Origin: Lepidodermella squamata
Lineage: Eukaryota; Animalia; Gastrotricha
Direction: 5' to 3'
Assembly (NCBI GenBank): GCA_047495785.1
Contig: JBLDXI010000007.1
Location: forward strand, 2,728,001-2,792,000
Length of the DNA: 64,000 nucleotides
This document shows positions 1-64,000 of this stretch, piece after piece. How positions within the stretch are numbered: the stretch's first letter is position 1; every line of letters begins with the position of its first letter. The notes under the pieces were generated by a model, which did no database searches, had not been told where the DNA came from, and saw nothing but the letters and a program-made list of their open reading frames with translations. The position numbers and the translations under genes were made by a program.

Positions 1-1674
1 TGAAATCCGTTGAATTGCTACAAGCGAAAAGCCCTTACAAACCGAAAATGGGTGATTTCGTGCGGAAGGTAGTCAAATCTAAGGAAGACGGCTCTATCCA
101 TCGAATCTTATCGGATTTTCGAAACAGACGGAGCGAAGAGCCATCGCCGGCCTACACGGAAACCACAAGACTTACTCTGCTTCAGAAAATTTTGCAATCG
201 GCAGCGAAGCTCAAGACGTTGCAACAAAACGAGACTTTGAAGAATAAGCGCAAGCTTTACCGGCCGGGCATGGGGGCTTTTATCAAAAACGTTCTCAAGG
301 CCGATAGAAGTGGATTACTATCGCGAATCAGATCAGGTTTTGCTGATTCGAGTCAGCATTCAATAACAAAGCAGTTCAGTTTCAACCATGATTCATTAAC
401 CGAGCGAAGCAGTGCACCGCTTGATTCTCGCTTCGGGAAAGTTCAACTCTTGGTTACTGCTGCAGATGAAGATGAAGATGAAGAGTACAAAACTGCATTT
501 ATGGTGGCAGCCGAACAGGGAAATATTGATATGGTACGGTTTTTCGTCAACAATGGAGCTGATGTTAATGTGAGGAATGAATTCAATGAAACACCTATCA
601 TTCTTGCTGCTGAGAACGGGCGCACTCATGTCGTCGATTATTTGCATTCAAAAGGTGGGAGATTCATTTTACTGTTATAATTTTTGCTGACTTTTCATTT
701 TAGGAGCTGATGTTAATGCAAAGGATGATTTTGGTTTCACAGCCATAGCTTGTGCAGCGAAAGGTGGCTACTTCAACATTGTTCGATTTCTAGTGGATAA
801 CGGAGCTAATGTAAACCCACTGGATCGTGACGGTGTGACACCCTTAATGTGGGCTGTTCAAAACTGTCATGGCGACATCGTTGAATTTCTGATTGAAAAC
901 GGCGCATCGATCAATGATTCAGACCGCAACAGATGGACAAGTTTGAGCTATGCTGCAGCTTTCTCCAAGCCGCAGATTCTTCGTTACTTACTAGCAAAAG
1001 GAGCGAAAGTTGATGCCAGAAACAAAGATGGATCAACGCCGTTGATAATCACGGCGGGTCGCGCAGTTTGCAGGGATGAAGCTGCGGAAATTACCAAGTT
1101 ATTGCTAGCACGTGGTGCTGATATTGCGGCAATGAACTTGAGTGGACTAAATGCACTGATGAATGCCGCAGCTAACGGAAATACGCCGGTGTATCGCATC
1201 CTGGTGCAGGCAGGGCTTGGTATTGTCAACGTGAACTTAGCGAGTAAAGACGGCGAAACAGCACTGATGAAGGCAGCTAAATTTGGATGCGTCGCAATAG
1301 TGAAAAACTTGATCGCTCACGGAGCGGACGTAAACTTGACTGACAATGAAGGCAGGTCTGCACTTATGGTAGCTGCGGAGTACGGATATAGCGACGTGAT
1401 GTGGCAACTCCTTGCGAGCGGAGCGTTCGTCAACGCTCGCGATTCCGTCAGTGGCTCGACTGCGTTGATATCAGCTTCGAAAAACGGATCGCTGGCGTCA
1501 GCTAAGCTGCTCGTAAATTACGGCGCAGATGTTGAAGAGAAGGATGACCAAGGCTATGACGCTATTACTCTGGCTGGTTTGAACGGTCATTCAAATTTAC
1601 AACGCTTTCTGAACGAAAAAGCTGTCAAGAGCTCAGCTCGATTTAGCCCACCAAATGTCGGCCGAGCGTTTTAA
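1..1674 (+). CDS. Ankyrin-repeat protein (5' end probably outside the window); exons ~1-654 and 704-1674
   Basis: About 11 canonical ANK repeats (TPLMWAVQNCHGDIVEFLIENGA, TALMKAAKFG...GADVN). The GT..AG intron 655-703 joins HSK-G-ADVNAKDDFGFTA in frame. The frame is open to the window edge. Confidence 0.9.
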
Positions 1675-1807
1675 CTCATCTTTCGCATGCTAATGCCATT
1701 TAATTTATTGCAAAACTGCGATTAAAAAATCAGTGAAAGATAGTTAGAACGACTTAGCTTTTGGAAGTGTTATCGTTGCGGATGAGTGCGGAGCAAATCG
1801 GCATTTA

Positions 1808-2785
1808 CTAAGAATAATTGCGAAGCTGCTCGTGATTCTTGAAAATAGCTAGTATTTTTCGAGGGAAATAACGCAATCTCGGGAGCGTCATTTCGTCTTC
1901 TGGCATGTAGAATGACGGTGGGAGTTTCAAAGTTGGTGGGTAGTCAATAAAATAACGGTTTAAGTGCGATTCATCGTGTACTCGAGCAATTATATTTCTG
2001 CTCAAATCTGCATCGATTCTGTTGATCAGAGTATTCACTGCTTGCAGAAAGTATTCTGTCTTCCCGCCCCATATCGCACCTGTATAATAATAGCAACCTT
2101 CCCCAGCAGCGACGTAAGCCGATGATTGAGTGCGAGAGTCCTCATAGTGAGGTGATTCGAGTTTATAAAATGATGGATGGATCGCCCCAAACAGGTCCGG
2201 CGTGGCCAGATCTTCCAAGTCAAGGTAATTCGCTAACTTTAGATCTGCATCGAATGCAAACACAAAATCCGATTTCTAAAAACAATAGTTGATAGAGCCT
2301 TTCTGAAATATGAAGAATCTATGATTTACCCTTAGAAGGGGTTCAGCCAATTTGTAAGCATGAAAACGCTTTAACGTCGACAATGGCCACTCTGAATGGT
2401 TTGCTTCAAGCAGAATGACGTTTTCACTGGTGTACTGCTGCAGGTCCGGCCGTTGCAGTTGCTTTTTATCCGTGAGCAAGATGTGATTGTAGGAACACGC
2501 AACACCGTTGCATAGAAAGTAACGCTTTATTGACGGCACTAAGTTGTTGAGTGATAGGTTAAGATACTTTCCTGTTGCCAACGTAATGATCGAAACGTCA
2601 TGTTTACGTTTATAACCGAGTAGCTTTCTACGCAACTTCTCGTCGCCATGCCAATACCTGGAAAAGAATTTCAAGGGGCGTATGCATTTTGACTCCTGTT
2701 CGACGTAAAAGATTTGCATTGTGGCGATCGACAAGCCAAAGCTGAACAGTATGACAGCCACCCAAATAACTCCCAGATTAACCAT
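1808..2785 (-). CDS. GT6-family (ABO/alpha-1,3-Gal(NAc) transferase-like) glycosyltransferase, ~307 aa; exons 2785-2330 and 2275-1808
   Basis: N-terminal signal anchor, ATGKY, WPLSTLKRF, DxD motif (FDAD), YYTGAIWGG and HDESHLNRYF, all GT6 hallmarks. The intron 2329-2276 joins LLR|KSDFVFAFDAD. Confidence 0.88.
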
Positions 2786-3351
2786 GACGCAAACTGTATC
2801 AAAGGAACTCACTGTTTAAGGTTTAAGCTAACTGTGACCCTATTCAGCGGAACGCTGCAGACGCCAATCCTCCGGGCCCCATAATCCCAAACCAAAACTT
2901 GGTGACCGATTGTCATTGATGACTGCGACTTTGAAAGTACTCAAATTCAGTTGCAACTATTCTGAATTGTATATTAAGTTGTATTTTACGCGAAAATTAA
3001 TATTTTTTGAAGGACGAATATTTGCGATTGGCGCTAAAAACGCGCTGTTTCCAAGAGAGTCAGGAGTCGACTTTCATGGCGCCGTGTGACGATTTTTGCT
3101 GAGTTCTGCTCCCATTCAACCGTTCAGCTGTCCTATCTCTTTTGCTCTCTTGGTCGGTTAGCGTTGTCTGTGGTACGTGCTACGCGGTTAGAGGTAAAGC
3201 GTTCTTCTTTTTTCTGTAATTGTTGGAGTCGCCGATTTGCGTTTTGCTATTCTCTGTGACATCAACCGAGCTTTGTTCTCAATCATTTAGATCCACCAAG
3301 ATTAGTTGAAACATAACACATAACACATCAACGAGAAGCAATTGCTAGTTC
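2786..3351. promoter_or_regulatory. Short divergent intergenic region, putative bidirectional promoter for GT6 and Dicer
   Basis: Head-to-head start codons ~570 bp apart. No specific core motif was identified. Confidence 0.35.
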
Positions 3352-6300
3352 ATGAGTGCTTCTAATGATGACGAGCCAGATCTTAACCTTCGGCCTTATC
3401 AGGTAAGGCGATTATTTTATCTGAAACAGGAACAAGCTTCCGTTTGCTGCTTCGATTTAGGCTCGATTGGTGGATCTCTGCTCCGAGCGGAATTCGATTG
3501 TATGGCTTGGCACCGGAATGGGCAAAACATACGTTGCGATCGAAATAATCAAGCGCCATGTTCCACTTGCTTCAACGCCGCTTGCGGAGGGTGGGAAGCG
3601 CATCCTATTTCTCGCACCAACCGTTCCCCTAGCTCGCCAGCAAAGCGGAGTGCTTGAAAAGTTCACTGGCTTGAAAGTGCAAAAGTGTTGTGGCGTTGAC
3701 GGTGTCGACTTTTGGCCACCAGAAAAATGGAGAAGCGCCTTGGACTCGAATGGAGTTGGTTGCAAATTTCTATCAAGTACTTAGAAGGATAAAATACTTA
3801 TTTATTTTTCATCTCTAGATACTCGTTATGACTCCAGCCGTTCTACGAGATTGCCTTCAAAAATGCTTTATAATTATGAGTCAAGTCAGTCTGATTGTTT
3901 TCGACGAATGCCATCATTCCGTTGGTGATGGAATGTACGTCCAAATTATGAAGCATTACGATGAAAACTCTGCGAACATGCCGCTATTATTGGCCATGAC
4001 TGCAACGTTGGTCAATAGCAAAATCAAAATGCCGAATTATGACAAATTCTTTACTAAGACTATGTGCGGCAGAATTCAGCGCCATCTCGATGACTTGTGT
4101 TCCGCTTTGAAATGTACGGTGCAAACCACGGAAGACCCGCGCGAATACAACGCCCTCGGCGCTAATCCAGTCATTCATTGCCGAAAATTTGAGGATCAGT
4201 TCAGCTTTGATGAGATCATTGCAGAAATCCGAAATTATCAAACAAATGTTCAAAAGTTGCTCGAAGTGGATAAGTCTTCAAAAGTTTTTGATCATTTCAA
4301 GAAGATCTTAGACGCTTGCGAAAACGCTGTCATCAATTTGGGTCCCATGGGCGCTCGCTTTGTTCTGAAATATTTTCAAAGAAGCCTAAGTTTCAAGCTT
4401 ACTGTTCAAACATTGGAACGCGACCAAATCAAAGCTTGTGATGAAATATGTGGGAAGCTCGAGAGTTTTATCGAAAACAAGCAGAAAGAGCTTGACTGCG
4501 AACATTCCTCCAAGGTTCAATTGCTTGTCGAAGTGTTGAAAGAGTTCAGCGAGCTTTACTCGGGCCGGGCCTCTGGTCTCAATCGATCAAGAAATTCCCC
4601 TGATGAAATCAATTCATCGTTTGAAAATGACAACGACTTTGAGGACGATTTTCTCGACTTTTGGCTTGATTTGATGAGAGGTGACGATGATTTCCAGAAT
4701 TTGAACTCGACTTTTGAAGAAAAAGACGAAGTTGACCGTGAAATAGCCAGGAAAATTTCGGAAAAACTTGACAATTTGCACCTAAACGACAGCGGTTTCT
4801 TCCCGAATTTCGAGCCAAACAGCCCATTGAAAGTTGAAAGCATGGAACTGGACAGAGTTTCTGCCCATTCAGGTTTGTGTTGCGTTGTGTTTGTCGAGCG
4901 GCGTTTGATTTGCGCGGCTCTGGCTCAAATTTTGGACGCGGCTAGTCGCGACCCTGAATCGGAGTTATACGGCCAAATTAGTGTCGATTACGTCGTGGGA
5001 CAAAATAGCCAAACAATAGGAGGCTATAATCAATTTTCGAGCCAGGCTGAAGCCTTGCAAGATTTATCAAACCTTTCAGCAAGAATGACGAAAAAGCGGC
5101 AAGATCACGTTCTAGGGAAATTTCGGATCGGTCTCTTGAATGTTGTCGTTGCGACTAATGTCCTTGAGGAGGGCTTAGACGTCCCTCAGTGCAACCTTAT
5201 TGTCATGTTTGACATGCCTAAAACGCCGAAAGACTTCATCCAATCGAAGGGCAGGGGTCGAGCTAAGGGTGCTCACAATGTCTTACTTGTCGGGGAGAGC
5301 GTACAGGACAAAACCATGGAAACATTCAAACATTTTCGAATCACTGAAAAACTGATGATGGTCAAATATTTTCGATTTATGGAAGATTTGAATTCTAATG
5401 CAGCGATAAAATCGTCGGAAAGAGACGAATTGATTCCGCCTTTTTGCCCGAATGGACCTGATGGACAGCGAATCGATCGATTACGCGCTGTTGAGTTGCT
5501 GAATCAGTACGTTGCGAAAATTGGCCGGCCTGTGTTGGATGTCACGTGGGAAAAAATGGAGATAGGCCGAGATGAAGAAACGGATGTGGTTTACTGTCAG
5601 TTTAAAGCAACGATTCGCCTACCGATTGAGTCGGGAATTCGGACACCAGTTACCCATGAAACTTGGATGCCGAGAAAACGACTTGCTAATCAAGCTGCGG
5701 CTCTCGAATGCTGCAAGCTGCTGTACGAAAAAGGTGAATAATAGAGACCTTAAATTAATTATTTCAAAAACTAATTTTTTATTGACGATGGGAACTACAG
5801 TGCTCCCTCGATATAAGCAAGGGGGCGGGGTCCACGCGATTGCTCTTATCGAGGGTTGCTCTTATAGAGGGCTGTTAAAGAGCTAGCAATGAATCATAAG
5901 TGCGTCGCCAGGTTTTTTTCTCAGTTGCTAGGGCGACGTTGATTTTACTGGTTAGCCATATCCAAGATAATCTGGTGTAGATTAATTATTCATTCAATGA
6001 TTTTAGATGTGGTCGATAGTATTATTTGATATGCAAAGTTTGGTCATTTGAATTCCAATCATTTTAAGCTGGCTGAAAATTTTTCAAAATTTTCCAAACC
6101 ATTTCTGAAAAATATTTCATTGAATAATTCCTTCATTTATGATCATGACCATTCGGATGTGTGAATATACCCAGCCATATTTGATAGCCATTAATTATCT
6201 GAATTTAATTTATTTGATCCAATTCTGGAATTTGAAGGTCAACAAAGCTTAAAAGCCTTCATTTGTATTCAATGTAGCAATTAAATTTGATTCAAAGACA

Positions 6301-9300
6301 AACCATGAATCCACTAGCAGATAAGCGAACAATTTTTGGTAAAATTCGGCTAGAAGGCTGTGATGCCCACAACCCATCCAAAGTTGAAATTAATCTTTTC
6401 TCATAAATCCGTGACAAAAAAAACTGAAGGAGTCGGAGGCGAACCTTGCTTGGGAATCCTGTCCAAAGTTTGCTTGAATCTTCAGTCGAAGATGCATCCT
6501 TACTTTATTTTTTCAGAATTCTATTTCAGAAATTCTAATGAATTAACACAGATTCACGGCAATTCCTCGTGATGTGTTTTTGATGGAATCGAAAAAGCTT
6601 GAATGCCACCTTCATCTGCTCTCAGCACTGCAGTCAAACATTAGATAATTAGCGGTGTGCTTTTTATCGCTCATTTCAATCATTTTTCCTGACACGTAGC
6701 GTGATCACTACCATTCTCTAAATCATCTCATCAATTACTAGTAGTATTGTTTGTGAATGAAAAAATACGAGAGACCAAACGCGCGCGCACGATCTCAATC
6801 TTGAAGTGCTGAGATAAAAAACATCGATCTGTAAAGATCAAAGATGAAGAGATCACGGCGCGCCGCTGTCAAACTCAAAAATTGGAAACGCCAGGAGCAG
6901 CGTTACAATTTTGTTGCTAACGTAAACACATTTTTCACGTAAATTAAAAATTATCATGTAAAAAATTTTAATTTGTCGAAAAATAATTTTTCAACAAATA
7001 AAATTAACGGGATCCAAAAAAAGTTGCTAGTAGCGAGGGATTGCTCTTATCGGGGTTGCTTATATCGAGGGAGCACTGTATAAAGAACTTTGAGAATTAT
7101 AAAAAATCAAAGACTTTCACTTTCGATTGCGATAATTCTAGCATTTTACTAAATAATCCAGGAAACCAATCTCATCAAGCCAAGCATTATCAAGTTTTAC
7201 CCTGGATTTGAAATTGAGCCAAAATATAGAAACCCTAGTCTGCTTGAACATTTTTCCATGGGCAGGATTAGGGATATTTGGAAAAATATTATGCGTTCAG
7301 AAATTCAAAAAAATTCACGTTGCCGGAAAGATTCAAAATATCAAATCAGGAAAATTAAAAATTCATGAGAGCAATCAGTATGTTACGTGCCAATGGAATT
7401 GAACAATTCTAGGGAAATTTGGTTTATGGGCAATTATTTTTATCTGGGTAAAATAACGAAAATTACCGATCGGGGTTTTTCAATTTTCGAATTTCGGTAA
7501 AATCTCGCTTGAAATGGAAGAATTATTTGGGTTGGTTGAATTAAATAAATATATTTAAATGTTTATTAAAATTTGCCGAGTGGGGAAAGAATTGCGCAAA
7601 TTATGGAACAAGCTCTACATTATTGGATATTATTTCCAAGTTATTTTAATTGAATACTTATCGGCCAGGCTTTCGACGAATTAAGAGGAGGAAAATAATT
7701 TTATTTAATTATATTTTTCAGGCGAAATCGATCTCAGTGGCATACCTTCACGCACTGAAGCGGCTCAGTCAATTGTTGGCAACGAACCTATCATCGAAGA
7801 CAAAGCTGAAGGTGCTGGCACGAAAAAGCGCGTCCAAACTATCCCTCGGCCTCTCCCGAAATTTATCGAGAAAATCAGCCCATCAGCCCCTGCTGCAGAA
7901 AAGGAGTTCTTTTTATACAACTTTGACCTGGAATTCTCGTCGATTTTAACCGAAGACACGAATCGATTGTTGGAAATGGTCCAAAATTCGGGTCTTACGT
8001 TTGGCCTTCTCAGCCCGGTAAAACTGGCCGATATTCCACGATTTCGTATCTACCCACGGCGCCACGAGATTGTGTCTCAGTTGATTGAAATTAATTCGAA
8101 AATCTCGCTGAAAAATGAAGAATTTGAAAAAATTGTCAAATTTCATCTATTTCTAACGGAGAAAATCATATTCCGCCTCAATGACGAATCGACGCCTGAT
8201 TTCGAATTTTCGCTGGAAAATAGTTCGGCAACTCTACTGCCGTTTTTTATTGTTCCACTGCGAGATTCAGCTGAAATCGATTGGATAAGCGTTACTCTAT
8301 CAACTGATCAAAATTTCGACATCGAAATGTACCCGAAATCGGTTTTCGCCGATCAAACCTGCCTGTCTAAAGCCGATCTCGTTGAAAAAACTTCCGCGAA
8401 TTCAAAATCGCTGATCGTTATCACTGATGTTTCTGAATCAAAAACTGCGAAATCCAAAATGGACCCGGATAATATTACTCATTTCGATTTTTTGCGAAAA
8501 CGAGGCGTTGAAGTTACCGACCAGGACCAGAAATTGGTGTATGGAGTTCCGCTGACTAATAGACTGAGTCTTTTCAGCCGAATGACGTTGAAATCGGACG
8601 GTAACTCTGCGACGAAAAATGTTGGAAATTTGTATCTGCCCGAAACTTTGACTCGATTGCCGATCTCTGGGTCGTTAACAGCCCTGTCTCGTTACGTGCC
8701 ATCCTTAATTTTTCGAATTTACCAATTATGGGTGGTTAAAGATTTCCAAAATGCGATTTGCGGTGAGCTGGAGCTGCAAGTTAAGGAGGATTCGAGCTGT
8801 ATCGGCGATCAAGGCGCAATTTTCGACGTTTTCAAAAAAATTGATCAACCAGCTATCGATCAGAATTTAATCGCCGAAAAAATCGATTCGAAGTCAAATG
8901 AATTCTTGAAACTAACTGGTGATTTGGTTTCAGTTTCAAGTGATGACCTATTAAAATCTGTCCAGGGCCGAATTGACGGGAATTTCGGTGAAGAATGCCG
9001 TGCCTGTCATTATTTCATCCACGTGCATTTACCCGGCGCTTTTCGGTCGAATTTTATGGTGAAGAAAGACGAGAGCCAAAAGTTGGCCTTTCAATGCCGA
9101 ATTTGTGCGAAGTGTGATTTGAAGTTCAAATCGACGCCGTTTGATTTACTGGAGCATGTCGTGATTAATCATCCGCGACTCTTATCATCACCCCACATTA
9201 TCTGGCCATCTTTCACGGATGCGAATTGCCAATTTTGCCGGCTGATTTTTTCGTTGACGGAACAAGCTGGGTTGAATTCTGTGCCGGATCACGACGCTGG

Positions 9301-12300
9301 TCGAGCAATTTGTTCGGAAAATTGCCGCAAATCTGGGTCGATTTGCGCGAGGCGGGTCGATTTCGAAAATTTGCCGAAACCGCCGCGGGAAATTCGAAAT
9401 GTTTCGAACGATTCGCCGTCTCTGAGCCAATTTTTTCAAGTTTTGCTGTCGATTCGAGCAAGAGATATTTATGACAACGAGAGATTTGAGTTGTTGGGTG
9501 ATACTTTCCTGAAATATGCGATCACGACGTATTTATTTGCGAAATATCAACACATCAGCGAGGGCCAGGTGACCTTTGTCAAGGGAAAGTTGGTGTCGAA
9601 TGCGAATTTGCGAGGCTGGGCAGCGAAGTGGAAGTGCGTGGATTTGATGGCTTATCCTTTTCTGACGCCGTTTGATCCTCAGCAAGGTGAGTAGGCTATT
9701 CCTCTTTGCTAGGGGAAAGGGGTTTTGGTCATTTTTTTCGAATTTTAAGAAAATCGCAAAAATTGTGGTTGACCGGAACAATAGCGATATTTTTTATTGT
9801 TGAAAATTTGAGAATTTTATCATTTATCTTTCAGTTTGACCCAGAAAAGCTGGTTAAATCTTAAATTAAACCCAAATTAAAATTCAGAGCACGTTTTTTT
9901 GGTTTTGATTTATGTTGCTGGTAATTTGAGTCCTTATTGGGCCACCTTGACAAATTTTCTCCTGAAAATGGCATAATAATTTCAAAATTGAAATTTTTTT
10001 CGATAGCCATCTTTACTTGTTTAGCTCATTTACAGCTGAGTTGCCTGTCGTTGAAAAAAATGAACTCAACCTTTCTCACATCAGTTTATCGTTGTAACGA
10101 GTAACGATTCACGCATTTCTTTTCGTGTGAATGAATAACTTACTTGACTGTAAACCTTAGTTTTCGTAGTATGGACGCGTAATCCGACTTCTTGTACGAA
10201 TTAATGATGCAAGAAAAGCAGCAGATTTTGATGGTTGATGGGCTCCTACCACCTAGAGAGAGAGAGAGAGAAGATTAGGATAGGAAACACGATGCAATTT
10301 TTTCTACGACTATCCTAATAACTAGCCTAGCCCTGGATTGAAATTTATGAGCTTGTAATAAACGCAAAATATTGGAGAGGCTAATTTTATTTGACAATAG
10401 TGGTAAGTGGTAATAGTCCTTAGGAGTAGGCGTGGGAGCATCTGGCGAACGATTAGCCGAGTCCCGTTACATGAGCCGGGCGCAGGGTCTAGGTTCCGCA
10501 GTAGAATAATTGGCGATCCGACCTTCAAGTTCAGCCGATGAGGAGGGAGACTTGTGGGGTCTAGGCTGTTGAGGAACTCGAAAGGATAGATGGCGGGCTT
10601 CAGTCAGTTCGCTAGCCATGAACGCGGCACCTTCAGTCATTCCAGCAAAACGTTCGGGTCGACGGTGATTTCGATCAGATTTGGATTTGGGTGGTTGGCC
10701 AAACTTGTCAAGCTTCTGGCAGACATCTCGGGCGTGGCCAGTTTTGCCGCAGAAACTGCATTGAGCCGACTCGACAGAGTGGTACTTCTTGGACTTCGGT
10801 CGTAGATGGCCAGCAGCATGCGCGACCATGGCCGATTCAGTCGAAGGTTGAGGAGGACCAGACGACGACGGGGCTTGATTGAGCGATGATTCGAGCTGGT
10901 TTGTAACCCCCTCCATTCGGAAAGCGCACTCATGACCTTAGGCAATGTGAGCCCCTCTTGAGCCCTGAAGTATTGGGAAAAGGATTTGTATTGGGGTGCG
11001 AGCGCGATTAAGAACATAAAGACGATGAACTCCTCATCCCGGGCCAACCCTGCACTATCCACATTTGCGGAAAATTTCGTAAAAACGCGAACAGAATGCG
11101 TCGGGCGATTCATGAAGGCCTTGTTTGCAGGCAACCAGGCTTACGACAGCCGAATACTTTGTCAGGGACTTTTTGGGGGCGAAATGGTCCTTAATGGAAG
11201 CCCACATGTCAGCGGTTTTTTCGAAATACTTGACGCGAAATAATAACTCAGGACTGACATGCCGAATAGTGAGCGAGCATGCAGTACCATCGAGCTCGTC
11301 CCATGCCTTAACCTCGGCGGTGTTAGTAGTGGTGGCAACTGGCTTAGCCTTAGTGTCCTCGACTATGTCCAACGAACCAGTCCCCTTAAATTCGAACTTA
11401 ATGATCAAGCTTCAATGAGCATAATTATTACTACCCAACACAATTCTTTCTTGTATCACTTCATCCGAATTTTTTTCAATTATCAAGAAATTCACGAACA
11501 ATAATTTCGAGAAAAACCAACTTTTTTAAGAGTGATGAGTTCGCTGCTCAGATATTCCGAAATATTTGTGATGGAAAACGTCACTGCAAATTCCTCGATT
11601 AGCCGCAGACGCATGGTAGAAAGAGTTACTTGACAATTCTCATTCTCCGTGACGTTCACCAGATACTCAGTGTATTTCGCCCTGAATGCGGCTTTCGGTC
11701 TGTTTTGCCCTCATCCCGATGTACCTGGCGGATGTGCCTTGCTGTTCTTTGATTTAACGCCAAACATTTCAACTAATTCTTTTGACTGGTATTGACGCCT
11801 GTCGATGTTCGAAGAGCATTTCCATCTTTACCAAAGAATTGGAGGACGACAGTAAAGAAAAAATAATCATTTGCTAGTTTCACGTGAACACGTGGACAAT
11901 AGCTGAAAAGCAACTGCGGCAAATTATTACTGAGCCGCGGCAAAAATTTTCGGAAAAGGTGTAGTTCAGAAAAAGTTAAACAACGTGAAGTTTGTCGCCG
12001 TGATCCTGGTGAAGGTGGCCACCCTCGATTTGCTTGACATCCGGAATGACGTAGTCAACCAGCTGTATCTTAGCGGTTTCGTTAACAAACAGCTGTTTAG
12101 TGTAGCGGAATTGTTGAAACTAGCAATTTTTGATGTTGACAACTTGGCCTTCATTTTTTACGAGAGGTTTTTGCGAGCCAAAAATTACCACGCTGATTTT
12201 TCGTCTGTCATCGCGAAGGAAAAACTTCGTCGGCAACTCTTAGTCACAATAATTGTTAAATGATATTTTAATATTCATCTTCTATTGCTGGGATTTTTTC

Positions 12301-15300
12301 CAAGTAACTTGTGCTCTTCATCTGATATTTTTGATATTTTTAGCTTGGCTACCACCGATGTACAAAGACTTGTCCGAGAAATCGCTTCGTCGCTCGCAAC
12401 AAGTGGCGGACAAGGTCGTAGCAGACACCGTTGAAGCGTTACTCGGCCTATTTCTAACAACCTGCGGCCCGCAATGCGCCCTGAAATTCCTCCAAAACTT
12501 CGGCCTCGAATTCCGAGACATGCCAAAATTGGACAATTCACCCGAATCAGACTTCAGCACGTGGGCGCCGTTGATGAACCTTGAATTGATTGAAAACGAA
12601 GAAATCGAAGCTAAATGGGTTGAATTACGACTCGACGATGTTGAAGCGAAACTCGGCTATCATTTCAAGCACAAACACCTGTTGATTCAAGCTTTTTGCC
12701 ACCGATCGGCTAGTTACGGCCAGTTTCAATCCTACGAACGCCTCGAAGTTCTGGGCGATGCTTTGATCGATTACCTAGTCACGGCGTGTCTATTCTCGAA
12801 ATCAGCCAAATTCAACCCCGGAATTCTCACCACGGTTCGAATGGCTGTTGTGAATAACGACGTTTTGGGCGCGATTTGTGTCCTGAATAATTTCCACCAG
12901 CACATCAACGCTGCGCCGTCTGAACACTCGGCCATCAGTGCTTTTGTCAATGAATTTACGAGTGAGACGATGAATCGCGAGGTGAAGGCCTGTCCGTTTC
13001 TGAATTGCGGCTCGTGGGGCGATTCTGTTGAAGTCCCGAAGGTGTTGGGCGATGTGTTCGAGGCAGTTGCTGGCGCTGTTTTCGTCGACTGTGGCCTGAA
13101 TTTGGACACTTTCTGGGCCGCAATTCATCCTCTTCTTGAAAGTACAATTGGTAAGCCAACAAGTTTTGCGTTTTTCTTCATTTTTCTGTGCTTGCAACTA
13201 ATCATCGGCGCCTGACTAAAGGTGTTTAAGGAGTTTCCTTTTACCTATCCATTTTGGGCCCGAATTCGGCCCGTCTGTGGCCGGATAATGCCACTTTACC
13301 ATTCCGCGCTCTACAATGTGCCTGTGTGCAACGTTTACTGCAAATTCAACAAAGTTCATCAAATTTCGCTTCGCTGCACACGTTCCGGCAGAGATACTTT
13401 TCACGTCGTTATTCAACTCCTTCTTAATTGTATCCACCACCTCGTAGGATCTGCCTACTCTGTTGGTTATTGCCACCATCTTCTCTTTTTCTTCTGGTGA
13501 AAAAGGGTATAACGAGCTTTCGGAGAGGTCTCTGCGTTGGGTACTGGGGCCGAAATAATGGGTAATGATGTCGAACAGTTTTTAGAGACCTCTGAATTCG
13601 ATGACAGCGTTTTAGGGGAATGCTAGACACCTGCCCCGCTGTGGCATTCGACCAAGATCCTGTCGTTAAGTCAAAGCTATACAGATAGCTTTGCTTCATG
13701 TTATATCTTACCGACAATGATTTTCAGAAAATAGCTGATTAAACGCACAAGTGGCAATGAACTTTGTATTCAAGCGTTCAATCGTTCTTCTGTCAGGTTC
13801 TTGGCCCAACTCAAATTCGAGTTCAGCTAGGTCAAACTGGGACAAAATGAGATTTTTCAGTTGGGTTGGGGGGTTGTCCGAAATTTGGTCGGCCTTGAGA
13901 CATCCGCCGAACTATATCAAGGAAAAGTAAGGCTTTTTACAGCAAAAGATGGGACAATGCTTTTGGGTAAAGTCGTTTAAACTCAATTCGGGTTCCTCTC
14001 CAATCCTTAATTTTATCCGTAGGATATGAGTACGAACACGTTATACCGGCAACATTAGCGCCGGCCTTCTCCGCTGCCGATCTTGAGGTAAACGGCTTGT
14101 TTGTAGGCACCTTATTGTCTATGGTCAGGTTGGATGATTTGATCGTCTCGACTTCGTGCCGCATGAAACAGCGAGTAATGACCCCATGTTCTGTTCTAAT
14201 AATGTAGTCGCCATAGTCGCCGATCCGCGAGACGCTCCCAGTAGGCGTTGCGGCTCTGTTTGGTTCCGTTCTTCCTTTGTGATCGGTACTGGTACCTGGG
14301 TACCGACCACCAGCGCGGGGTATTTGAGTTTCAAGGCAGTCAGCATTCGATCGGCTTGTTTGTTCAGGCTAGTAGAAGCAGTAGCCCGAACTTCGGACTG
14401 CTTTTGTTGATAGTAGCATAGATCACACTCGTCTCTCGCCTGTTGCATTTCTTACATGGATTTATGAGAGCCAAACTGTTGTTTGAAGCGTAGGGGGGCG
14501 AGCTGGAGAAGTTGTAAGTCGGAATTTGAACGTGATTCGACCAGCTTGCCAGGGGGACATTGGACCTTCTAAAGTTCTTTTCAAACGTAGATTTCATGAA
14601 GTAACATTTTGCAACGAAATGTAAAAGGCATTCGAACATCGGAAGGTCATCGTCATCAGATAGTTGATTTTCTTGCTCTGCATATCAGCGATGGACTCAG
14701 CAATGTCGGGCAATACCGAGTCGACAGGTAGATCTTCGACTTCATCCGTCTCAGGTCCGCAGTCGCTGACTTCTGGTCCCAAGGTCGAGTCTTCAAGATG
14801 GTGCTCAATCTCAGCCAAGTCGATGAGTACATGACCATTAGGGTTGACGTAGTAGCCGATGCGATTTTCGTCATTTGTAAATTGAGCTGTGAGTTTAAAT
14901 GGCAAATTGAACTTGCTTTCTGTGGGTGGAGCTCAGTATTACGCGTGCGTGATATTGACAAGTATAGCGCGTGCCGGCGATGGGTGCGTCAACATTCAGG
15001 AGTCAGTTCTCGGGCACTTGTCTTCTATCAACGCAATTTTGGTGTCAACTTCAAAATGCGGATTTTTGCCCGTTTCCCGGAAGAAAGTCGCGCAACCGTT
15101 TGATACCTGTTGTAGTCGCTTGTGTTGTAGAAAGATCGGCTAGTTTTTGCAAATTAGCTTGACGACCTGCTAGAAAATCACGGACCTGTTGGAAAGCGTT
15201 TGTCTGTGGAAAAAAATTAGCTTTCAGACTAATGAAACTACCTTAGGAATGACAGCTGGTTGAACAGACTAAGCGTGGACTGATCAGTCACTGTAGCCGA

Positions 15301-15726
15301 CTGGGGATTTGTAATCTGAATGTAACCTGATTCGGAAATGCTTTCGATGTTTCGTTATTTCCTTATTTTTAAGCTGGATTGTTTGCAAATTTTCATTATA
15401 TTTTTGTGAAATTTTAATATTTCGGTTTTTATTTTTATTTAGATCGATTCACTAACGAAAAGCCTTGCCATCCACTGCGAGAACTGCACGAACGCCTAGC
15501 ACTGGCTGGAATGAAATTCAGATTCGACTCGCCCCCAGCTGGCTTTTGTCTGCCGCCCTTGTCGAACGGAAGTGGCTCGGGTGTCATTCTATCGGTTTAT
15601 ATCGAAGATAATCGAAATCCAGCCGGCACAGGGCGCGGCACAAATCGCCGCCTTGCCAAACGAGCTGCTGCTAACATGGCCCTTGCTACTCTGAACGAAA
15701 TTATGCCGCCTCTTTCTTGGAGATGA
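3352..15726 (+). CDS. Dicer: Dicer (DExD/H helicase, DUF283, platform/PAZ-like, RNase IIIa, RNase IIIb, dsRBD), ~1771 aa; exons 3352-3402, 3461-3754, 3819-5733, 7722-9686, 12344-13150, 15443-15726
   Basis: LRPYQ, GTGMGKT, DECHH, ATNVLEEGLDVPQCN and QSKGRGR. DUF283 ends KRLANQAAALECCKLLYEKG|EID, followed by GTKKR. RNase IIIa has ERFELLGD...DTVE and RNase IIIb has ERLEVLGD...DVFE. The C-terminal dsRBD reads GRGTNRRLAKRAAA. All junctions are GT-AG and the summed exon length (5316 nt) is in frame. Confidence 0.95.
5798..7078. mobile_element. Non-autonomous Tc1/mariner-pogo-type DNA transposon in Dicer intron 3
   Basis: Perfect 23-bp TIRs CAGTGCTCCCTCGATATAAGCAA (5798-5820) and its reverse complement (7056-7078). 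TA flanks both ends, TTGCTCTTATCG-type subterminal repeats are present, and there is no transposase ORF. Confidence 0.9.
10420..10595 (-). mobile_element. Helitron PIF1-type helicase fragment
   Basis: Reads [47 protein letters not shown], the characteristic Helitron RepHel helicase segment. Confidence 0.85.
10596..11500 (-). mobile_element. Decayed Ty1/copia gag fragment (frameshifted)
   Basis: LGSNNY...DIVE...KP...AWDELDGTACSLTIRHVS...TADMWASIKDHF (copia gag/UBN2-like), LIALAPQYKSF and the zinc knuckle CSFCGKTGHARDVC. It is spread over three frames, and no pol or LTR was seen. Confidence 0.82.
11515..11830 (-). mobile_element. Decayed Tc1/IS630-like transposase N-terminal HTH fragment
   Basis: Manual translation gives ELVEMFGVK...G*GQNRPK...EYLVNVTENENCQVTLSTMRLRLIEEFAVTFSITNISEYLSSELITLKKV, resembling the winged-helix region of IS630/Tc1 transposases. 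It contains an internal stop. Confidence 0.6.
12040..12240 (-). pseudogene. Decayed OB-fold (RPA/SSB-like) coding fragment, probably TE-derived
   Basis: Manual translation gives FFLRDDRRKISVVIFGSQKPLVKNEGQVVNIKNC*FQQFRYTKQLFVNETAKIQ, which fits the OB-fold pattern LxDxxxxIxVxxFG...EGxVVxIxN...F...QL. Confidence 0.4.
14030..14450 (-). mobile_element. Decayed Ginger/KRBA2(SCAND3)-like integrase transposon C-terminal fragment in Dicer intron 5
   Basis: CDLC...VRATASTSLNKQADRML...KYPALVVGTQVPVPITKEERNQTEPQRLLG, then after a frameshift DYIIRTEHGVITRCFMRHEVE. This is typical of the region downstream of these integrases. Confidence 0.65.
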
Positions 15727-16506
15727 ATCTGTGATGTGAAACTGGAAAAAACGCAAAAAGACTGAAAAATGTGCAATTTTCAAAATTTTTATTATTCAAG
15801 CTGTTCTTGCCACAGAAAAAAATAGTCATACGATAATTAAAATATTATTATACAAAAGATTGCTGCAAATCAGTATGCTTGCCGAATTGATATAACGATT
15901 GTTGCGCTTTCTGATTATATTTATATTCGCCATATATATTCAAGTGAATGATTGCCAAATTTTGTTTTCTACCCCGAGTTGGTTGACTGCTGCAATAAAA
16001 AGTACCGGTTTTGGAACGTGGTTGAGTTCCTCTTTGTTGTTTCGCGAGTTACTTGATACCGGGGTCGGTTAATTAGCGGTATGGCGGCAAACAGCGGCAC
16101 TTATTGTGATGCCGTCTCTCGATAAACACGCGACACATACGGCCTCGTGTGAGTATTCACAGTTGTGCGCGCGTGAATCGGATTTCGCGCGGCAAGTTTG
16201 GACACGCATCAACACCATCTCGAAGCAGTGAATCATAATGAAAATTGCATAATCGTGCATGTCGTGATGTTTTTTATTGCTTGAAAAATATAATACATCA
16301 TCTACTCGAGTGCGCGAGTCGAGTGGCACCAGACTAATGCTAATGTGTGATGACGAAACAGCCAGAGACAAGTCGTCAACTGGGTGCGGCCTGGGGTGGT
16401 CGCGTTCTCTGACCTGGCAGCACCTGACAAGAACATCTTGATTGCACTTAGCCAGGTGCCACTACTTTTTATTATCTATAGAGTAAACAAACGAATACTC
16501 GTACGG

Positions 16507-19500
16507 ATGACTCACCAGAGCGCGGCCGTTTTAATTAAAGCGGCCTTATTAATAGCCTCCGCTTCCGTGAGCGCCGCTCAACAGGTGGCGGATCAAAGGC
16601 TCGTTGAAGCAATATGGAGTGGAGATTACGCAACCGTAGCGCAGCGGCTCGATACGGACGCGGATGCGGAAATGATAGACCCGATAACGAACTCGAGCCT
16701 GCTGTTCCTAGCCGTAAAAAACCATCGTGTCACAATTGCCCAACTGCTGATTCGATACGGAGCGGACTTTACTGCCCAGGACAAAACGGGCAACACTCCT
16801 CTTCACTACGCTGCTACGCTAGGGAATTTCCCTATGGTCGAGCTTTTAATCGAAAATGGAGCTGACCCGAACGCTTTGAATCCGAAAGATTGCAACCGCT
16901 CAGTTTTGCATGCCTGCTTTTCTCTGAATGTGGCAAATCGTTGTAACTCATATATAGCCCGGGTGCTTATCTCAGCTGGAGCGGATCCTTTTGTTAAAGA
17001 TTGCAACGGAACGACCTTGAACCAGTTGGCTAGCGATAACCCGAACAATGAATTCGTGTATGTCTATAACGAGCAGGAAAATCGAACAGCAAATTTCACG
17101 CCTGCAACCAGCAGCACCGCGCCAGATCTCTACCAAAGAGTGGTAAGGGCTGTTAGGCGGAATGACACCGATGCCTTGATTGGTTACATCGAAGAGAACA
17201 ACGCTGATACGGAATCTGAGTCTGGCCGGACACATTTAACCGCTTTATTTTACGCAGTTTTCATGAATGCTACTGAAATCGCGAAGATATTGCTCTTCCA
17301 TGGCGCCGATCCATACCGAACTGACGAGGCTGGAAACTCTCCGTTTTATTATGCGACTAGAATGGGTTACTACGAGATGACCAGGTTGCTCTTAAAATAC
17401 GGCGCCGAACCCAGCTCGGTAAATAGAGTTGACTGCGACCGTACTCCTCTTATCAATTGCTTGCGACCTGGGGTGATACTTGAAAATAAATGCGACATCA
17501 ACATGTTGAAGCTTCTGCTGAGAAGTGGTGCTAATCCTGAAATGTACGACTGCACCGGCACATCTGCTAGCAAATTAGCCAAAAATTTGAATAATGTGCA
17601 AGCAATCTACGCTTTCGACCCGAATTCAATGGCGAACCCTCCAGTGATTGCTACGACAACGCTGGCACCAAGGAGGCGCTTGCGACAGCCATTGTTATCG
17701 AGTAACATGACTCTAGTCGGAAACTACTCATCCTCGAGAAATGCATCTATTAGTAGCAACACCACAGACGATATGATGTGGGAGTTAATTCCGGCGAACG
17801 AGTTCATTCCTGAGGATTTGTTCAATACTTTGAGGAACGGCGATCTTATTCAACTAAACAAGATACTTGAATCTGGTATTGACCCTGATACAATCGAAGC
17901 AACCAGTAACCGAACGGCTCTTCTATACGCGATTGATGGTCGTTACCCGAATCAAGCCGCAAGTGTTCGAGCTCTTCTAGCTTCTGGAGCGAATATCAAC
18001 CGAACATATGACGGTTCTTTAACGGCTCTTCACGCCGCTGTAGTTCTAGGGAACGCTCCGTTGGTTCGACTTCTGCTGCAATATGGCGCTGATATCAACG
18101 CAATGACCGAAGATTGCGGCACAACTCCTCTGATGACCTGTGCTAGGCCATTTTCCCGAGGCACTGTTGGCGTTGAGAATCGCTGCAACGAAGTTATAAT
18201 TAAAATGTTGGTCCAGCTCGGCGCCGATGCTTCGACAAGGAATTGCCGGGGTCAAACTGCCTTAGCTTTGGCCAATCGTCATCCCAATCGCAAAGTGACT
18301 GAAGCTCTTGAGAAGTTAACTCCTATAGCTAGTGGACCCGTCATGCTAATTGGACAGAGTGCAACGCGGTCTTATATCGATATCTTACGGCAGCTATCGG
18401 TGTACGTCCCTCATCAGCTGGTTATCAGTGTCCTGCAGCCGAAAGGTGTGAGATTTGAATACGAAAGGGATGATCCTAGAGTCACGCGTCTTGTTATCGA
18501 ATATGGGATCGGCCAAGTTCGTGGTCAGCAAGACTACAGCTATCATTACGTTGTTCTTAATGCACCCGGTAAGTATGCCTATCAAAATTTAAGTTAGAAG
18601 TAATCGCAACCATTTACGCATCAGCCAATGCCTCGGATCCTTTTGTTTTCGTAAACAATGACTTGTCGCTCCAGCTTGATCAAACTATCTACTATCAAGT
18701 TGCAGCAACCTTAAACGACGGCCGCGTATTCGCTCATCGAAACTTGGCATGGACTTACACAGACGAGGCTTCTTTAAATGCAACAAACACAGGAAACGTA
18801 ATTTTGCTAAAATGTTGCTAAAATTTTTGAAATTATTGGCATTCACTTTAGGGTACCTTTGCACTGAGTGGAACTTTAGTAAATGCAACCATTATTTCTG
18901 GCAACTACACTGATGGGCCGATACCAGTTAATCTAACCATCCCAGTTAACGCCACCAGGGTGACGGTCACCAGAGTGTATCGAACTACAACCGCTCGATG
19001 GGCTAACGTTACCAGAACGCCAAGAAATAGAACAACAGCGAATCCTGATGAGATTTTACCCGATATTGCAAACCTCTACAATTTGACGATTGCTAACGTA
19101 TCGCTTAATACAACAGCGAGAGTAAGAACAACAACCCCTCGCAATTACAATGTAACGAGAAACAGGACATCGACGATAGATCCAGACAGCATTTTACCAG
19201 ATATTGCTGGCTTGTTTAACGAAACATCGAAGTCAAATTTTTCGACAGCAGTGGTGCGTACCACCATTGCTCCAACAACTCGTGGAAGACCGGCTAATTA
19301 CACGGGGCGAGCGAGCGGAACAACTCCTAGCATTGATTCGATTTTACCTGATTTATCCGGTCTGCTTAATCAATCTGGAGATTCTATGAATCGAACGATC
19401 AGGATAACAACAGCTGCCCCAACTACACGGGGTAGACCGGTGAATTACACGAGAAGGGCAGATGGCACCACCCCGAGCATTGATTCAATTTTGCCTGATA

Positions 19501-21385
19501 TCTCTAGTTTGTTCAATCAATCTGCTGACAATTCGTTCAGGGTAACTACAGTTGGGCCTACTACTCGGGGCAGGCCGGCCAACTATACAAGAAGGGCTGA
19601 TGGCACCACTCCAAGCATAGATTCGATCCTACCAGACATCGCAGGTCTATTCAACCAGTCTTCGGCCACTACTACAGTGGCGCGAACCACAAGAGGCCGA
19701 CCGGTCAACTACACAAGACGAGCCGATGGAACTACGCCCAGTATAGATTCCATTTTGCCCGACATATCTGGACTTTTCAACCAGACTGCTAGGCCCCCTG
19801 TTGTGACTACCATCGCAAGGACAACGAGAGGAAGACCTGATAACTTTACAAGGCGGGCCGATGGAACTACGCCAAGTATTGACTCAATCCTGCCCGATAT
19901 CTCAGGCCTTTTCAGCCAATCTAATCAAACTTCGATAAGAACCACTGTTGCCCCAACAACGAGAGGCAGGCCGGGCAATTACACCCGACGACCGGCAGGC
20001 TCAACGCCTAGTATCGATGAAATCTTGTCTGATATCAGCGGATTGTTTAACGCCTCTGGAAGTCTCGGGAACCGAACCACTTTAGCCCCGACTACACGAA
20101 GTAGATCTGCTAACTATACCAGACAACCCGCTGGTACAACTGTGAGCCATGGCTTGTTCAACCAAACTGTCGCGCGTACGACCCGTGGCAGGCCGGCTGG
20201 TTTTACCAGAAGACCTGAAGGGACGACAGTGAGTCCGGATGAGATACTCTCCGATATTGCCAGTATTTTTGATAATACCACTGAGCCGGTCTTGATTGAG
20301 CCTACTGAAGAGCCAACATCGGACATAGCTGGGGATCAAACCACAGCATCAACGCCAGACGAGGCTACGCCAGAAACTGGTGATCAAACAACTTTGAGGA
20401 CCCGAAGAACTACCGTTGACATGGACGAAATTCTTCCCGACCTTTCCAGCCTGTTCAATAACAACACAGGTAAGAATTTCTTTCCTAAGCAAAGGCTTAT
20501 CGCTGCTTTTTAGGTGAGGTAATGGGGGTCGATTTCTCTAAACTTTGGGTCTACCAGCAGTCGTGCGGACAGGCGAATTTAACTGAACTATCTGCCTTGC
20601 CTTGGAACGTGGTCTTAGACATCCGTTTCAATGACACTATGGATGAACCAGCGATTTGCGGCGGCACTTTGATTTCGAACCGAACTATGATCACATCTTA
20701 CCACTGCTTCGATCGCGGAGATGCTGAGGTGGTCAGGTGAAGTTTCCACCTTAATTATTTACTTTATTCTATTCTGGTTTTTATTAAGTATCAACGCAAC
20801 TTTGAATGATGGCAGCTTCCTTTCGGTAATTCTGGTCGACTCGCACCCCAACTACCTGTTTTCGAATCGGCAGTACGACTTGGCAATTCTTAAACTACCA
20901 GTCGAGCTTCCAGAGATCGAATTCGGCGAACAAGTTTCACCTGTATGCCTGCCTACCTTGGAGGATTGCTTAGCCGGGTTCATACCTGCCAAAGCGCCCG
21001 AGACCAATTCCAGCTGCGTTGCCTCCGGGTGGGGAAGAAGTAAGTCGATAATACTCTGAAAAAGCTAAGATAACATCTTCAATTTTCAGATGAAGCTGTC
21101 AGCACGATACCAGCTAATGTGTTGACTTATCAGCAATGCAACAGTTCTTATTTCGGACTGAGGGATACGACCACAGATACTGATATGTGCGTTTCATCTC
21201 CTGTCGACACCGACTGCCTGGGAGATGATGGTTCCGCAATCTTCTGCCCTGTAATATCTGGCGAAAACACCCGAATTATAGTTCAAGGATTCTCATCAGC
21301 CGGTGAGACGTGTTCAAGTGCTGAACAACCCTCCATCTACAGCCAGTTATGCCCTTCTATGCCGTGGCTTCTTTCAAAACTGTGA
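16507..21385 (+). CDS. Secreted ankyrin / CBM39-like / tandem-repeat / trypsin-homologue protein, paralogue 1 (~1540 aa); exons 16507-18568, 18625-18797, 18852-20469, 20514-20736, 20789-21039, 21090-21385
   Basis: Signal peptide MTHQSAAVLIKAALLIASASVSA, three ANK modules and a YVPHQLVISVLQPKGVRF...FVFVNND...YYQVAATLNDGRVF...WTY domain. About 10 repeats follow, then LPWNV...CGGTLIS...TSYHC...YDLAILKL...SPVCLP...GDDGS. The in-frame GT-AG junctions sum to 4623 nt. Confidence 0.85.
19000..20465 (+). repeat. Coding tandem repeat, ~10 copies of a ~40-45 aa unit (TTRGRPxNYTRRADGTTPSIDSILPDISGLFNQ)
   Basis: Seen directly in ORF 18960-20513. DNA copies differ mainly at synonymous positions. Confidence 0.93.
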
Positions 21386-22015
21386 ATGCACAATAAGAAC
21401 GCACCTGTAATTTACTAGCACTCGTTGATAATTTATGATGTAGATTCTAGAATTTCGTGATTATTTTTATTCGTTTTCAGTTCGATCACATTATTGATTG
21501 ATATTTTCGTACTAGTTCGTTTGTTTATAGATGCTGAGATTTTTTTCAAGAGCTGAGATCTTCATTAAAATTTGATCAGTTGACCTAAACCAAGGGGTTG
21601 TTGTTAATCTCACACCTGCAGGTAGTAGTAGTGATGCTGATGTTAATTTGAGTGGGCACGCATGTTCTACTATGATGAAGCGATAGCGCGCCGGTAAGAA
21701 GCGTCAAAATTATTATTATATTGTTAAAAAACGCGACCGTATATAATAGGGTGATACAATAATTATGATAAATGACGATCGAGCGAAAATGAGAGTGAGG
21801 GCAGTATAAATTTACAATGTGCGTATTAAATAAATAAATAAAATATACGCCTCAAAATGCTTTGAAGCCATACATCTGTTTGGCTCATGTTTTCTCGTCC
21901 ATTATTAATCCTTAACTTTTCAAGTCAAGTGGAGTAGCCTTTAATAGTACACGTGCGATCCTAGTAGCCAACAAAAATTGATCTAAATGTCTCAGCCTGT
22001 TATATAGTGTCGCAA

Positions 22016-25000
22016 ATGAATTTTAATTTATACCACGTTATCTTAATTTTACTTCATTTCGCAATCGAAACTCAGCAGCAGCAAGTTCAAAGGGTGATCG
22101 ATGCAATATGGAGTGGTGATTACTTAACCATCCAGCGCAATTTAGATTCTGGAATTGATCCGGAAGTTCAAGTATTCAACGGAACGTTGCTTACATTAGC
22201 AGTTAAGGCGCATAAAACAGCTATTGCTCAACTTTTGATACGTTATGGAGCCGATATCACAGTTGAAGATTTGCAAGGCTTTACACCTCTTCATTACGCC
22301 GTGGTCTTGGGAAATCTTCCAATGGTCGAAATGCTGGTGGAAAATGGCGCAGACCCTGCGGCACAATACGGCCATAAATTCTGCCAGGGTTCCGTTTTAC
22401 ACTCTTGTGTGAAGCCAAATGGCGGAAATCGCTGCAACGGATTGATTTTGGAGGCATTGATCACTGCTGGCGGCGATCTTAACGCTGAGGACTGCAAGGG
22501 ACGATCTGTTGCAGAGTATGCCATCGAGCATCCAGATCCGGAATTCGCAGATGCTAGCTTCATGTTCGAATCTTTCAGCGATAAGAAACCATCGGCTAGT
22601 CTCTCGAATTTTTCCGCGGAAATGCAGCTGGTTCAAGCAGTTCGGGCGGGCAACTTGACCAAAGTCTTGCAACTTTTGGATAAAGAGAAAGTGGATGTTG
22701 AAGCTGAAAATCCTTTTACTCATCTTTCAGCCTTATTCTACGCTGCGATCCGTAATCGGACTGCCATAGCCAAGGAATTGCTAGATCGAGGCGCAAATCT
22801 TTATCGAGTTGACGAAGCTTCAAATACACCGCTTTATTACTCTGTGAGATTAGGCTTCTTTGAAATGACGAAACTTCTCCTGGAAAATGGTGCTGACGCC
22901 ACTGCTGTAAACCGAATTGATTGTGGGAGATCCATTCTGATGACCTGCGCTCGATTTGGTGCCGTTTTGGACAACAACTGCAACTTCGCTATTGCGAAAT
23001 TGCTAATCGAGCAAGGGGCTAATCCTGAACTTTTTGACTGCAGCGGTATGACTGCGACAAAATTGGCGTACACCTCGGATAAAATCGATGTCTTGAGGGC
23101 TCTTGATCCGACTGCGGATGTTTCTGGGCCGAGCAAAGGAACGAGGCGACCTTTGAGAAAAGTCACTCTGCCAAACAAAATCGCCCTAGCGACTTCAACC
23201 GACATTACCATGAAATCTGGGGCTAGTGTGACAGCCAATTTTCTTAGCACTAACTTGACAACAATTAACGGGCCTACAACTACCAAGGCGTTAATAACTT
23301 CGAAGCCGACAACCACTAAGAGGATCACTACTACGATAACAACTACAACAACTTCAACAACAACTACTACTCCACCGTCAACTCGGGCCGGTCCCACCTT
23401 GCCGTTTTTCCTGGTTCGCAGGACGACTCGCAGAAACATCCCAGTAGCAGCACAAGAGGCGACAACTAGTACTACAACAACACCTGCGCTAGCTCCGTCA
23501 ACAGAAGTTACTCTCCTGGTAACTACTGAGCATCTAACGGATTCTGGGCTTAATACGACTCGAGATTTTCTAACAACAGAGTCCCACACGAAACTTGAGC
23601 CTAAAAGAGCATCCAGCAGCTCTATGGGGGGTTTGACTTCCCGGTCACGGAATCTTACTCAAGAAATTTTGAACGATTCGATTATTCCACCCAATGGACT
23701 GAAAATAAGGAGCCAACAAGAACCTATGAGGAAACCATTCAAAGCCTCCGAGTTATTTCAGAGCATTGAACTGGGGGATATCGTTCATTTGAGTGAAGTT
23801 GTTGATTCTGGAGACCTCGATCTTGAGACAACGACTCATAGCAGCACAAATTTGTCAGTCCTACTTTACGCACTAAATGGTCGCTATCCTAACCAAGCAG
23901 CTACGATAAGGATCTTACTCGAAACTGATCGGCAAAGTGTTCCGTTGAACACGAGTTTATTCTACGCTGTCAAACTGGGATCCACTCAGATATTGCAAAT
24001 GTTGCTGCAACATGGCGCTAATGTTAACGAAAACATCTGGGACGATTACAACTGTACTTGGACTCCTTTGCTAGCCTGTGTAAATGCAATAGGAAATTGC
24101 GACGAAGTCGGCATAAGGCTGCTAATGAGATTTGGCGCTGATGCCAGCGCTATGAATTGTAAGAATCAAACAGCTGCAGATCTTGTCCCGCTACGTCGTC
24201 CACCTGGTAATGATAAAGGAGGCCAAAATCGGATGCTGAAGGCTTTGAAACCTCAGTATGTCCCAGAGGTCACAACTCGTTATCCAGGGAAATACATATT
24301 CAATGCTCTGAAACAGTTATATAACTACGTACCTCGTGAGGTTGTATTTGAAGCGCTTGAGCCTCAAGGCCTTCGAATAGAGTACGCCAGAGACGACAGC
24401 CGAATTTCCGAAGTTTACGTCGTCCTAGGTAATGACACAGCTATTGATTACCTCGACATTATGAGCAACGCTACGTATTACCAATTGATGACTCCTGAGG
24501 ACGATCCATTCTCGCCGTTTACATATATCGATTTGGATAAAACACTCGTTGAAGGGCAGGTTGTTCACTACCAAATAGCGACTATTTTCGCTGATGGCCG
24601 AAAGTTTGCGCGAGGAAACCTAACTTGGACTTTCTTTGGATTCAACAATACAGGAATTTCGTCTGCCAATAGAACTCTTCTCAAAGCAACTGGACACTTG
24701 AGGGAGCGAATGGGATTCGATGGCAAGCCTAATGATTTATCCGTCCTTCAGTGTGGTCATATCGACCCAAGTTACTATCAGAGAATGGCAACAAATGACA
24801 CATTGGATACTCCGCTGCCATGGAATGTAAATTAAAAGCGTGTATTACTTTGGGTGTACTAATCATTAATCATTTCCATGACAGGTTAAGCTAATGATTC
24901 AGCATAGGACTCAAGGAAGATTCAACTGCAGCGCAGTTTTGGTATCTCCAACAAAGTTACTGGCGTCTATGGCTTGTTTTATTGACGACTCCATGTCTCA

Positions 25001-25645
25001 ACTTCCAAAGCAAGGATTCACCTCGTAAGATAGTAATTGTATCCCGGAATTAACTGAATTTTCCTGTTTCAATAGGATCAAAGGATTACTATCAGACAGC
25101 AGAATAATAGATCTCAGATTTGCAGAGATAAATTATGATTACAGAATGGTAATCCTTGAGCAAGTCGATACGAGAGCTGATCCGATGGCTGGACCTCACA
25201 ACTACCATCTTGTCTCTCCAATTTGTCTACCGAACCTTCAAGAATGCGAAATTCTCGAGAGTTCCCCTTCTGAGGGTGATAGCGAAAGTCTGAACTGTTT
25301 CGTCTCAAGCTATAATCAAGATTTAGTCTTCACTGGTAACAAAATTCCTAAAATATGTTAACAGATACACTTTTTATACTAATTACAGAGGTCATTCCGT
25401 CAGCAAATCAGGATGACGAGGGAACATTTTGCCGCGGAGTTTTCGATGGAATGGCCAGCAGTGGTTTGACTTGCTCTTTTGACGAAGTTCAGCCTTCCGA
25501 ACAAGGAGTCCGATTGGCTATGGACCAACTTCAAGACATCGGGTCTGCAATATCGACATGTCTAAAACGTCAGATTTCATCGAAATCTCAAACAACTTAT
25601 CATCCTATATGCCCCGCGTTATCTTGGCTTTTGAGCTTTATATAA
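22016..25645 (+). CDS. Secreted ankyrin / Thr-rich / CBM39-like / degenerate trypsin-homologue protein, paralogue 2; exons ~22016-24826, 24885-25024, ~25077-25335, ~25389-25645
   Basis: Hydrophobic N-terminus and the same three ANK modules (AIWSGDY, AVRAGN, SIELGD...YPNQAA). A poly-Thr linker precedes YVPREVVFEALEPQGLRIEYARDD, then LPWN|VKL...CSAVLVS...VSPICLP...ICPALSWL. Confidence 0.82.
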
Positions 25646-26313
25646 TTAGAAGTACACGCGTTTATTTTAGAGCACCACCTCAAAGAAATGTATGGTTCTG
25701 GTTATTTTGTACGCCCGTGTGAGTCTTCAGCATGCTATTCTCATTTTTTTCAATGTCCCTGTACCACAAGATGAAATAATTTTCACGGTAATAAAATAAG
25801 TGTTGCATTACGTGCTTCCTGATTTTCTAATATAAAAAGTCGCTATATCGTGCGTGAAAAGAAACCTGCGCTGCGAAAAGACGCGACACATAATTCACGC
25901 GTATTACCTATGCATAATTTAGGCCTAATAATTTCACGTCGCAGCAGTGAAGCTTGTGACAACAATTTCTTAGCGAAAAATCTTATCATCATTTTTTGTT
26001 CTCCATCATATCTCGCTCGTAATTGTAATTTGCGTGGTGTTTAGATGCAACGCGCGCTACTGTTTATCAACTCGTGCCGCGCTCTCACAGGTGACAAGTC
26101 ACAGCACCGAGCTCGGGGGGTTAATGCTAGATAAATATCTAGATGCTTCATCGCAAATAATTATCCGCAACCTGGCATGCAAAAATTATGATATTATTGC
26201 TATACGCAACACATAGCGCTCACGATAAGATAAACTCACACACGCGCGCGGATGTAACTACTCTACCATAACCAGGTTTTACAGCTGCCAACCCCGCTTA
26301 GGATCCTACCATC

Positions 26314-29300
26314 ATGCTTATCAATGGTATAATCATCCTAACTATTCTCAAAATCGCAGTGGCAGAGCAGATTTTTCCTGGTGAAAAATTGGTCGAAGCT
26401 ATTTGGATTGGTGACTACACTACTATATTAAAATCGTTGGAAAATGGAATTGCACCAGACTTGGATCTTATCTACAACCACACGCTGCTCTCTCATGCTG
26501 TTCAAAATCATCAAACCGCGATTTCTCGACTTTTCATCCGTTACGGAGCCGATGTTAATGCAAAGGATTTCAGAGGGCTAACCCTTTTACACCACGCAAG
26601 TGAGCTAGGTAACCTTCATATGGTGGAATTACTCATTGAAAACGGGGCAGATCCAGCCAGATTTTACGACGAAGGGAACTGCAGAAGAACGGCTCTTCAC
26701 TCTTGTGTTCTTCATAACCCTGGAAATCGATGTCATGGCTTGATTTTACAGGCTTTAATCGCCGCTGGTGGCGAAGTGAATGCACTGAATTGCGACAATA
26801 AATCAGTGTTGGACTTGGCATTGGAAAATCCGAATAAAGAATTCTTGGAGTCTGTCAACATCGAACAGCTTAAATTCATGATCGATCACGATATTCCAAT
26901 CGAATTGCATCTCATTCATGCTGTTAGAAACGGAAATTTTAGTGAAGTTGTTCGACTTTTGGATGTTGAGAATGCCGATGCCGAGTCTGAGGAGTGGAAT
27001 ACCCATCTTTCACCGCTGTTCTACGCGATAATCGGCAATCACACTGATATTGCGCAGCTTTTATTAGAAAGAGGCGCTAACCCATTACGAAGAGATGAAG
27101 GCGGAAATTCTTACCTGGGTTATGCAGTAAGATTTGGTTATTCACAGATGGTCCAACTCCTGCTAGAGCATGGTGCTGATGCCAATGCTATCAACATAAT
27201 GGATTGTGATCGGCCAGTTTTGATGGAATGCTCTCGGCCCGGTTCTATTTTACCACGTAACTGCGGCTTCGAGATCGCAGAACTGCTAATGGAACATGGA
27301 GCTAACCCTAAATCTCAAGATTGCACAGGCGCTCAATCGATCCCGGAATTCGGCCAGAAGCTTGGTAACTCTGATTTCATTCAAGTTGTTGAATCGAACC
27401 CTGGTAATAGAAGGACAGCGAGAACGTTGAAGGCTAATCGAGAAACTTCGGAATCGGAAAATCGTAATTCGGGGAGACAAATACCCAAGAATTTCCTTCT
27501 GATCCGGAAAACGAGTCCTGTGACGACGACTACAACTATGGTTCCGCCTGTTGCCATTAATGGGACAAAGCGTGTACCTTTGGTTGATCTGTTGTATCAA
27601 TACTTTTTGAGGCAGAATGGGAGTGCGAATTCAAGCGCTCTGCTTCTGACAACTCTTCCTGCTACAACGACCACTTCCACTCCCCTCAGAAGACAGGCAA
27701 ACTTCGCCCCGAAACATAGTGCTGAAGAATTGTTCGAAAGTATCCGATCTGGAGACATCAAAGACTTGATTTCAATACTTAAATCGAATGAGCTAGACTA
27801 TGCATACCTAATCGATCCCGAGACCAATTTAACCACACTTCCGATGTTGCTAAGCGATCACTATCCAAACCAAGCTGCCAGTTTGAGAATCATCCTCCAG
27901 TACGTGCCTGGTTTGAATCTAAATGGATCTCTTCATATGACTATGCATCTTGGCTCAGCTCCTGTCGTTCATCTTCTTCTTCAAAACGGAGCGGATCCGA
28001 ATGAATTTCAAGCCGATAAGAATGATTGCTCTGTCACGCCTTTGATGCTTTGCGTAATCAGTGTTGCAACTTGCGATGAAGTCATCATCCGGCTATTGAT
28101 GAAATACGGCGCGAATGCTAAAACGCTTCGAAACTGCAGGGGACAGAGTGCTGTAGATCTTGCCAACGTTCGCCGGTCTCTTGGTCACTTGGATACTGAA
28201 GAATACAGCCAAGTTTTGCAGGCTCTGAATGCAACTCTCATGGAATACGCAACTCCGAGGCTGCCCTACACCACTAATGTAGTCCATGCGCTTCAACAGC
28301 TGTATGAATACACGCCGCAAGATCTGGTTATCGAAGTTCTGAGGCCTAGAGGTCTCCGTTTTCAGTACGAGAGGGACGATCCTCGACTCGATCATATTTT
28401 GATTGAATTACGCGACGGCGGTCCCGATCACCACTACATTGCAGTTTACAGCGCGGACTCCAGCAATCCTCACGCGCCATTTGTCTTTGTAAATAATGAC
28501 ATTGAAGTTCAGGAAGGCGATTCTTTTTCTTACCAATTAGCGGCAGTCTTCAAAGATGGACGTAAATTTGCCAAGGGTCCGATGACTTGGAGTTACCAAA
28601 CTAGGAGTGCTGTTAGTTTCTTACCGCTATCCTCGCGAACCGAAGTTCCGAGTACCGCCACTTCACCGGTTAAGAAGTTGGAATGTGGATACATTGCTCC
28701 AGAATACAGCTCGGAGCAGCTCTCTTCTCAAGTTTTGCCGAAACCCTTGCCATGGACTGTAGGTTTTCTTCCTTTCGATAGACCAACGCTCAAACATTTA
28801 TTTTCCTCAGGTCAAATTAGAAACCAATTTTACGAGCTCGAAATCGGAAAGTTGTAGCGCGGTGCTGGTTGGCTCTAATACTTTTCTCGCCTCAGCCTAC
28901 TGCTTTTTCGAGCCCTATACAAATCTAGTCAGGAAATTCAATTCGTGAGTTTTCTTCTCGATGCCAACTCTTAACGCAAATAGATTTCTTTTAGAATCAA
29001 AGCCACGCTGAATGATGATAGAGTTTTCTCAGTCAGTCTCGTCAACATAAGTTTTGAAGCCAACATCGCCGTCCTCAAGCCTATGAATGACGACCGCAGA
29101 TCAGTATTTGGATTATTTAATTACGGCCATGTATCTCCTGTTTGCTTGCCAACCCGCGAAGAATGTGATTCATTAGAACTGCTGAAAAATGGAGTGAATT
29201 CAACGACTGCGATCGAGTGCTACATTTCGAGCTACAACCAAAGCAAGATCATGAGAGGTAAGATCGAATTTTAGCAATCACTTCGGGCTTGAAATCTCTT

Positions 29301-29575
29301 AACGCATTTTAGAGCTATCTATCTCTTGGCTCGATTCGAACGACGAAACCTTTTGCGAATCGCTGAGAGGTGATATCTTGAGTAACTCCTTGGTATGCAC
29401 TATCCAGAAACCTGACAAGACAAGCAAGCAGAAAATGGAGAGCTCGAAGCGCCAGTTATTTGACAAAATCTCAACTCGCATCAACAAATGTCTCGGGAAA
29501 ACTTCGGCTTCTACGGAACGGACTTTCAACCCAATCTGCCCTGCATTATCCTGGCTAAGCCAAATTGTAACGTAG
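26314..29575 (+). CDS. Secreted ankyrin / CBM39-like / degenerate trypsin-homologue protein, paralogue 3; exons ~26314-28758, 28811-28944, ~28995-29257, ~29332-29575
   Basis: Signal peptide MLINGIIILTILKIAVA and the same ANK modules. YTPQDLVIEVLRPRGLRFQYERDD...VQEGDSFSYQLAAVFKDGRKF is followed by LPWT|VKL...CSAVLVG...VSPVCLP...ICPALSWL. Confidence 0.82.
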
Positions 29576-29749
29576 AATTCTCAAAGGAATTAGTCGCATA
29601 CTGCCATATTTATTTACCAATTTATCTTGCATTTTAAACCCGAGTGATTTCTAAGACAAATTAAGAACAGCGTCAACAAATAAAAAAGCGATCCTATGAA
29701 GATCAAATTTTGCCACAAGCCAAGCTTCGCTGGTTTCAATGAAACTTCT

Positions 29750-30306
29750 TTTTTTAGATCTTCCGCAGATCACAAGTTAGAAAATTCTTCTGGCGGAGTT
29801 TCCGAGTTTCTCGTTTAACGTTCTATCAGAGTACAATGGCTGGATCAATGTGATGCAGTTGGGTGTAGATCGCCCGTGGATACGTCGAAGGTAGGGTGAT
29901 GGCAGGCTTCTCTCAGCTAATAAATTGACATTTTATATGCTATAAGCTACAAAATTCTCCCTTGATGTTGCTGTCTCCCGCGACAATTCAAACATTTTAA
30001 GTGGAAACGGTTTCAAACTAAAAATGGCAAGCGCTCATAAGAGCTACGATAAACCTTTCGATCGGCTGTGCTACATCTCAACCGGCTAATAATTCGTCGA
30101 TTTACTACATGAATGAAAATGATGCGATTTCATGCTTGACGGTTTACTACGGGCCGTTTACTATACAGCAAGTGATGCATGTGAAAGTGGCTTGTAGAAT
30201 TAAGCCAACTAAGAAGTCGGCTGCTCAGTGTGGCAGCACTACGGCCAGCGCCTCAATGTTGCAAACAGGAAATGCAGTTTTTGTCTTGCTTTGCATTCTT
30301 TGCTAA
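29750..30306 (+). pseudogene. Decayed copy of the lectin/LamG-like domain found in the channel gene at 37398
   Basis: MNENDAISCLTVYYGPFTIQQVMHVKVACR aligns by eye to ISENDAIACFTVHNGSIDASGMEQLQADCR at ~38800. The upstream frames are interrupted by stops. Confidence 0.55.
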
Positions 30307-30449
30307 ATTTTAACTAAAGCGGATGCCAAGAAAATGTAACAAATTTATTACTGCTGTCAATTAAAAAAGGGGATGTGCGCACTTACAAAATTTCACCAGC
30401 TGATGCGTTTTCAGAAAAAATCGAATTCAATTATGTTTCCCCTTTCTTG

Positions 30450-32016
30450 AGTTGCGTTTTTTATGGTGTCCGGAAAGCTATTGTTCGACGTTGTGATCAA
30501 TTCTTCGAACACCTCCGCAACACAGAAATAACAATCAAGTAATTAGGCCGGAGCTGTCCGAGGGTGTGTTCAAAAAGTCTCAGAGCTTCAGAACGCTGTT
30601 CTTTCAGAATTACTCGATAATTGCGTTTTTTAATGTTCAGAGCGATTTTTCGCATTGTTTAGTTTCAGAGGAAAGGGACACAGATGCTCTTGATTACGCG
30701 TTCTGGCGATTTTTTAATGCTCAGAACGTTCAGTGAGGGACAAGCATTGTTCGAAGTTGCAGGCTGCTCGAGCAGTCTGAAACTTTCCCTGATTACTCAC
30801 GTGCGTCATGATTAGTCACAATGGTTCGATATGAATTTTATTTTAATCAATTTTTTGACGGCAAAGCGTTTATACGTCTGCGAAGTAGGGAAATTATTCG
30901 GAAACCTTGCGGAACACCTTGGAACGCCTCTACAGGAAAACACATAAGGCTCAGGTCAATTTTTTAATTTTTCTTTTCCAAAAATTGAAAATTAAATTAA
31001 AAATTTTGGGCGGCATCACACATTTTCAATTTCACAACTGCTAATTTTCGAAGCCTTCCCAAAACATTTTGAAAAATACCTTTACTTTTATCGGGAGGGT
31101 GATAGCTGCAGCTTTCAATTTAAAATCAAGAGTCGTTTGATGAACAATTCCCAAAAATTCATTCAGATCGAGACCGATTGCAAACTTTCTCGCAGCATGT
31201 ATAATTTATGCCGATAAAATCGCGGCGACACTAAGGAGGTCTAGATTCTAGATTGTTCTCTATCGTCGTAAACCGAAAAAACGGGTTGAAAATCACTCGA
31301 CAATCCGATAGGTCGCTTTGATTTGCCTTTTGGAGGGAAATTATTTCAAAAATGTTCCCAAAAAATCAAAATTGAAGAGAGGCTGTTGGGAGCCAATTCC
31401 TAACAATTTTCCCACAATTTATTGCAATATTTAAAAATTTTCCCGAGGTGAATAAGCTTTCCGCGTTAGACTGCGATAAATAGAAATAAAAGTTAAAGTT
31501 TCGTTGAAACACTATTGCGCAATGAGAGAACAATGCCTGTAATTAAGAATGCGCATTCAGTGGCGCTGAGACTTTTTGAACACACCCCGAGCTCGAGAGG
31601 CAAACAGTTAAGACTAATCACCCTCCAACTTGATTAGATTAAGCCTTGACAAATCGTGACATGGTTGTAATTAATTTACGACATAGCGCCATCTGACCCT
31701 CGTTAGTTTATGACGACGTGCCATACGGTCACTTTGTAGCTAAACGTCGTGGGAAAGCCTTTTTTATTTCGTCGGCACGATCCGCGAAAATCGAGAGAAA
31801 TATTGATTTTTTGAAATTTTTCGAAATTTACCGAAAATTCTCAATTTTAACTGTCAAATGACGATTATTTTGAATCCAAACTTGTCAAAAAATCCGTAGT
31901 TCAATATTTCTGAATTTAAAGTTTAACGATTGCCTTGAAAAGCTAAACCTAAGTTATGTATGTCATCTGGTCTTAATTGTCATAATTAGCCCGCGGACAC
32001 CATAAAAAACGCAACT
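30450..32016. mobile_element. Outer non-autonomous TIR element
   Basis: Perfect 23-bp inverted repeats AGTTGCGTTTTTTATGGTGTCCG (30450-30472) and CGGACACCATAAAAAACGCAACT (31994-32016), with TTG on both flanks (possible 3-bp TSD). Confidence 0.8.
30562..31587. mobile_element. Inner PIF/Harbinger(Tourist)-like MITE nested in the outer element
   Basis: Perfect 22-bp TIRs GGGTGTGTTCAAAAAGTCTCAG (30562-30583) and CTGAGACTTTTTGAACACACCC (31566-31587), with a CGA 3-bp TSD on both sides. Confidence 0.85.
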
Positions 32017-32236
32017 TTGGCGTGCGCGTTAATTAGGGAAACATTTCAAATCAAGTTCTAATCAAGTTCGTAAATCAGTTCTAAGATTTGCGTGATGACA
32101 AATTTTCTGAAGGCAATTTGATTCGAGAATAATGTTCAAGTATCGTATTTTGACTCTTAAGTTGGATAGCTTTTAATTATCGATTTATTTGTAGTCTTCA
32201 CAGAAATAACAATTGTATTAACTTCCGGAGAATTTC

Positions 32237-33787
32237 TCATGAAAAGCGAATTGCTTCAGAATCGTCTATAACCACTTCTTTGAATTTACTTGCCTTTATG
32301 CATTGCTCAACTTTTCGAATTATAATCGCAACTCGCCGATCTAGAGCCTCCAAAAAGTCATCGGTAAGCAAGGGATAGACTGGATCTGCCCGAGAACTTT
32401 CATCAAAAGCTTGACTTAGTCTCTTCGGTTTTCCTTGGTGGTATTTCATCAACGTTTGAAGAGTACTGTATCGAATGAGGCAGCAGTGGAATATCGGGGT
32501 CAGAATAGCTTCGTCGTCAAAATCTGGCTGTCCGAACCTGGAAGAAATAATGGCAAATAATATTTTCCGCCACGCAGCTTCGACTTACGCTCTACCGTTA
32601 TCGAACATGATCGGAAATGAAAAATTGGCGAAGTCCGGAAAGAAGTGAATGTGATGCCGGTCTTGATTTCCGATCAAAAAGTCGAAAACTGCGATATCCA
32701 TGATATCTAGCAAAATTCGCGATTCCATGTAATCCACCTCAACTTGATAGCAATATTCATAATCTCTCAGCCACGGTGGGTCGCGATTTTTCCAATAAGT
32801 TCTGGCATACGGTGACTCGAGTGAATTTAGATCCATTTCATCGCGGTTCGGCAGTACGAATTGAATCGATCCCTCAATCAAATCCGGCGAGCCACACACC
32901 GCATGGTAGATTTTGCACATATCACAATTTCCGTGGATGCATTTATTGCCAATAGGCGAGATGTATATCGTTTCGTTAAGCTTGTCGCTCGCAAACGGTT
33001 CGATATCTCGAGTGATGTTGAAGATACGACCGACTGTAGGTGGAACCCAGTAGAATCCCAGCAATTTATCGATGTGATATGCCGCAATTTCAGCGTTGTG
33101 CCTCTCGTAATCAGCGAAATAAGTGACGTCAGGTTCCTGGCGAGAATGCTGCCTATCATGGCGTTGAGGCTTGAACAAAACTTCGGTTTCATCTTCTAAA
33201 GTTATAAATAGTTTGAACCAAGTGCCGTAGTCAGCCTCTTCGGTAATATTGGCGACTTTTAGAAGTTTCATGTTTTCGATCAGCTGTGACACAGCCCGAT
33301 GATCGGGATCGTAAAGTCGGTGGGGTTGCTTGATCAAAATTCAAAACACATTTTCATATGTAAGATAAATACGCCGTGATAAAGTGAAAATAAGGCTTAC
33401 AATATTGTTGTGGACAAGTTTCCAGGCACTTGTAATACTCCCCTCATGCACGCTCAGCGATTTCTTCAATGGTCTCGGAGCATTCGGGTAGATTCGTTTG
33501 CTAGGTTGGTTCAACGCCAAATCCAGGCGTTTTTCATTCGCCACTTTGTAGGGTCTAACGAATAGAGGTGGTTGATGAGCCAGTTCCGGATCGATACATG
33601 CATTGTACGGAACGCTAAATACCGCAAATTTACATTTTTTAGGTTCGGATTTAGCTGCCCGAGGTAAGACTCGCCAGGATAAAAATGGCTGCCGTGGAGC
33701 GTCGATAAAAAGTGACTGGCACGGGTACAAAACTGCGCCGACGTTACTTAATGGAAAATTAAGGTAGATTGCTATTATAACTAACAT
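32237..33787 (-). CDS. FAM20C: FAM20C-like secretory-pathway kinase, paralogue A; exons 33787-33401, 33328-32589, 32537-32237
   Basis: LFKP, DYERHNAEIAAYHID, VPPTVGR, CIHGNC, FDFLIGNQDRHH, DNGRAFG, CCLIRYSTL and EALDRR. Confidence 0.88.
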
Positions 33788-34124
33788 TATTTACGTAATT
33801 TAACTAAACTTAGTAAGCTATAAATGACTGTCATTTGACACTATAAAAGCGTCATTGACTCAGCGACTAATGTGATCGACACGTGCGTGACTTTACAATG
33901 AGCACGCAAAACGCGGAAATGGCTTACAAACCCAAAGATGTGTTTATTTCTTCGCATTTCAATATAAAAACAGACCGCGAAATTTAAAAAATATTTTGAA
34001 ACGGGTAGTGTTCATTATGGAGGTAGTGAATGCATGTGAATCAGGTGAAAAGGAGGTATGTGGAAATTGGAGCACCGATTTGAAGCCCATAGGCACAACA
34101 AATACAAATGAAGTCAAAGTAACG

Positions 34125-36297
34125 CTAATGTTGCGGGCTGCGAAGACGCAGCGCTTCAGCTTCAGCGGCTGACCGGCTCTTGCGTACACGCATTAGGAAG
34201 AACAGCATTACCACGAGACCGGCGATGATGCTTACGGCAAGTAAGAACAGCAGTATGCCGAACGAGGCATTGCTGAGAGGCCGGATTTTTCGGAAGTCAC
34301 CCGATATCGCAGCGCCGGTCTCCAAATAACCCGACAACCATTCACCTATGATTAACTTTCCAGATAAAACATTCATTTTCCATCAAACATTGATTTGCCT
34401 ACCGGTCTGGTGTTCGCTATGATGAACGCCTTGATGACCTTCATCGTGATCACTTGCTTTTTGATGGTCTTCAACTGTTGATTTCGTCGATTTCGCCTCA
34501 ACCTGGGCACCAGGTGGTCGGGCCATTACAATATGGTTCTTCGCATTCTGGTCAGCCCTAGCTCCAGAAAAGCCGAGAGAAGCGAGCAACTCAATACCGT
34601 AGAAAGCATCGAAACACGTCCGGCGTAGTACGAAATCACTATTCGGCCCTCGTCCTTCGATTTCCTCTTTCGTCGAGTTAATATTGAATGACTGACGCTG
34701 TTATACATTTATATTAGACTTTTTCAATTGAAAGCTGGTCACTTACTATTGCTTTTGGGCTCATTGATTTCGTGCAGAAATCGTGAACAGCTGTGATGAT
34801 TTCGTGCAGATACAAATCCCGGCCATCCAGAACCGTTTCGTCCTTGCGATCTGGCCCTTCTCGGTCTTTGAACGCGATTTCAAAAGCCCTAGCAACGCGT
34901 CCATCGTTATCAAAAAGTACGAATTCGCCAAGGAGATCTTGCGGGATTTTCCGCCCGGCGTAGTAATTGTTCGCGCCCTTAGCTGCTCGGAACAAGGTGG
35001 ACAGGCGATTTTTGCATTCAGTTGGATTGCCAGTTCCTGTAAAATCGACCCGAGCGGCTTGCCTGTAGTTTTGGTCGTCTTCGGGGCATTTCGGCGGGCG
35101 GGATTGAGACCGAAGAATGATTTCCGCGCATGATGTTTGCCAGATATCATCCCACTGCAGCGAGAATACGGTTTGTACAGGTGAGCACGGGTCGCTGGCG
35201 TGCCGTAGTGCTGGGTTGCCAGATAATAAGCTGGACAGGTAGATTCGCCACATTTCAGACACGCCGAAACAGTAGAAGGCTTCGGAGAACGCTTTGACGC
35301 GATTTCCGTTTATTTGCTCCGTGAAGAGTGATTCGCTGCCTTCAAGCTTCATAGCAGGCTGTGGGGACGGATCATAACGGAAAGCAACATAAGCGGCCTT
35401 TGAATCGATTCCAACAATGCCAACTGAATTCTATGGAAATTCAATGTTAATTATATTTTAGGTTACAACTTTGATTAGTTACCGTTTCCAAATGCTTCCG
35501 ATTTGCGCCGATAAAAGAGCTGATGGCTTGCTCTTTAGCCATAACCAGTCGAACACCCTCATCGCCCTCATCGGCAAGTTTTAGCTTGTTCGGATGCTGT
35601 TTTGCAATGGCGGTAGCAATATTTCCGAGTTGCTTCGCATCAGCAGTGATATTACAGCCCACCCATTGCCGTAGAATTTCTCTACCGGTGAGAGTGAAAA
35701 TTAAAGCTGCGCCACTTTTCTTCGGCAATTTTTGCACCAGTTCTTTAACACACTCTTCCGCCATGAGAAGTAGCTCGCCTAAAAATGTATTTGTGATGAT
35801 AGATTGAAGTGATCGAATATAAAATAAAACCTCCTCTTCGACCGCATGAAGCAATAACAGTCGAATCGATCGGTCGTTCCTTTTGGCCATCTGCGACTTT
35901 TCGCAATACCGGATTGGCACGGCGAATCAAAGCCGCCTCGACGACGTCATTTTTAACATCAACAGCTATAACATGTTGATTCGCCGGGAAGTGCTCCAAT
36001 TTGAATTGGCAAACTAGTATAACCAGGATGCCGATGAATCCAAGTGCGAGAAGGGATGTGCCTATGATTATGCACCAGCGATTGCTCAATTTTCGGGATT
36101 TCTGAGATGTTGGTGACGCGGGTTCATAGACCAACTCGACGTCACCTGAGCTGGGAGAGCCCAGTTCCTCCACAATATCACTGAAATGAATAACTCTCCT
36201 TGTAGTAGCCGTTGCTAAGTTTCCCAAAATTTCTTGGAAGAGAGCGGGTAGCTATGACTTACTTTAACTGGGTGTTGCTGCTTCGCCTGACCGCCAT
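34125..36297 (-). CDS. GDA1/CD39 (E-NTPDase/apyrase)-fold two-TM protein with degenerate catalytic motifs; 6 exons
   Basis: N- and C-terminal TM helices. ACR-position remnants include VIAVD, LTGREILR, EQAISSFIGAN, GIVGIDSKAAYVAF, FYCFG, DPC, FTGTGNPTEC, FCTKS and EWLSGYL. Exon 1 (36297-36263) splices in frame to 36180. Confidence 0.72.
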
Positions 36298-37397
36298 GAT
36301 ATATCAAGTGAGAATTTATCCCTATCAGGGCTTTACAAAGAAAATGTACGCTACGATTAAGAAGACGATGAGAAGGCTATTATCTCGTCATAACTGACGC
36401 GCGAGTGGCCCAGCGACTGGCGCCTGGACACTTAACGCGGCTATTTACAAAGCACTACTAGTTTAGTTGCACACAGGGCCGTGGCCGCTTATGTGTTTTG
36501 GCATGTCCAAGAGAGCCGCGCCGGCTTCTTTCCAGCCTGTCGCTTTGACAAAGCGACTATCAGGGTGGCCCATCGACAAAACTCTCCGGCGAAACGCTTA
36601 ACCGCAGTCAAGGCTCTGTGTCACCCTATAGTCTGTGTAAATTGCGATTACTGTCTTATTTGATTGTTTTGTAATACAGTGTTGGCATTAGCCGGGGGTG
36701 GGTTAAACATTCCTGTTGTTATGGATTAGAAAAAATCCTTAGTGAGCGGCGCGCGCCTTGATAGATGGGCGAGGGAGCGTGTCTTGTTTTTTCCTATCTT
36801 ATACTTAGACGCGCATCGGTAGCATGTGGGCAAATACGCAGTGCAGTCTGTTTTTTGCGTTACAGATAATGTTACGCAATTATGTTGCGCATTTTCGCGT
36901 GTCGTTATTGCAGCCGCTGTTCTTGTAAAGTGCTCTTCAACGCAAGAGGTTGGTTAACGTGAGGCAGGATGTAAATTTATATAGCCCACTAATAACGCCT
37001 CAATAAAAATATTCCGACGTCGCCGACGCCAACTTATGAGGGAACATCCGATATAGGACGGTTACGGCTTTTCAACTTGAAAATTAAATTACTGCTTTCA
37101 AGTGGCATACCTGTGAATAAAAGGCTTTGTGCATGTGTTTACTCTGTTATCCTGTCACCTTTTGCTGGTGGCTGGTGCGTAGTAGCACCAATGGCTGATA
37201 ACGTAAAAAACATTGCCGTTGCGTGATTGAGGCTCACAGCAAATAAATCCCTAGATCAATTCACGACAAGAGCGGATATTACAAAATACTTCGGCATCAC
37301 CCCATTCTCTATGCCGACAGTGGATCAGATTTTTTATTAAAGAAGAAGCTGAAAATCGTATATTTCTATGTTTAATACAAAATGAAAAATTAGGGAG

Positions 37398-40300
37398 ATG
37401 TACGTAGCCTTTTTCACTTTTTTCTTGGTAATGCAAGCTGATCTATCAGTTGGGAGCGAGTTGTATTTTAAAGCCAATCAGTGCCTGGCGTTTTGGGCTA
37501 TGGATGATGAGCATAAACTAAGAGATATCGCAACCAACAAAGATCCAGTGCTCTCGAATGGTGTACTTCGAACAGGACTGGTCGGGTATTTTGGCGGATT
37601 GTGCACTTCGTATATGTCATCCTCACGCAGTCTAAGTATCCTTGAGGCTAATTACGTTAACGCGATCGATACGTTCACGTTCTCGATGCTAGTGTTTATA
37701 TCTAAATCCGCGACTGGTGATGGTGGCCTTTTCGAACAGAAAACACGGAATGATGTTGCCAGCCCGTGTCGCCTTTGCGTTACTATAATTGCAGGGAATC
37801 CACCGAAACTGGAAATCCGAGTTGGCGATGATCAACCATTAAAATCGTATGACGTGATATCTGAGAAATGGATTCATGCGATTTTCACCTATGAGCCTAT
37901 TAACAAGATTGGCGTAAGACTCAGTTCCAAGGACTTTAACCTGACTGAAACTATAGACAGACCGTTGACGACCATTGCTAATGGGGAAACGCCATATCTC
38001 AAAGTCGGGCATGCAGTTGGCAAATCATTAAATTTGAACAATTCCATGTCCTGCTTTATGGCTTATACAGTTATCATAAGCAGTGCGGACCTTCCCCAAA
38101 TTCTGGATTCTTGTCGAAAATATCTTGCTAATGGATGCTCGACGTCAACTTCACCAAAAACAGTTGCATCAAGCCCCAAAATGACGACAACCGCTCAACA
38201 AACACCTACGCGCGCACCTGCAACTTCGACGGCTTCAGCTACCACGGCTTTGGCTAATCTCGACCCTATCATATTCTGGCCGATGGATGGTACGATTGGA
38301 AGACCACAACCTATGGGAATGAATGGTAGTGTTCAAACAGGATTTCTTGGTCCTTTTGGTGAGCAATGCACTTCTCTGACCCAAGAACCTGGTCGTTTGG
38401 AATATCTTCTGAAGTTTGAAGATGTTGACCTGAAAAAGGATTTCACTGTATCGATGCACATTTATATCTCCTCGGCAACTAATTTCAACAGAGGCATCTT
38501 CGAAATGAGGCCTCAAGGTCATTCTGAAAATTGCCGGCTATGTGCAACTGTCGCTGAATCCCTGATAATCAGAGCTCTCCCGCAAGATTTCTTGAAAGAA
38601 GTGCAAATCGAAAAAGATATCTGGCTCTTTGTTGCATTCTCCTACTCAAACTCCTGGTTGAAATTTTATTCGGTTAGAAGTGGTGGCCCCGTTGTTGAGA
38701 ATCTAAATGTCAGTCTTAATGTTAACACCGACAAAACCTTCATTATTTACGTCGGGCGAACACGATTTACTAAGACTACAAATGATGATGCCTTCATTAG
38801 CGAAAATGATGCCATTGCTTGTTTCACTGTGCATAATGGTTCCATCGACGCTTCAGGAATGGAACAACTTCAAGCTGATTGTAGAGCCTCGTTGAAACCT
38901 GGATGCGAGGTTACGACGACAACACCTTTGACGTCTCAGTCAACATCGGTATCCACAGCTAGCTCGAAAGAGCTCTCCACATCGGCACAAACATCTTTTT
39001 CAAGCGCCACCTCAACTGGGGCAGTTAATCTGGAGATTACCAAATCCAACATAGAAAATTACTCGTCGACCGCTATTGTCGCTGAGTCAGCTGAAACCTC
39101 AGCGATTACTCAGACTCCCGAATCTACAACAGATTGGAAGTCATCGTCCCCACAATCATCCATCAGCGGGAGCAATATTTCGCCAACATCGACTCTCCCT
39201 TTTCCTCAAAATCTTGACAACGCAGCTGATTTTACACCGAACTATCAGATCACGGCAGCTAATCTTGCTAGCGGTAACTTGACGGAAGCTGAAATCCGTA
39301 AGTAATTCTTTTGCGCTAAAACCACCCTTTTTACAGAGACTTCGAAGCAAACGGAATGTATCCATCTTTTGTTTGTAGATGCAGCCCTGATAAATGGACC
39401 ACCTACTGACCCTGAACTGCTGCTACCTTTCAGCAACGTAACCGCAAGTAACATGTCTGATGAGTGCAAAGATCTCGCCCCGATCAACCGCAGCCCGCCT
39501 CTATTTGATGGCAACCCTCTGAGCGTAAATCTCCGCTTCAGCATCGACCGCCTTCTGGACGTAGATAGCGTCGCACAGACCATAAGTGTCTCTGGCCAAA
39601 TCTACGCAATTTGGTCGATCAAATCGTGCCCTATCATTATTGGACTTCGATCTTTCGGCCAGGCGAAAGCTGAACGAGTTTTACTGCCGGATCATAAGGA
39701 AATCTGGAATCCGCCTCTCGAGCTAAGCAATGCCGTCAGTGACCCTCTGATGACCAGCAACTATTTCGATCGACTTGAGCTATTCCCGATTCAAGTGAAC
39801 CGCTCAAGCCCGAAACTCGCTATCTATTTCTACTGGAAGAAAATCGGAATTTTCTCTTCGTCCTGCTCCCTCAATCTCGCTGATTTCCCGGTCGATACTC
39901 AAAAATGTGAATTTCAATTTTCGTTCCTCGAGTCGACCAACATTGTTGGTATCGAAAATGCATCCATCTTTATAAGTTCCGACTATCTTGGGGCTTCGTC
40001 AGATAAAGCTGAGTGGATTATTGTTAGGAGTGGCTTGAAGTTTAGTACCATCCCACTTGGATCTGGCGAGTTAGGAAGTGCTGTATCGTTTGTTGTAACG
40101 GTTAGAAGGCGGCCTGAATTTTACTTTTTCAATCTTTTGGGGCCCTGTTTTGTGCTCTTCGTCCTGTCAGCTGCTACTTTCTCCATCCCGCCCCAGCATA
40201 GTGACCGGGCGTGTTTCAATGTTTATCTGGTATTGGCGCTATCAGTCACTCTGGTCCAGGTCAACCAATACCTACCGATAACGGCTCAGTCTGTGTTTTT

Positions 40301-40529
40301 GCTGAACTTCATCCAAGGACTGGCCGCAATTTGCATTTTTGCAACGGTCCACTCCCTAGTTATGCTGTGGCTGATGAGCGAAAAGGCACATCTGGCTAAC
40401 AAAGCCGTAGCACGGGGCCGATTCACCTTTGCGGCATGCGCCGACCTGTGCGGCTTCGCGTTGTTCCTCATTGCCTTTATCGCACTAACCGGCTATGCGG
40501 CTGATAAGATACGCAACAGCTATGCATAA
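37398..40529 (+). CDS. Cys-loop (pentameric) ligand-gated ion channel subunit with two N-terminal concanavalin/LamG-like domains and Ser/Thr-rich linkers, ~1030 aa; exons 37398-39297 and 39337-40529
   Basis: Signal peptide and two related ~210-aa beta domains (FWAMD...FTFSMLVFI...WIHAIFTY; FWPMD...FTVSMHIYI...WLFVAFSY). The 39-nt intron joins in frame to IDRLLDVD...IWNPPL, the Cys loop CSLNLADFPVDTQKC, RRRPEFY and four TM helices. Confidence 0.83.
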
Positions 40530-40682
40530 CAGGCGCCGGTGATCACCCACATAGCGTAATCCTCTTATCAAATAACGTGTAATACGTGTCGTGCCTTTCG
40601 CAACATATTGTTTACTCAGTCTGTGACTATATACGTTGTAGTCGCATCAAATACGAAATTTTTCCAGACCTGCCCACCTCGA

Positions 40683-41900
40683 ATGGCTGCTCTATCGTTT
40701 TCGGAATCGATCGATTTAGCCAGGAAGGCGGCGGCTGATGGTGACGTTTGGTCGGCGGGTCGTCTTGTAAACACCCTGGTAATGACGAACGCAGGATCGG
40801 CGCAACTTGACAGTGTTTTAAATGTTACACAAGAGCTGTTTACCAGCAACTTTAAAACAATCCGGTTCGACTTCACGCAAATTTTACTCGAAGCCTCTTG
40901 CCGCTTGATACCGGACACGGTTGAGGTACTTTTGTCTCACGGGGTCAGCCCTAATTACCACTTCGAACCTGGTCAAACAGTGCAGCGGCTGATGGCGTCA
41001 TCTTTCGGCCCGCCGCTAACAGCCACCTTAAGACAAGTAGGCCTACGCGCGCTCGGCGGTGAGCGGATCGGTCAAGAGTCATTCAAGCGTGTCGTTGAGT
41101 TGTTAGTCAAATACGGTGCGGATTTAACCAGCGATGGTACTTGTGATGAAAGTTCGAGCGTCCACTGCATGGCCTGGTCGTCGAAACTGCGCGCATCCAA
41201 GCGTGACCAGCCACCGCCTGGTTGCTTCATCTGGACACCGCAAATCCTGCCGTTGCATGAGCTCAGCAACGCGGCTATCAGCTGCCCGGATGTGGCGAAA
41301 TTTCTTATCGAATCAAGCCCGGCCGAGGCGCTGTTTGCTAATGACGATAAGGCGATTATCTACTCACCGCTGTGGTCTGCAATGCGTGACGCGTGTTCAA
41401 TAACCTCGGCGGAACCTCAACAGGTGTTGAAATTTGCGAGAATCGTTCTATTCTGCGTTCTACCACTACTAAGGGCTGGGTCAAAATTGGAACCTGACCC
41501 GTTTTTCGACCTGAAAACCGACGAAATCGAAGTTAATTTAATCAGAATGTGGTTTTTGTTACAATCGTCTCGTTTCGAAAGTATTTTATGGCGTCGAACA
41601 AACGCATTTTTGGAATTGTTAATCGAATTACGACGGAAGCAGGGATTAAATGTCGTGAATTTTTCTAAAAATTGTTACGGAAAAAATTGCGGAATTTCGG
41701 CCGAAATTTGTCAACAGTTTTCGACGGCTATTTCATCGGCTTACCCGAGGCGCCTTGAAAGCATGGCGCGGAATGCGATTTTAAGCCGACTCCCGCTCGG
41801 CCTTAAACAGCGCCGAAATGCCGTCGATAATCTCGATCTGCCGCTTTCGCTTAAAAATTATCTTAATTTTTCTGAATTCGATGTTAATATTGTATTGTGA
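40683..41900 (+). CDS. Ankyrin-like / SOCS-box protein (ASB-like E3 adaptor), single exon
   Basis: Degenerate ANK elements (VEVLLSHGVSPN, VELLVKYGAD) and a C-terminal SOCS box PRRLESMARNAILSRL...VDNLDLPLSLKNYLNF. Confidence 0.78.
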   Translation: MAALSFSESIDLARKAAADGDVWSAGRLVNTLVMTNAGSAQLDSVLNVTQELFTSNFKTIRFDFTQILLEASCRLIPDTVEVLLSHGVSPNYHFEPGQTVQRLMASSFGPPLTATLRQVGLRALGGERIGQESFKRVVELLVKYGADLTSDGTCDESSSVHCMAWSSKLRASKRDQPPPGCFIWTPQILPLHELSNAAISCPDVAKFLIESSPAEALFANDDKAIIYSPLWSAMRDACSITSAEPQQVLKFARIVLFCVLPLLRAGSKLEPDPFFDLKTDEIEVNLIRMWFLLQSSRFESILWRRTNAFLELLIELRRKQGLNVVNFSKNCYGKNCGISAEICQQFSTAISSAYPRRLESMARNAILSRLPLGLKQRRNAVDNLDLPLSLKNYLNFSEFDVNIVL

Positions 41901-42849
41901 CCCAATAAAAAAGACGGCTGTAATAATTATTATCAACGTTTTTATTGTCGTTTTTCGGTGTTTTTCAAATTTTCATTCCTTTCATCATAATTTTCTCAGG
42001 CGGTATCATTTATATTTTTTAAATGGTATGTAACATTTCTCTCATCGTCATTCAAAATCCCGTATACATATTTTAGCAAGAAATAAACATACAGAAGCAA
42101 TCAATTTTTCATACTTTTTTTTCATAATTATTTTTTGGTAGCAAAATACTGGTAAAAGAAGCGCCATGATTTTTCTTTTGTTCGTGCTGCGAATCATCAT
42201 AATATAATCGAAGAGAAGCATTTCGTTCCTCACCCAAAGCCGTTTAAAATACAAATTATTACTAAAGACGTGGTCCAATATTCAGAAATTCAGGCGACTC
42301 ACGGTAAATCTTTCGATGCTAATAATAATAAAATTAGGCAGTAATTAACTAAAATCGGTCGGTGAAAAATTGGAAGAGCAGGAGTGATTGTGTTTTCATA
42401 TATAGCCTTAAAAGATTCTTATTTCCAGAGTTCAGTTCAATAAAACGAGATTCCCCTGACTAGACTATAAAAATAAAACGGCGGCGTGATTTTTAAAGCC
42501 TATTAGGATCAACCCAACAACAAACAAAGCTAAAGGTAGGTATAATAAGAGCAGGGTGAATCAACACGAGGAAAATAATTTTTTTTTTCAAACCATCCAA
42601 ATAATTTTACATTAAGTAGATAATATGGGAAGAAAGACAATGACGAAGTGATGTTGTGGTGAAGATTTTTCCGCATCAATATTATCATTTTTCACATCGA
42701 GATATTAAAACACGGCTATACCGAGAGAGTAAAGGAAATGTGTTTCGTTTTTCCATCACACCTTTATAGAATCCACATAGATAAATGGCACCAGTTTCTT
42801 GTTGTTGTTGTTTTTTGTGGCTATTTTGTTGGTGTGTTTCATTTTTATT

Positions 42850-45800
42850 TTAAAGGCCGTCGTCGAACACGACGTTCTCGAAGCCGTTGTTGCGCACGCA
42901 CTTGCGCACGGTCTCGAGGGTGATGGCGAGGCGGCGGTCGAGCGCCTGCACGAAGTCGTCGGTGACGAGCGGAAAGACGGCGTCGCGGCGCGAGCTCTCG
43001 ACGAAAGCCGCGCTAAGGCGCTTAGGGCCGGCGTGCAAATTGAGCAGACGCTTCAGCGTCGAATAGCGCACAAGGCAGCACTGATAGACCGGGGCTAGTA
43101 TTGTCACATCGTCAAAGTCTGGTCGGCCAAAGCTGTTCAAGACACAAAAATATCAAAAATAATTAGAAATTTGTCTGGGAAAAATGATTTCCTAATTCTG
43201 TTAAATTGGGATAAAATATTAGGATTGAAAGCAGACAGAAGCCTTCAAAGTCTTCAGACAACATTACACCTAACAGGCTTCGATTAAAACAGGACATGAA
43301 ATAATGTTGAGGAAAATGTGTCGGAAAATTTCCAATTATGATTGAATTTCTGATTCAGAAACGGAATCCACATAATAAAAATGGAAATCGGATGCAATTA
43401 TTAGATTTCTCTTCCTGTGAGCTATTCAAAGGTACCCCACTCATGGGGCAATTTCAATTTTCTCGATATTCTCAAGTCTCAAGTCACCCCAATTATTTTA
43501 CGGGTTTTTTTTTAATAATTCTGGATGCAAAAAATTTTCCGATATAAATAATCAAAATTTATGCAAATAAATATCAACGATTAATAGGTTGAGGTTTCCC
43601 CAGAATGGAATTATGATTCAGGCCAATGATTCGAAAATTAAAAAATCGGAAAAAATATAAAATATTCCAAACTCAGGTAAATTTTCAAAATTAAATTGAA
43701 AAATTCACATTTTAATATTACTTATCAATCAATAATTGAATAATGGTGAAATTTGGATTATGGAAATTTCGCTCTCAACAAATTTCAATGACTAGAAAAC
43801 GTAATCAGTTGCAGTAAAAAATAAAAACCGAAGCAAATTGTCCCACAGTTGCGCAAAATCCACTACTGAATGCCTTGAACTAAAAAAATCCGAAAATATT
43901 TTATCGATTTCCTTCATTCAGTTTCAAGGTTGAAGGTTTCTGGCGTCAGATTCTCATTTTTGTTGCCATTTTCTTTCAATATTTTTCGGAAAGGCAAATT
44001 GTAAATCGAATCCCCTGGCTATTTTTATGCATATTTGATTGAATATAAAATGAAACTTACGCTCTGCCATTGTCGAACAAGACGGGGAAAGATTCATTGG
44101 CGAACACAACAAAGGTATCAAAATGGTGCCTGTCCTGGTTGCCCTGAAGAAAGTCGAATATCGACACGTCCATGATGTCGAGCAGGAAGCGCGATTCGCG
44201 GTAGACGGGCTCGATCTCCTCGCAGTAGAACGGGTCCGTCTCCCACGGCGCCTTGCGGTGCTTCGAGTAGCTGCGCCGCCACGGCGACCGGTTGTTGTGC
44301 CGGTGCACGTCCTCCTTGAATGGAATCAACGCCTGGAATGAGCCTTCGATGCGGTCCGGCTTGCCGCATATCGCATGCCCAGTATCGCAGTAGTAATCGC
44401 AATTGCCGTGGAAGCACTTATTGCCAGCTAAAAAAAAAAGCAGCGAAATTTTAAAATTAAATAAAAAATATATTTGCGAGTTCGAAAATTAATTCGAAAA
44501 TTAAAAATATTTCTGAACAATTATTAAAAAACTCGCATATTGGAAAATTCAAGTTTTAATTTGAGCTTTCAAATTCAAAATATTTTCAATGGAATTTCAA
44601 AAATTTAGAATTAAATTCTAAAATTTTCCAAAAAATCTCACAAATTCAAAACTTGACGTAAATTTAAAAATTTTAGTTAGGAAATTTACCCGAGGTCAAG
44701 GTTAAAAGATGGGTAATTTTAGAAAAAAATCTGGGATCATAAAAATTCTAAAATTCTTAGAAAGATAGAAAAAACGGATTTTTCGCGAATTTCAGAATTT
44801 TTCGAGCAAAAGCTGATTTTTAATTAAAAAAAAAACATATGGTTTCGCCCAAATTATCATTTCAAATATTTCATCAAAATGAAAAGTTCAGTTTGAAATT
44901 TCAAATTTCAAAAAATTCAAAATTGTCTGTAATTCTCATTTTTCTGGTCTCTCAAAAATAAAAAAATTGTATTCTTACCTGGTGAAACGAAAATTGTTCT
45001 CTTCAGTTTTTTATCAGCATGAGGTTCGATTTCTCGCGTGAGGTTGATGACACGGCCGACGGTTGGCGGCACTCGATGGAAGCCTAGCACCTTATCCAAG
45101 TGATAGGCCGCAATTTCAGCATTCGCGCGTTCAAAGTCCGAAAAGTAGAACTGATTCGGGTTCGATTTAGAGTGCTCCCGGTCGAACCGGCTCGGCTTGA
45201 ACAACGCCCGCCCACCGTTTTCAAATGTCACAAACAGCTTTAGCTGTGTACCAGTATCTGGCTCTTCGATTTCGACTATCTCTTGTTTATACATGTCTTG
45301 CTCAAGTTTAGCTATGGAAGGATCATTCGGGTCGTATAACCGATTTTTATGCTAAAAATTAATTTTTAATAAAATTTAAAAAATTTAAAAAATTCTTACA
45401 ATGTGATTTTGGAAGAATTGCCAACTTTCGGAAGCCCGGCCGTGAATATTAAGAAAATCAACCTTCGCCTTCTCCGCATTCGGGTAGGACAATTTCGTTG
45501 GCTGAAGGTGTAGATCTAGAAATCGATCATTCGCCAGTTTATTTTCCGGCTCAGCCCGCCGCGGTGTTGTCGTCGTTTTCTTCTCCCCACCGAACAGGCC
45601 GAACCGCCGCTGGTCAACCTGCGGAATAATTTTCTGGTCACCCACCGAATCGCTCATCGAGTTGAATAACGCGTTATCACTGCTGGAAGACGCGCCGGCT
45701 TTCAACGAACCAGCCGGTAGATAGACGTCATTTTCCACCTTGATTACTGCTGTAGTCGATGGTAGGACTTGCGTCAGTAACAGGGTGACAAAGGCGAAGC

Positions 45801-45855
45801 AGAGCAGCGCCCATACTATAGTCATGCCGAAAGAGCGTAATTTAACTCGCGGCAT
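42850..45855 (-). CDS. FAM20C: FAM20C-like kinase, paralogue B; exons ~45855-45400, 45352-44980, 44427-44061, 43132-42850
   Basis: Signal anchor, GTQLKL, ALFKP, FYFSDFERANAEIAAYHLD, CFHGNCDYYC, SPWRRSY, NQDRHHF, DNGR and CCLVRYSTL. Confidence 0.92.
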
Positions 45856-48800
45856 TTTTTTCGAAAAAAAATCCAAAAAAGTAGTTCAGGACGAGCTGGC
45901 TTTGAAGTAAAAACAGCGCTCGCCTTTCAATCGCTACAGCTATGTCATTGCTTGTTAAGTTAAATTCTATGAAAATTTAGCAGAAAAGTCATTTTTAGTA
46001 GAAGATAGATATATGTCAGGAATTTCTCGATAGTAGACATCGTAGTAGTAGTAGTCGGATCGTATCTACGTCACACGCTTTTAATTAACACGGAGAAGTG
46101 AGGCACGTCGTGTTTTTACGCTATACACTACCTATATAGTAACTTTTACGATAAGGTAGATTATAGTCAAAACAGTTGCGAAGAGAGGCAGTGAGAAAGA
46201 TAAAATAAATTGCTTGTTGTGAAAATACGCCTGTCACGTGCAATTTTTCAGTAAATGCAGAACTTTTTCTACTCAGATAAGGGCAAAAAGCTTATAAATA
46301 TACAGGAATTATAGCAAATCACTTTGCGGCAAGAAATGTAAAAATTCCTCCTTAATCCATCGAGTTCTTTTTCGTAAAAATTCTGGAATTTGAATGAAAA
46401 GCGCAATATCACATAGTGGTCTATCAATTTTTAAATTTTCTAATACAATTGCGTATAAATAAATCAACGTTTATATTACTGTAGCTTCAATTCATCGATT
46501 TTACGCACGCGCGTTGAAAAAATAATTATTATTATTCAGGGCCATCGCATCATACCTGTGAGCAACCAGCCAGTCGTTAATAAATAATTAGCAGCAACGA
46601 ATTCGGATTTTGTCTTGAAGCCATTAAAGAAGGAAAAAAAACTGCGCACTAAAAGCCAGCAGACTTTCTTATGTCACGGAAATTATTCAAATTGAAAGAT
46701 GATAACGAGGTCATTATAATGATGGTAAGGGTTTAATTAATTTTGCATTACACGGTGAAATAGTTACGTTAATTGACTAAAAGTTAATAATCAGCGAAAC
46801 GAACGAAACCGCATGGAAAATTTTCCATCTGAAACGCTTGGCTGATTTCAATCTCGTAGTATACAAAGCAAGCGCCTGTCGTCAGATGACAGCCGCGGTC
46901 ACAGATAAGAGACTGAGGTCACACGCGCCGAGGTGAAAACTTGCCTATAATGCACAGCAAGTTACATGGCTTCTAAAAATAAGCACTCATTTTGGCGGGG
47001 AAAAATAATTATTATTTTTGCTATACTTATAATATAATATAGGAAGTCCGCGAAAAATTAATCGCCATATATCCGTCCGTCTCTCCCTCAGCGAAAATCG
47101 ATCGCAAAACTAAAAAGAAGTTTTTTTATTCAATTTTCTAAACGCCCAGGTAAATAAGCCGCATTTCCGTTGAGGCTTTAATGAGTTTTAACGAGATTTC
47201 AGGCCGTAAATTAATGAAGCCTTTCTTCTAAAGTGGATAAACAAAGCAAAGTCGGGGGTAGATGAGAGAGAGGGAGAGGCGCACAACCTCAAGCGGCCAT
47301 CAAGCCAATCTGTAACGTCAAATTGTGAAGCGCCCCCATTATACGCTGCTCTATATCATAGTCGATGAAGATGTCTGGCTATTTTTCATCGCGGAAATGG
47401 GCCGGACGCGTGGCTGGTTGATGATGATGAGTGAAAGCGCGCGGAAATGCGGCGACTTTTCAACTTGACATTGATGGTGTATCGTTGATAAATAATAATG
47501 GAGCCGCTCACGTCTCCAGAGATCGCGCGCATATGGCCACGATATTTATATGGTGTATGTATCAATAATAATAGTAATGGGCGGTGAAACCACCAATTTT
47601 CCAATTCGAAACCAATTTTCTGCTCTACGAAAATGCGACGCTAAAAAATGAGAGAAAATTTAATAAAACTTATTGCCCGGAATGCAAGGTCACAAAAATA
47701 AACGGAATTTTCCGGCTGAGTGCTGCGGAAATTGCGCAGAAAAAAACACAAAATTTCTACGCCATCCTTTAGAAAAATATATAACAGATAGAATTATCTG
47801 CAAAAAATGAGAGAAAAAATAGAGCATCTAAAGATGTCCCAGAAAAATTACCCATGATTCGGCCCCAGCTTAATAAATTTTGTTAATTTAAAAAAAATTG
47901 AAATATTAGTGAAGAAAAATTAAGGCAGATAGCCAAGATGAATTAGGTCATATGTCAATAATCTAACGATGTAAATCCGTGTCAAGTGGTTACATCGGAG
48001 AAAAAAGGCAACAGACACGTTATTGCTCAACAAACAACGCAATTTTTCGTGTTGAAGAACATCACGACAGCTGTATCATCATAATCGCGCGGCAACAAAC
48101 ATACAAAATAAGTCTATCATTATTAAGGTAGAGAAGTGAAGATGGTATAATGTAGTACCCGGGCAGCAAAAGTTTCACCTGCGCTTTGGCAATGATGTCG
48201 TGTTGTCGTGGTATAAGAAACAAAGAAACCGCACGACGAGGTGAAAGCAGAGAAACTGAGATAGAAAGAGAAAATTTTCTACCACAAACATTGTGATACA
48301 CAGCCGGCATCAAAAGTGTGTGAGCCTGTAGGTATAGAAGCTGCTGTGCTGGGTCTAAAATACTGTAGTAGTAGTCGTATACAGAATCATAGTATTAGCA
48401 ACCCTACCACATGATGTTATTTGGATGAAAACGGCACGTGTAAGTGGTGTGTTTTCAGTTTTGCATGCAGTGCGTGCGACCTTGCATCCATCGACTCTCA
48501 TCCTTTGATGAGCCTAATACAGAACATCAGGGGTGAATAATAAAAGAGCTACGTCGTTGTTATTTTTGGCGTCTTTTGACACGCCGTATATTTACCTGTC
48601 GTAGAAAACGGTAAAAATGATTAATACACATTATTTTTGAAGAAAAAATACGTGACAATCATAATTGGAAGCAGCAAAAATACACTAGAAAAATATCGCC
48701 GCGTTCATAATTGATTTCTTCACATGGCCTGAAATAATAATCATCGACAACACCTGTCCAAGTGAGTTTGTCATCACCTTAACGACACCCGTAAAAAAAT

Positions 48801-50754
48801 CGATGGTGAAAAGGGAAAAACTTGACTTGCGAGTATAGTTCTATAAAAGCGCGGCCGTAATTGGCAAGCGGTCAAGCAAACTAAATTATTATTTATATGC
48901 GCTATTAGGCGCTTTTTCACGGTTTCATGAGCTTTAGACGCGTCTTGCGATGGTAATCGCTTCGAAAATTTTGTAAAAGGAAGACCCAGTGACCACAAAC
49001 TAAGTTTGCAGTTGGCGTTACGAATTATGTAGTATAGAAGAATATAACAATATCCGAGTCAACGGAAGCGAATCATATAATAATATTAGTATATTCGGCT
49101 CGTGATTCATAGAAATTATTTTGCTATTAGGCATGCTATACACATCATAGTGTGTATGTATTACAGCATGGCGTGAACGGAGGACTAAAAAATCAATCAG
49201 ATGCTGGCCTTTTTATATGAAGTGGCGAGATCGAAAAGTTTCACGCGCTGACGCTTCATCCTCGCGAGACCCGGCTTTGCGCGTGATTGATAGTGCGACT
49301 ACACACAGTCGCGTGGCTAAATTTCAAAAAAGAGGTGACAATGGCCAATCGAAAGTGGCCGAGCGCATGAAAAATAAAGAGAGGCCGAGAGATAAAAAAG
49401 TGATAAGGCGTGCCACTTTGAGAGACGCCGAGATTTGTGTCAAACGGCCCGGCGAAGGTGAAGAGGCTCCGTTGCCCCCGAACAACGCGCGTTCACGGAT
49501 GCGATGTGGCCAAAGCCGCCTTAACGCTTTGGGTAAATAATTTGCCAAGTGTAGTTGTACCATTACATGCTTATAGATAAAAGGCCGGCGATAAAAGTAC
49601 GTTGTTTTATTACAGTAGTTGGCAAATAACATCTGGGTCACGATGAAACGCAGGCTCATCATTATCAAGTAGGTCAACGAACCGAACGAAACAAGCGTTC
49701 GAATGGCAAGTGGGGCAAGTAATAAAAAAATATTGAAAATAGTGCTTCTTGTGCTCTATAAAATATGCTACCGGTGTAATGTCAAAGAAAGCGGAAATTA
49801 AGCAAAAAATCATGCTACCTTCATGCGTCGTTATTTTATGAAAAAAAAATCGTCTCGCTTCGATTGCATCAAGTAAAAATGTGTGCTGAATAAAGGTATT
49901 AAGCTGGATATTTATATTATCATGCATCTAACTATATATAAAGAAAGGATGCTTAAAATTGGGCCGTGATAGATATATGCAGCACCGGTATTTCATCACG
50001 CTAATAACATAGGATGTGTGCCTTTTTTTGCTAACGGTTATTAGACCGGTAAAAGCCCCGCCGTCAGGTAAGAATTATACGTAGGCGAAAAACATCACCG
50101 CGCTGTGTTAATGTTTATACGAGGCGCGTTAATAATACCGAGTGCTTGAAAAATTATTTTTATTATCTTTGCCGGATTAGGGCCTATAATCACCAGCCAG
50201 TTATGCGAGATCACGTGTAGTAAATAAACATATATATCATAAAATGAAGACGGTAGTTTAATTCACACCATTTTTAAGGTAAATGATCAATATTATTCAA
50301 AGTATGCCTGCTGGCTATTCTGAGGCTGGGGTGAACGAACAGCCGTTTTCGTGAAATATTAAGGCGGCGCCATTATTTTTTCGCGCGAATATAATGAATG
50401 GGCCGAATTCACTCAAGAATGCAATTAAGGCGCAATAATTATAGTTTTTATTTCCGCAAAGCTGTTGACCATTTTATCGCTCAGGTAAAAATTGGCCCGC
50501 AGGCGATAAAAGTGCGCGCCGCACAACGCCACGCGTGTGATTTTAGCGAATTTATTATTAAGCGCCACAACTTCCGAAAATAACGCAGGTGAACAACGCG
50601 ATTTATATCGTTTTCCGGGACCGCGATGATGATGATGATGATGATATGCTAATTTGCCTTTTTGGCGGTATACTTATATGTAAAAGTAAAAGTGAGCGAG
50701 GGCGGTAGAAAATCGTGTGCGCATTTTAAAACATGCGCCTTAATAAAACAACCA

Positions 50755-50769
50755 CGCGCGCGCGCGCGC
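50755..50769. repeat. (CG)n alternating tract
   Basis: CACGCGCGCGCGCGCGCA seen directly; a (GAT)n run lies nearby at ~50625-50645. Confidence 0.8.
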
Positions 50770-52113
50770 ATTTTTAGGACGCGACGCGCAAATGCGCGAG
50801 CCGCCACTGACGCCGCCAACACCGTTTAGCATAAAATAATATTTACACCCGTGCGTGGTAATTAATCAAAAGTGAAACTAAATGATGGTAATGATACCAA
50901 ATTGCCGCTGTTTCACACCGGCGTTATTTAAATTTCAAACGCGAAATCCGGCTATAAGACGAAGAATAAGGAAAATCCAGTATAAATTAATGATTCCTGC
51001 TGTATAAGTAGTGAGGAGAAAAGGTCGAAGCTCGCGTATAAAATCATCGGTTATAGGTAATGGACGTCTACAGGTTGTGTTGATAGAGGCCTTGGCCACA
51101 TAGTAGGGTGGCTAGAACAAACAAAAAGTGAGCAATATATAGGTAGGTATATATCGCAGCTCATCCATCTATCTCTATATCACTCGATAGTGCGCCGAGT
51201 AATACTATAACAGCGGGTTGTAGACAGGCCCTATAAACACATATATAGCACTTGATGAAGCACTCGGCGTGCTCGCTACATTTTTGAGGGCGCGATGCGA
51301 GACGCTGTTGCTGATCGTTCGATGTCAGGTGGCCAGTATAATATAGCCGTGGTGATGTGCGATGTGAAGTTTACGCAGCGATAACACGCAAACACTTGGC
51401 TATATTAGCGAAATAAAATGGCCCGGAATTGCCTTTTTCATGATGCGTTCATCGCACGCACCGTGTTACAGTAGCCGCTGCGGCTGATATAATTTGTGAG
51501 TTGTTGTTTACGCAGCGACCATCACGGCTGCTCATCGGTGTTTTGTACATCATTTTACGTATTTGTCAAACGTTTTCACCACAAGTGACGGCCAAACACG
51601 CGGTGCGAAAATTGTAGCGCTCATGGATGTGTCTAATTATAGCGCGCGTCCGCCGCCTCCTACAACAGTAGTAGCAGTAGTATCGGCGTCTCGCATCTCT
51701 CGGCGCCGAGTATGTGTGCTCAGACTTGGTGTCTTGAGACGACACGACGCGTGTTGTGCAGGTGGCGCTATGACGCGTGGGAAAAATGAACCGCCGAAGA
51801 ATTTGGCGCAAAAATTTTGCGCGCGCTGTTTATTTCACCCCACGCAAATGCGCGCGACGTCGGAAAATATTTTCTTTTCCCATCATGAGCACCGCCGGTG
51901 CAAAATTTCAGAAAATTTCAATTTTTATTCCACTCATCTCTCACTCCTAATAAATAACCGCATATAATTAAATTAATCACATTTTTTCAAGTTTCAATCA
52001 CACAAACTCAAACAAGCTGCTTTTTCGAAAGCATTGACGAACCTAAACTATTGAACAATAATATCACGGCGCAGTTTGAGATGTTTTGATTTTGGGCCAT
52101 TTTTTGCTTCGAT

Positions 52114-54870
52114 TTAATAGCCGTCGTCGAGCACAACGTCGCTGTAATTATCGTGCACGATGCATTTTCGAACTTGGCGCAAAATTTTAATGAGGCGACG
52201 ATCCATGGCGATGTAGAAGTCATCGGTCAACAGCGGGAAAACCATATCTCGCTTTGAACTTTCGATGAACGCCTTGAAAAATTATTAAAATGAAAAAAAT
52301 GGGAAATTTTCGAGAAAAAACGAACTTCGCTCAGCTTCTGAGGGCCGAAAATGAATCGGAGAAGTTTCTGAAGGGTCGTGTGGCGGATAATGCAGCATTG
52401 AGCAAGGGGCATTAAGATCACGTGGTCATCGAAATCAGGGTCACCAAACCTATAATAAACTCCTTTAACCTTTAATTTCAGCGAAAAACAAAAAATTACG
52501 ATCGGCCGTTGTCGAAAAGAACCGGCGCCGATTCGTTGCCGAAAATCTTGAACGAGTCCAAGTGATGGCGATCCTGGTTGCCGGTGATGAAGTCGAAAAT
52601 GTGAGTATCGATAAGATCGAGAAGGAAACGCGATCGGCCGAATTCGGGTACAACTTCCTCGCAGTAGTAACGGTCTTGTTCCCAGCTCGCCTTCTGGTGC
52701 TTGTTGTAGGACCGGCGCCAGGGTGACTTGATGGTGAAACGTGGCACGTCGTCCTTCAGCGGGATCAGAGCTTGGAGGGAACCTTCGACTTCATCGGGCT
52801 TGCCGCAGATCGCATGACCAGTGTCGCAATAGTAACGGCAGTTGCCATGGAAGCAAATGTTGCCACCTAATAAAAAATTATTTTGAAATTTTTGAAATTT
52901 TAAAATTTGAACGCTAAAATGCTAATTGTTACTTTTGAAATTTTAAATTTTAAATGACAATTTCTCATCGAATCTCGAATTACAAATTTTAATTACTGTC
53001 CGTCGAAAATGAATAATTGACATTTTTTAATTAATTAACACATTTTTCAATTTTTTTCAATTATTATTTTAACATATCCGCTGAAAATAACCTGGCGAGA
53101 CGAAAATCGTGTGATTGAAGTCTTCATCAGCAAACTGTTGAATGTCGCGAGTGATGTTGAAAATGCGTCCAACAGTCGGCGGAACGCGGTTGAAGCCCAA
53201 CACGCGGTCGAGGTGGTAAGACGCGATTTCGGCGTTGTGGCGTTCGAACTCGGAGAAGTAGAACTGGTTGACACCGGTACGGGCCAATTCGCGGCTGAAA
53301 CGCATCGGCTTGAACAGGGCGCCGCCGCCGTTGGCGAAGTCCATGAACAGCTTGAGTTGCGTACCGGCGTCTGGTTCTTCGATGGCGACGATTGGCTGGT
53401 ACTGCAGGTCATGGATCAGCTGATCGATTGTGGGATCACGAGGATCATAGAGGCGCTCTTTTCGCTATGAAAAAAAGAAATAAATTAAATTTGTTCATAA
53501 TTATTATTTAAAAATTAAAAAAAAATACAGCCGGGTGACCACAAAATTTAGCTGAAATTTACGTGCGAGGATACATTATTGAATTTTTTCAAATCCCCGA
53601 ATCCTCAATTTTCAAATTCTCAAAATATAAATGTTGAAGATTCCCCATCAACCACAAATTTTGAAATTAGGTATTTGCTTAAACCATCATCATGAAAGGG
53701 TGGGCCTTGTGGACACCCTACATTGAGGTTCCAGCTCTACATTTTCCCAAAACAGGGTTTTTCGACTTTTATGTCTTCCTTAGAATCACAATTTGTCATA
53801 TTAGTGTGCCTAACCGATAGATCTCGATATCGATTCCAAGTGTCGATTTTACAAATCAGTGATTTTTCCAAAAATATCAGAAGTAATGGAACCCAATATT
53901 GAAAATGATTCTGCCTAGTTGATGGTACTGGGTACTGGTAGGCTAAAATAAAAAATCACACGGTCATGGAGGGCGTCAATATCGATCGAAAAATTAAAAG
54001 TCGAAATCTCAAAGATTTGGTAAAATTTGGCGCTGGAACCTCAATTTTAGTGGTGCCAAGTGCCAATATTTAGACCCAAAATTAAACTAATTTATGAAAT
54101 TTGAAATAATTCTGAAAATTCGGTAGTTTCTAGGCTAGACATGAATCTAAATTTTTTGAATTAAAAAAAATTCTGAATTTTTTAAATCCATCTTTAGGCT
54201 TAAGAGGCCATGAATTTTACTCATGGGAATCTTCAAAGTACAATTTTGAACTCACGATGCCGTTCTGGAACTTCTTCCACGCTTCCCTGGCGTGGTCGTC
54301 GTGCAGTTCAAGACGTTCGACATAGGCCGGCTTGGCGCGAGGGTACCGCATCTTGCCAGGGGTCTGGTTCAAAAACGACGAAAACTCCTGCTCGAGCTTG
54401 ATCTTATCAACAACCATGTGATGATTCTGCTGCTGTTGATGCTTCTTCTCCTTGTGCTTCTGCTGCTTGTGATGCTCGTTCTTGACCACCTTGTCACCAG
54501 CCGGGTGCTTCGCATCCTCCTTATGCCGGTCCGGGTTCAGGTTGCTGCGGTCAGCCGCTTCCTTATGCCGCTTCGCCTGGCCATGACCGCCGTGGCGATG
54601 GTGCTCAGGCGCATCCGCCATTTCAGCCGCTGCCTCTTCAACAGCAGTTGCCATCTCGGCTACGTTGCGATTGCGGCCACCCTGGGCTGGTCGGAACTCG
54701 CCGCCGTGGTTGGTATCCTCCCGCCGTACCCGGCTGGCAAAGCCGCCACTCCGCTCGGTCAAGATCGTAGCTGGTAGGACCTGCATGAGGATGGTGACGC
54801 CGAAGACCAGAGCCAACACGCCGACAAGCGTGCGCTTGATAACCGATCGGATGTATCGGTTGCTGATCAT
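52114..54870 (-). CDS. FAM20C: FAM20C-like kinase, paralogue C, with a His/Lys/Gln-rich stem; 5 exons
   Basis: Signal anchor, GTQLKL, FYFSEFERHNAEIASYHLD, CFHGNCRYYC, SPWRRSY, NQDRHH, DNGRS, CCIIRHTTL and C-terminal DVVLDDGY* at 52114. Confidence 0.92.
53711..54057. mobile_element. Degenerate MITE/fold-back element in intron 1 of FAM20 paralogue C
   Basis: Inverted pairs ATTGAGGTTCCAGC (53722-53735) / GCTGGAACCTCAAT (54032-54045) and TTTCGACTTTTA (53760-53771) / TAAAAGTCGAAA (53995-54006), at matching spacing. Confidence 0.6.
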
Positions 54871-57398
54871 AACTTAACTATGGTGTGTGTCTACTGTCTA
54901 CCAGGGTTGGTATTTTCCTATGATGACAAAAATTTATAAATTAAAAAGGCTAGCGAATGGTTGAAAATGATTGAGATGTTGAATAACATGATGATGCGAT
55001 TTTTTTGCCTCACAGCAAAAAATCACGTGGTGCGTGACAAGTGAATCTCGGGATTTATCGAAGTCAAATGAAGTTTTTCCGATATAGAGCAACCGAAGCT
55101 TAATCGTCAAAAATTCATCAAATTTTAATTTAAAATTTTCTGAAACATTCGGCAATTTTATTGATTTTTCTTGAAATTTTCTCGATTTTCTAGAAATTTT
55201 CCGTTGATGCGCTAGTTTGATGCTATCATTTGATAAGCTTTGTGGTGTTAGTTGGCGCAGGCACGCGTCTGGAAAATACTTGGAAAAAATCGCAATAAAA
55301 GTCGCGTGACTCGATGCTCGATCGATTATTTGCGGTTTTTTTTTGCCAAGTCATCATTCACTGAAGCGTTCGAGTACGCCGCTAGCCCAGTTATATCATC
55401 GTATCAACAATGATGTCTGCATTCACTGGGCTGAAATCTTTTTATTGCAAATCATCTTCGATTCGGATAACGTATGTGGGTCATATACTGATCGGGGTTT
55501 AAGATGAAAGAAAATTGGTTCCGGAAATTAGCGTCAATAAAGCCTTTAAATAAATATAGCCCCATTTTCCAAAACCCTCTTCGGGAAAATTTTCCAGATA
55601 GGCAGATCAGGGTTCGATTTGGTAAAATCCTTCGATGAGAATCGGAAGGGGACGTATAGGCAGATAGTTTCCGATTCAGGTAATATTTCTATCTGAGAAC
55701 CACTCTACTAGAAATTTCCAAACAATACATTTTTCGAGTATTCGATTACAGCGCGTCCCAAGTAACACAAACAAAAAAATACACGGAAAAGGGTCCAGAA
55801 ACTCCCGAAAAATCTTAAAAAAATAAAATTCAAAATTTCACTAAGGTACCTAGGTTTTTCGCTTATCGAAATGGGGTCAATAAAATAAGGAGAAATTTGG
55901 ACAAAACGGTAAAATACCGAAAATACCGCATCAGTTACCATGGGGTTTCCGGGTCTTTACCGTTATATTTCTTTGGTGAAATCGCGGAAGGTTCAATTCG
56001 AAGAAAACAGTTGAATTTCCAACAAAAAGATGCCAAATTGAAAAATGGTTTCGCAACTTTGAGCACGTTGTACTTCCATTTATTTCCGCTATTCAAACTC
56101 CAATATATATCGAACCTTCCACTTGATTATCTCCAATCTCGGCTAAATTACCTTCTTTATGACAGGATTTCCATTCAAAAAAAGAACCAACGTATGATAA
56201 TTCGAGATTTTATTTGTCATTCCTTTTTACTTTTTCACTCATTTTATCGAAAACTTTTCCAGCCATATATCAACACAAATTTTCTTTCACGGTTATGTTA
56301 TCATCAATAATAATAATAACAGTAATAATTAATAAACATCCTCATCATCTTCATCTTCATCATCGTCATCGTAACACTCGCTCTCCCAGGTCTCCATCAT
56401 CGAACTTCCTCTCATCAGCTCACACAGAGAAAAAACGATATTCAACTTCTTTTATACAAAAAACGATATAAGGAGAAGTCATTGCCTGACAAAGAAAACA
56501 GGTAACGCGACACGGTCTATTGTTGTGTACGTTTTCTATAGTATTCATCAGTATATACGGCGAAAGAAAATGCCGAAATAATAATTACTATTATTATTAC
56601 ACCAATCAAGTAAATAATAATAACAGTAATGATTTTTCTTCTCATAATGAATAATAAGAAAAGCAACAAGTGAGAACACGGCTTTTATTCATTTTTTTTA
56701 CCAAGGTGGCAGCCTGCGCGCAAAACTCGCGGTGGAACTTTTTTCAGTCGAAATATACGTTTAATTATATAAATATTCCACGTATGATTATCGTGATGTT
56801 ATTACTCATCGTAAAAACATAGTAGTTTCGCATCATCATCATCAGGTGAAGTGTTCGAACGGTTGTCTATATCTCATCTTGTTTGCTGTGATGTGACATA
56901 ATTTGGTTCAACGACAGAAAAATAAACTCTTTTTACAGGTGCAGCTGTTTGTTTCTTGCGTAGTATACATCATATATATTTCGAATATTTACAACAACGA
57001 CATCAAAAATGTGACGCCATGTAACATAGATTTCTTCCATCATATTTTTTGTCTTGTAAAAGAAAGAGAAATGAGCACATTTTTCAAGTAGTAGTAGTGT
57101 GGATACACAAGTAGGATTCAAGCCGATATGTATGTATCATCATCAACAACGGGCTTTTCATACACAAAATCACCACACTTAATTTTTTGTTTGAATTCGG
57201 ACGTTATTAGTTTCCGCTAAATATCAGTATTGAAAGAAGCAGTTATTATCAAGTTTTTTTTGTCATCTCGAAACTAGCCGAGAAATACCGAAGAAAACAC
57301 ACGGCGTTACTCGGGCCGTGCGGGTTTTGAACGTAATTATTATTATTTTTCAAATAATAAAAAGGGACAAGAATTGACTGATTTTTTTACACAGGTTT

Positions 57399-60300
57399 TC
57401 ATTGTTGATAGGGCAGCGAGTACTGCCGGCGGTACATGTCATTCCGACCGCCTCGGTTTCCTCCGCCATTGCCGCCTCGCCAGCCGTTATTGTTGGTGTT
57501 ATTATTACTATTATTATTCCCATACATTCGAGGTGCCGAGTGGGGGTGGTCAGATTTCCGGAAACCGTTCTGTTGTTGATTCTGACGAGGCGGGGTGTCG
57601 TAACGATGCCCGTTATTCCGGGAGAATTTTTCATTCTGATAGTTATTGTTGTTATTGTGATGACCGAAACCATTACTGTTACCAGCGTACTGTAAGAAAA
57701 ATTAAAAATTAAATTCATAATTAATTGATTTTTGAGTGGGGTCAAGTTATATCTGCCCATCTGAAATAATTAATTGTTACGAAAAATTTCGCTTACATTA
57801 TTTCCGTTATATGGTGGCTGCTGGTAGTGCTGCTGTTGGTGAAAGTGGTCGCCGTTATTGCCATTATTGTTCCCGTTATTATAGCGAGAATGCGCAAAGT
57901 TATTTCCATTTTCGTGCGGTGGATAATGATGCCCGTTCGAGGCGCCATTCACGTGTTGCTGGCCGTTATGGTGCTGGTAACCATTGGTCATCCCTGGCTG
58001 CCCCGGCGCCGGGTCGGGCGATGAAACGCGCGACGACGCGGCACTATTCCGCCGACTGCCACTGCCATATGACCGAGGCGCAGATCCTTCACGCTAAAAA
58101 TACATTGAATTGATTTTAAAATAAAATTATCAAATTTTACGAATAAATTAGTATTAAGGCGGATTTTTTTCATAATTTTTAACGAATGAAATACCTCATT
58201 TTCAAATTATCGCACAACATTATTAAAATTTGCAAATAAATTTTTATTTAGGAGGATTTTTTCAAAATTCTTATAGCGAATAAATTACCTCATTAATTCG
58301 AGCATTCTGAACTGCCTGGAACGCATTTCCAGAGCTGTGACCGCCATTCCTGAAAACAGCCGGCACCGACGCGTCATAATCACCAGGCGCCGAGTGTCCC
58401 TCCGCCGAATATTTGTTCGCCTTCACTTTCTTCACTCGACCAGCATCGAGGTCTTGATCGAACTCGCGCTTGAACCGCTCGTTATTCGACAACCGCTCGC
58501 CATTGGGGTGGTTACCATTCGTCGCATCAATCGAATTTAAACCACCATCCCAAGACGCGACATGGGCGCCGAGGGAAAAAGTCCCGCCATTGCTAGCATT
58601 ATAATAACCATTAGAGCTGCCGTTTACATGAGGGTAAGATGGTGGCAGAGGGAAGGACGAAGCAGGCGGTTTCGGGGCTTCGGCGACTGGTTGCTCGACC
58701 GGCTTTTCAACCCACTCGTCCGAGCCCTCTTCCTCGGGTTGCGCCGGCTCAGAGGACTCTGATCGATGGCGGTGTTTTCTCGATTTTTTCTTCTTTTTCC
58801 GCAGCTTTTTCGATTCTTCGTTGCCACTATCTTCCGCGTCATCGCCGCCGTTTTCCATCCGCCGCTTTTTGTGCTTCTTGTGATGGTGACTGTCGTCGTC
58901 ATTGTCTTCATCCTCACTTCGATGGTGCTTCTTCTTTCGTTTCTTCAAGGTTGAACACGAGGATGAGTCGTCGACCTCGCCGTCTTCGATCGGTTTCTCA
59001 ACTGCCGCCGGCTCGGCGACTGGTTGAGGAGGCACGATTGGTTTGAATCGAATAACAGGCGGTTCTGATGTCGAATTCGACGAAAAAACAGTCGAATTCG
59101 TCGCACCAGGTGGCGCTAGTTCGTCAATAACCAGCCGGTTATCATCCTCATCGTCCGAACTCGACGGTTCGAATTCGACAAGAGGCCGAGTTGCGGTCAC
59201 TGTCGCAACCGGGGGCGGGACTGCGGGTGGCACTGCTGCTGCAACAGGTGTTTTCAGCGGCGTGTGCGGTTGAGCGGGCCGTTTGGCAATCAGCGGCTGC
59301 GATGAGTATGAGTTGATTTTCGGGGCACTACTGGTCGAAGCAGAGGCAGCACTCGGGGTGCTGGTAGCAGTAGACGGTAGTTTGATCACCATCTTGAGCG
59401 GGGGCGCCGACATGGGGATTGTGGTCGGTTTATGCGAGGGTGGGGTCACTAACTTGGACGTTGAATTCGGCTGCGACATCACCTGTTGCTTCACAGGCGT
59501 CGTCATTATCGAATTCGCATCAGAATCCTAAAAAAAAAGAATTTATAGAAAAATCCACCTTAATACTTCTATTTCTCATACCAGGTCGCGGATATAGAAA
59601 AGAATGTAGGCCTGGCTGTTGAGGACCTGCCGTACTGAGACGGATTTCACGACGGTGTCGTTCATCATGAACCACTGATTGCTGTGCTTCACGTACGAGT
59701 AGTAATGACCTGAATTAGCGGACATGCCTTCGTGGACGATCACAGCATAAAGGCTGTATGGAATGTCAGGGCCCTGAAAATTTACAAAAAATCCACCTTA
59801 ATATTGGTATCGGCAGTGTGAAAACAGCACTTAGTGCATTGTCCCTATAATTGAGGCCAAAATTTAAGGAGGAATTTTTTATTTAGTATCCTCCTTAATA
59901 TAATCATTTTTTCGGCAAAAATGCTAATATATCTTCAGAATTTCTTCGATTCAACGATGTAAATTCGAATTTTTTCTTCGAGAATAGAGAAATTGGAAAA
60001 ACTCACATTTTTCAGCGACATGAAATTCCGCATGTTGAATTTTTCGTGAAATTCGATTTGTTTCGTAATTTTTCCACCGCCATACATCGAAAAGCCGATG
60101 CCAAAGCGTTTCAGCTGAAGAGTCAAAATATTCGGCGCCTTGTTGATCGAAAGCATTTTCCGCGCCGGTTGCGGCTTCTTACACGACGGGCATTTGTACG
60201 CATTATCGCCGGCGAGAGTCTCCGGCTTCACGAAATGCTCAATCGCCTGCTCGACATTAACGGCTTGCTTCAACTCGAGGCACAGGTCCATAATCGGGTC

Positions 60301-61140
60301 GATTTTATCCGACCTGGTATGGCACGTCTGGCAGATGACTGTCGACTTGATCGAGCCGCCGAAAATCGCGTTCATTGCCGTGGTTTCCTTCACCTCAGCG
60401 TCGAGCTTCTGGTAGCCGTTCAAGCACGCCTGCTGCATTTTATCGACAGCAAACCGCAGAAATTCGTGCGCGTCCTCCTGCCGGCCTAGCCTCAGGTGTT
60501 TCGCGATGACGGAGAGTTTCCGCAGAATCGAGTCCGGCTCAACGGCCCGGTTATTCGCGCCGTAACACCTTGTCATTAACCGCTCCATTTCACATAACAT
60601 ACAAAACCCTGGTACCTTACAATTCTGAGCGTGCTGTTCCGAGATCAGGTAATTGTAAAGCGGGGCTGTGTGGGTTAACGCTTGAAGTGTCGAATTGAGG
60701 AAACACGTGTTCCCGCAATTCACGAGACCAGCCCCGACCGGGACCGGGCGACACCAGCTCAGCCGAATTCGTTCTGGCGGGTAGAGAACTCGTTTCGGTT
60801 TCACAACTTCTGTGCTGGGTGTCGGCTGGGAGCTCGACTGCTGCTGATCTTTCTCCGGCGTTTTTCGCGCCTCATGCTGCGGTAGCTGCGCAGATAAATT
60901 GACGTATTTGACCTTCAACTGGTCGTTGAACGCGTTTGAGGTAGCGGTTTCTGCTTTCTGAAATTCAATCTTCGACATCAGAATCCGTTTTGCGTTAGCG
61001 GCTAGGTTCAGGTCGATTGACGACGCGTCGCCCAGCTGTTTCAGGCGACTTGACGGGGTGCTCGGCTTCTGGACGGGGCAAGACGCGAATTTTTCCAGAT
61101 GGCTCGAGATCACAGAAAGCGCTGAAGGGTTGGTTGGCAT
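57399..61140 (-). CDS. USP36: Ubiquitin-specific protease USP36/42 family; exons ~61140-60008, 59773-59581, 59527-58289, 58092-57797, 57689-57399
   Basis: GAGLVNCGNTCFLNSTLQAL, QEDAHEFL, HEGMSANSGHYY, MNDTVV and QAYILFY. A Lys-rich tract, SWDG and the LDAGRVKKVK motif are typical of USP36/scrawny. The tail is Asn/Gly/His-rich. Confidence 0.9.
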
Positions 61141-61539
61141 GGTGTCAGTATATTAAACGATAATTGAGACAATTTTTCAGAACGAAAAACGACGCGCAAC
61201 ATTTTCAGCGAAATCGCGTCGTTTTCGAACGTTTGAAAAACTGAGTCGACAAATTTTCACAGTGATATATTTAATAAATTCTAAAATGAAAATCAGAATC
61301 AAAATATTACAGTTTTTACTAATAAATAATCGAGATTTTTTACTAACATTATTACGCAATATTGCTGCGATTGTCGATGCAGTAGTAAAGATGAATAGAA
61401 ACACAACACAACACACGGTTCAGACATAAATTACGAGCACCAAATTTCATAGTAGGAAAGAAAAATCACTCAAAAACAAAACACGCCGATTAACATCGAG
61501 TATAATATCAATTTGCGTAAAAAAACAAGTGAATTTTGT

Positions 61540-63090
61540 TCACTGGCAAAGCAGCGAATCAACTTCGACCATGGTTTTACCATTTTTCGAGCTGTTTTGA
61601 GGCGACGACCAGCCGACTTTCTGGGCAAAATTAGTGAGCGCAGTCGGAAGTACAATATTTGGGAGACGGGTATTCGTTACACGATTTTTAGTGACAGACG
61701 ATTGTTCCTTCTGGCCAGTGGCTGCGTTATTTTGTTGTTTCGAAAATCCGAGATTAAATCCGGCGAAACGCTTCGCGACTGAACTAGCAAAATTAGACAT
61801 TTTCGACGAATAAGATGACAACATTGACTCTGACATAGAATTCGGGACTGAATTAGCTGGTCTTGGACCGGCTTGACGGGAGTCGAGGCATTTTTGAAAA
61901 CGCAACTCGCAGGCGGCTTCTATTGCCTTGGACAACGCCCCGGCTGATGGTTCGCAGTGGAAAACGTGAGCAAAAAATGTGTCATCCGCCGCGTGTGTAA
62001 TGAAAGCACAAACACGAACATCATCAGAGGCGATTCCAACGAAAGAGAGGTAACGAACTCGGCAGTCGAGCAAAGGCCTGTCTCTGTTATCAACCGAGTG
62101 GTGAGCTTCAGAAGCGTCGCGGACAACTACAGCTGATGGAGAGATCATAACAGCGGCGAAATGCCAGCGCTCAACAGGGTGGCGGGTTAAAGCCCTCGCA
62201 ACAGCGTCATTCATAACTTTCATTCCAACAGGACCATCGGCCTCTGCAGAACCAACAAAATGACATAAGATGATCTTTCGAGGCTCATCGGCTGGTTGAG
62301 GTAACGCAAAAGATAACGCGGAGACGTCAAAACGAGGAGGGACACTACCATCCTCTTCGAGATTTCCGTTATTCTCATCACTATTTTCGGCAATCGATTC
62401 GATTTTACCGCCGTTGTTGCTGTTGTTATTCGCGGCATTACAACCCTCGTAGATTGCGGATGCGATTCTACTGGCATCGCCATCTTCGCAGCGCAAGACA
62501 TGACACTGAAAAACAGGAGGGCCTGTAGTCACCATCGGATCGCGGACAACATAGGCAAAGTCTCGGTTTCCGTCTGTACCGATTCCCCATGCTCGAATCG
62601 ACAGAAGATTATGTGTGATAAGCGCCTTGCCCATTGCGCCGTCGTCGAAGATAAGCGATTCCACACTCATAGCGTCTCTGATTAATAATTCACCGCGTTG
62701 GCAGTCTATTTCAATACAAATCTTCTTGCCATCGCCGCCCCAAGATCCGACACTATCAACAATATTGACAGCCGATTTGTCGCACGATAGGTTCTCGATG
62801 CATCGCTGAATAGATCGCGACACTTGGTCGGCGGCCAAGTCGGCAAGCGTTAAAGGGCGCCATCCCAATGAGGTAACCAGAAACCGTTGGACGTAATTTT
62901 GCTGGATTATTTCTTCACTAATTTCATCGTCATTTCCGTTGAGCGCTGTCGCAAAATCTTCATCACCCTGAAGACTGGTCGAAAGTGGATGCTCACGCTG
63001 CGTTATGCCACTGGCAACATGCCAATAATACGGCTTTCCATAACCATCTACATCTCGAACCCAGCCGTCGGGCAAAGTGCCTGTCTGCAT
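61540..63090 (-). CDS. APBB: Fe65/APBB adaptor (WW + PTB1 + PTB2); an upstream exon is possible
   Basis: WW domain LPDGW...PYYWHVASGITQREHP. PTB1 has SLGW...IRAWGIGTDGNRDFAYVVRD...CHVLRC. PTB2 has CRVRYLSFVGI...AHVFHCEPSAGALSKAIEAACELRFQKCLD. Confidence 0.92.
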   Translation of the reverse strand: MQTGTLPDGWVRDVDGYGKPYYWHVASGITQREHPLSTSLQGDEDFATALNGNDDEISEEIIQQNYVQRFLVTSLGWRPLTLADLAADQVSRSIQRCIENLSCDKSAVNIVDSVGSWGGDGKKICIEIDCQRGELLIRDAMSVESLIFDDGAMGKALITHNLLSIRAWGIGTDGNRDFAYVVRDPMVTTGPPVFQCHVLRCEDGDASRIASAIYEGCNAANNNSNNGGKIESIAENSDENNGNLEEDGSVPPRFDVSALSFALPQPADEPRKIILCHFVGSAEADGPVGMKVMNDAVARALTRHPVERWHFAAVMISPSAVVVRDASEAHHSVDNRDRPLLDCRVRYLSFVGIASDDVRVCAFITHAADDTFFAHVFHCEPSAGALSKAIEAACELRFQKCLDSRQAGPRPANSVPNSMSESMLSSYSSKMSNFASSVAKRFAGFNLGFSKQQNNAATGQKEQSSVTKNRVTNTRLPNIVLPTALTNFAQKVGWSSPQNSSKNGKTMVEVDSLLCQ

Positions 63091-64000
63091 CTTAAGAGTA
63101 ATATCGATGCTAAATTAATGTCTATTCTGAATTATCTAAAAACTGTAGGAAATAGGACAATGAAAATCATTTGATAGCACAATCACAGCACATCATCTAG
63201 AATAAACGCTGATAAAACGGATGTTAATAGCTGGTCAGGAGAGATTTCAAGTTTAGTGATTAAAATGATTAAAGTGATTAAAAACTCAGAAAGAAACTGA
63301 AATAATCGAGAATCTACCCTGCCATACCTAAAATCTGCGAAAAATCTAGGTAAAAGCTATGGACGCTCCTCAATCTCAAATTGGTAACTAACGAATATTT
63401 TTGTAAAATCATAAATCAGTGAAGGTGAAACCTAGTTAAAACGGTAAGAAAAAAGTCGAGAATTCGAATTTTGCAGGGGAAAGATGGTAGGCGACGATAG
63501 GACGATAGTAACATACTCGTACTTAAATGAAACGTCCGACAACAAGAGTTCCGTTCGTTCCTCCAACTTGAATGCGGCGGGAAGGCAATAAACGACCTCT
63601 CGAGTCGACGCTTTTCGCACGAGACGAAATTTCAATTTTTCTCGACTTATATTAATTTTAAGGTCTATTTTTCGTCCGAGCACTTAAAATTGAACCAAAT
63701 TTCGCGAGCATAACATTGTTTTGATATAAAAAGAAAAATCGAAAACTCAAAGGTCGAACTCAGTATGAGCCAAAAAACGAAAAACGGGATCTCTCCTGAC
63801 TCTCCTGCGGTTGGATTCTCTGTCGTCTGATATCCGTCTTATCCGCTCAGTTGCTGGAACAAGATAAAAAAGACACCTGATATTACTAGTCCAAATTAAA
63901 GTAGGTATCTGGTATACGCCAAATATGTTTACGTGGACTTTCTCTACCTTTAGCCTTTAGCAACGCTTTAGAGTACGCCATTCGTCCAATGCTTGCCCAA

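Follow-up and report, generated by a model that had tools for sequence, protein, structure and literature searches.

Three intact tandem paralogues on the forward strand encode, as is well supported, single chains without a membrane anchor in which three ankyrin modules are joined to a CBM39-fold domain and to a catalytically dead trypsin fold. The explanation that we consider best, with a probability of roughly 40%, is that these proteins are secreted and, having no catalysis of their own, would serve as multivalent binders or adaptors for defence at the surface or in the gut. The genes (G1, G2 and G3, encoding 1540, 1155 and 1034 amino acids) lie within positions 16507-29575 of the window, meaning the whole 64,000-nucleotide stretch of DNA that was analysed (Table 1). 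The original prediction had proposed three adjacent paralogues sharing a signal peptide, three ankyrin modules, Thr-rich linkers, a beta domain of ~100 amino acids assigned to CBM39 and a C-terminal trypsin fold without a complete catalytic triad, all fused in one chain with no transmembrane segment, in an architecture that it did not recognise, and these elements were all recovered here, the signal peptide as a prediction. Ankyrin, CBM39 and trypsin folds are interaction modules, and two of them are established parts of recognition systems and protease cascades in other animals.

The mechanism that we propose would start with the removal of the signal peptide, after which the four cysteines of each ankyrin module would form two disulfides, most plausibly one that joins adjacent hairpins and another that closes a loop of variable size (6-14 residues), the predicted pairs being Cys1-Cys4 and Cys2-Cys3. 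The disulfides would make the module stable in an extracellular setting. Held apart by glycosylated linkers, the ankyrin modules would grip protein targets multivalently, and the dead protease domain would dock on active proteases or substrates as a cofactor or decoy. We would most readily place the proteins on the surface of the body or in the gut, with a part in defence or in dealing with microbes.

Table 1. Coordinates, within the window, of the three paralogous genes and of their predicted parts.
Feature	Positions	Strand	Evidence
Gene G1, 1540 aa, 6 exons	16507..21385	+	Stop-free spliced frame, GT-AG introns 44-56 nt
G1 exons	16507-18568, 18625-18797, 18852-20469, 20514-20736, 20789-21039, 21090-21385	+	
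G1 predicted signal peptide, aa 1-24	16507..16578	+	Hydropathy, A-x-A type cleavage site
G1 ankyrin modules	16585-17076, 17122-17622, 17803-18318 (total 16585..18318)	+	Pfam, module alignment
G1 CBM39-fold domain, split by intron 18569-18624	18388..18767	+	Pfam CBM39; paralogue identity
G1-only stalk, ten Arg/Thr-rich repeats	18984..20469	+	Sequence analysis
G1 serine-protease homologue	20546..21382	+	Pfam Trypsin, PDB alignments
Gene G2, 1155 aa, 4 exons	22016..25645	+	Spliced frame; probable RNA contigs over exons
G2 exons	22016-24826, 24885-25024, 25076-25335, 25389-25645	+	
G2 predicted signal peptide, about aa 1-19	22016..22072	+	Hydropathy
G2 ankyrin modules	22082-22555, 22610-23113, 23768-24250 (total 22082..24250)	+	Pfam, module alignment
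G2 CBM39-fold domain	24311..24643	+	Pfam CBM39, structure model, fold searches
G2 strongly degenerate trypsin-like domain, 10 Cys	24731..25642	+	Alignment to G1, z = 15.5
Gene G3, 1034 aa, 4 exons	26314..29575	+	Spliced frame; probable RNA contigs over much of gene
G3 exons	26314-28758, 28811-28944, 28995-29257, 29313-29575	+	
G3 predicted signal peptide, aa 1-17	26314..26364	+	Hydropathy, A-x-A site
G3 ankyrin modules	26374-26859, 26899-27399, 27718-28233 (total 26374..28233)	+	Pfam, module alignment
G3 CBM39-fold domain	28288..28608	+	Pfam CBM39; identity to modelled G2 domain
G3 strongly degenerate trypsin-like domain, 10 Cys	28669..29572	+	Alignment to G1, z = 19.7

In textbooks, ankyrin repeats figure as an intracellular module. 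Each of the three proteins contains three ankyrin modules of ~5 repeats (Pfam Ank_2, E 1e-36 to 6e-48), and the Thr-rich linkers are short in G1 and G3 and long in G2, in which a Thr/Ser-rich linker separates modules 2 and 3. The nine modules are mutually just 27-52% identical, and four cysteines per module are invariant among them (36 of 36 kept), these 12 per protein being the only cysteines upstream of the protease domain. The same four-cysteine spacing occurred in 0 of 120 generic ankyrin proteins among the matches listed, and none of 211 aligned generic ankyrin domains had three or more of the four cysteines. This pattern, which did not figure in the original prediction, would fit an extracellular life of the modules. 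In each protein the strongest hydrophobic window of 11 residues is the N-terminal stretch, predicted from hydropathy and cleavage pattern to be a signal peptide, and the open frames of the three genes have no in-frame upstream ATG. Hydropathy of G1-G3 gave no window resembling a membrane span outside the signal and the folded domains. N-glycosylation sequons were more numerous than expected in G1 (53 versus 20) and G2 (19 versus 10), the difference in G3 (14 versus 9) being not significant. The hydropathy and the cleavage-site pattern agree with the excess of sequons and the arrangement of cysteines in suggesting that the three proteins are probably secreted and soluble.

In the case of the beta domain (~105 amino acids), Pfam CBM39 matched G2 with 18.2 bits (E 0.0022), G3 with 15.3 bits (E 0.017) and the first half of the G1 domain with 12.2 bits (E 0.16), all below the curated cutoff of 25 bits, and no other family matched any of the three domains. 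The G1 domain is 33-45% identical to those of G2 and G3, and the G3 domain is 40% identical to that of G2, which is the one whose structure was modelled (pLDDT 76 with a four-row alignment as input; a single-sequence attempt with pLDDT 38 was set aside). The top nine Foldseek matches of this model were all betaGRP/GNBP3-N (best E 2.7e-5), with VIA Z values of 11.8-12.0, rmsd of 2.0-2.2 and TM of 0.71-0.73, the next fold having a Z of 8.3. The top three clusters of an Atlas search with the model were CBM39, and Atlas feature searches returned FN3/Ig-like or unnamed clusters only. At the level of the model, the CBM39/GNBP-type fold of the domain is confirmed.

The contacts of insect betaGRP with beta-glucan have been assigned to Trp76, and to Tyr78, Gly83, Gly85 and Arg87 (PMC6272582, PMC6678557). 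Comparison by eye with a published alignment (PMC3981738 Fig. S3C) indicated that Gly83 alone is kept and that each of the other four has given way to a different residue in G1, G2 and G3. Trp76, present in 20 of the 22 aligned rows, including oyster, sea urchin and Ciona, corresponds in G1-G3 to Gln, or in the other register to an aliphatic residue, the strand being free of Trp either way; the one Trp of each domain lies in the terminal core strand. Because these insect contacts are replaced, and because earlier work had recorded CBM39 in oyster, sea urchin and Ciona (PMC3981738 Fig. S3), the "glycan sensor" of the original prediction is unsupported as stated, and the sole direct link to pathogen recognition is thereby removed. 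The parallel that it drew with the Toll/prophenoloxidase protease cascades of insects is likewise weak, since the animal is probably a gastrotrich and no such cascade is evident here. An immune setting taken from the arthropod parallel would be one by analogy, and a new pattern-recognition system, or a role in detecting fungi, is not yet shown.

Exons of the C-terminal region of G1 matched Pfam Trypsin with an E of about 1e-6 and, in the PDB, S1 proteases, PPAF (2b9l) being among the PDB matches of one exon. The His (20702-20704) and Asp (20877-20879) of the catalytic triad are kept in G1, the Ser is replaced by Asp (21227-21229), and an IVGG activation site is absent from the homologue. The corresponding domains of G2 and G3 gave no Pfam match exon by exon and have lost His, Asp and Ser altogether. 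Their alignment to G1 (z values in Table 1, computed against shuffles) and the conserved cysteines point to an S1/trypsin fold in these two proteins as well, with a C-terminal half that may have been remodelled.

Like insect betaGRP/GNBP3, in which CBM39 is followed by an inactive GH16 domain, G1-G3 are predicted to be secreted and soluble and couple a recognition-type, Ig-like CBM39 fold (Z about 12) to a dead enzyme domain. Unlike them, G1-G3 have CBM39 in an internal position after about 15 ankyrin repeats, lack the known glucan contacts, score under the family cutoff in Pfam and gave no match to GH16 (Pfam, exon by exon), a trypsin fold following CBM39 instead. The CBM39-GH16 glucanases of Crassostrea, Strongylocentrotus and Ciona (PMC3981738 Fig. 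S3) are also non-arthropod, one of them spiralian, but they keep the His and Trp motifs together with GH16, and G1-G3 have neither. With the serine-protease homologues (clip-SPH/PPAF-II, masquerade and haptoglobin-type) our proteins share secretion (predicted for G1-G3), a C-terminal S1 fold without the catalytic Ser and N-terminal modules linked through Ser/Thr-rich stretches. Those homologues, however, usually show a change from Ser to Gly, whereas G1 has Asp and G2 and G3 are without the whole triad and two cysteines; Pfam found no clip domain in G1-G3, whose N-terminal modules, in contrast to those of clip-SPH/PPAF-II and masquerade, are ankyrins and CBM39. Latrotoxins are animal proteins with ankyrin repeats that work extracellularly (PMC13611351), as is predicted for G1-G3, but theirs form a continuous solenoid of 22 repeats on a pore-forming domain (PMC13611351), whereas G1-G3 have three short cysteine-bearing modules directly after the predicted signal peptide and no pore-forming domain.

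Sequence and fold searches for relatives were run exon by exon, joined translations serving for frame checks and paralogue alignment. Region search (with G3 exon 1), alignment search and PDB sequence search returned no relatives of the CBM39-like domain; eight matches among 1.84 billion representatives were rejected as summed weak matches in repeat proteins, the best single stretch being under 14 bits. The ankyrin search, which scored the best 8000 candidates among proteins of 0.55-1.75 times the query length, yielded only generic ankyrin proteins among the matches listed, mostly at 23-33% identity, and Pfam Trypsin or CBM39 occurred on none of the 120 listed. Metagenome scans yielded either nothing or generic ankyrins at two loci, both of which lack the cysteine motif. 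The literature on CBM39 with ankyrin, on secreted or extracellular ankyrin, on ankyrin with serine-protease homologues and on Gastrotricha with ankyrin leaves the layout undescribed, and in these searches the combination of ankyrin, CBM39 and dead protease was found nowhere, be it as a homologue, a paper or a catalogued family.

A possible, if rather doubtful, alternative is that the three genes encode structural or adhesive proteins, be it of the cuticle, of mucus, of the secretion of adhesive tubes or of the coat around the egg. The ankyrin, Ig-like and dead-protease domains would then cross-link other proteins, and glycosylated stalks would hydrate or space the layer. Loss of both the catalytic and the sugar-binding signatures agrees with such a role, as does the G1 stalk of ~500 amino acids, with repeats spaced at 42-74 amino acids and 27 sequons among its 33 Asn, which would be just as much at home in a protein of mucus or of an adhesive. 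The stalk is, however, missing from G2 and G3, and cross-linking motifs of the collagen-like, DOPA-type or vWA kinds were not seen. Insect masquerade-type pseudoproteases function in attachment, which we count in favour of a structural role together with the variants, 21 of 29 variant codons being silent and none a stop. The same counts also speak for the binder or adaptor reading, against which stands the fact that the listed variants show purifying rather than diversifying selection. The stalk itself is an addition to the original prediction. Between its repeat copies 67% of the same-residue codons differ, and the repeats are therefore old and kept at the protein level. Weak Pfam matches on it (Caskin-tail and others) had zero passing stretches, and a Toxin A match (E 0.04) of a PDB sequence search came from summed repeats; both were put down to chance.

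The role as secreted binders or adaptors that we prefer could also be taken further, to a proposal that we regard as unlikely: gastrotrichs would have an extracellular immune-like system that is as yet undescribed, and G1-G3 would supply its recognition or its cofactors without catalysing anything. Microbial surfaces would be recognised both by the disulfide-stabilised ankyrins, as natural secreted DARPin-like binders, and by a repurposed CBM39. Independently of this proposal, a secreted ankyrin with a fixed four-cysteine pattern, fused to a GNBP-type fold and a pseudoprotease, shows how a phylum that has hardly been studied may have come by a set of extracellular binders of its own. The domains are small enough to be tested for glycan binding by a CBM39 fold that lacks the insect contacts, and disulfide-stabilised ankyrin repeats, if possible, would bear on the design of secreted repeat-protein binders.

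We think it improbable that the proteins are true beta-1,3-glucan receptors comparable to GNBP3/betaGRP, with CBM39 binding fungal or algal glucan, the protein clustering and the pseudoprotease recruiting a cascade. The four replaced contacts, the missing GH16 and a host without an evident Toll/prophenoloxidase cascade argue against it, although the fold is closest by far to betaGRP/GNBP3-N. Since it is disputed whether insect betaGRP binds on its convex or its concave face (PMC7915573), and CBM56 binds laminarin via the same surface at just 12-15% identity, loss of the residues does not exclude glucan binding. We give little credence to a function as feeding aids in the gut lumen that would attach to bacteria or algae taken as food and keep digestive enzymes in place or regulate them: in molluscs (oyster), sea urchin and Ciona, CBM39 accompanies active GH16 glucanases, and beta-1,3-glucanases of marine invertebrates are mostly digestive (PMC8949617), but G1-G3 have no active enzyme domain and have lost the glucan contacts.

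That the gene models are an artefact, with the ankyrin and protease parts belonging to separate genes or the proteins not being secreted, is very improbable, because a single exon without stops takes both G2 and G3 from the ATG into the beginning of the protease part, the domain order is identical three times over, probable RNA shows the removal of one intron, and the even number of conserved cysteines and the sequon excess would be compatible with secretion. All introns are GT-AG and of 44-58 nt, the spliced frames are free of internal stops, and the last two introns have the same phase and place in the three genes. In the RNA comparison, which concerns G2 and G3, the contigs (up to ~190 nt) bridge no two domains and leave the 5' ends uncovered. 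Contigs of a probable RNA run lie on the exons of G2 and over much of G3, which points to expression of both genes, and the joint from 25024 to 25076 in G2 corresponds to a predicted intron seen spliced out.

The three tandem paralogues, G1, G2 and G3, each encode a single chain of an exported type that consists of interaction modules only, the signatures of enzyme activity and of sugar binding having both been lost. Each protein has its most hydrophobic 11-residue window at the N-terminus, ahead of a plausible cleavage site, after which comes the first ankyrin repeat, with no upstream in-frame ATG within the open frame of any of the three genes, and hydropathy analysis identified no other membrane-span-like window outside the folded domains. 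N-glycosylation sequons number 53 in G1 and 19 in G2, against 20 and 10 expected from shuffled sequences, the excess being less clear in G3 (14 against 9; P = 0.07). The strongest additional evidence for the predicted secretion is the cysteine pattern of the ankyrin modules: four cysteines occupy identical columns in all nine modules, with the spacing C-x7-C-x6..14-C-x19..20-C, and the twelve that each protein thus carries are its only cysteines before the protease domain. This spacing occurred in none of the 120 generic ankyrin proteins listed, and at least three of the four cysteines in none of 211 aligned domains. Judging from the ankyrin consensus, Cys1 and Cys4 would pair between neighbouring hairpins and Cys2 and Cys3 would close a variable loop.

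The beta domain that follows the ankyrin modules borders on undetectable by sequence: CBM39 was the sole Pfam family matched in all three genes, below the cutoff (18.2, 15.3 and 12.2 bits), and no relatives were found by sequence in large protein sets. A structural model of the G2 domain, built from a four-row alignment (pLDDT 76), had betaGRP/GNBP3 N-terminal domains as all nine of its best PDB matches in Foldseek (best E = 2.7e-5, TM 0.71-0.73, identity 14-24%), was aligned to 3ie4 by an independent structure aligner (Z = 12.0, rmsd 2.0 over 95 residues; next family 8.3) and returned CBM39 clusters as the three best of an Atlas search. Because the three procedures agree in this placement, the CBM39 fold named in the original prediction was right. 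The incomplete catalytic triad that it described in the trypsin-like domain was also borne out. The protease exons of G1 give matches to Pfam Trypsin and to S1 proteases of known structure, and G1 has the His and Asp of the triad, Asp in place of Ser in the serine motif and no IVGG activation site. In G2 and G3 none of the three triad residues is left and the sequences are too altered to give a Pfam match; their alignment to the G1 domain is far above chance (z = 15.5 and 19.7, respectively), with 10 of its 12 cysteines retained. In the final exons of these two genes the serine motif and two of the cysteines are gone and the sequence resembles an amphipathic helix, so that the trypsin fold may have been remodelled in its second barrel. 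In G1 only, the CBM39 fold is separated from the protease domain by a stalk of ten Arg/Thr-rich repeats that carries 27 sequons; because codons for the same residue differ between copies in 67% of cases, the repeats are old and maintained at the protein level.

Comparison with known systems led us to reject identity with GNBP/betaGRP, which has a GH16 domain that G1-G3 lack and whose glucan-contact residues are replaced here, with clip-domain SPHs and with latrotoxin, the single animal case of extracellular ankyrins found in the literature searched (PMC13611351). The proteins are serine-protease homologues whose N-terminal combination of modules is undescribed. No protein combining ankyrin with CBM39 or with trypsin was among the database matches listed (best 8000 candidates scored, 0.55-1.75 times the query length), no description of the layout was found in the literature searched, and specialists would expect neither this layout nor a secreted ankyrin module that bears such cysteines. 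Our tentative reading, with a probability of roughly 0.4, is that of a secreted multivalent binder or adaptor, with defence at the surface or in the gut as its likeliest setting, whose disulfide-stabilised ankyrin modules would grip protein targets multivalently, whose CBM39 fold would take a different ligand or dock proteins, and whose pseudoprotease would engage active proteases as cofactor or decoy. A structural or adhesive matrix protein is possible, if on the unlikely side.

That the proteins are true beta-glucan receptors is doubtful. In insect betaGRP, Trp76 makes contact with triple-helical glucan (PMC6272582), as do Tyr78, Gly83, Gly85 and Arg87 in the region of the IKDG turn (PMC6678557); the Trp is present in 20 of the 22 rows of a published CBM39 alignment, those of oyster, sea urchin and Ciona among them, and this alignment makes CBM39 outside arthropods already known (PMC3981738 Fig. 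S3C). None of G1-G3 has a Trp, in either register, in the strand that leads into the DG turn, where Gln or Ile/Leu/Val stands instead; the Tyr78 position is small (Ala or Thr), Lys or Val stands at Gly85 and Ala at Arg87, Gly83 is the only listed contact left, and the second strand apparently has another residue for its conserved His. The known insect site is thus lost in all three genes; the domain could bind glucan through some other surface, since the site is disputed even for insects (PMC7915573). The interpretation originally proposed is supported in part, for the CBM39 fold, the inactive protease and the single-chain layout, but not for pattern recognition, whose key residues are missing. 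A feeding aid is improbable.

That the architecture is an artefact is the least credible explanation, given that in G2 and G3 one exon without stops extends from the start codon across all three ankyrin modules, then the beta domain, and into the first protease motif, making their fusion independent of splice prediction, although that of G1 rests on three modelled introns upstream of the protease domain. Splice models, these single exons and the domain evidence together confirmed the three-paralogue architecture first predicted. Introns measure 44-58 nt, no spliced model contains internal stops, and the final two introns share positions and phases in the three genes. Corresponding domains of the paralogues are 28-52% identical, and each ankyrin module resembles its counterparts in the other two genes more than it does the neighbouring modules of its own gene, which indicates that the full layout was present before the duplications.

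Features of the window
Feature	Position	Strand	Remarks
Ordinary ankyrin-repeat gene	15-1674	+	
GT6 (glycosyltransferase family 6, ABO-type) gene	1808-2812	-	Pfam E 1.8e-23
Dicer gene	3828-13215	+	helicase, dimerisation, platform and RNase III domains
G1	16507-21385	+	1540 aa; splice model from GT-AG sites
G2	22016-25645	+	1155 aa; splice model from GT-AG sites
G2 final exon	25389-25645	+	
G3	26314-29575	+	1034 aa; splice model from GT-AG sites
G3 final exon	29313-29575	+	
Fam20-family secretory-pathway kinase exon	32585-33337	-	roughly 3 kb past the trio
Pentameric ligand-gated channel, preceded by 635-aa ORF	37398-40529	+	ORF without Pfam match
Ankyrin + SOCS-box (ASB-like) single-ORF gene	40608-41900	+	
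411-aa ORF	58271-59506	-	without Pfam match
Ubiquitin C-terminal hydrolase ORF; WW + two PTB (Fe65-like) ORF	59935-63090	-	

The GC content of the window is 43%. Two public sequencing runs contain DNA of the window and were compared over 23750-29700, from within G2 to just past the end of G3. One is probably RNA, by the tool's guess; its contigs lie on exons of both genes that encode ankyrin, beta-domain and protease parts, with zero cover in the intergenic 25740-26336, and include one from which precisely the predicted intron 25025-25075 is missing (shorter side of the joint, 24 letters), and none of these short contigs over this interval spans two domains. This run also shows numerous joints between opposite strands, of the kind that amplification chimeras typically produce. 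Among the 40 best-supported of 175 variant sites, those in coding sequence touch 29 codons, with 21 silent changes, 8 missense and no stop. The second run represents another strain or haplotype, since it departs from the window sequence at numerous positions and carries three extra in-frame bases after 27652, within the G3 linker. Among the neighbouring genes, the first ankyrin-repeat gene falls outside the trio because its score against the profile of the four-cysteine module is poor, and the origin of the GT6 gene may be of interest since this family is patchily distributed among invertebrates.

What the first reader, a model, noticed from the sequence alone, without database searches (positions are those of the whole stretch)
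28303..28600. CBM39/GNBP-like beta-glucan-binding domain not explained by ANK or trypsin annotation
Seen: YEYTPQDLVIEVLRPRGLRFQYERDD...PFVFVNNDIEVQEGDSFSYQLAAVFKDGRKFAKGPMTWSY, with equivalents at ~18403-18763 and ~24319-24640. Known: the betaGRP N-terminal domain follows roughly Y-x-VP...E...P-[KR]-GLR...W-x-F-x-D...L-x-x-GD-x-I-x-[YF]W...DG...W. Inference: a divergent CBM39-like Ig fold. The middle, presumed glucan-contacting segment differs among paralogues, hinting at different ligand specificities.
Basis: partly seen in the sequence, partly recalled or inferred. Interest (0 to 1): 0.78.

Follow-up and report, generated by a model that had tools for sequence, protein, structure and literature searches.

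The report
Divergent glucan-receptor-like domain in secreted proteins
Three neighbouring animal genes each carry a roughly 105-residue domain that folds like the insect fungal-glucan sensor domain (CBM39) but lacks its key sugar-contact residues and sits in an undescribed secreted protein between ankyrin repeats and a dead protease.

Summary
The quoted peptide is at 28303-28600 inside an 847-codon ORF. Paralogous copies lie at 24317-24658 and at 18394-18568 plus 18625-18760, the latter split by a 56-nt GT-AG intron.

It is not a canonical member. In the only sequence alignment obtained, to Plodia betaGRP-N, Trp76 falls opposite an invariant Gln and Arg87 opposite Ala. The domain is internal, not followed by a GH16-like domain, and below the Pfam threshold.

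The proteins read: signal peptide, ankyrin block, Thr-rich linker, ankyrin block, this domain, linker, non-catalytic trypsin-like domain. No orthologue was found in two very large protein collections or in metagenome contigs. Ligand binding is inferred, not shown.

The scan holds an unchecked note of a similar gene on another piece of this genome.

The parts
28300..28611 (+). P3 copy of the CBM39-like beta-sandwich domain (the finding itself)
24317..24658 (+). P2 copy of the domain, with a longer middle segment
18394..18568 (+). P1 copy, first exon piece (N-terminal half of the domain)
   Evidence: Pfam CBM39 E 0.16, 12.2 bits on this piece alone. tblastn to P3 gives 59% identity.
18569..18624 (+). 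56-nt GT..AG intron splitting the P1 domain in its variable middle. Inferred; no RNA was laid here.
   Evidence: Sequence: GTAAGT...CAG, and the frame is restored, continuing as ..NASDPFVFVNND.
18625..18760 (+). P1 copy, second exon piece (C-terminal half of the domain)
   Evidence: tblastn to P3 gives 41% identity.
26314..28758 (+). P3 first exon: hydrophobic N-terminus (probable signal peptide), ankyrin block, Thr-rich linker, second ankyrin block, the domain, and a linker ending in ..CG..PW
   Evidence: ORF. Ankyrin families E 1e-36. N-terminal hydropathy, 10 N-x-S/T sequons and 13 Cys. 5' splice site GTAGGT at 28759.
28811..29575 (+). P3 downstream exons (about 28811-28944, 28995-29257 and 29313-29575): a degenerate trypsin-like region lacking the catalytic His (..SAYCF..). 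Splice sites are inferred.
   Evidence: Stop-free pieces and paralogy with the trypsin-like exons of P1. Sequence with GT..AG sites. No Pfam hit exon by exon.
22016..24832 (+). P2 first exon (first ATG at 22016), with the same layout as P3 and a long Thr-rich stretch
   Evidence: Pfam ankyrin families plus CBM39 at residues 777-876. STP-rich windows.
24882..25642 (+). P2 trypsin-like exons (..SMACF.. with no His). The intron 25025-25075 is seen as a spliced joint in run X2.
   Evidence: Joint 25024->25076, GT..AG, skips 51.
16507..18568 (+). P1 first exon: probable signal peptide, two ankyrin blocks and the first half of the domain
   Evidence: Pfam ankyrin families E 5e-48. Hydropathy, 13 sequons and 12 Cys.
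18852..20510 (+). P1 exon of about a dozen Thr/Arg-rich peptide repeats (..TTRGRPxNYTRRADGTTPSIDSILPDISGLFNQS..), a mucin-like stalk between the domain and the protease-like part
   Evidence: Translation. No credible Pfam family. No DNA-level tandem repeat.
20489..21382 (+). P1 trypsin-like exons. His and Asp motifs are present (TSYHCF, DLAILKL), but the catalytic Ser position reads GDDGSA.
   Evidence: Each of the three stop-free pieces passes the Pfam Trypsin gathering score (25.2, 30.1 and 30.7 bits; cut-off 20.6). Motifs read.

Best explanation
The stretch encodes a roughly 105-residue extracellular beta-sandwich. [quoted passage not shown] It is present once in each of three tandem paralogous genes. 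The products read: signal peptide, ankyrin block, O-glycosylation-type Thr-rich linker, ankyrin block, this domain, linker (a long mucin-like stalk in P1), and a non-catalytic trypsin-like domain. The fold-determining positions of CBM39 are kept: the P-[KRQ]-G-[LV]-R turn, the D-D turn, G-[DQ], the [KAN]-D-G turn and the C-terminal Trp. The exposed aromatic triad of the sugar-binding sheet is not kept. Tyr-Trp-Tyr is replaced by [Tyr/His/Ser]-Gln-Ala, and the middle loop region differs in each paralogue. The most likely role is a recognition module that tethers these secreted scaffold proteins to a polymeric, probably carbohydrate, ligand. This would make them a fused sensor-plus-protease-homologue, analogous in logic to betaGRP recruiting a modular protease, but through a remodelled binding face. 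What is shown: the sequence, the paralogy, the domain order, the predicted fold and its nearest structural neighbours, and transcript-like coverage. What is inferred: secretion, homology rather than convergence, and any ligand binding.
Against: No sequence score is significant on its own. Pfam scores are below the 25-bit cut-off, and the PDB hit has E 0.78. The models are of moderate confidence (pLDDT 71-74; two of the five P3 models scored 44-52) and rest on a 4-row alignment. AlphaFold may also have recalled the fold from short motifs. Language-model features point only to generic fn3/Ig-like clusters. Trp76 and Arg87 of the lepidopteran site are not conserved in the HMMER alignment. Trp76 is called crucial in PMC6272582. 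Listing Arg87 among the site residues rests on my recollection of the primary paper, which could not be read. Beta-1,3-glucan binding by the known mode is therefore doubtful. No orthologue is available to test conservation of a binding face.
Confidence: 0.6

Rival explanations
1. The domain has the same CBM39-type fold, but carbohydrate binding has been lost. It acts as a rigid spacer or a protein-protein interaction module between the ankyrin scaffold and the protease-like domain.
For: The aromatic triad and Arg87 positions are replaced. The residues conserved among paralogues coincide mainly with turns and core positions of the fold. The middle loops are poorly conserved and of low model confidence. 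Ankyrin repeats and protease homologues are typically protein-binding modules (established knowledge).
Against: An invariant exposed Gln-x-Ala on the equivalent strand in all three copies suggests that face is still constrained (inference). Its nearest non-CBM39 structural neighbours are also glucan or starch binders: CBM56, CBM31 and amylase N-domains.
Confidence: 0.22
2. It is a canonical beta-1,3-glucan pattern-recognition domain that binds triple-helical glucan in the same way as lepidopteran betaGRP-N. The paralogues are then tuned to different glucans.
For: The fold and end-to-end alignment to betaGRP-N. The middle segment, which is the region where Asp49 sits in Plodia betaGRP-N (chain index 51), varies between copies. 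Asp49 is named as a glucan-interacting residue for the Bombyx structure in PMC7915573.
Against: Trp76, described as crucial and contacting two glucan chains (PMC6272582), aligns with an invariant Gln. Arg87 aligns with Ala. Scores are below the family threshold.
Confidence: 0.12
3. It is an ordinary fn3 or other Ig-like module unrelated to CBM39, and the similarity is convergence within a very common beta-sandwich architecture.
Against: No Pfam fn3 hit appears even at E 10. All CBM39 entries outrank all fn3 entries for both models, by about 2.5-3 Z units and with lower rmsd and near-complete coverage. Five ordered sequence motifs coincide with betaGRP-N.
Confidence: 0.06

Closest known systems
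betaGRP/GNBP3 N-terminal domain (CAZy CBM39, Pfam PF15886; PDB 3AQX, 3AQY, 3AQZ, 2KHA, 2RQE, 3IE4)
   Same: It has about 100 residues and an Ig-like beta-sandwich fold, and CBM39 is the best structural match by every method used. The ordered motifs Y-x-x-P, P-K-G-L-R, D-D, G-D, K-D-G and the C-terminal W coincide. Both sit in extracellular proteins.
   Different: It is below the Pfam threshold. The surface triad Tyr-Trp-Tyr is replaced by [Y/H/S]-Gln-Ala, and Arg87 by Ala. It is internal rather than N-terminal, and is followed by a protease homologue rather than a GH16-like domain. The middle loop region is unrelated in sequence. Glucan binding is untested.
CBM56 (bacterial beta-1,3-glucan-binding module; PDB 5T7A, 6A6C, 5H9X/5H9Y)
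Fibronectin type III domains
   Different: There is no Pfam fn3 hit. They rank consistently below all CBM39 structures, with higher rmsd.
Arthropod serine protease homologues and glucan-triggered protease systems (masquerade-like SPHs, proPO-activating cofactors; horseshoe crab Factor G; betaGRP plus modular protease HP14/MSP)
   Same: A recognition module is coupled to an S1-protease-type domain in a secreted protein. Factor G joins a glucan-binding subunit to a protease subunit (PMC7915573). The remaining comparisons rest on established knowledge of these pathways.
   Different: Here sensor-like and protease-like parts are in one chain. There is no clip domain, no R-IVGG-type activation site and no catalytic Ser (nor His in P2 and P3). 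Two extracellular ankyrin blocks are added. I know of no described protein with this architecture, and a full-text search for CBM39 together with ankyrin found only an unrelated review.

Membership tests
CBM39 / Pfam PF15886 (betaGRP/GNBP N-terminal glucan-binding domain) | Score at or above the Pfam gathering threshold (25 bits) | tested here: not met
   18.6 bits (P2), 15.4 bits (P3) and 12.2 bits (P1 first exon piece). It is nevertheless the only non-ankyrin family reported.
CBM39 / Pfam PF15886 | Ig-like beta-sandwich of about 100 residues that superposes on the solved betaGRP-N/GNBP3-N structures | tested here: met
CBM39 / Pfam PF15886 | Conserved family motifs in order (N-terminal Y..P, PKGLR, DD, GD, KDG, C-terminal W) | tested here: met
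   HMMER alignment of the paralogue profile to Plodia betaGRP-N (3aqy_A) spans chain 3-99 with these positions aligned. The overall score is only 13.1 bits, E 0.78.
CBM39 / Pfam PF15886 | Glucan-contact residues of the solved complexes: Trp76 (crucial; aromatic triad Tyr-Trp-Tyr), Arg87 and Asp49 | tested here: not met
   Trp76 (chain index 78) aligns with an invariant Gln, Tyr78 with Ala and Arg87 (index 89) with Ala. Asp49 falls in the unalignable middle, so it is inconclusive. Residue roles: Trp76 and the triad from PMC6272582, Asp49 from PMC7915573. Arg87 is from my recollection of the primary paper, which could not be read. The local alignment is of low certainty.
CBM39 / Pfam PF15886 | Usual context: N-terminal position after the signal peptide, followed by a GH16-like domain or standing alone | tested here: not met
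   The domain lies at residues about 663-766 of P3 exon 1, after two ankyrin blocks and before trypsin-like exons. Atlas CBM39 clusters show CBM39+GH16 or CBM39 alone.
CBM39 / Pfam PF15886 | [quoted passage not shown] | not testable with these tools
   This needs recombinant protein with curdlan or laminarin pull-down, ITC or a glycan array.
Fibronectin type III (PF00041) | Profile match and best structural neighbours | tested here: not met
   There is no fn3 hit at E up to 10. fn3 structures rank below all CBM39 entries.
Catalytically active S1 (trypsin-like) protease, for the domain downstream | His-Asp-Ser triad and an activation cleavage site | tested here: not met
   The P1 exons pass the Pfam Trypsin threshold, but the Ser position reads GDDGSA. 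P2 and P3 read SMACF and SAYCF in place of the His motif and have no Pfam hit. No IVGG-type site follows the CG..PW linker. All of this was read by eye and exon by exon.

The most novel reading that the evidence does not exclude
These genes are a new, rapidly diversifying family of single-chain extracellular pattern-recognition receptors in a sparsely sampled animal lineage. In this reading, a CBM39-derived module whose binding face has been rebuilt ([Y/H/S]-Gln-Ala strand plus a paralogue-specific hypervariable loop) recognises different microbial polymers. It presents them on an extracellular ankyrin scaffold together with a dead protease that nucleates a downstream cascade.
Probability: 0.25. 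Interest if true: 0.8.

Novelty: new variant of a known kind. Interest (0 to 1): 0.6.

Why it matters
CBM39 is known as the fungal-glucan sensor of insect immunity, almost always N-terminal to a glucanase-like domain. Here the same fold appears with the canonical sugar platform replaced and a hypervariable middle. It is placed between extracellular ankyrin repeats, which are unusual in secreted animal proteins, and a dead protease, in tandemly duplicated genes with no detectable orthologues. If it binds a ligand, this would show how a recognition fold is re-used and re-tuned outside the classical GNBP architecture. It would also give an entry point to the innate immunity of an unstudied animal lineage. 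If it does not bind a ligand, it remains a clear example of a sub-threshold domain that only structure prediction can annotate.

Tried and rejected
1. Word-index protein search restricted to the domain (P3 residues 650-775): 75 candidates, none at E 0.01 or better.

2. Exhaustive HMMER search of 1.84 billion representatives with the 4-row domain profile: 16 hits at E 1e-3 or better. All were multi-stretch matches to long repetitive proteins. The eight scanned with Pfam were repeat-rich bacterial-type proteins (Big_2, fn3, DUF4116, type-IX-secretion and LPXTG tails). I judged them spurious. There was no GNBP and no orthologue.

3. Whole first exon of P3 in the word search: 1365 generic ankyrin proteins. 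None of the 120 listed carries PF15886 or PF00089. The higher-coverage ENA hits are pure ankyrin proteins, and the one compared directly (P0017) has no domain match.

4. Metagenome contig scan. Alignment A1 matched 418 patterns, but none was confirmed.

5. PDB sequence search with the 2-row profile and with P2 alone: only chance-level hits (levansucrase, toxin A repeats) and no CBM39. Only the 4-row profile found 3aqy_A.

6. Protein-language-model look-alikes: generic fn3/Ig-like only.

7. Rfam scan of the window, to help place the organism: nothing.

8. Primary structural papers (PMC3190723, PMC3542770, PMC2781413) are not held. Residue roles were therefore taken from two reviews.

9. A profile-profile comparison against a real CBM39 alignment was not run, because no CBM39 sequences were available by reference and I did not type sequences in.

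10. Spliced models were not joined. The P1 domain was used as two separate exon rows, and the trypsin-like parts were scanned exon by exon. In one search the two P1 rows were read column by column only to count identities.

11. A non-coding or chance-ORF reading was rejected: ORFs of 737-942 codons, three-fold paralogy and transcript-like coverage.

Full report
**What is there**

The window is animal DNA. It carries Dicer pieces, a pentameric ligand-gated channel, a SOCS-box gene, a USP36-like gene and a WW/PID gene. Introns are very short, at 50-56 nt.

It lies in an 847-codon ORF, 26314-28857. Two further + strand ORFs upstream, 16384-18597 and 22007-24835, end in the same kind of sequence. 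tblastn of the P3 domain against the window finds only these three places: P2 at 24305-24634, E 1e-23, and P1 in two pieces, E 5e-21.

The P1 copy is split by a 56-nt GTAAGT...CAG intron at 18569-18624 that restores the frame. I kept its two exon pieces as separate rows throughout and did not join them. In one search the two rows were read column by column only to count identities.

**Gene context**

Each gene starts with a hydrophobic N-terminus typical of a signal peptide. The first exons carry 10-18 N-x-S/T sequons and 12-13 cysteines. In P2 the Thr-rich linker between the two ankyrin blocks is a clear Ser/Thr/Pro-rich stretch (up to 80% over 30 residues); P3 has a short Thr run.

After the domain comes a linker ending in ..CG..PW. 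In P1 it is preceded by a 553-codon exon of mucin-like repeats. Exons of a trypsin-like domain follow.

- In P1 each of the three trypsin-like pieces passes the Pfam Trypsin threshold. The catalytic serine motif, however, reads GDDGSA.
- P2 and P3 read SMACF and SAYCF where the catalytic His motif should be, and no longer match Pfam.

These are therefore protease homologues, not enzymes. This reading is by eye, exon by exon.

Contigs of run X2 look like RNA. They cover the exons of P2 and P3, including both domains. They are absent from the intergenic 25773-26363, which the DNA run X1 covers. They carry a GT..AG joint 25024->25076 inside the P2 protease-like part. This is consistent with transcription. 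It does not show that all parts form one transcript.

**Is it CBM39-like? Sequence evidence**

Pfam CBM39 (PF15886) is the only non-ankyrin family reported for any of the three copies:

| Copy | E-value | Bits | Note |
|---|---|---|---|
| P2 | 0.0017 | 18.6 | covers profile positions 3-95 of 107 |
| P3 | 0.016 | 15.4 | |
| P1, first exon piece | 0.16 | 12.2 | |

All are below the 25-bit gathering score.

A profile of the paralogues has exactly one hit at E 10 or better among 177,635 PDB sequences. That hit is the Plodia interpunctella betaGRP N-terminal domain (3aqy_A/3aqz), E 0.78, 13.1 bits, aligned end to end (query 8-105, chain 3-99). Neither result is significant alone. Both point at the same family.

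**Is it CBM39-like? Structure evidence**

Two AlphaFold2 models were made from the 4-row paralogue alignment, with no templates and no CBM39 sequence.

- P3: pLDDT 74.4, pTM 0.63, seven strands.
- P2: pLDDT 71.4, pTM 0.67.

The ESM-Atlas shape search returns three arthropod CBM39 clusters as its top rows, TM 0.74-0.77.

Three caveats apply. The models are of moderate confidence. The alignment behind them is shallow. Language-model features suggest only generic fn3/Ig-like neighbours.

**How far it is from canonical CBM39**

The HMMER alignment gives the Plodia sequence. Its numbering can be tied to the literature: chain index minus 2 puts the conserved Trp at position 76 and an Asp at 49, the numbers used in the reviews.

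Positions that look fold-determining are shared. These are Y..P at the start, P-K-G-L-R (here P-[KRQ]-G-[LV]-R), D-D, G-D, K-D-G and the C-terminal W.

The exposed triad of the strand I-Y-F-W-T-Y is different. PMC6272582 describes Tyr75-Trp77-Tyr79 in Drosophila, and Trp76 as crucial in the moths, contacting two laminarihexaose chains. Here the triad aligns with [Y/H/S]-x-Gln-x-Ala. The Gln and Ala are invariant in the three copies, and the alignment preserves the inside/outside alternation of the predicted strand (inference). Arg87, which I recall from the primary paper as part of the site, aligns with Ala. Asp49, named as a glucan-interacting residue in PMC7915573, falls in the region that cannot be aligned.

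That middle region is where the paralogues differ most. It has 12-32% identity, lengths of 22, 29 and 22 residues, and one invariant column of 35. The flanks have 41-54% identity and no gaps. It is also the least confident part of both models.

However, the solved complexes place the site on the convex sheet, with the long beta3-beta4 loop only stabilising it (PMC6272582, PMC3975366). The middle is at most part of the site.

**Relatives**

None were found.

- The domain-restricted word search gave nothing.
- The exhaustive profile search of 1.84 billion representatives gave only multi-stretch matches to long repetitive proteins, which I judged spurious. The eight I scanned with Pfam were repeat-rich bacterial-type proteins.
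- The whole first exon found only generic ankyrin proteins, none with CBM39 or Trypsin among the 120 listed.
- The metagenome contig scan confirmed nothing.

The organism itself seems absent from these collections. A conserved USP36-like ORF has one 71%-identical hit, on unnamed ENA metagenome contigs that share local gene order (WW/PID next to USP). The next hits are at 45-47%.

I could not name the organism, so I cannot say whether this is CBM39 outside arthropods. A full-text search found no paper linking CBM39 with ankyrin repeats other than an unrelated review. The scan's notebook lists an unchecked first-stage note of a secreted ankyrin-CBM39-mucin gene on another piece of this genome. 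The family may therefore be larger.

**Mechanism**

The explanation I commit to, at about 0.6, is a CBM39-derived recognition module in secreted scaffold proteins. The module tethers the ankyrin blocks and the dead protease to a polymeric, probably carbohydrate, ligand through a remodelled face. The dead protease would serve as adaptor or cofactor rather than enzyme.

This resembles three known arrangements: betaGRP recruiting a modular protease, Factor G, and microbe-binding protease homologues of arthropods. The Factor G comparison is supported by PMC7915573. The others rest on established knowledge. Here the parts are fused into one chain.

The rivals are:

- the same fold with lectin function lost, acting as a spacer or protein-binding module (0.22);
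- canonical triple-helix glucan binding (0.12);
- an unrelated fn3/Ig module (0.06).

Only binding assays and an experimental structure can separate the first three readings.

**Verdict**

The fold interpretation is supported. Membership of CBM39 in the strict sense is not established, because the threshold, the contact residues and the domain context were tested and not met.

This is a new variant of a known kind, in an architecture I could not find described.

Noticed in passing
window 18852-20510 (+): A single 553-codon exon of P1 encodes about a dozen imperfect peptide repeats, each roughly 35-40 residues (..TTRGRPxNYTRRADGTTPSIDSILPDISGLFNQS..). They are rich in Thr, Arg and N-x-T sequons. 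Tandem Repeats Finder sees no DNA-level repeat, and P2 and P3 lack this exon.
   Followed up: partly
window 16507-18300, 22016-24250 and 26314-28250 (+): The ankyrin repeats sit behind apparent signal peptides, with conserved cysteines and many N-glycosylation sequons. These would be extracellular ankyrin blocks, which are unusual for animal proteins.
   Followed up: partly
window 37398-40529 (+): A 635-codon ORF with no Pfam family lies directly upstream of an ORF with the ligand-binding and membrane domains of a neurotransmitter-gated channel. A first-stage note calls it a channel fused to lectin/LamG-like domains.
   Followed up: no
window 3828-13215 (+): A Dicer gene lies in several long exons: helicase C, dimerisation domain, platform and two RNase III regions.
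   Followed up: no
L001-L004 (ENA metagenome contigs); window 58271-63090 (-): The closest relative of the window's USP36-like gene (71% identity) lies on unnamed metagenome contigs with the same WW/PID-USP neighbourhood. There, a SOCS-box gene is on the other side compared with the window. A related animal therefore occurs in those environmental samples.
   Followed up: partly
window 15-1674 (+): Two further ankyrin-repeat ORFs lie at the window's start (Ank_2 E 3e-68 for 793-1671). I did not check whether they belong to the same secreted family.
   Followed up: no
window 24000-29900: The DNA run X1 includes contigs only 90-95% identical to the window, alongside contigs at 99% or more. Many substitutions and small indels cluster around 29270-29300. 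This suggests divergent haplotypes or a close strain.
   Followed up: no
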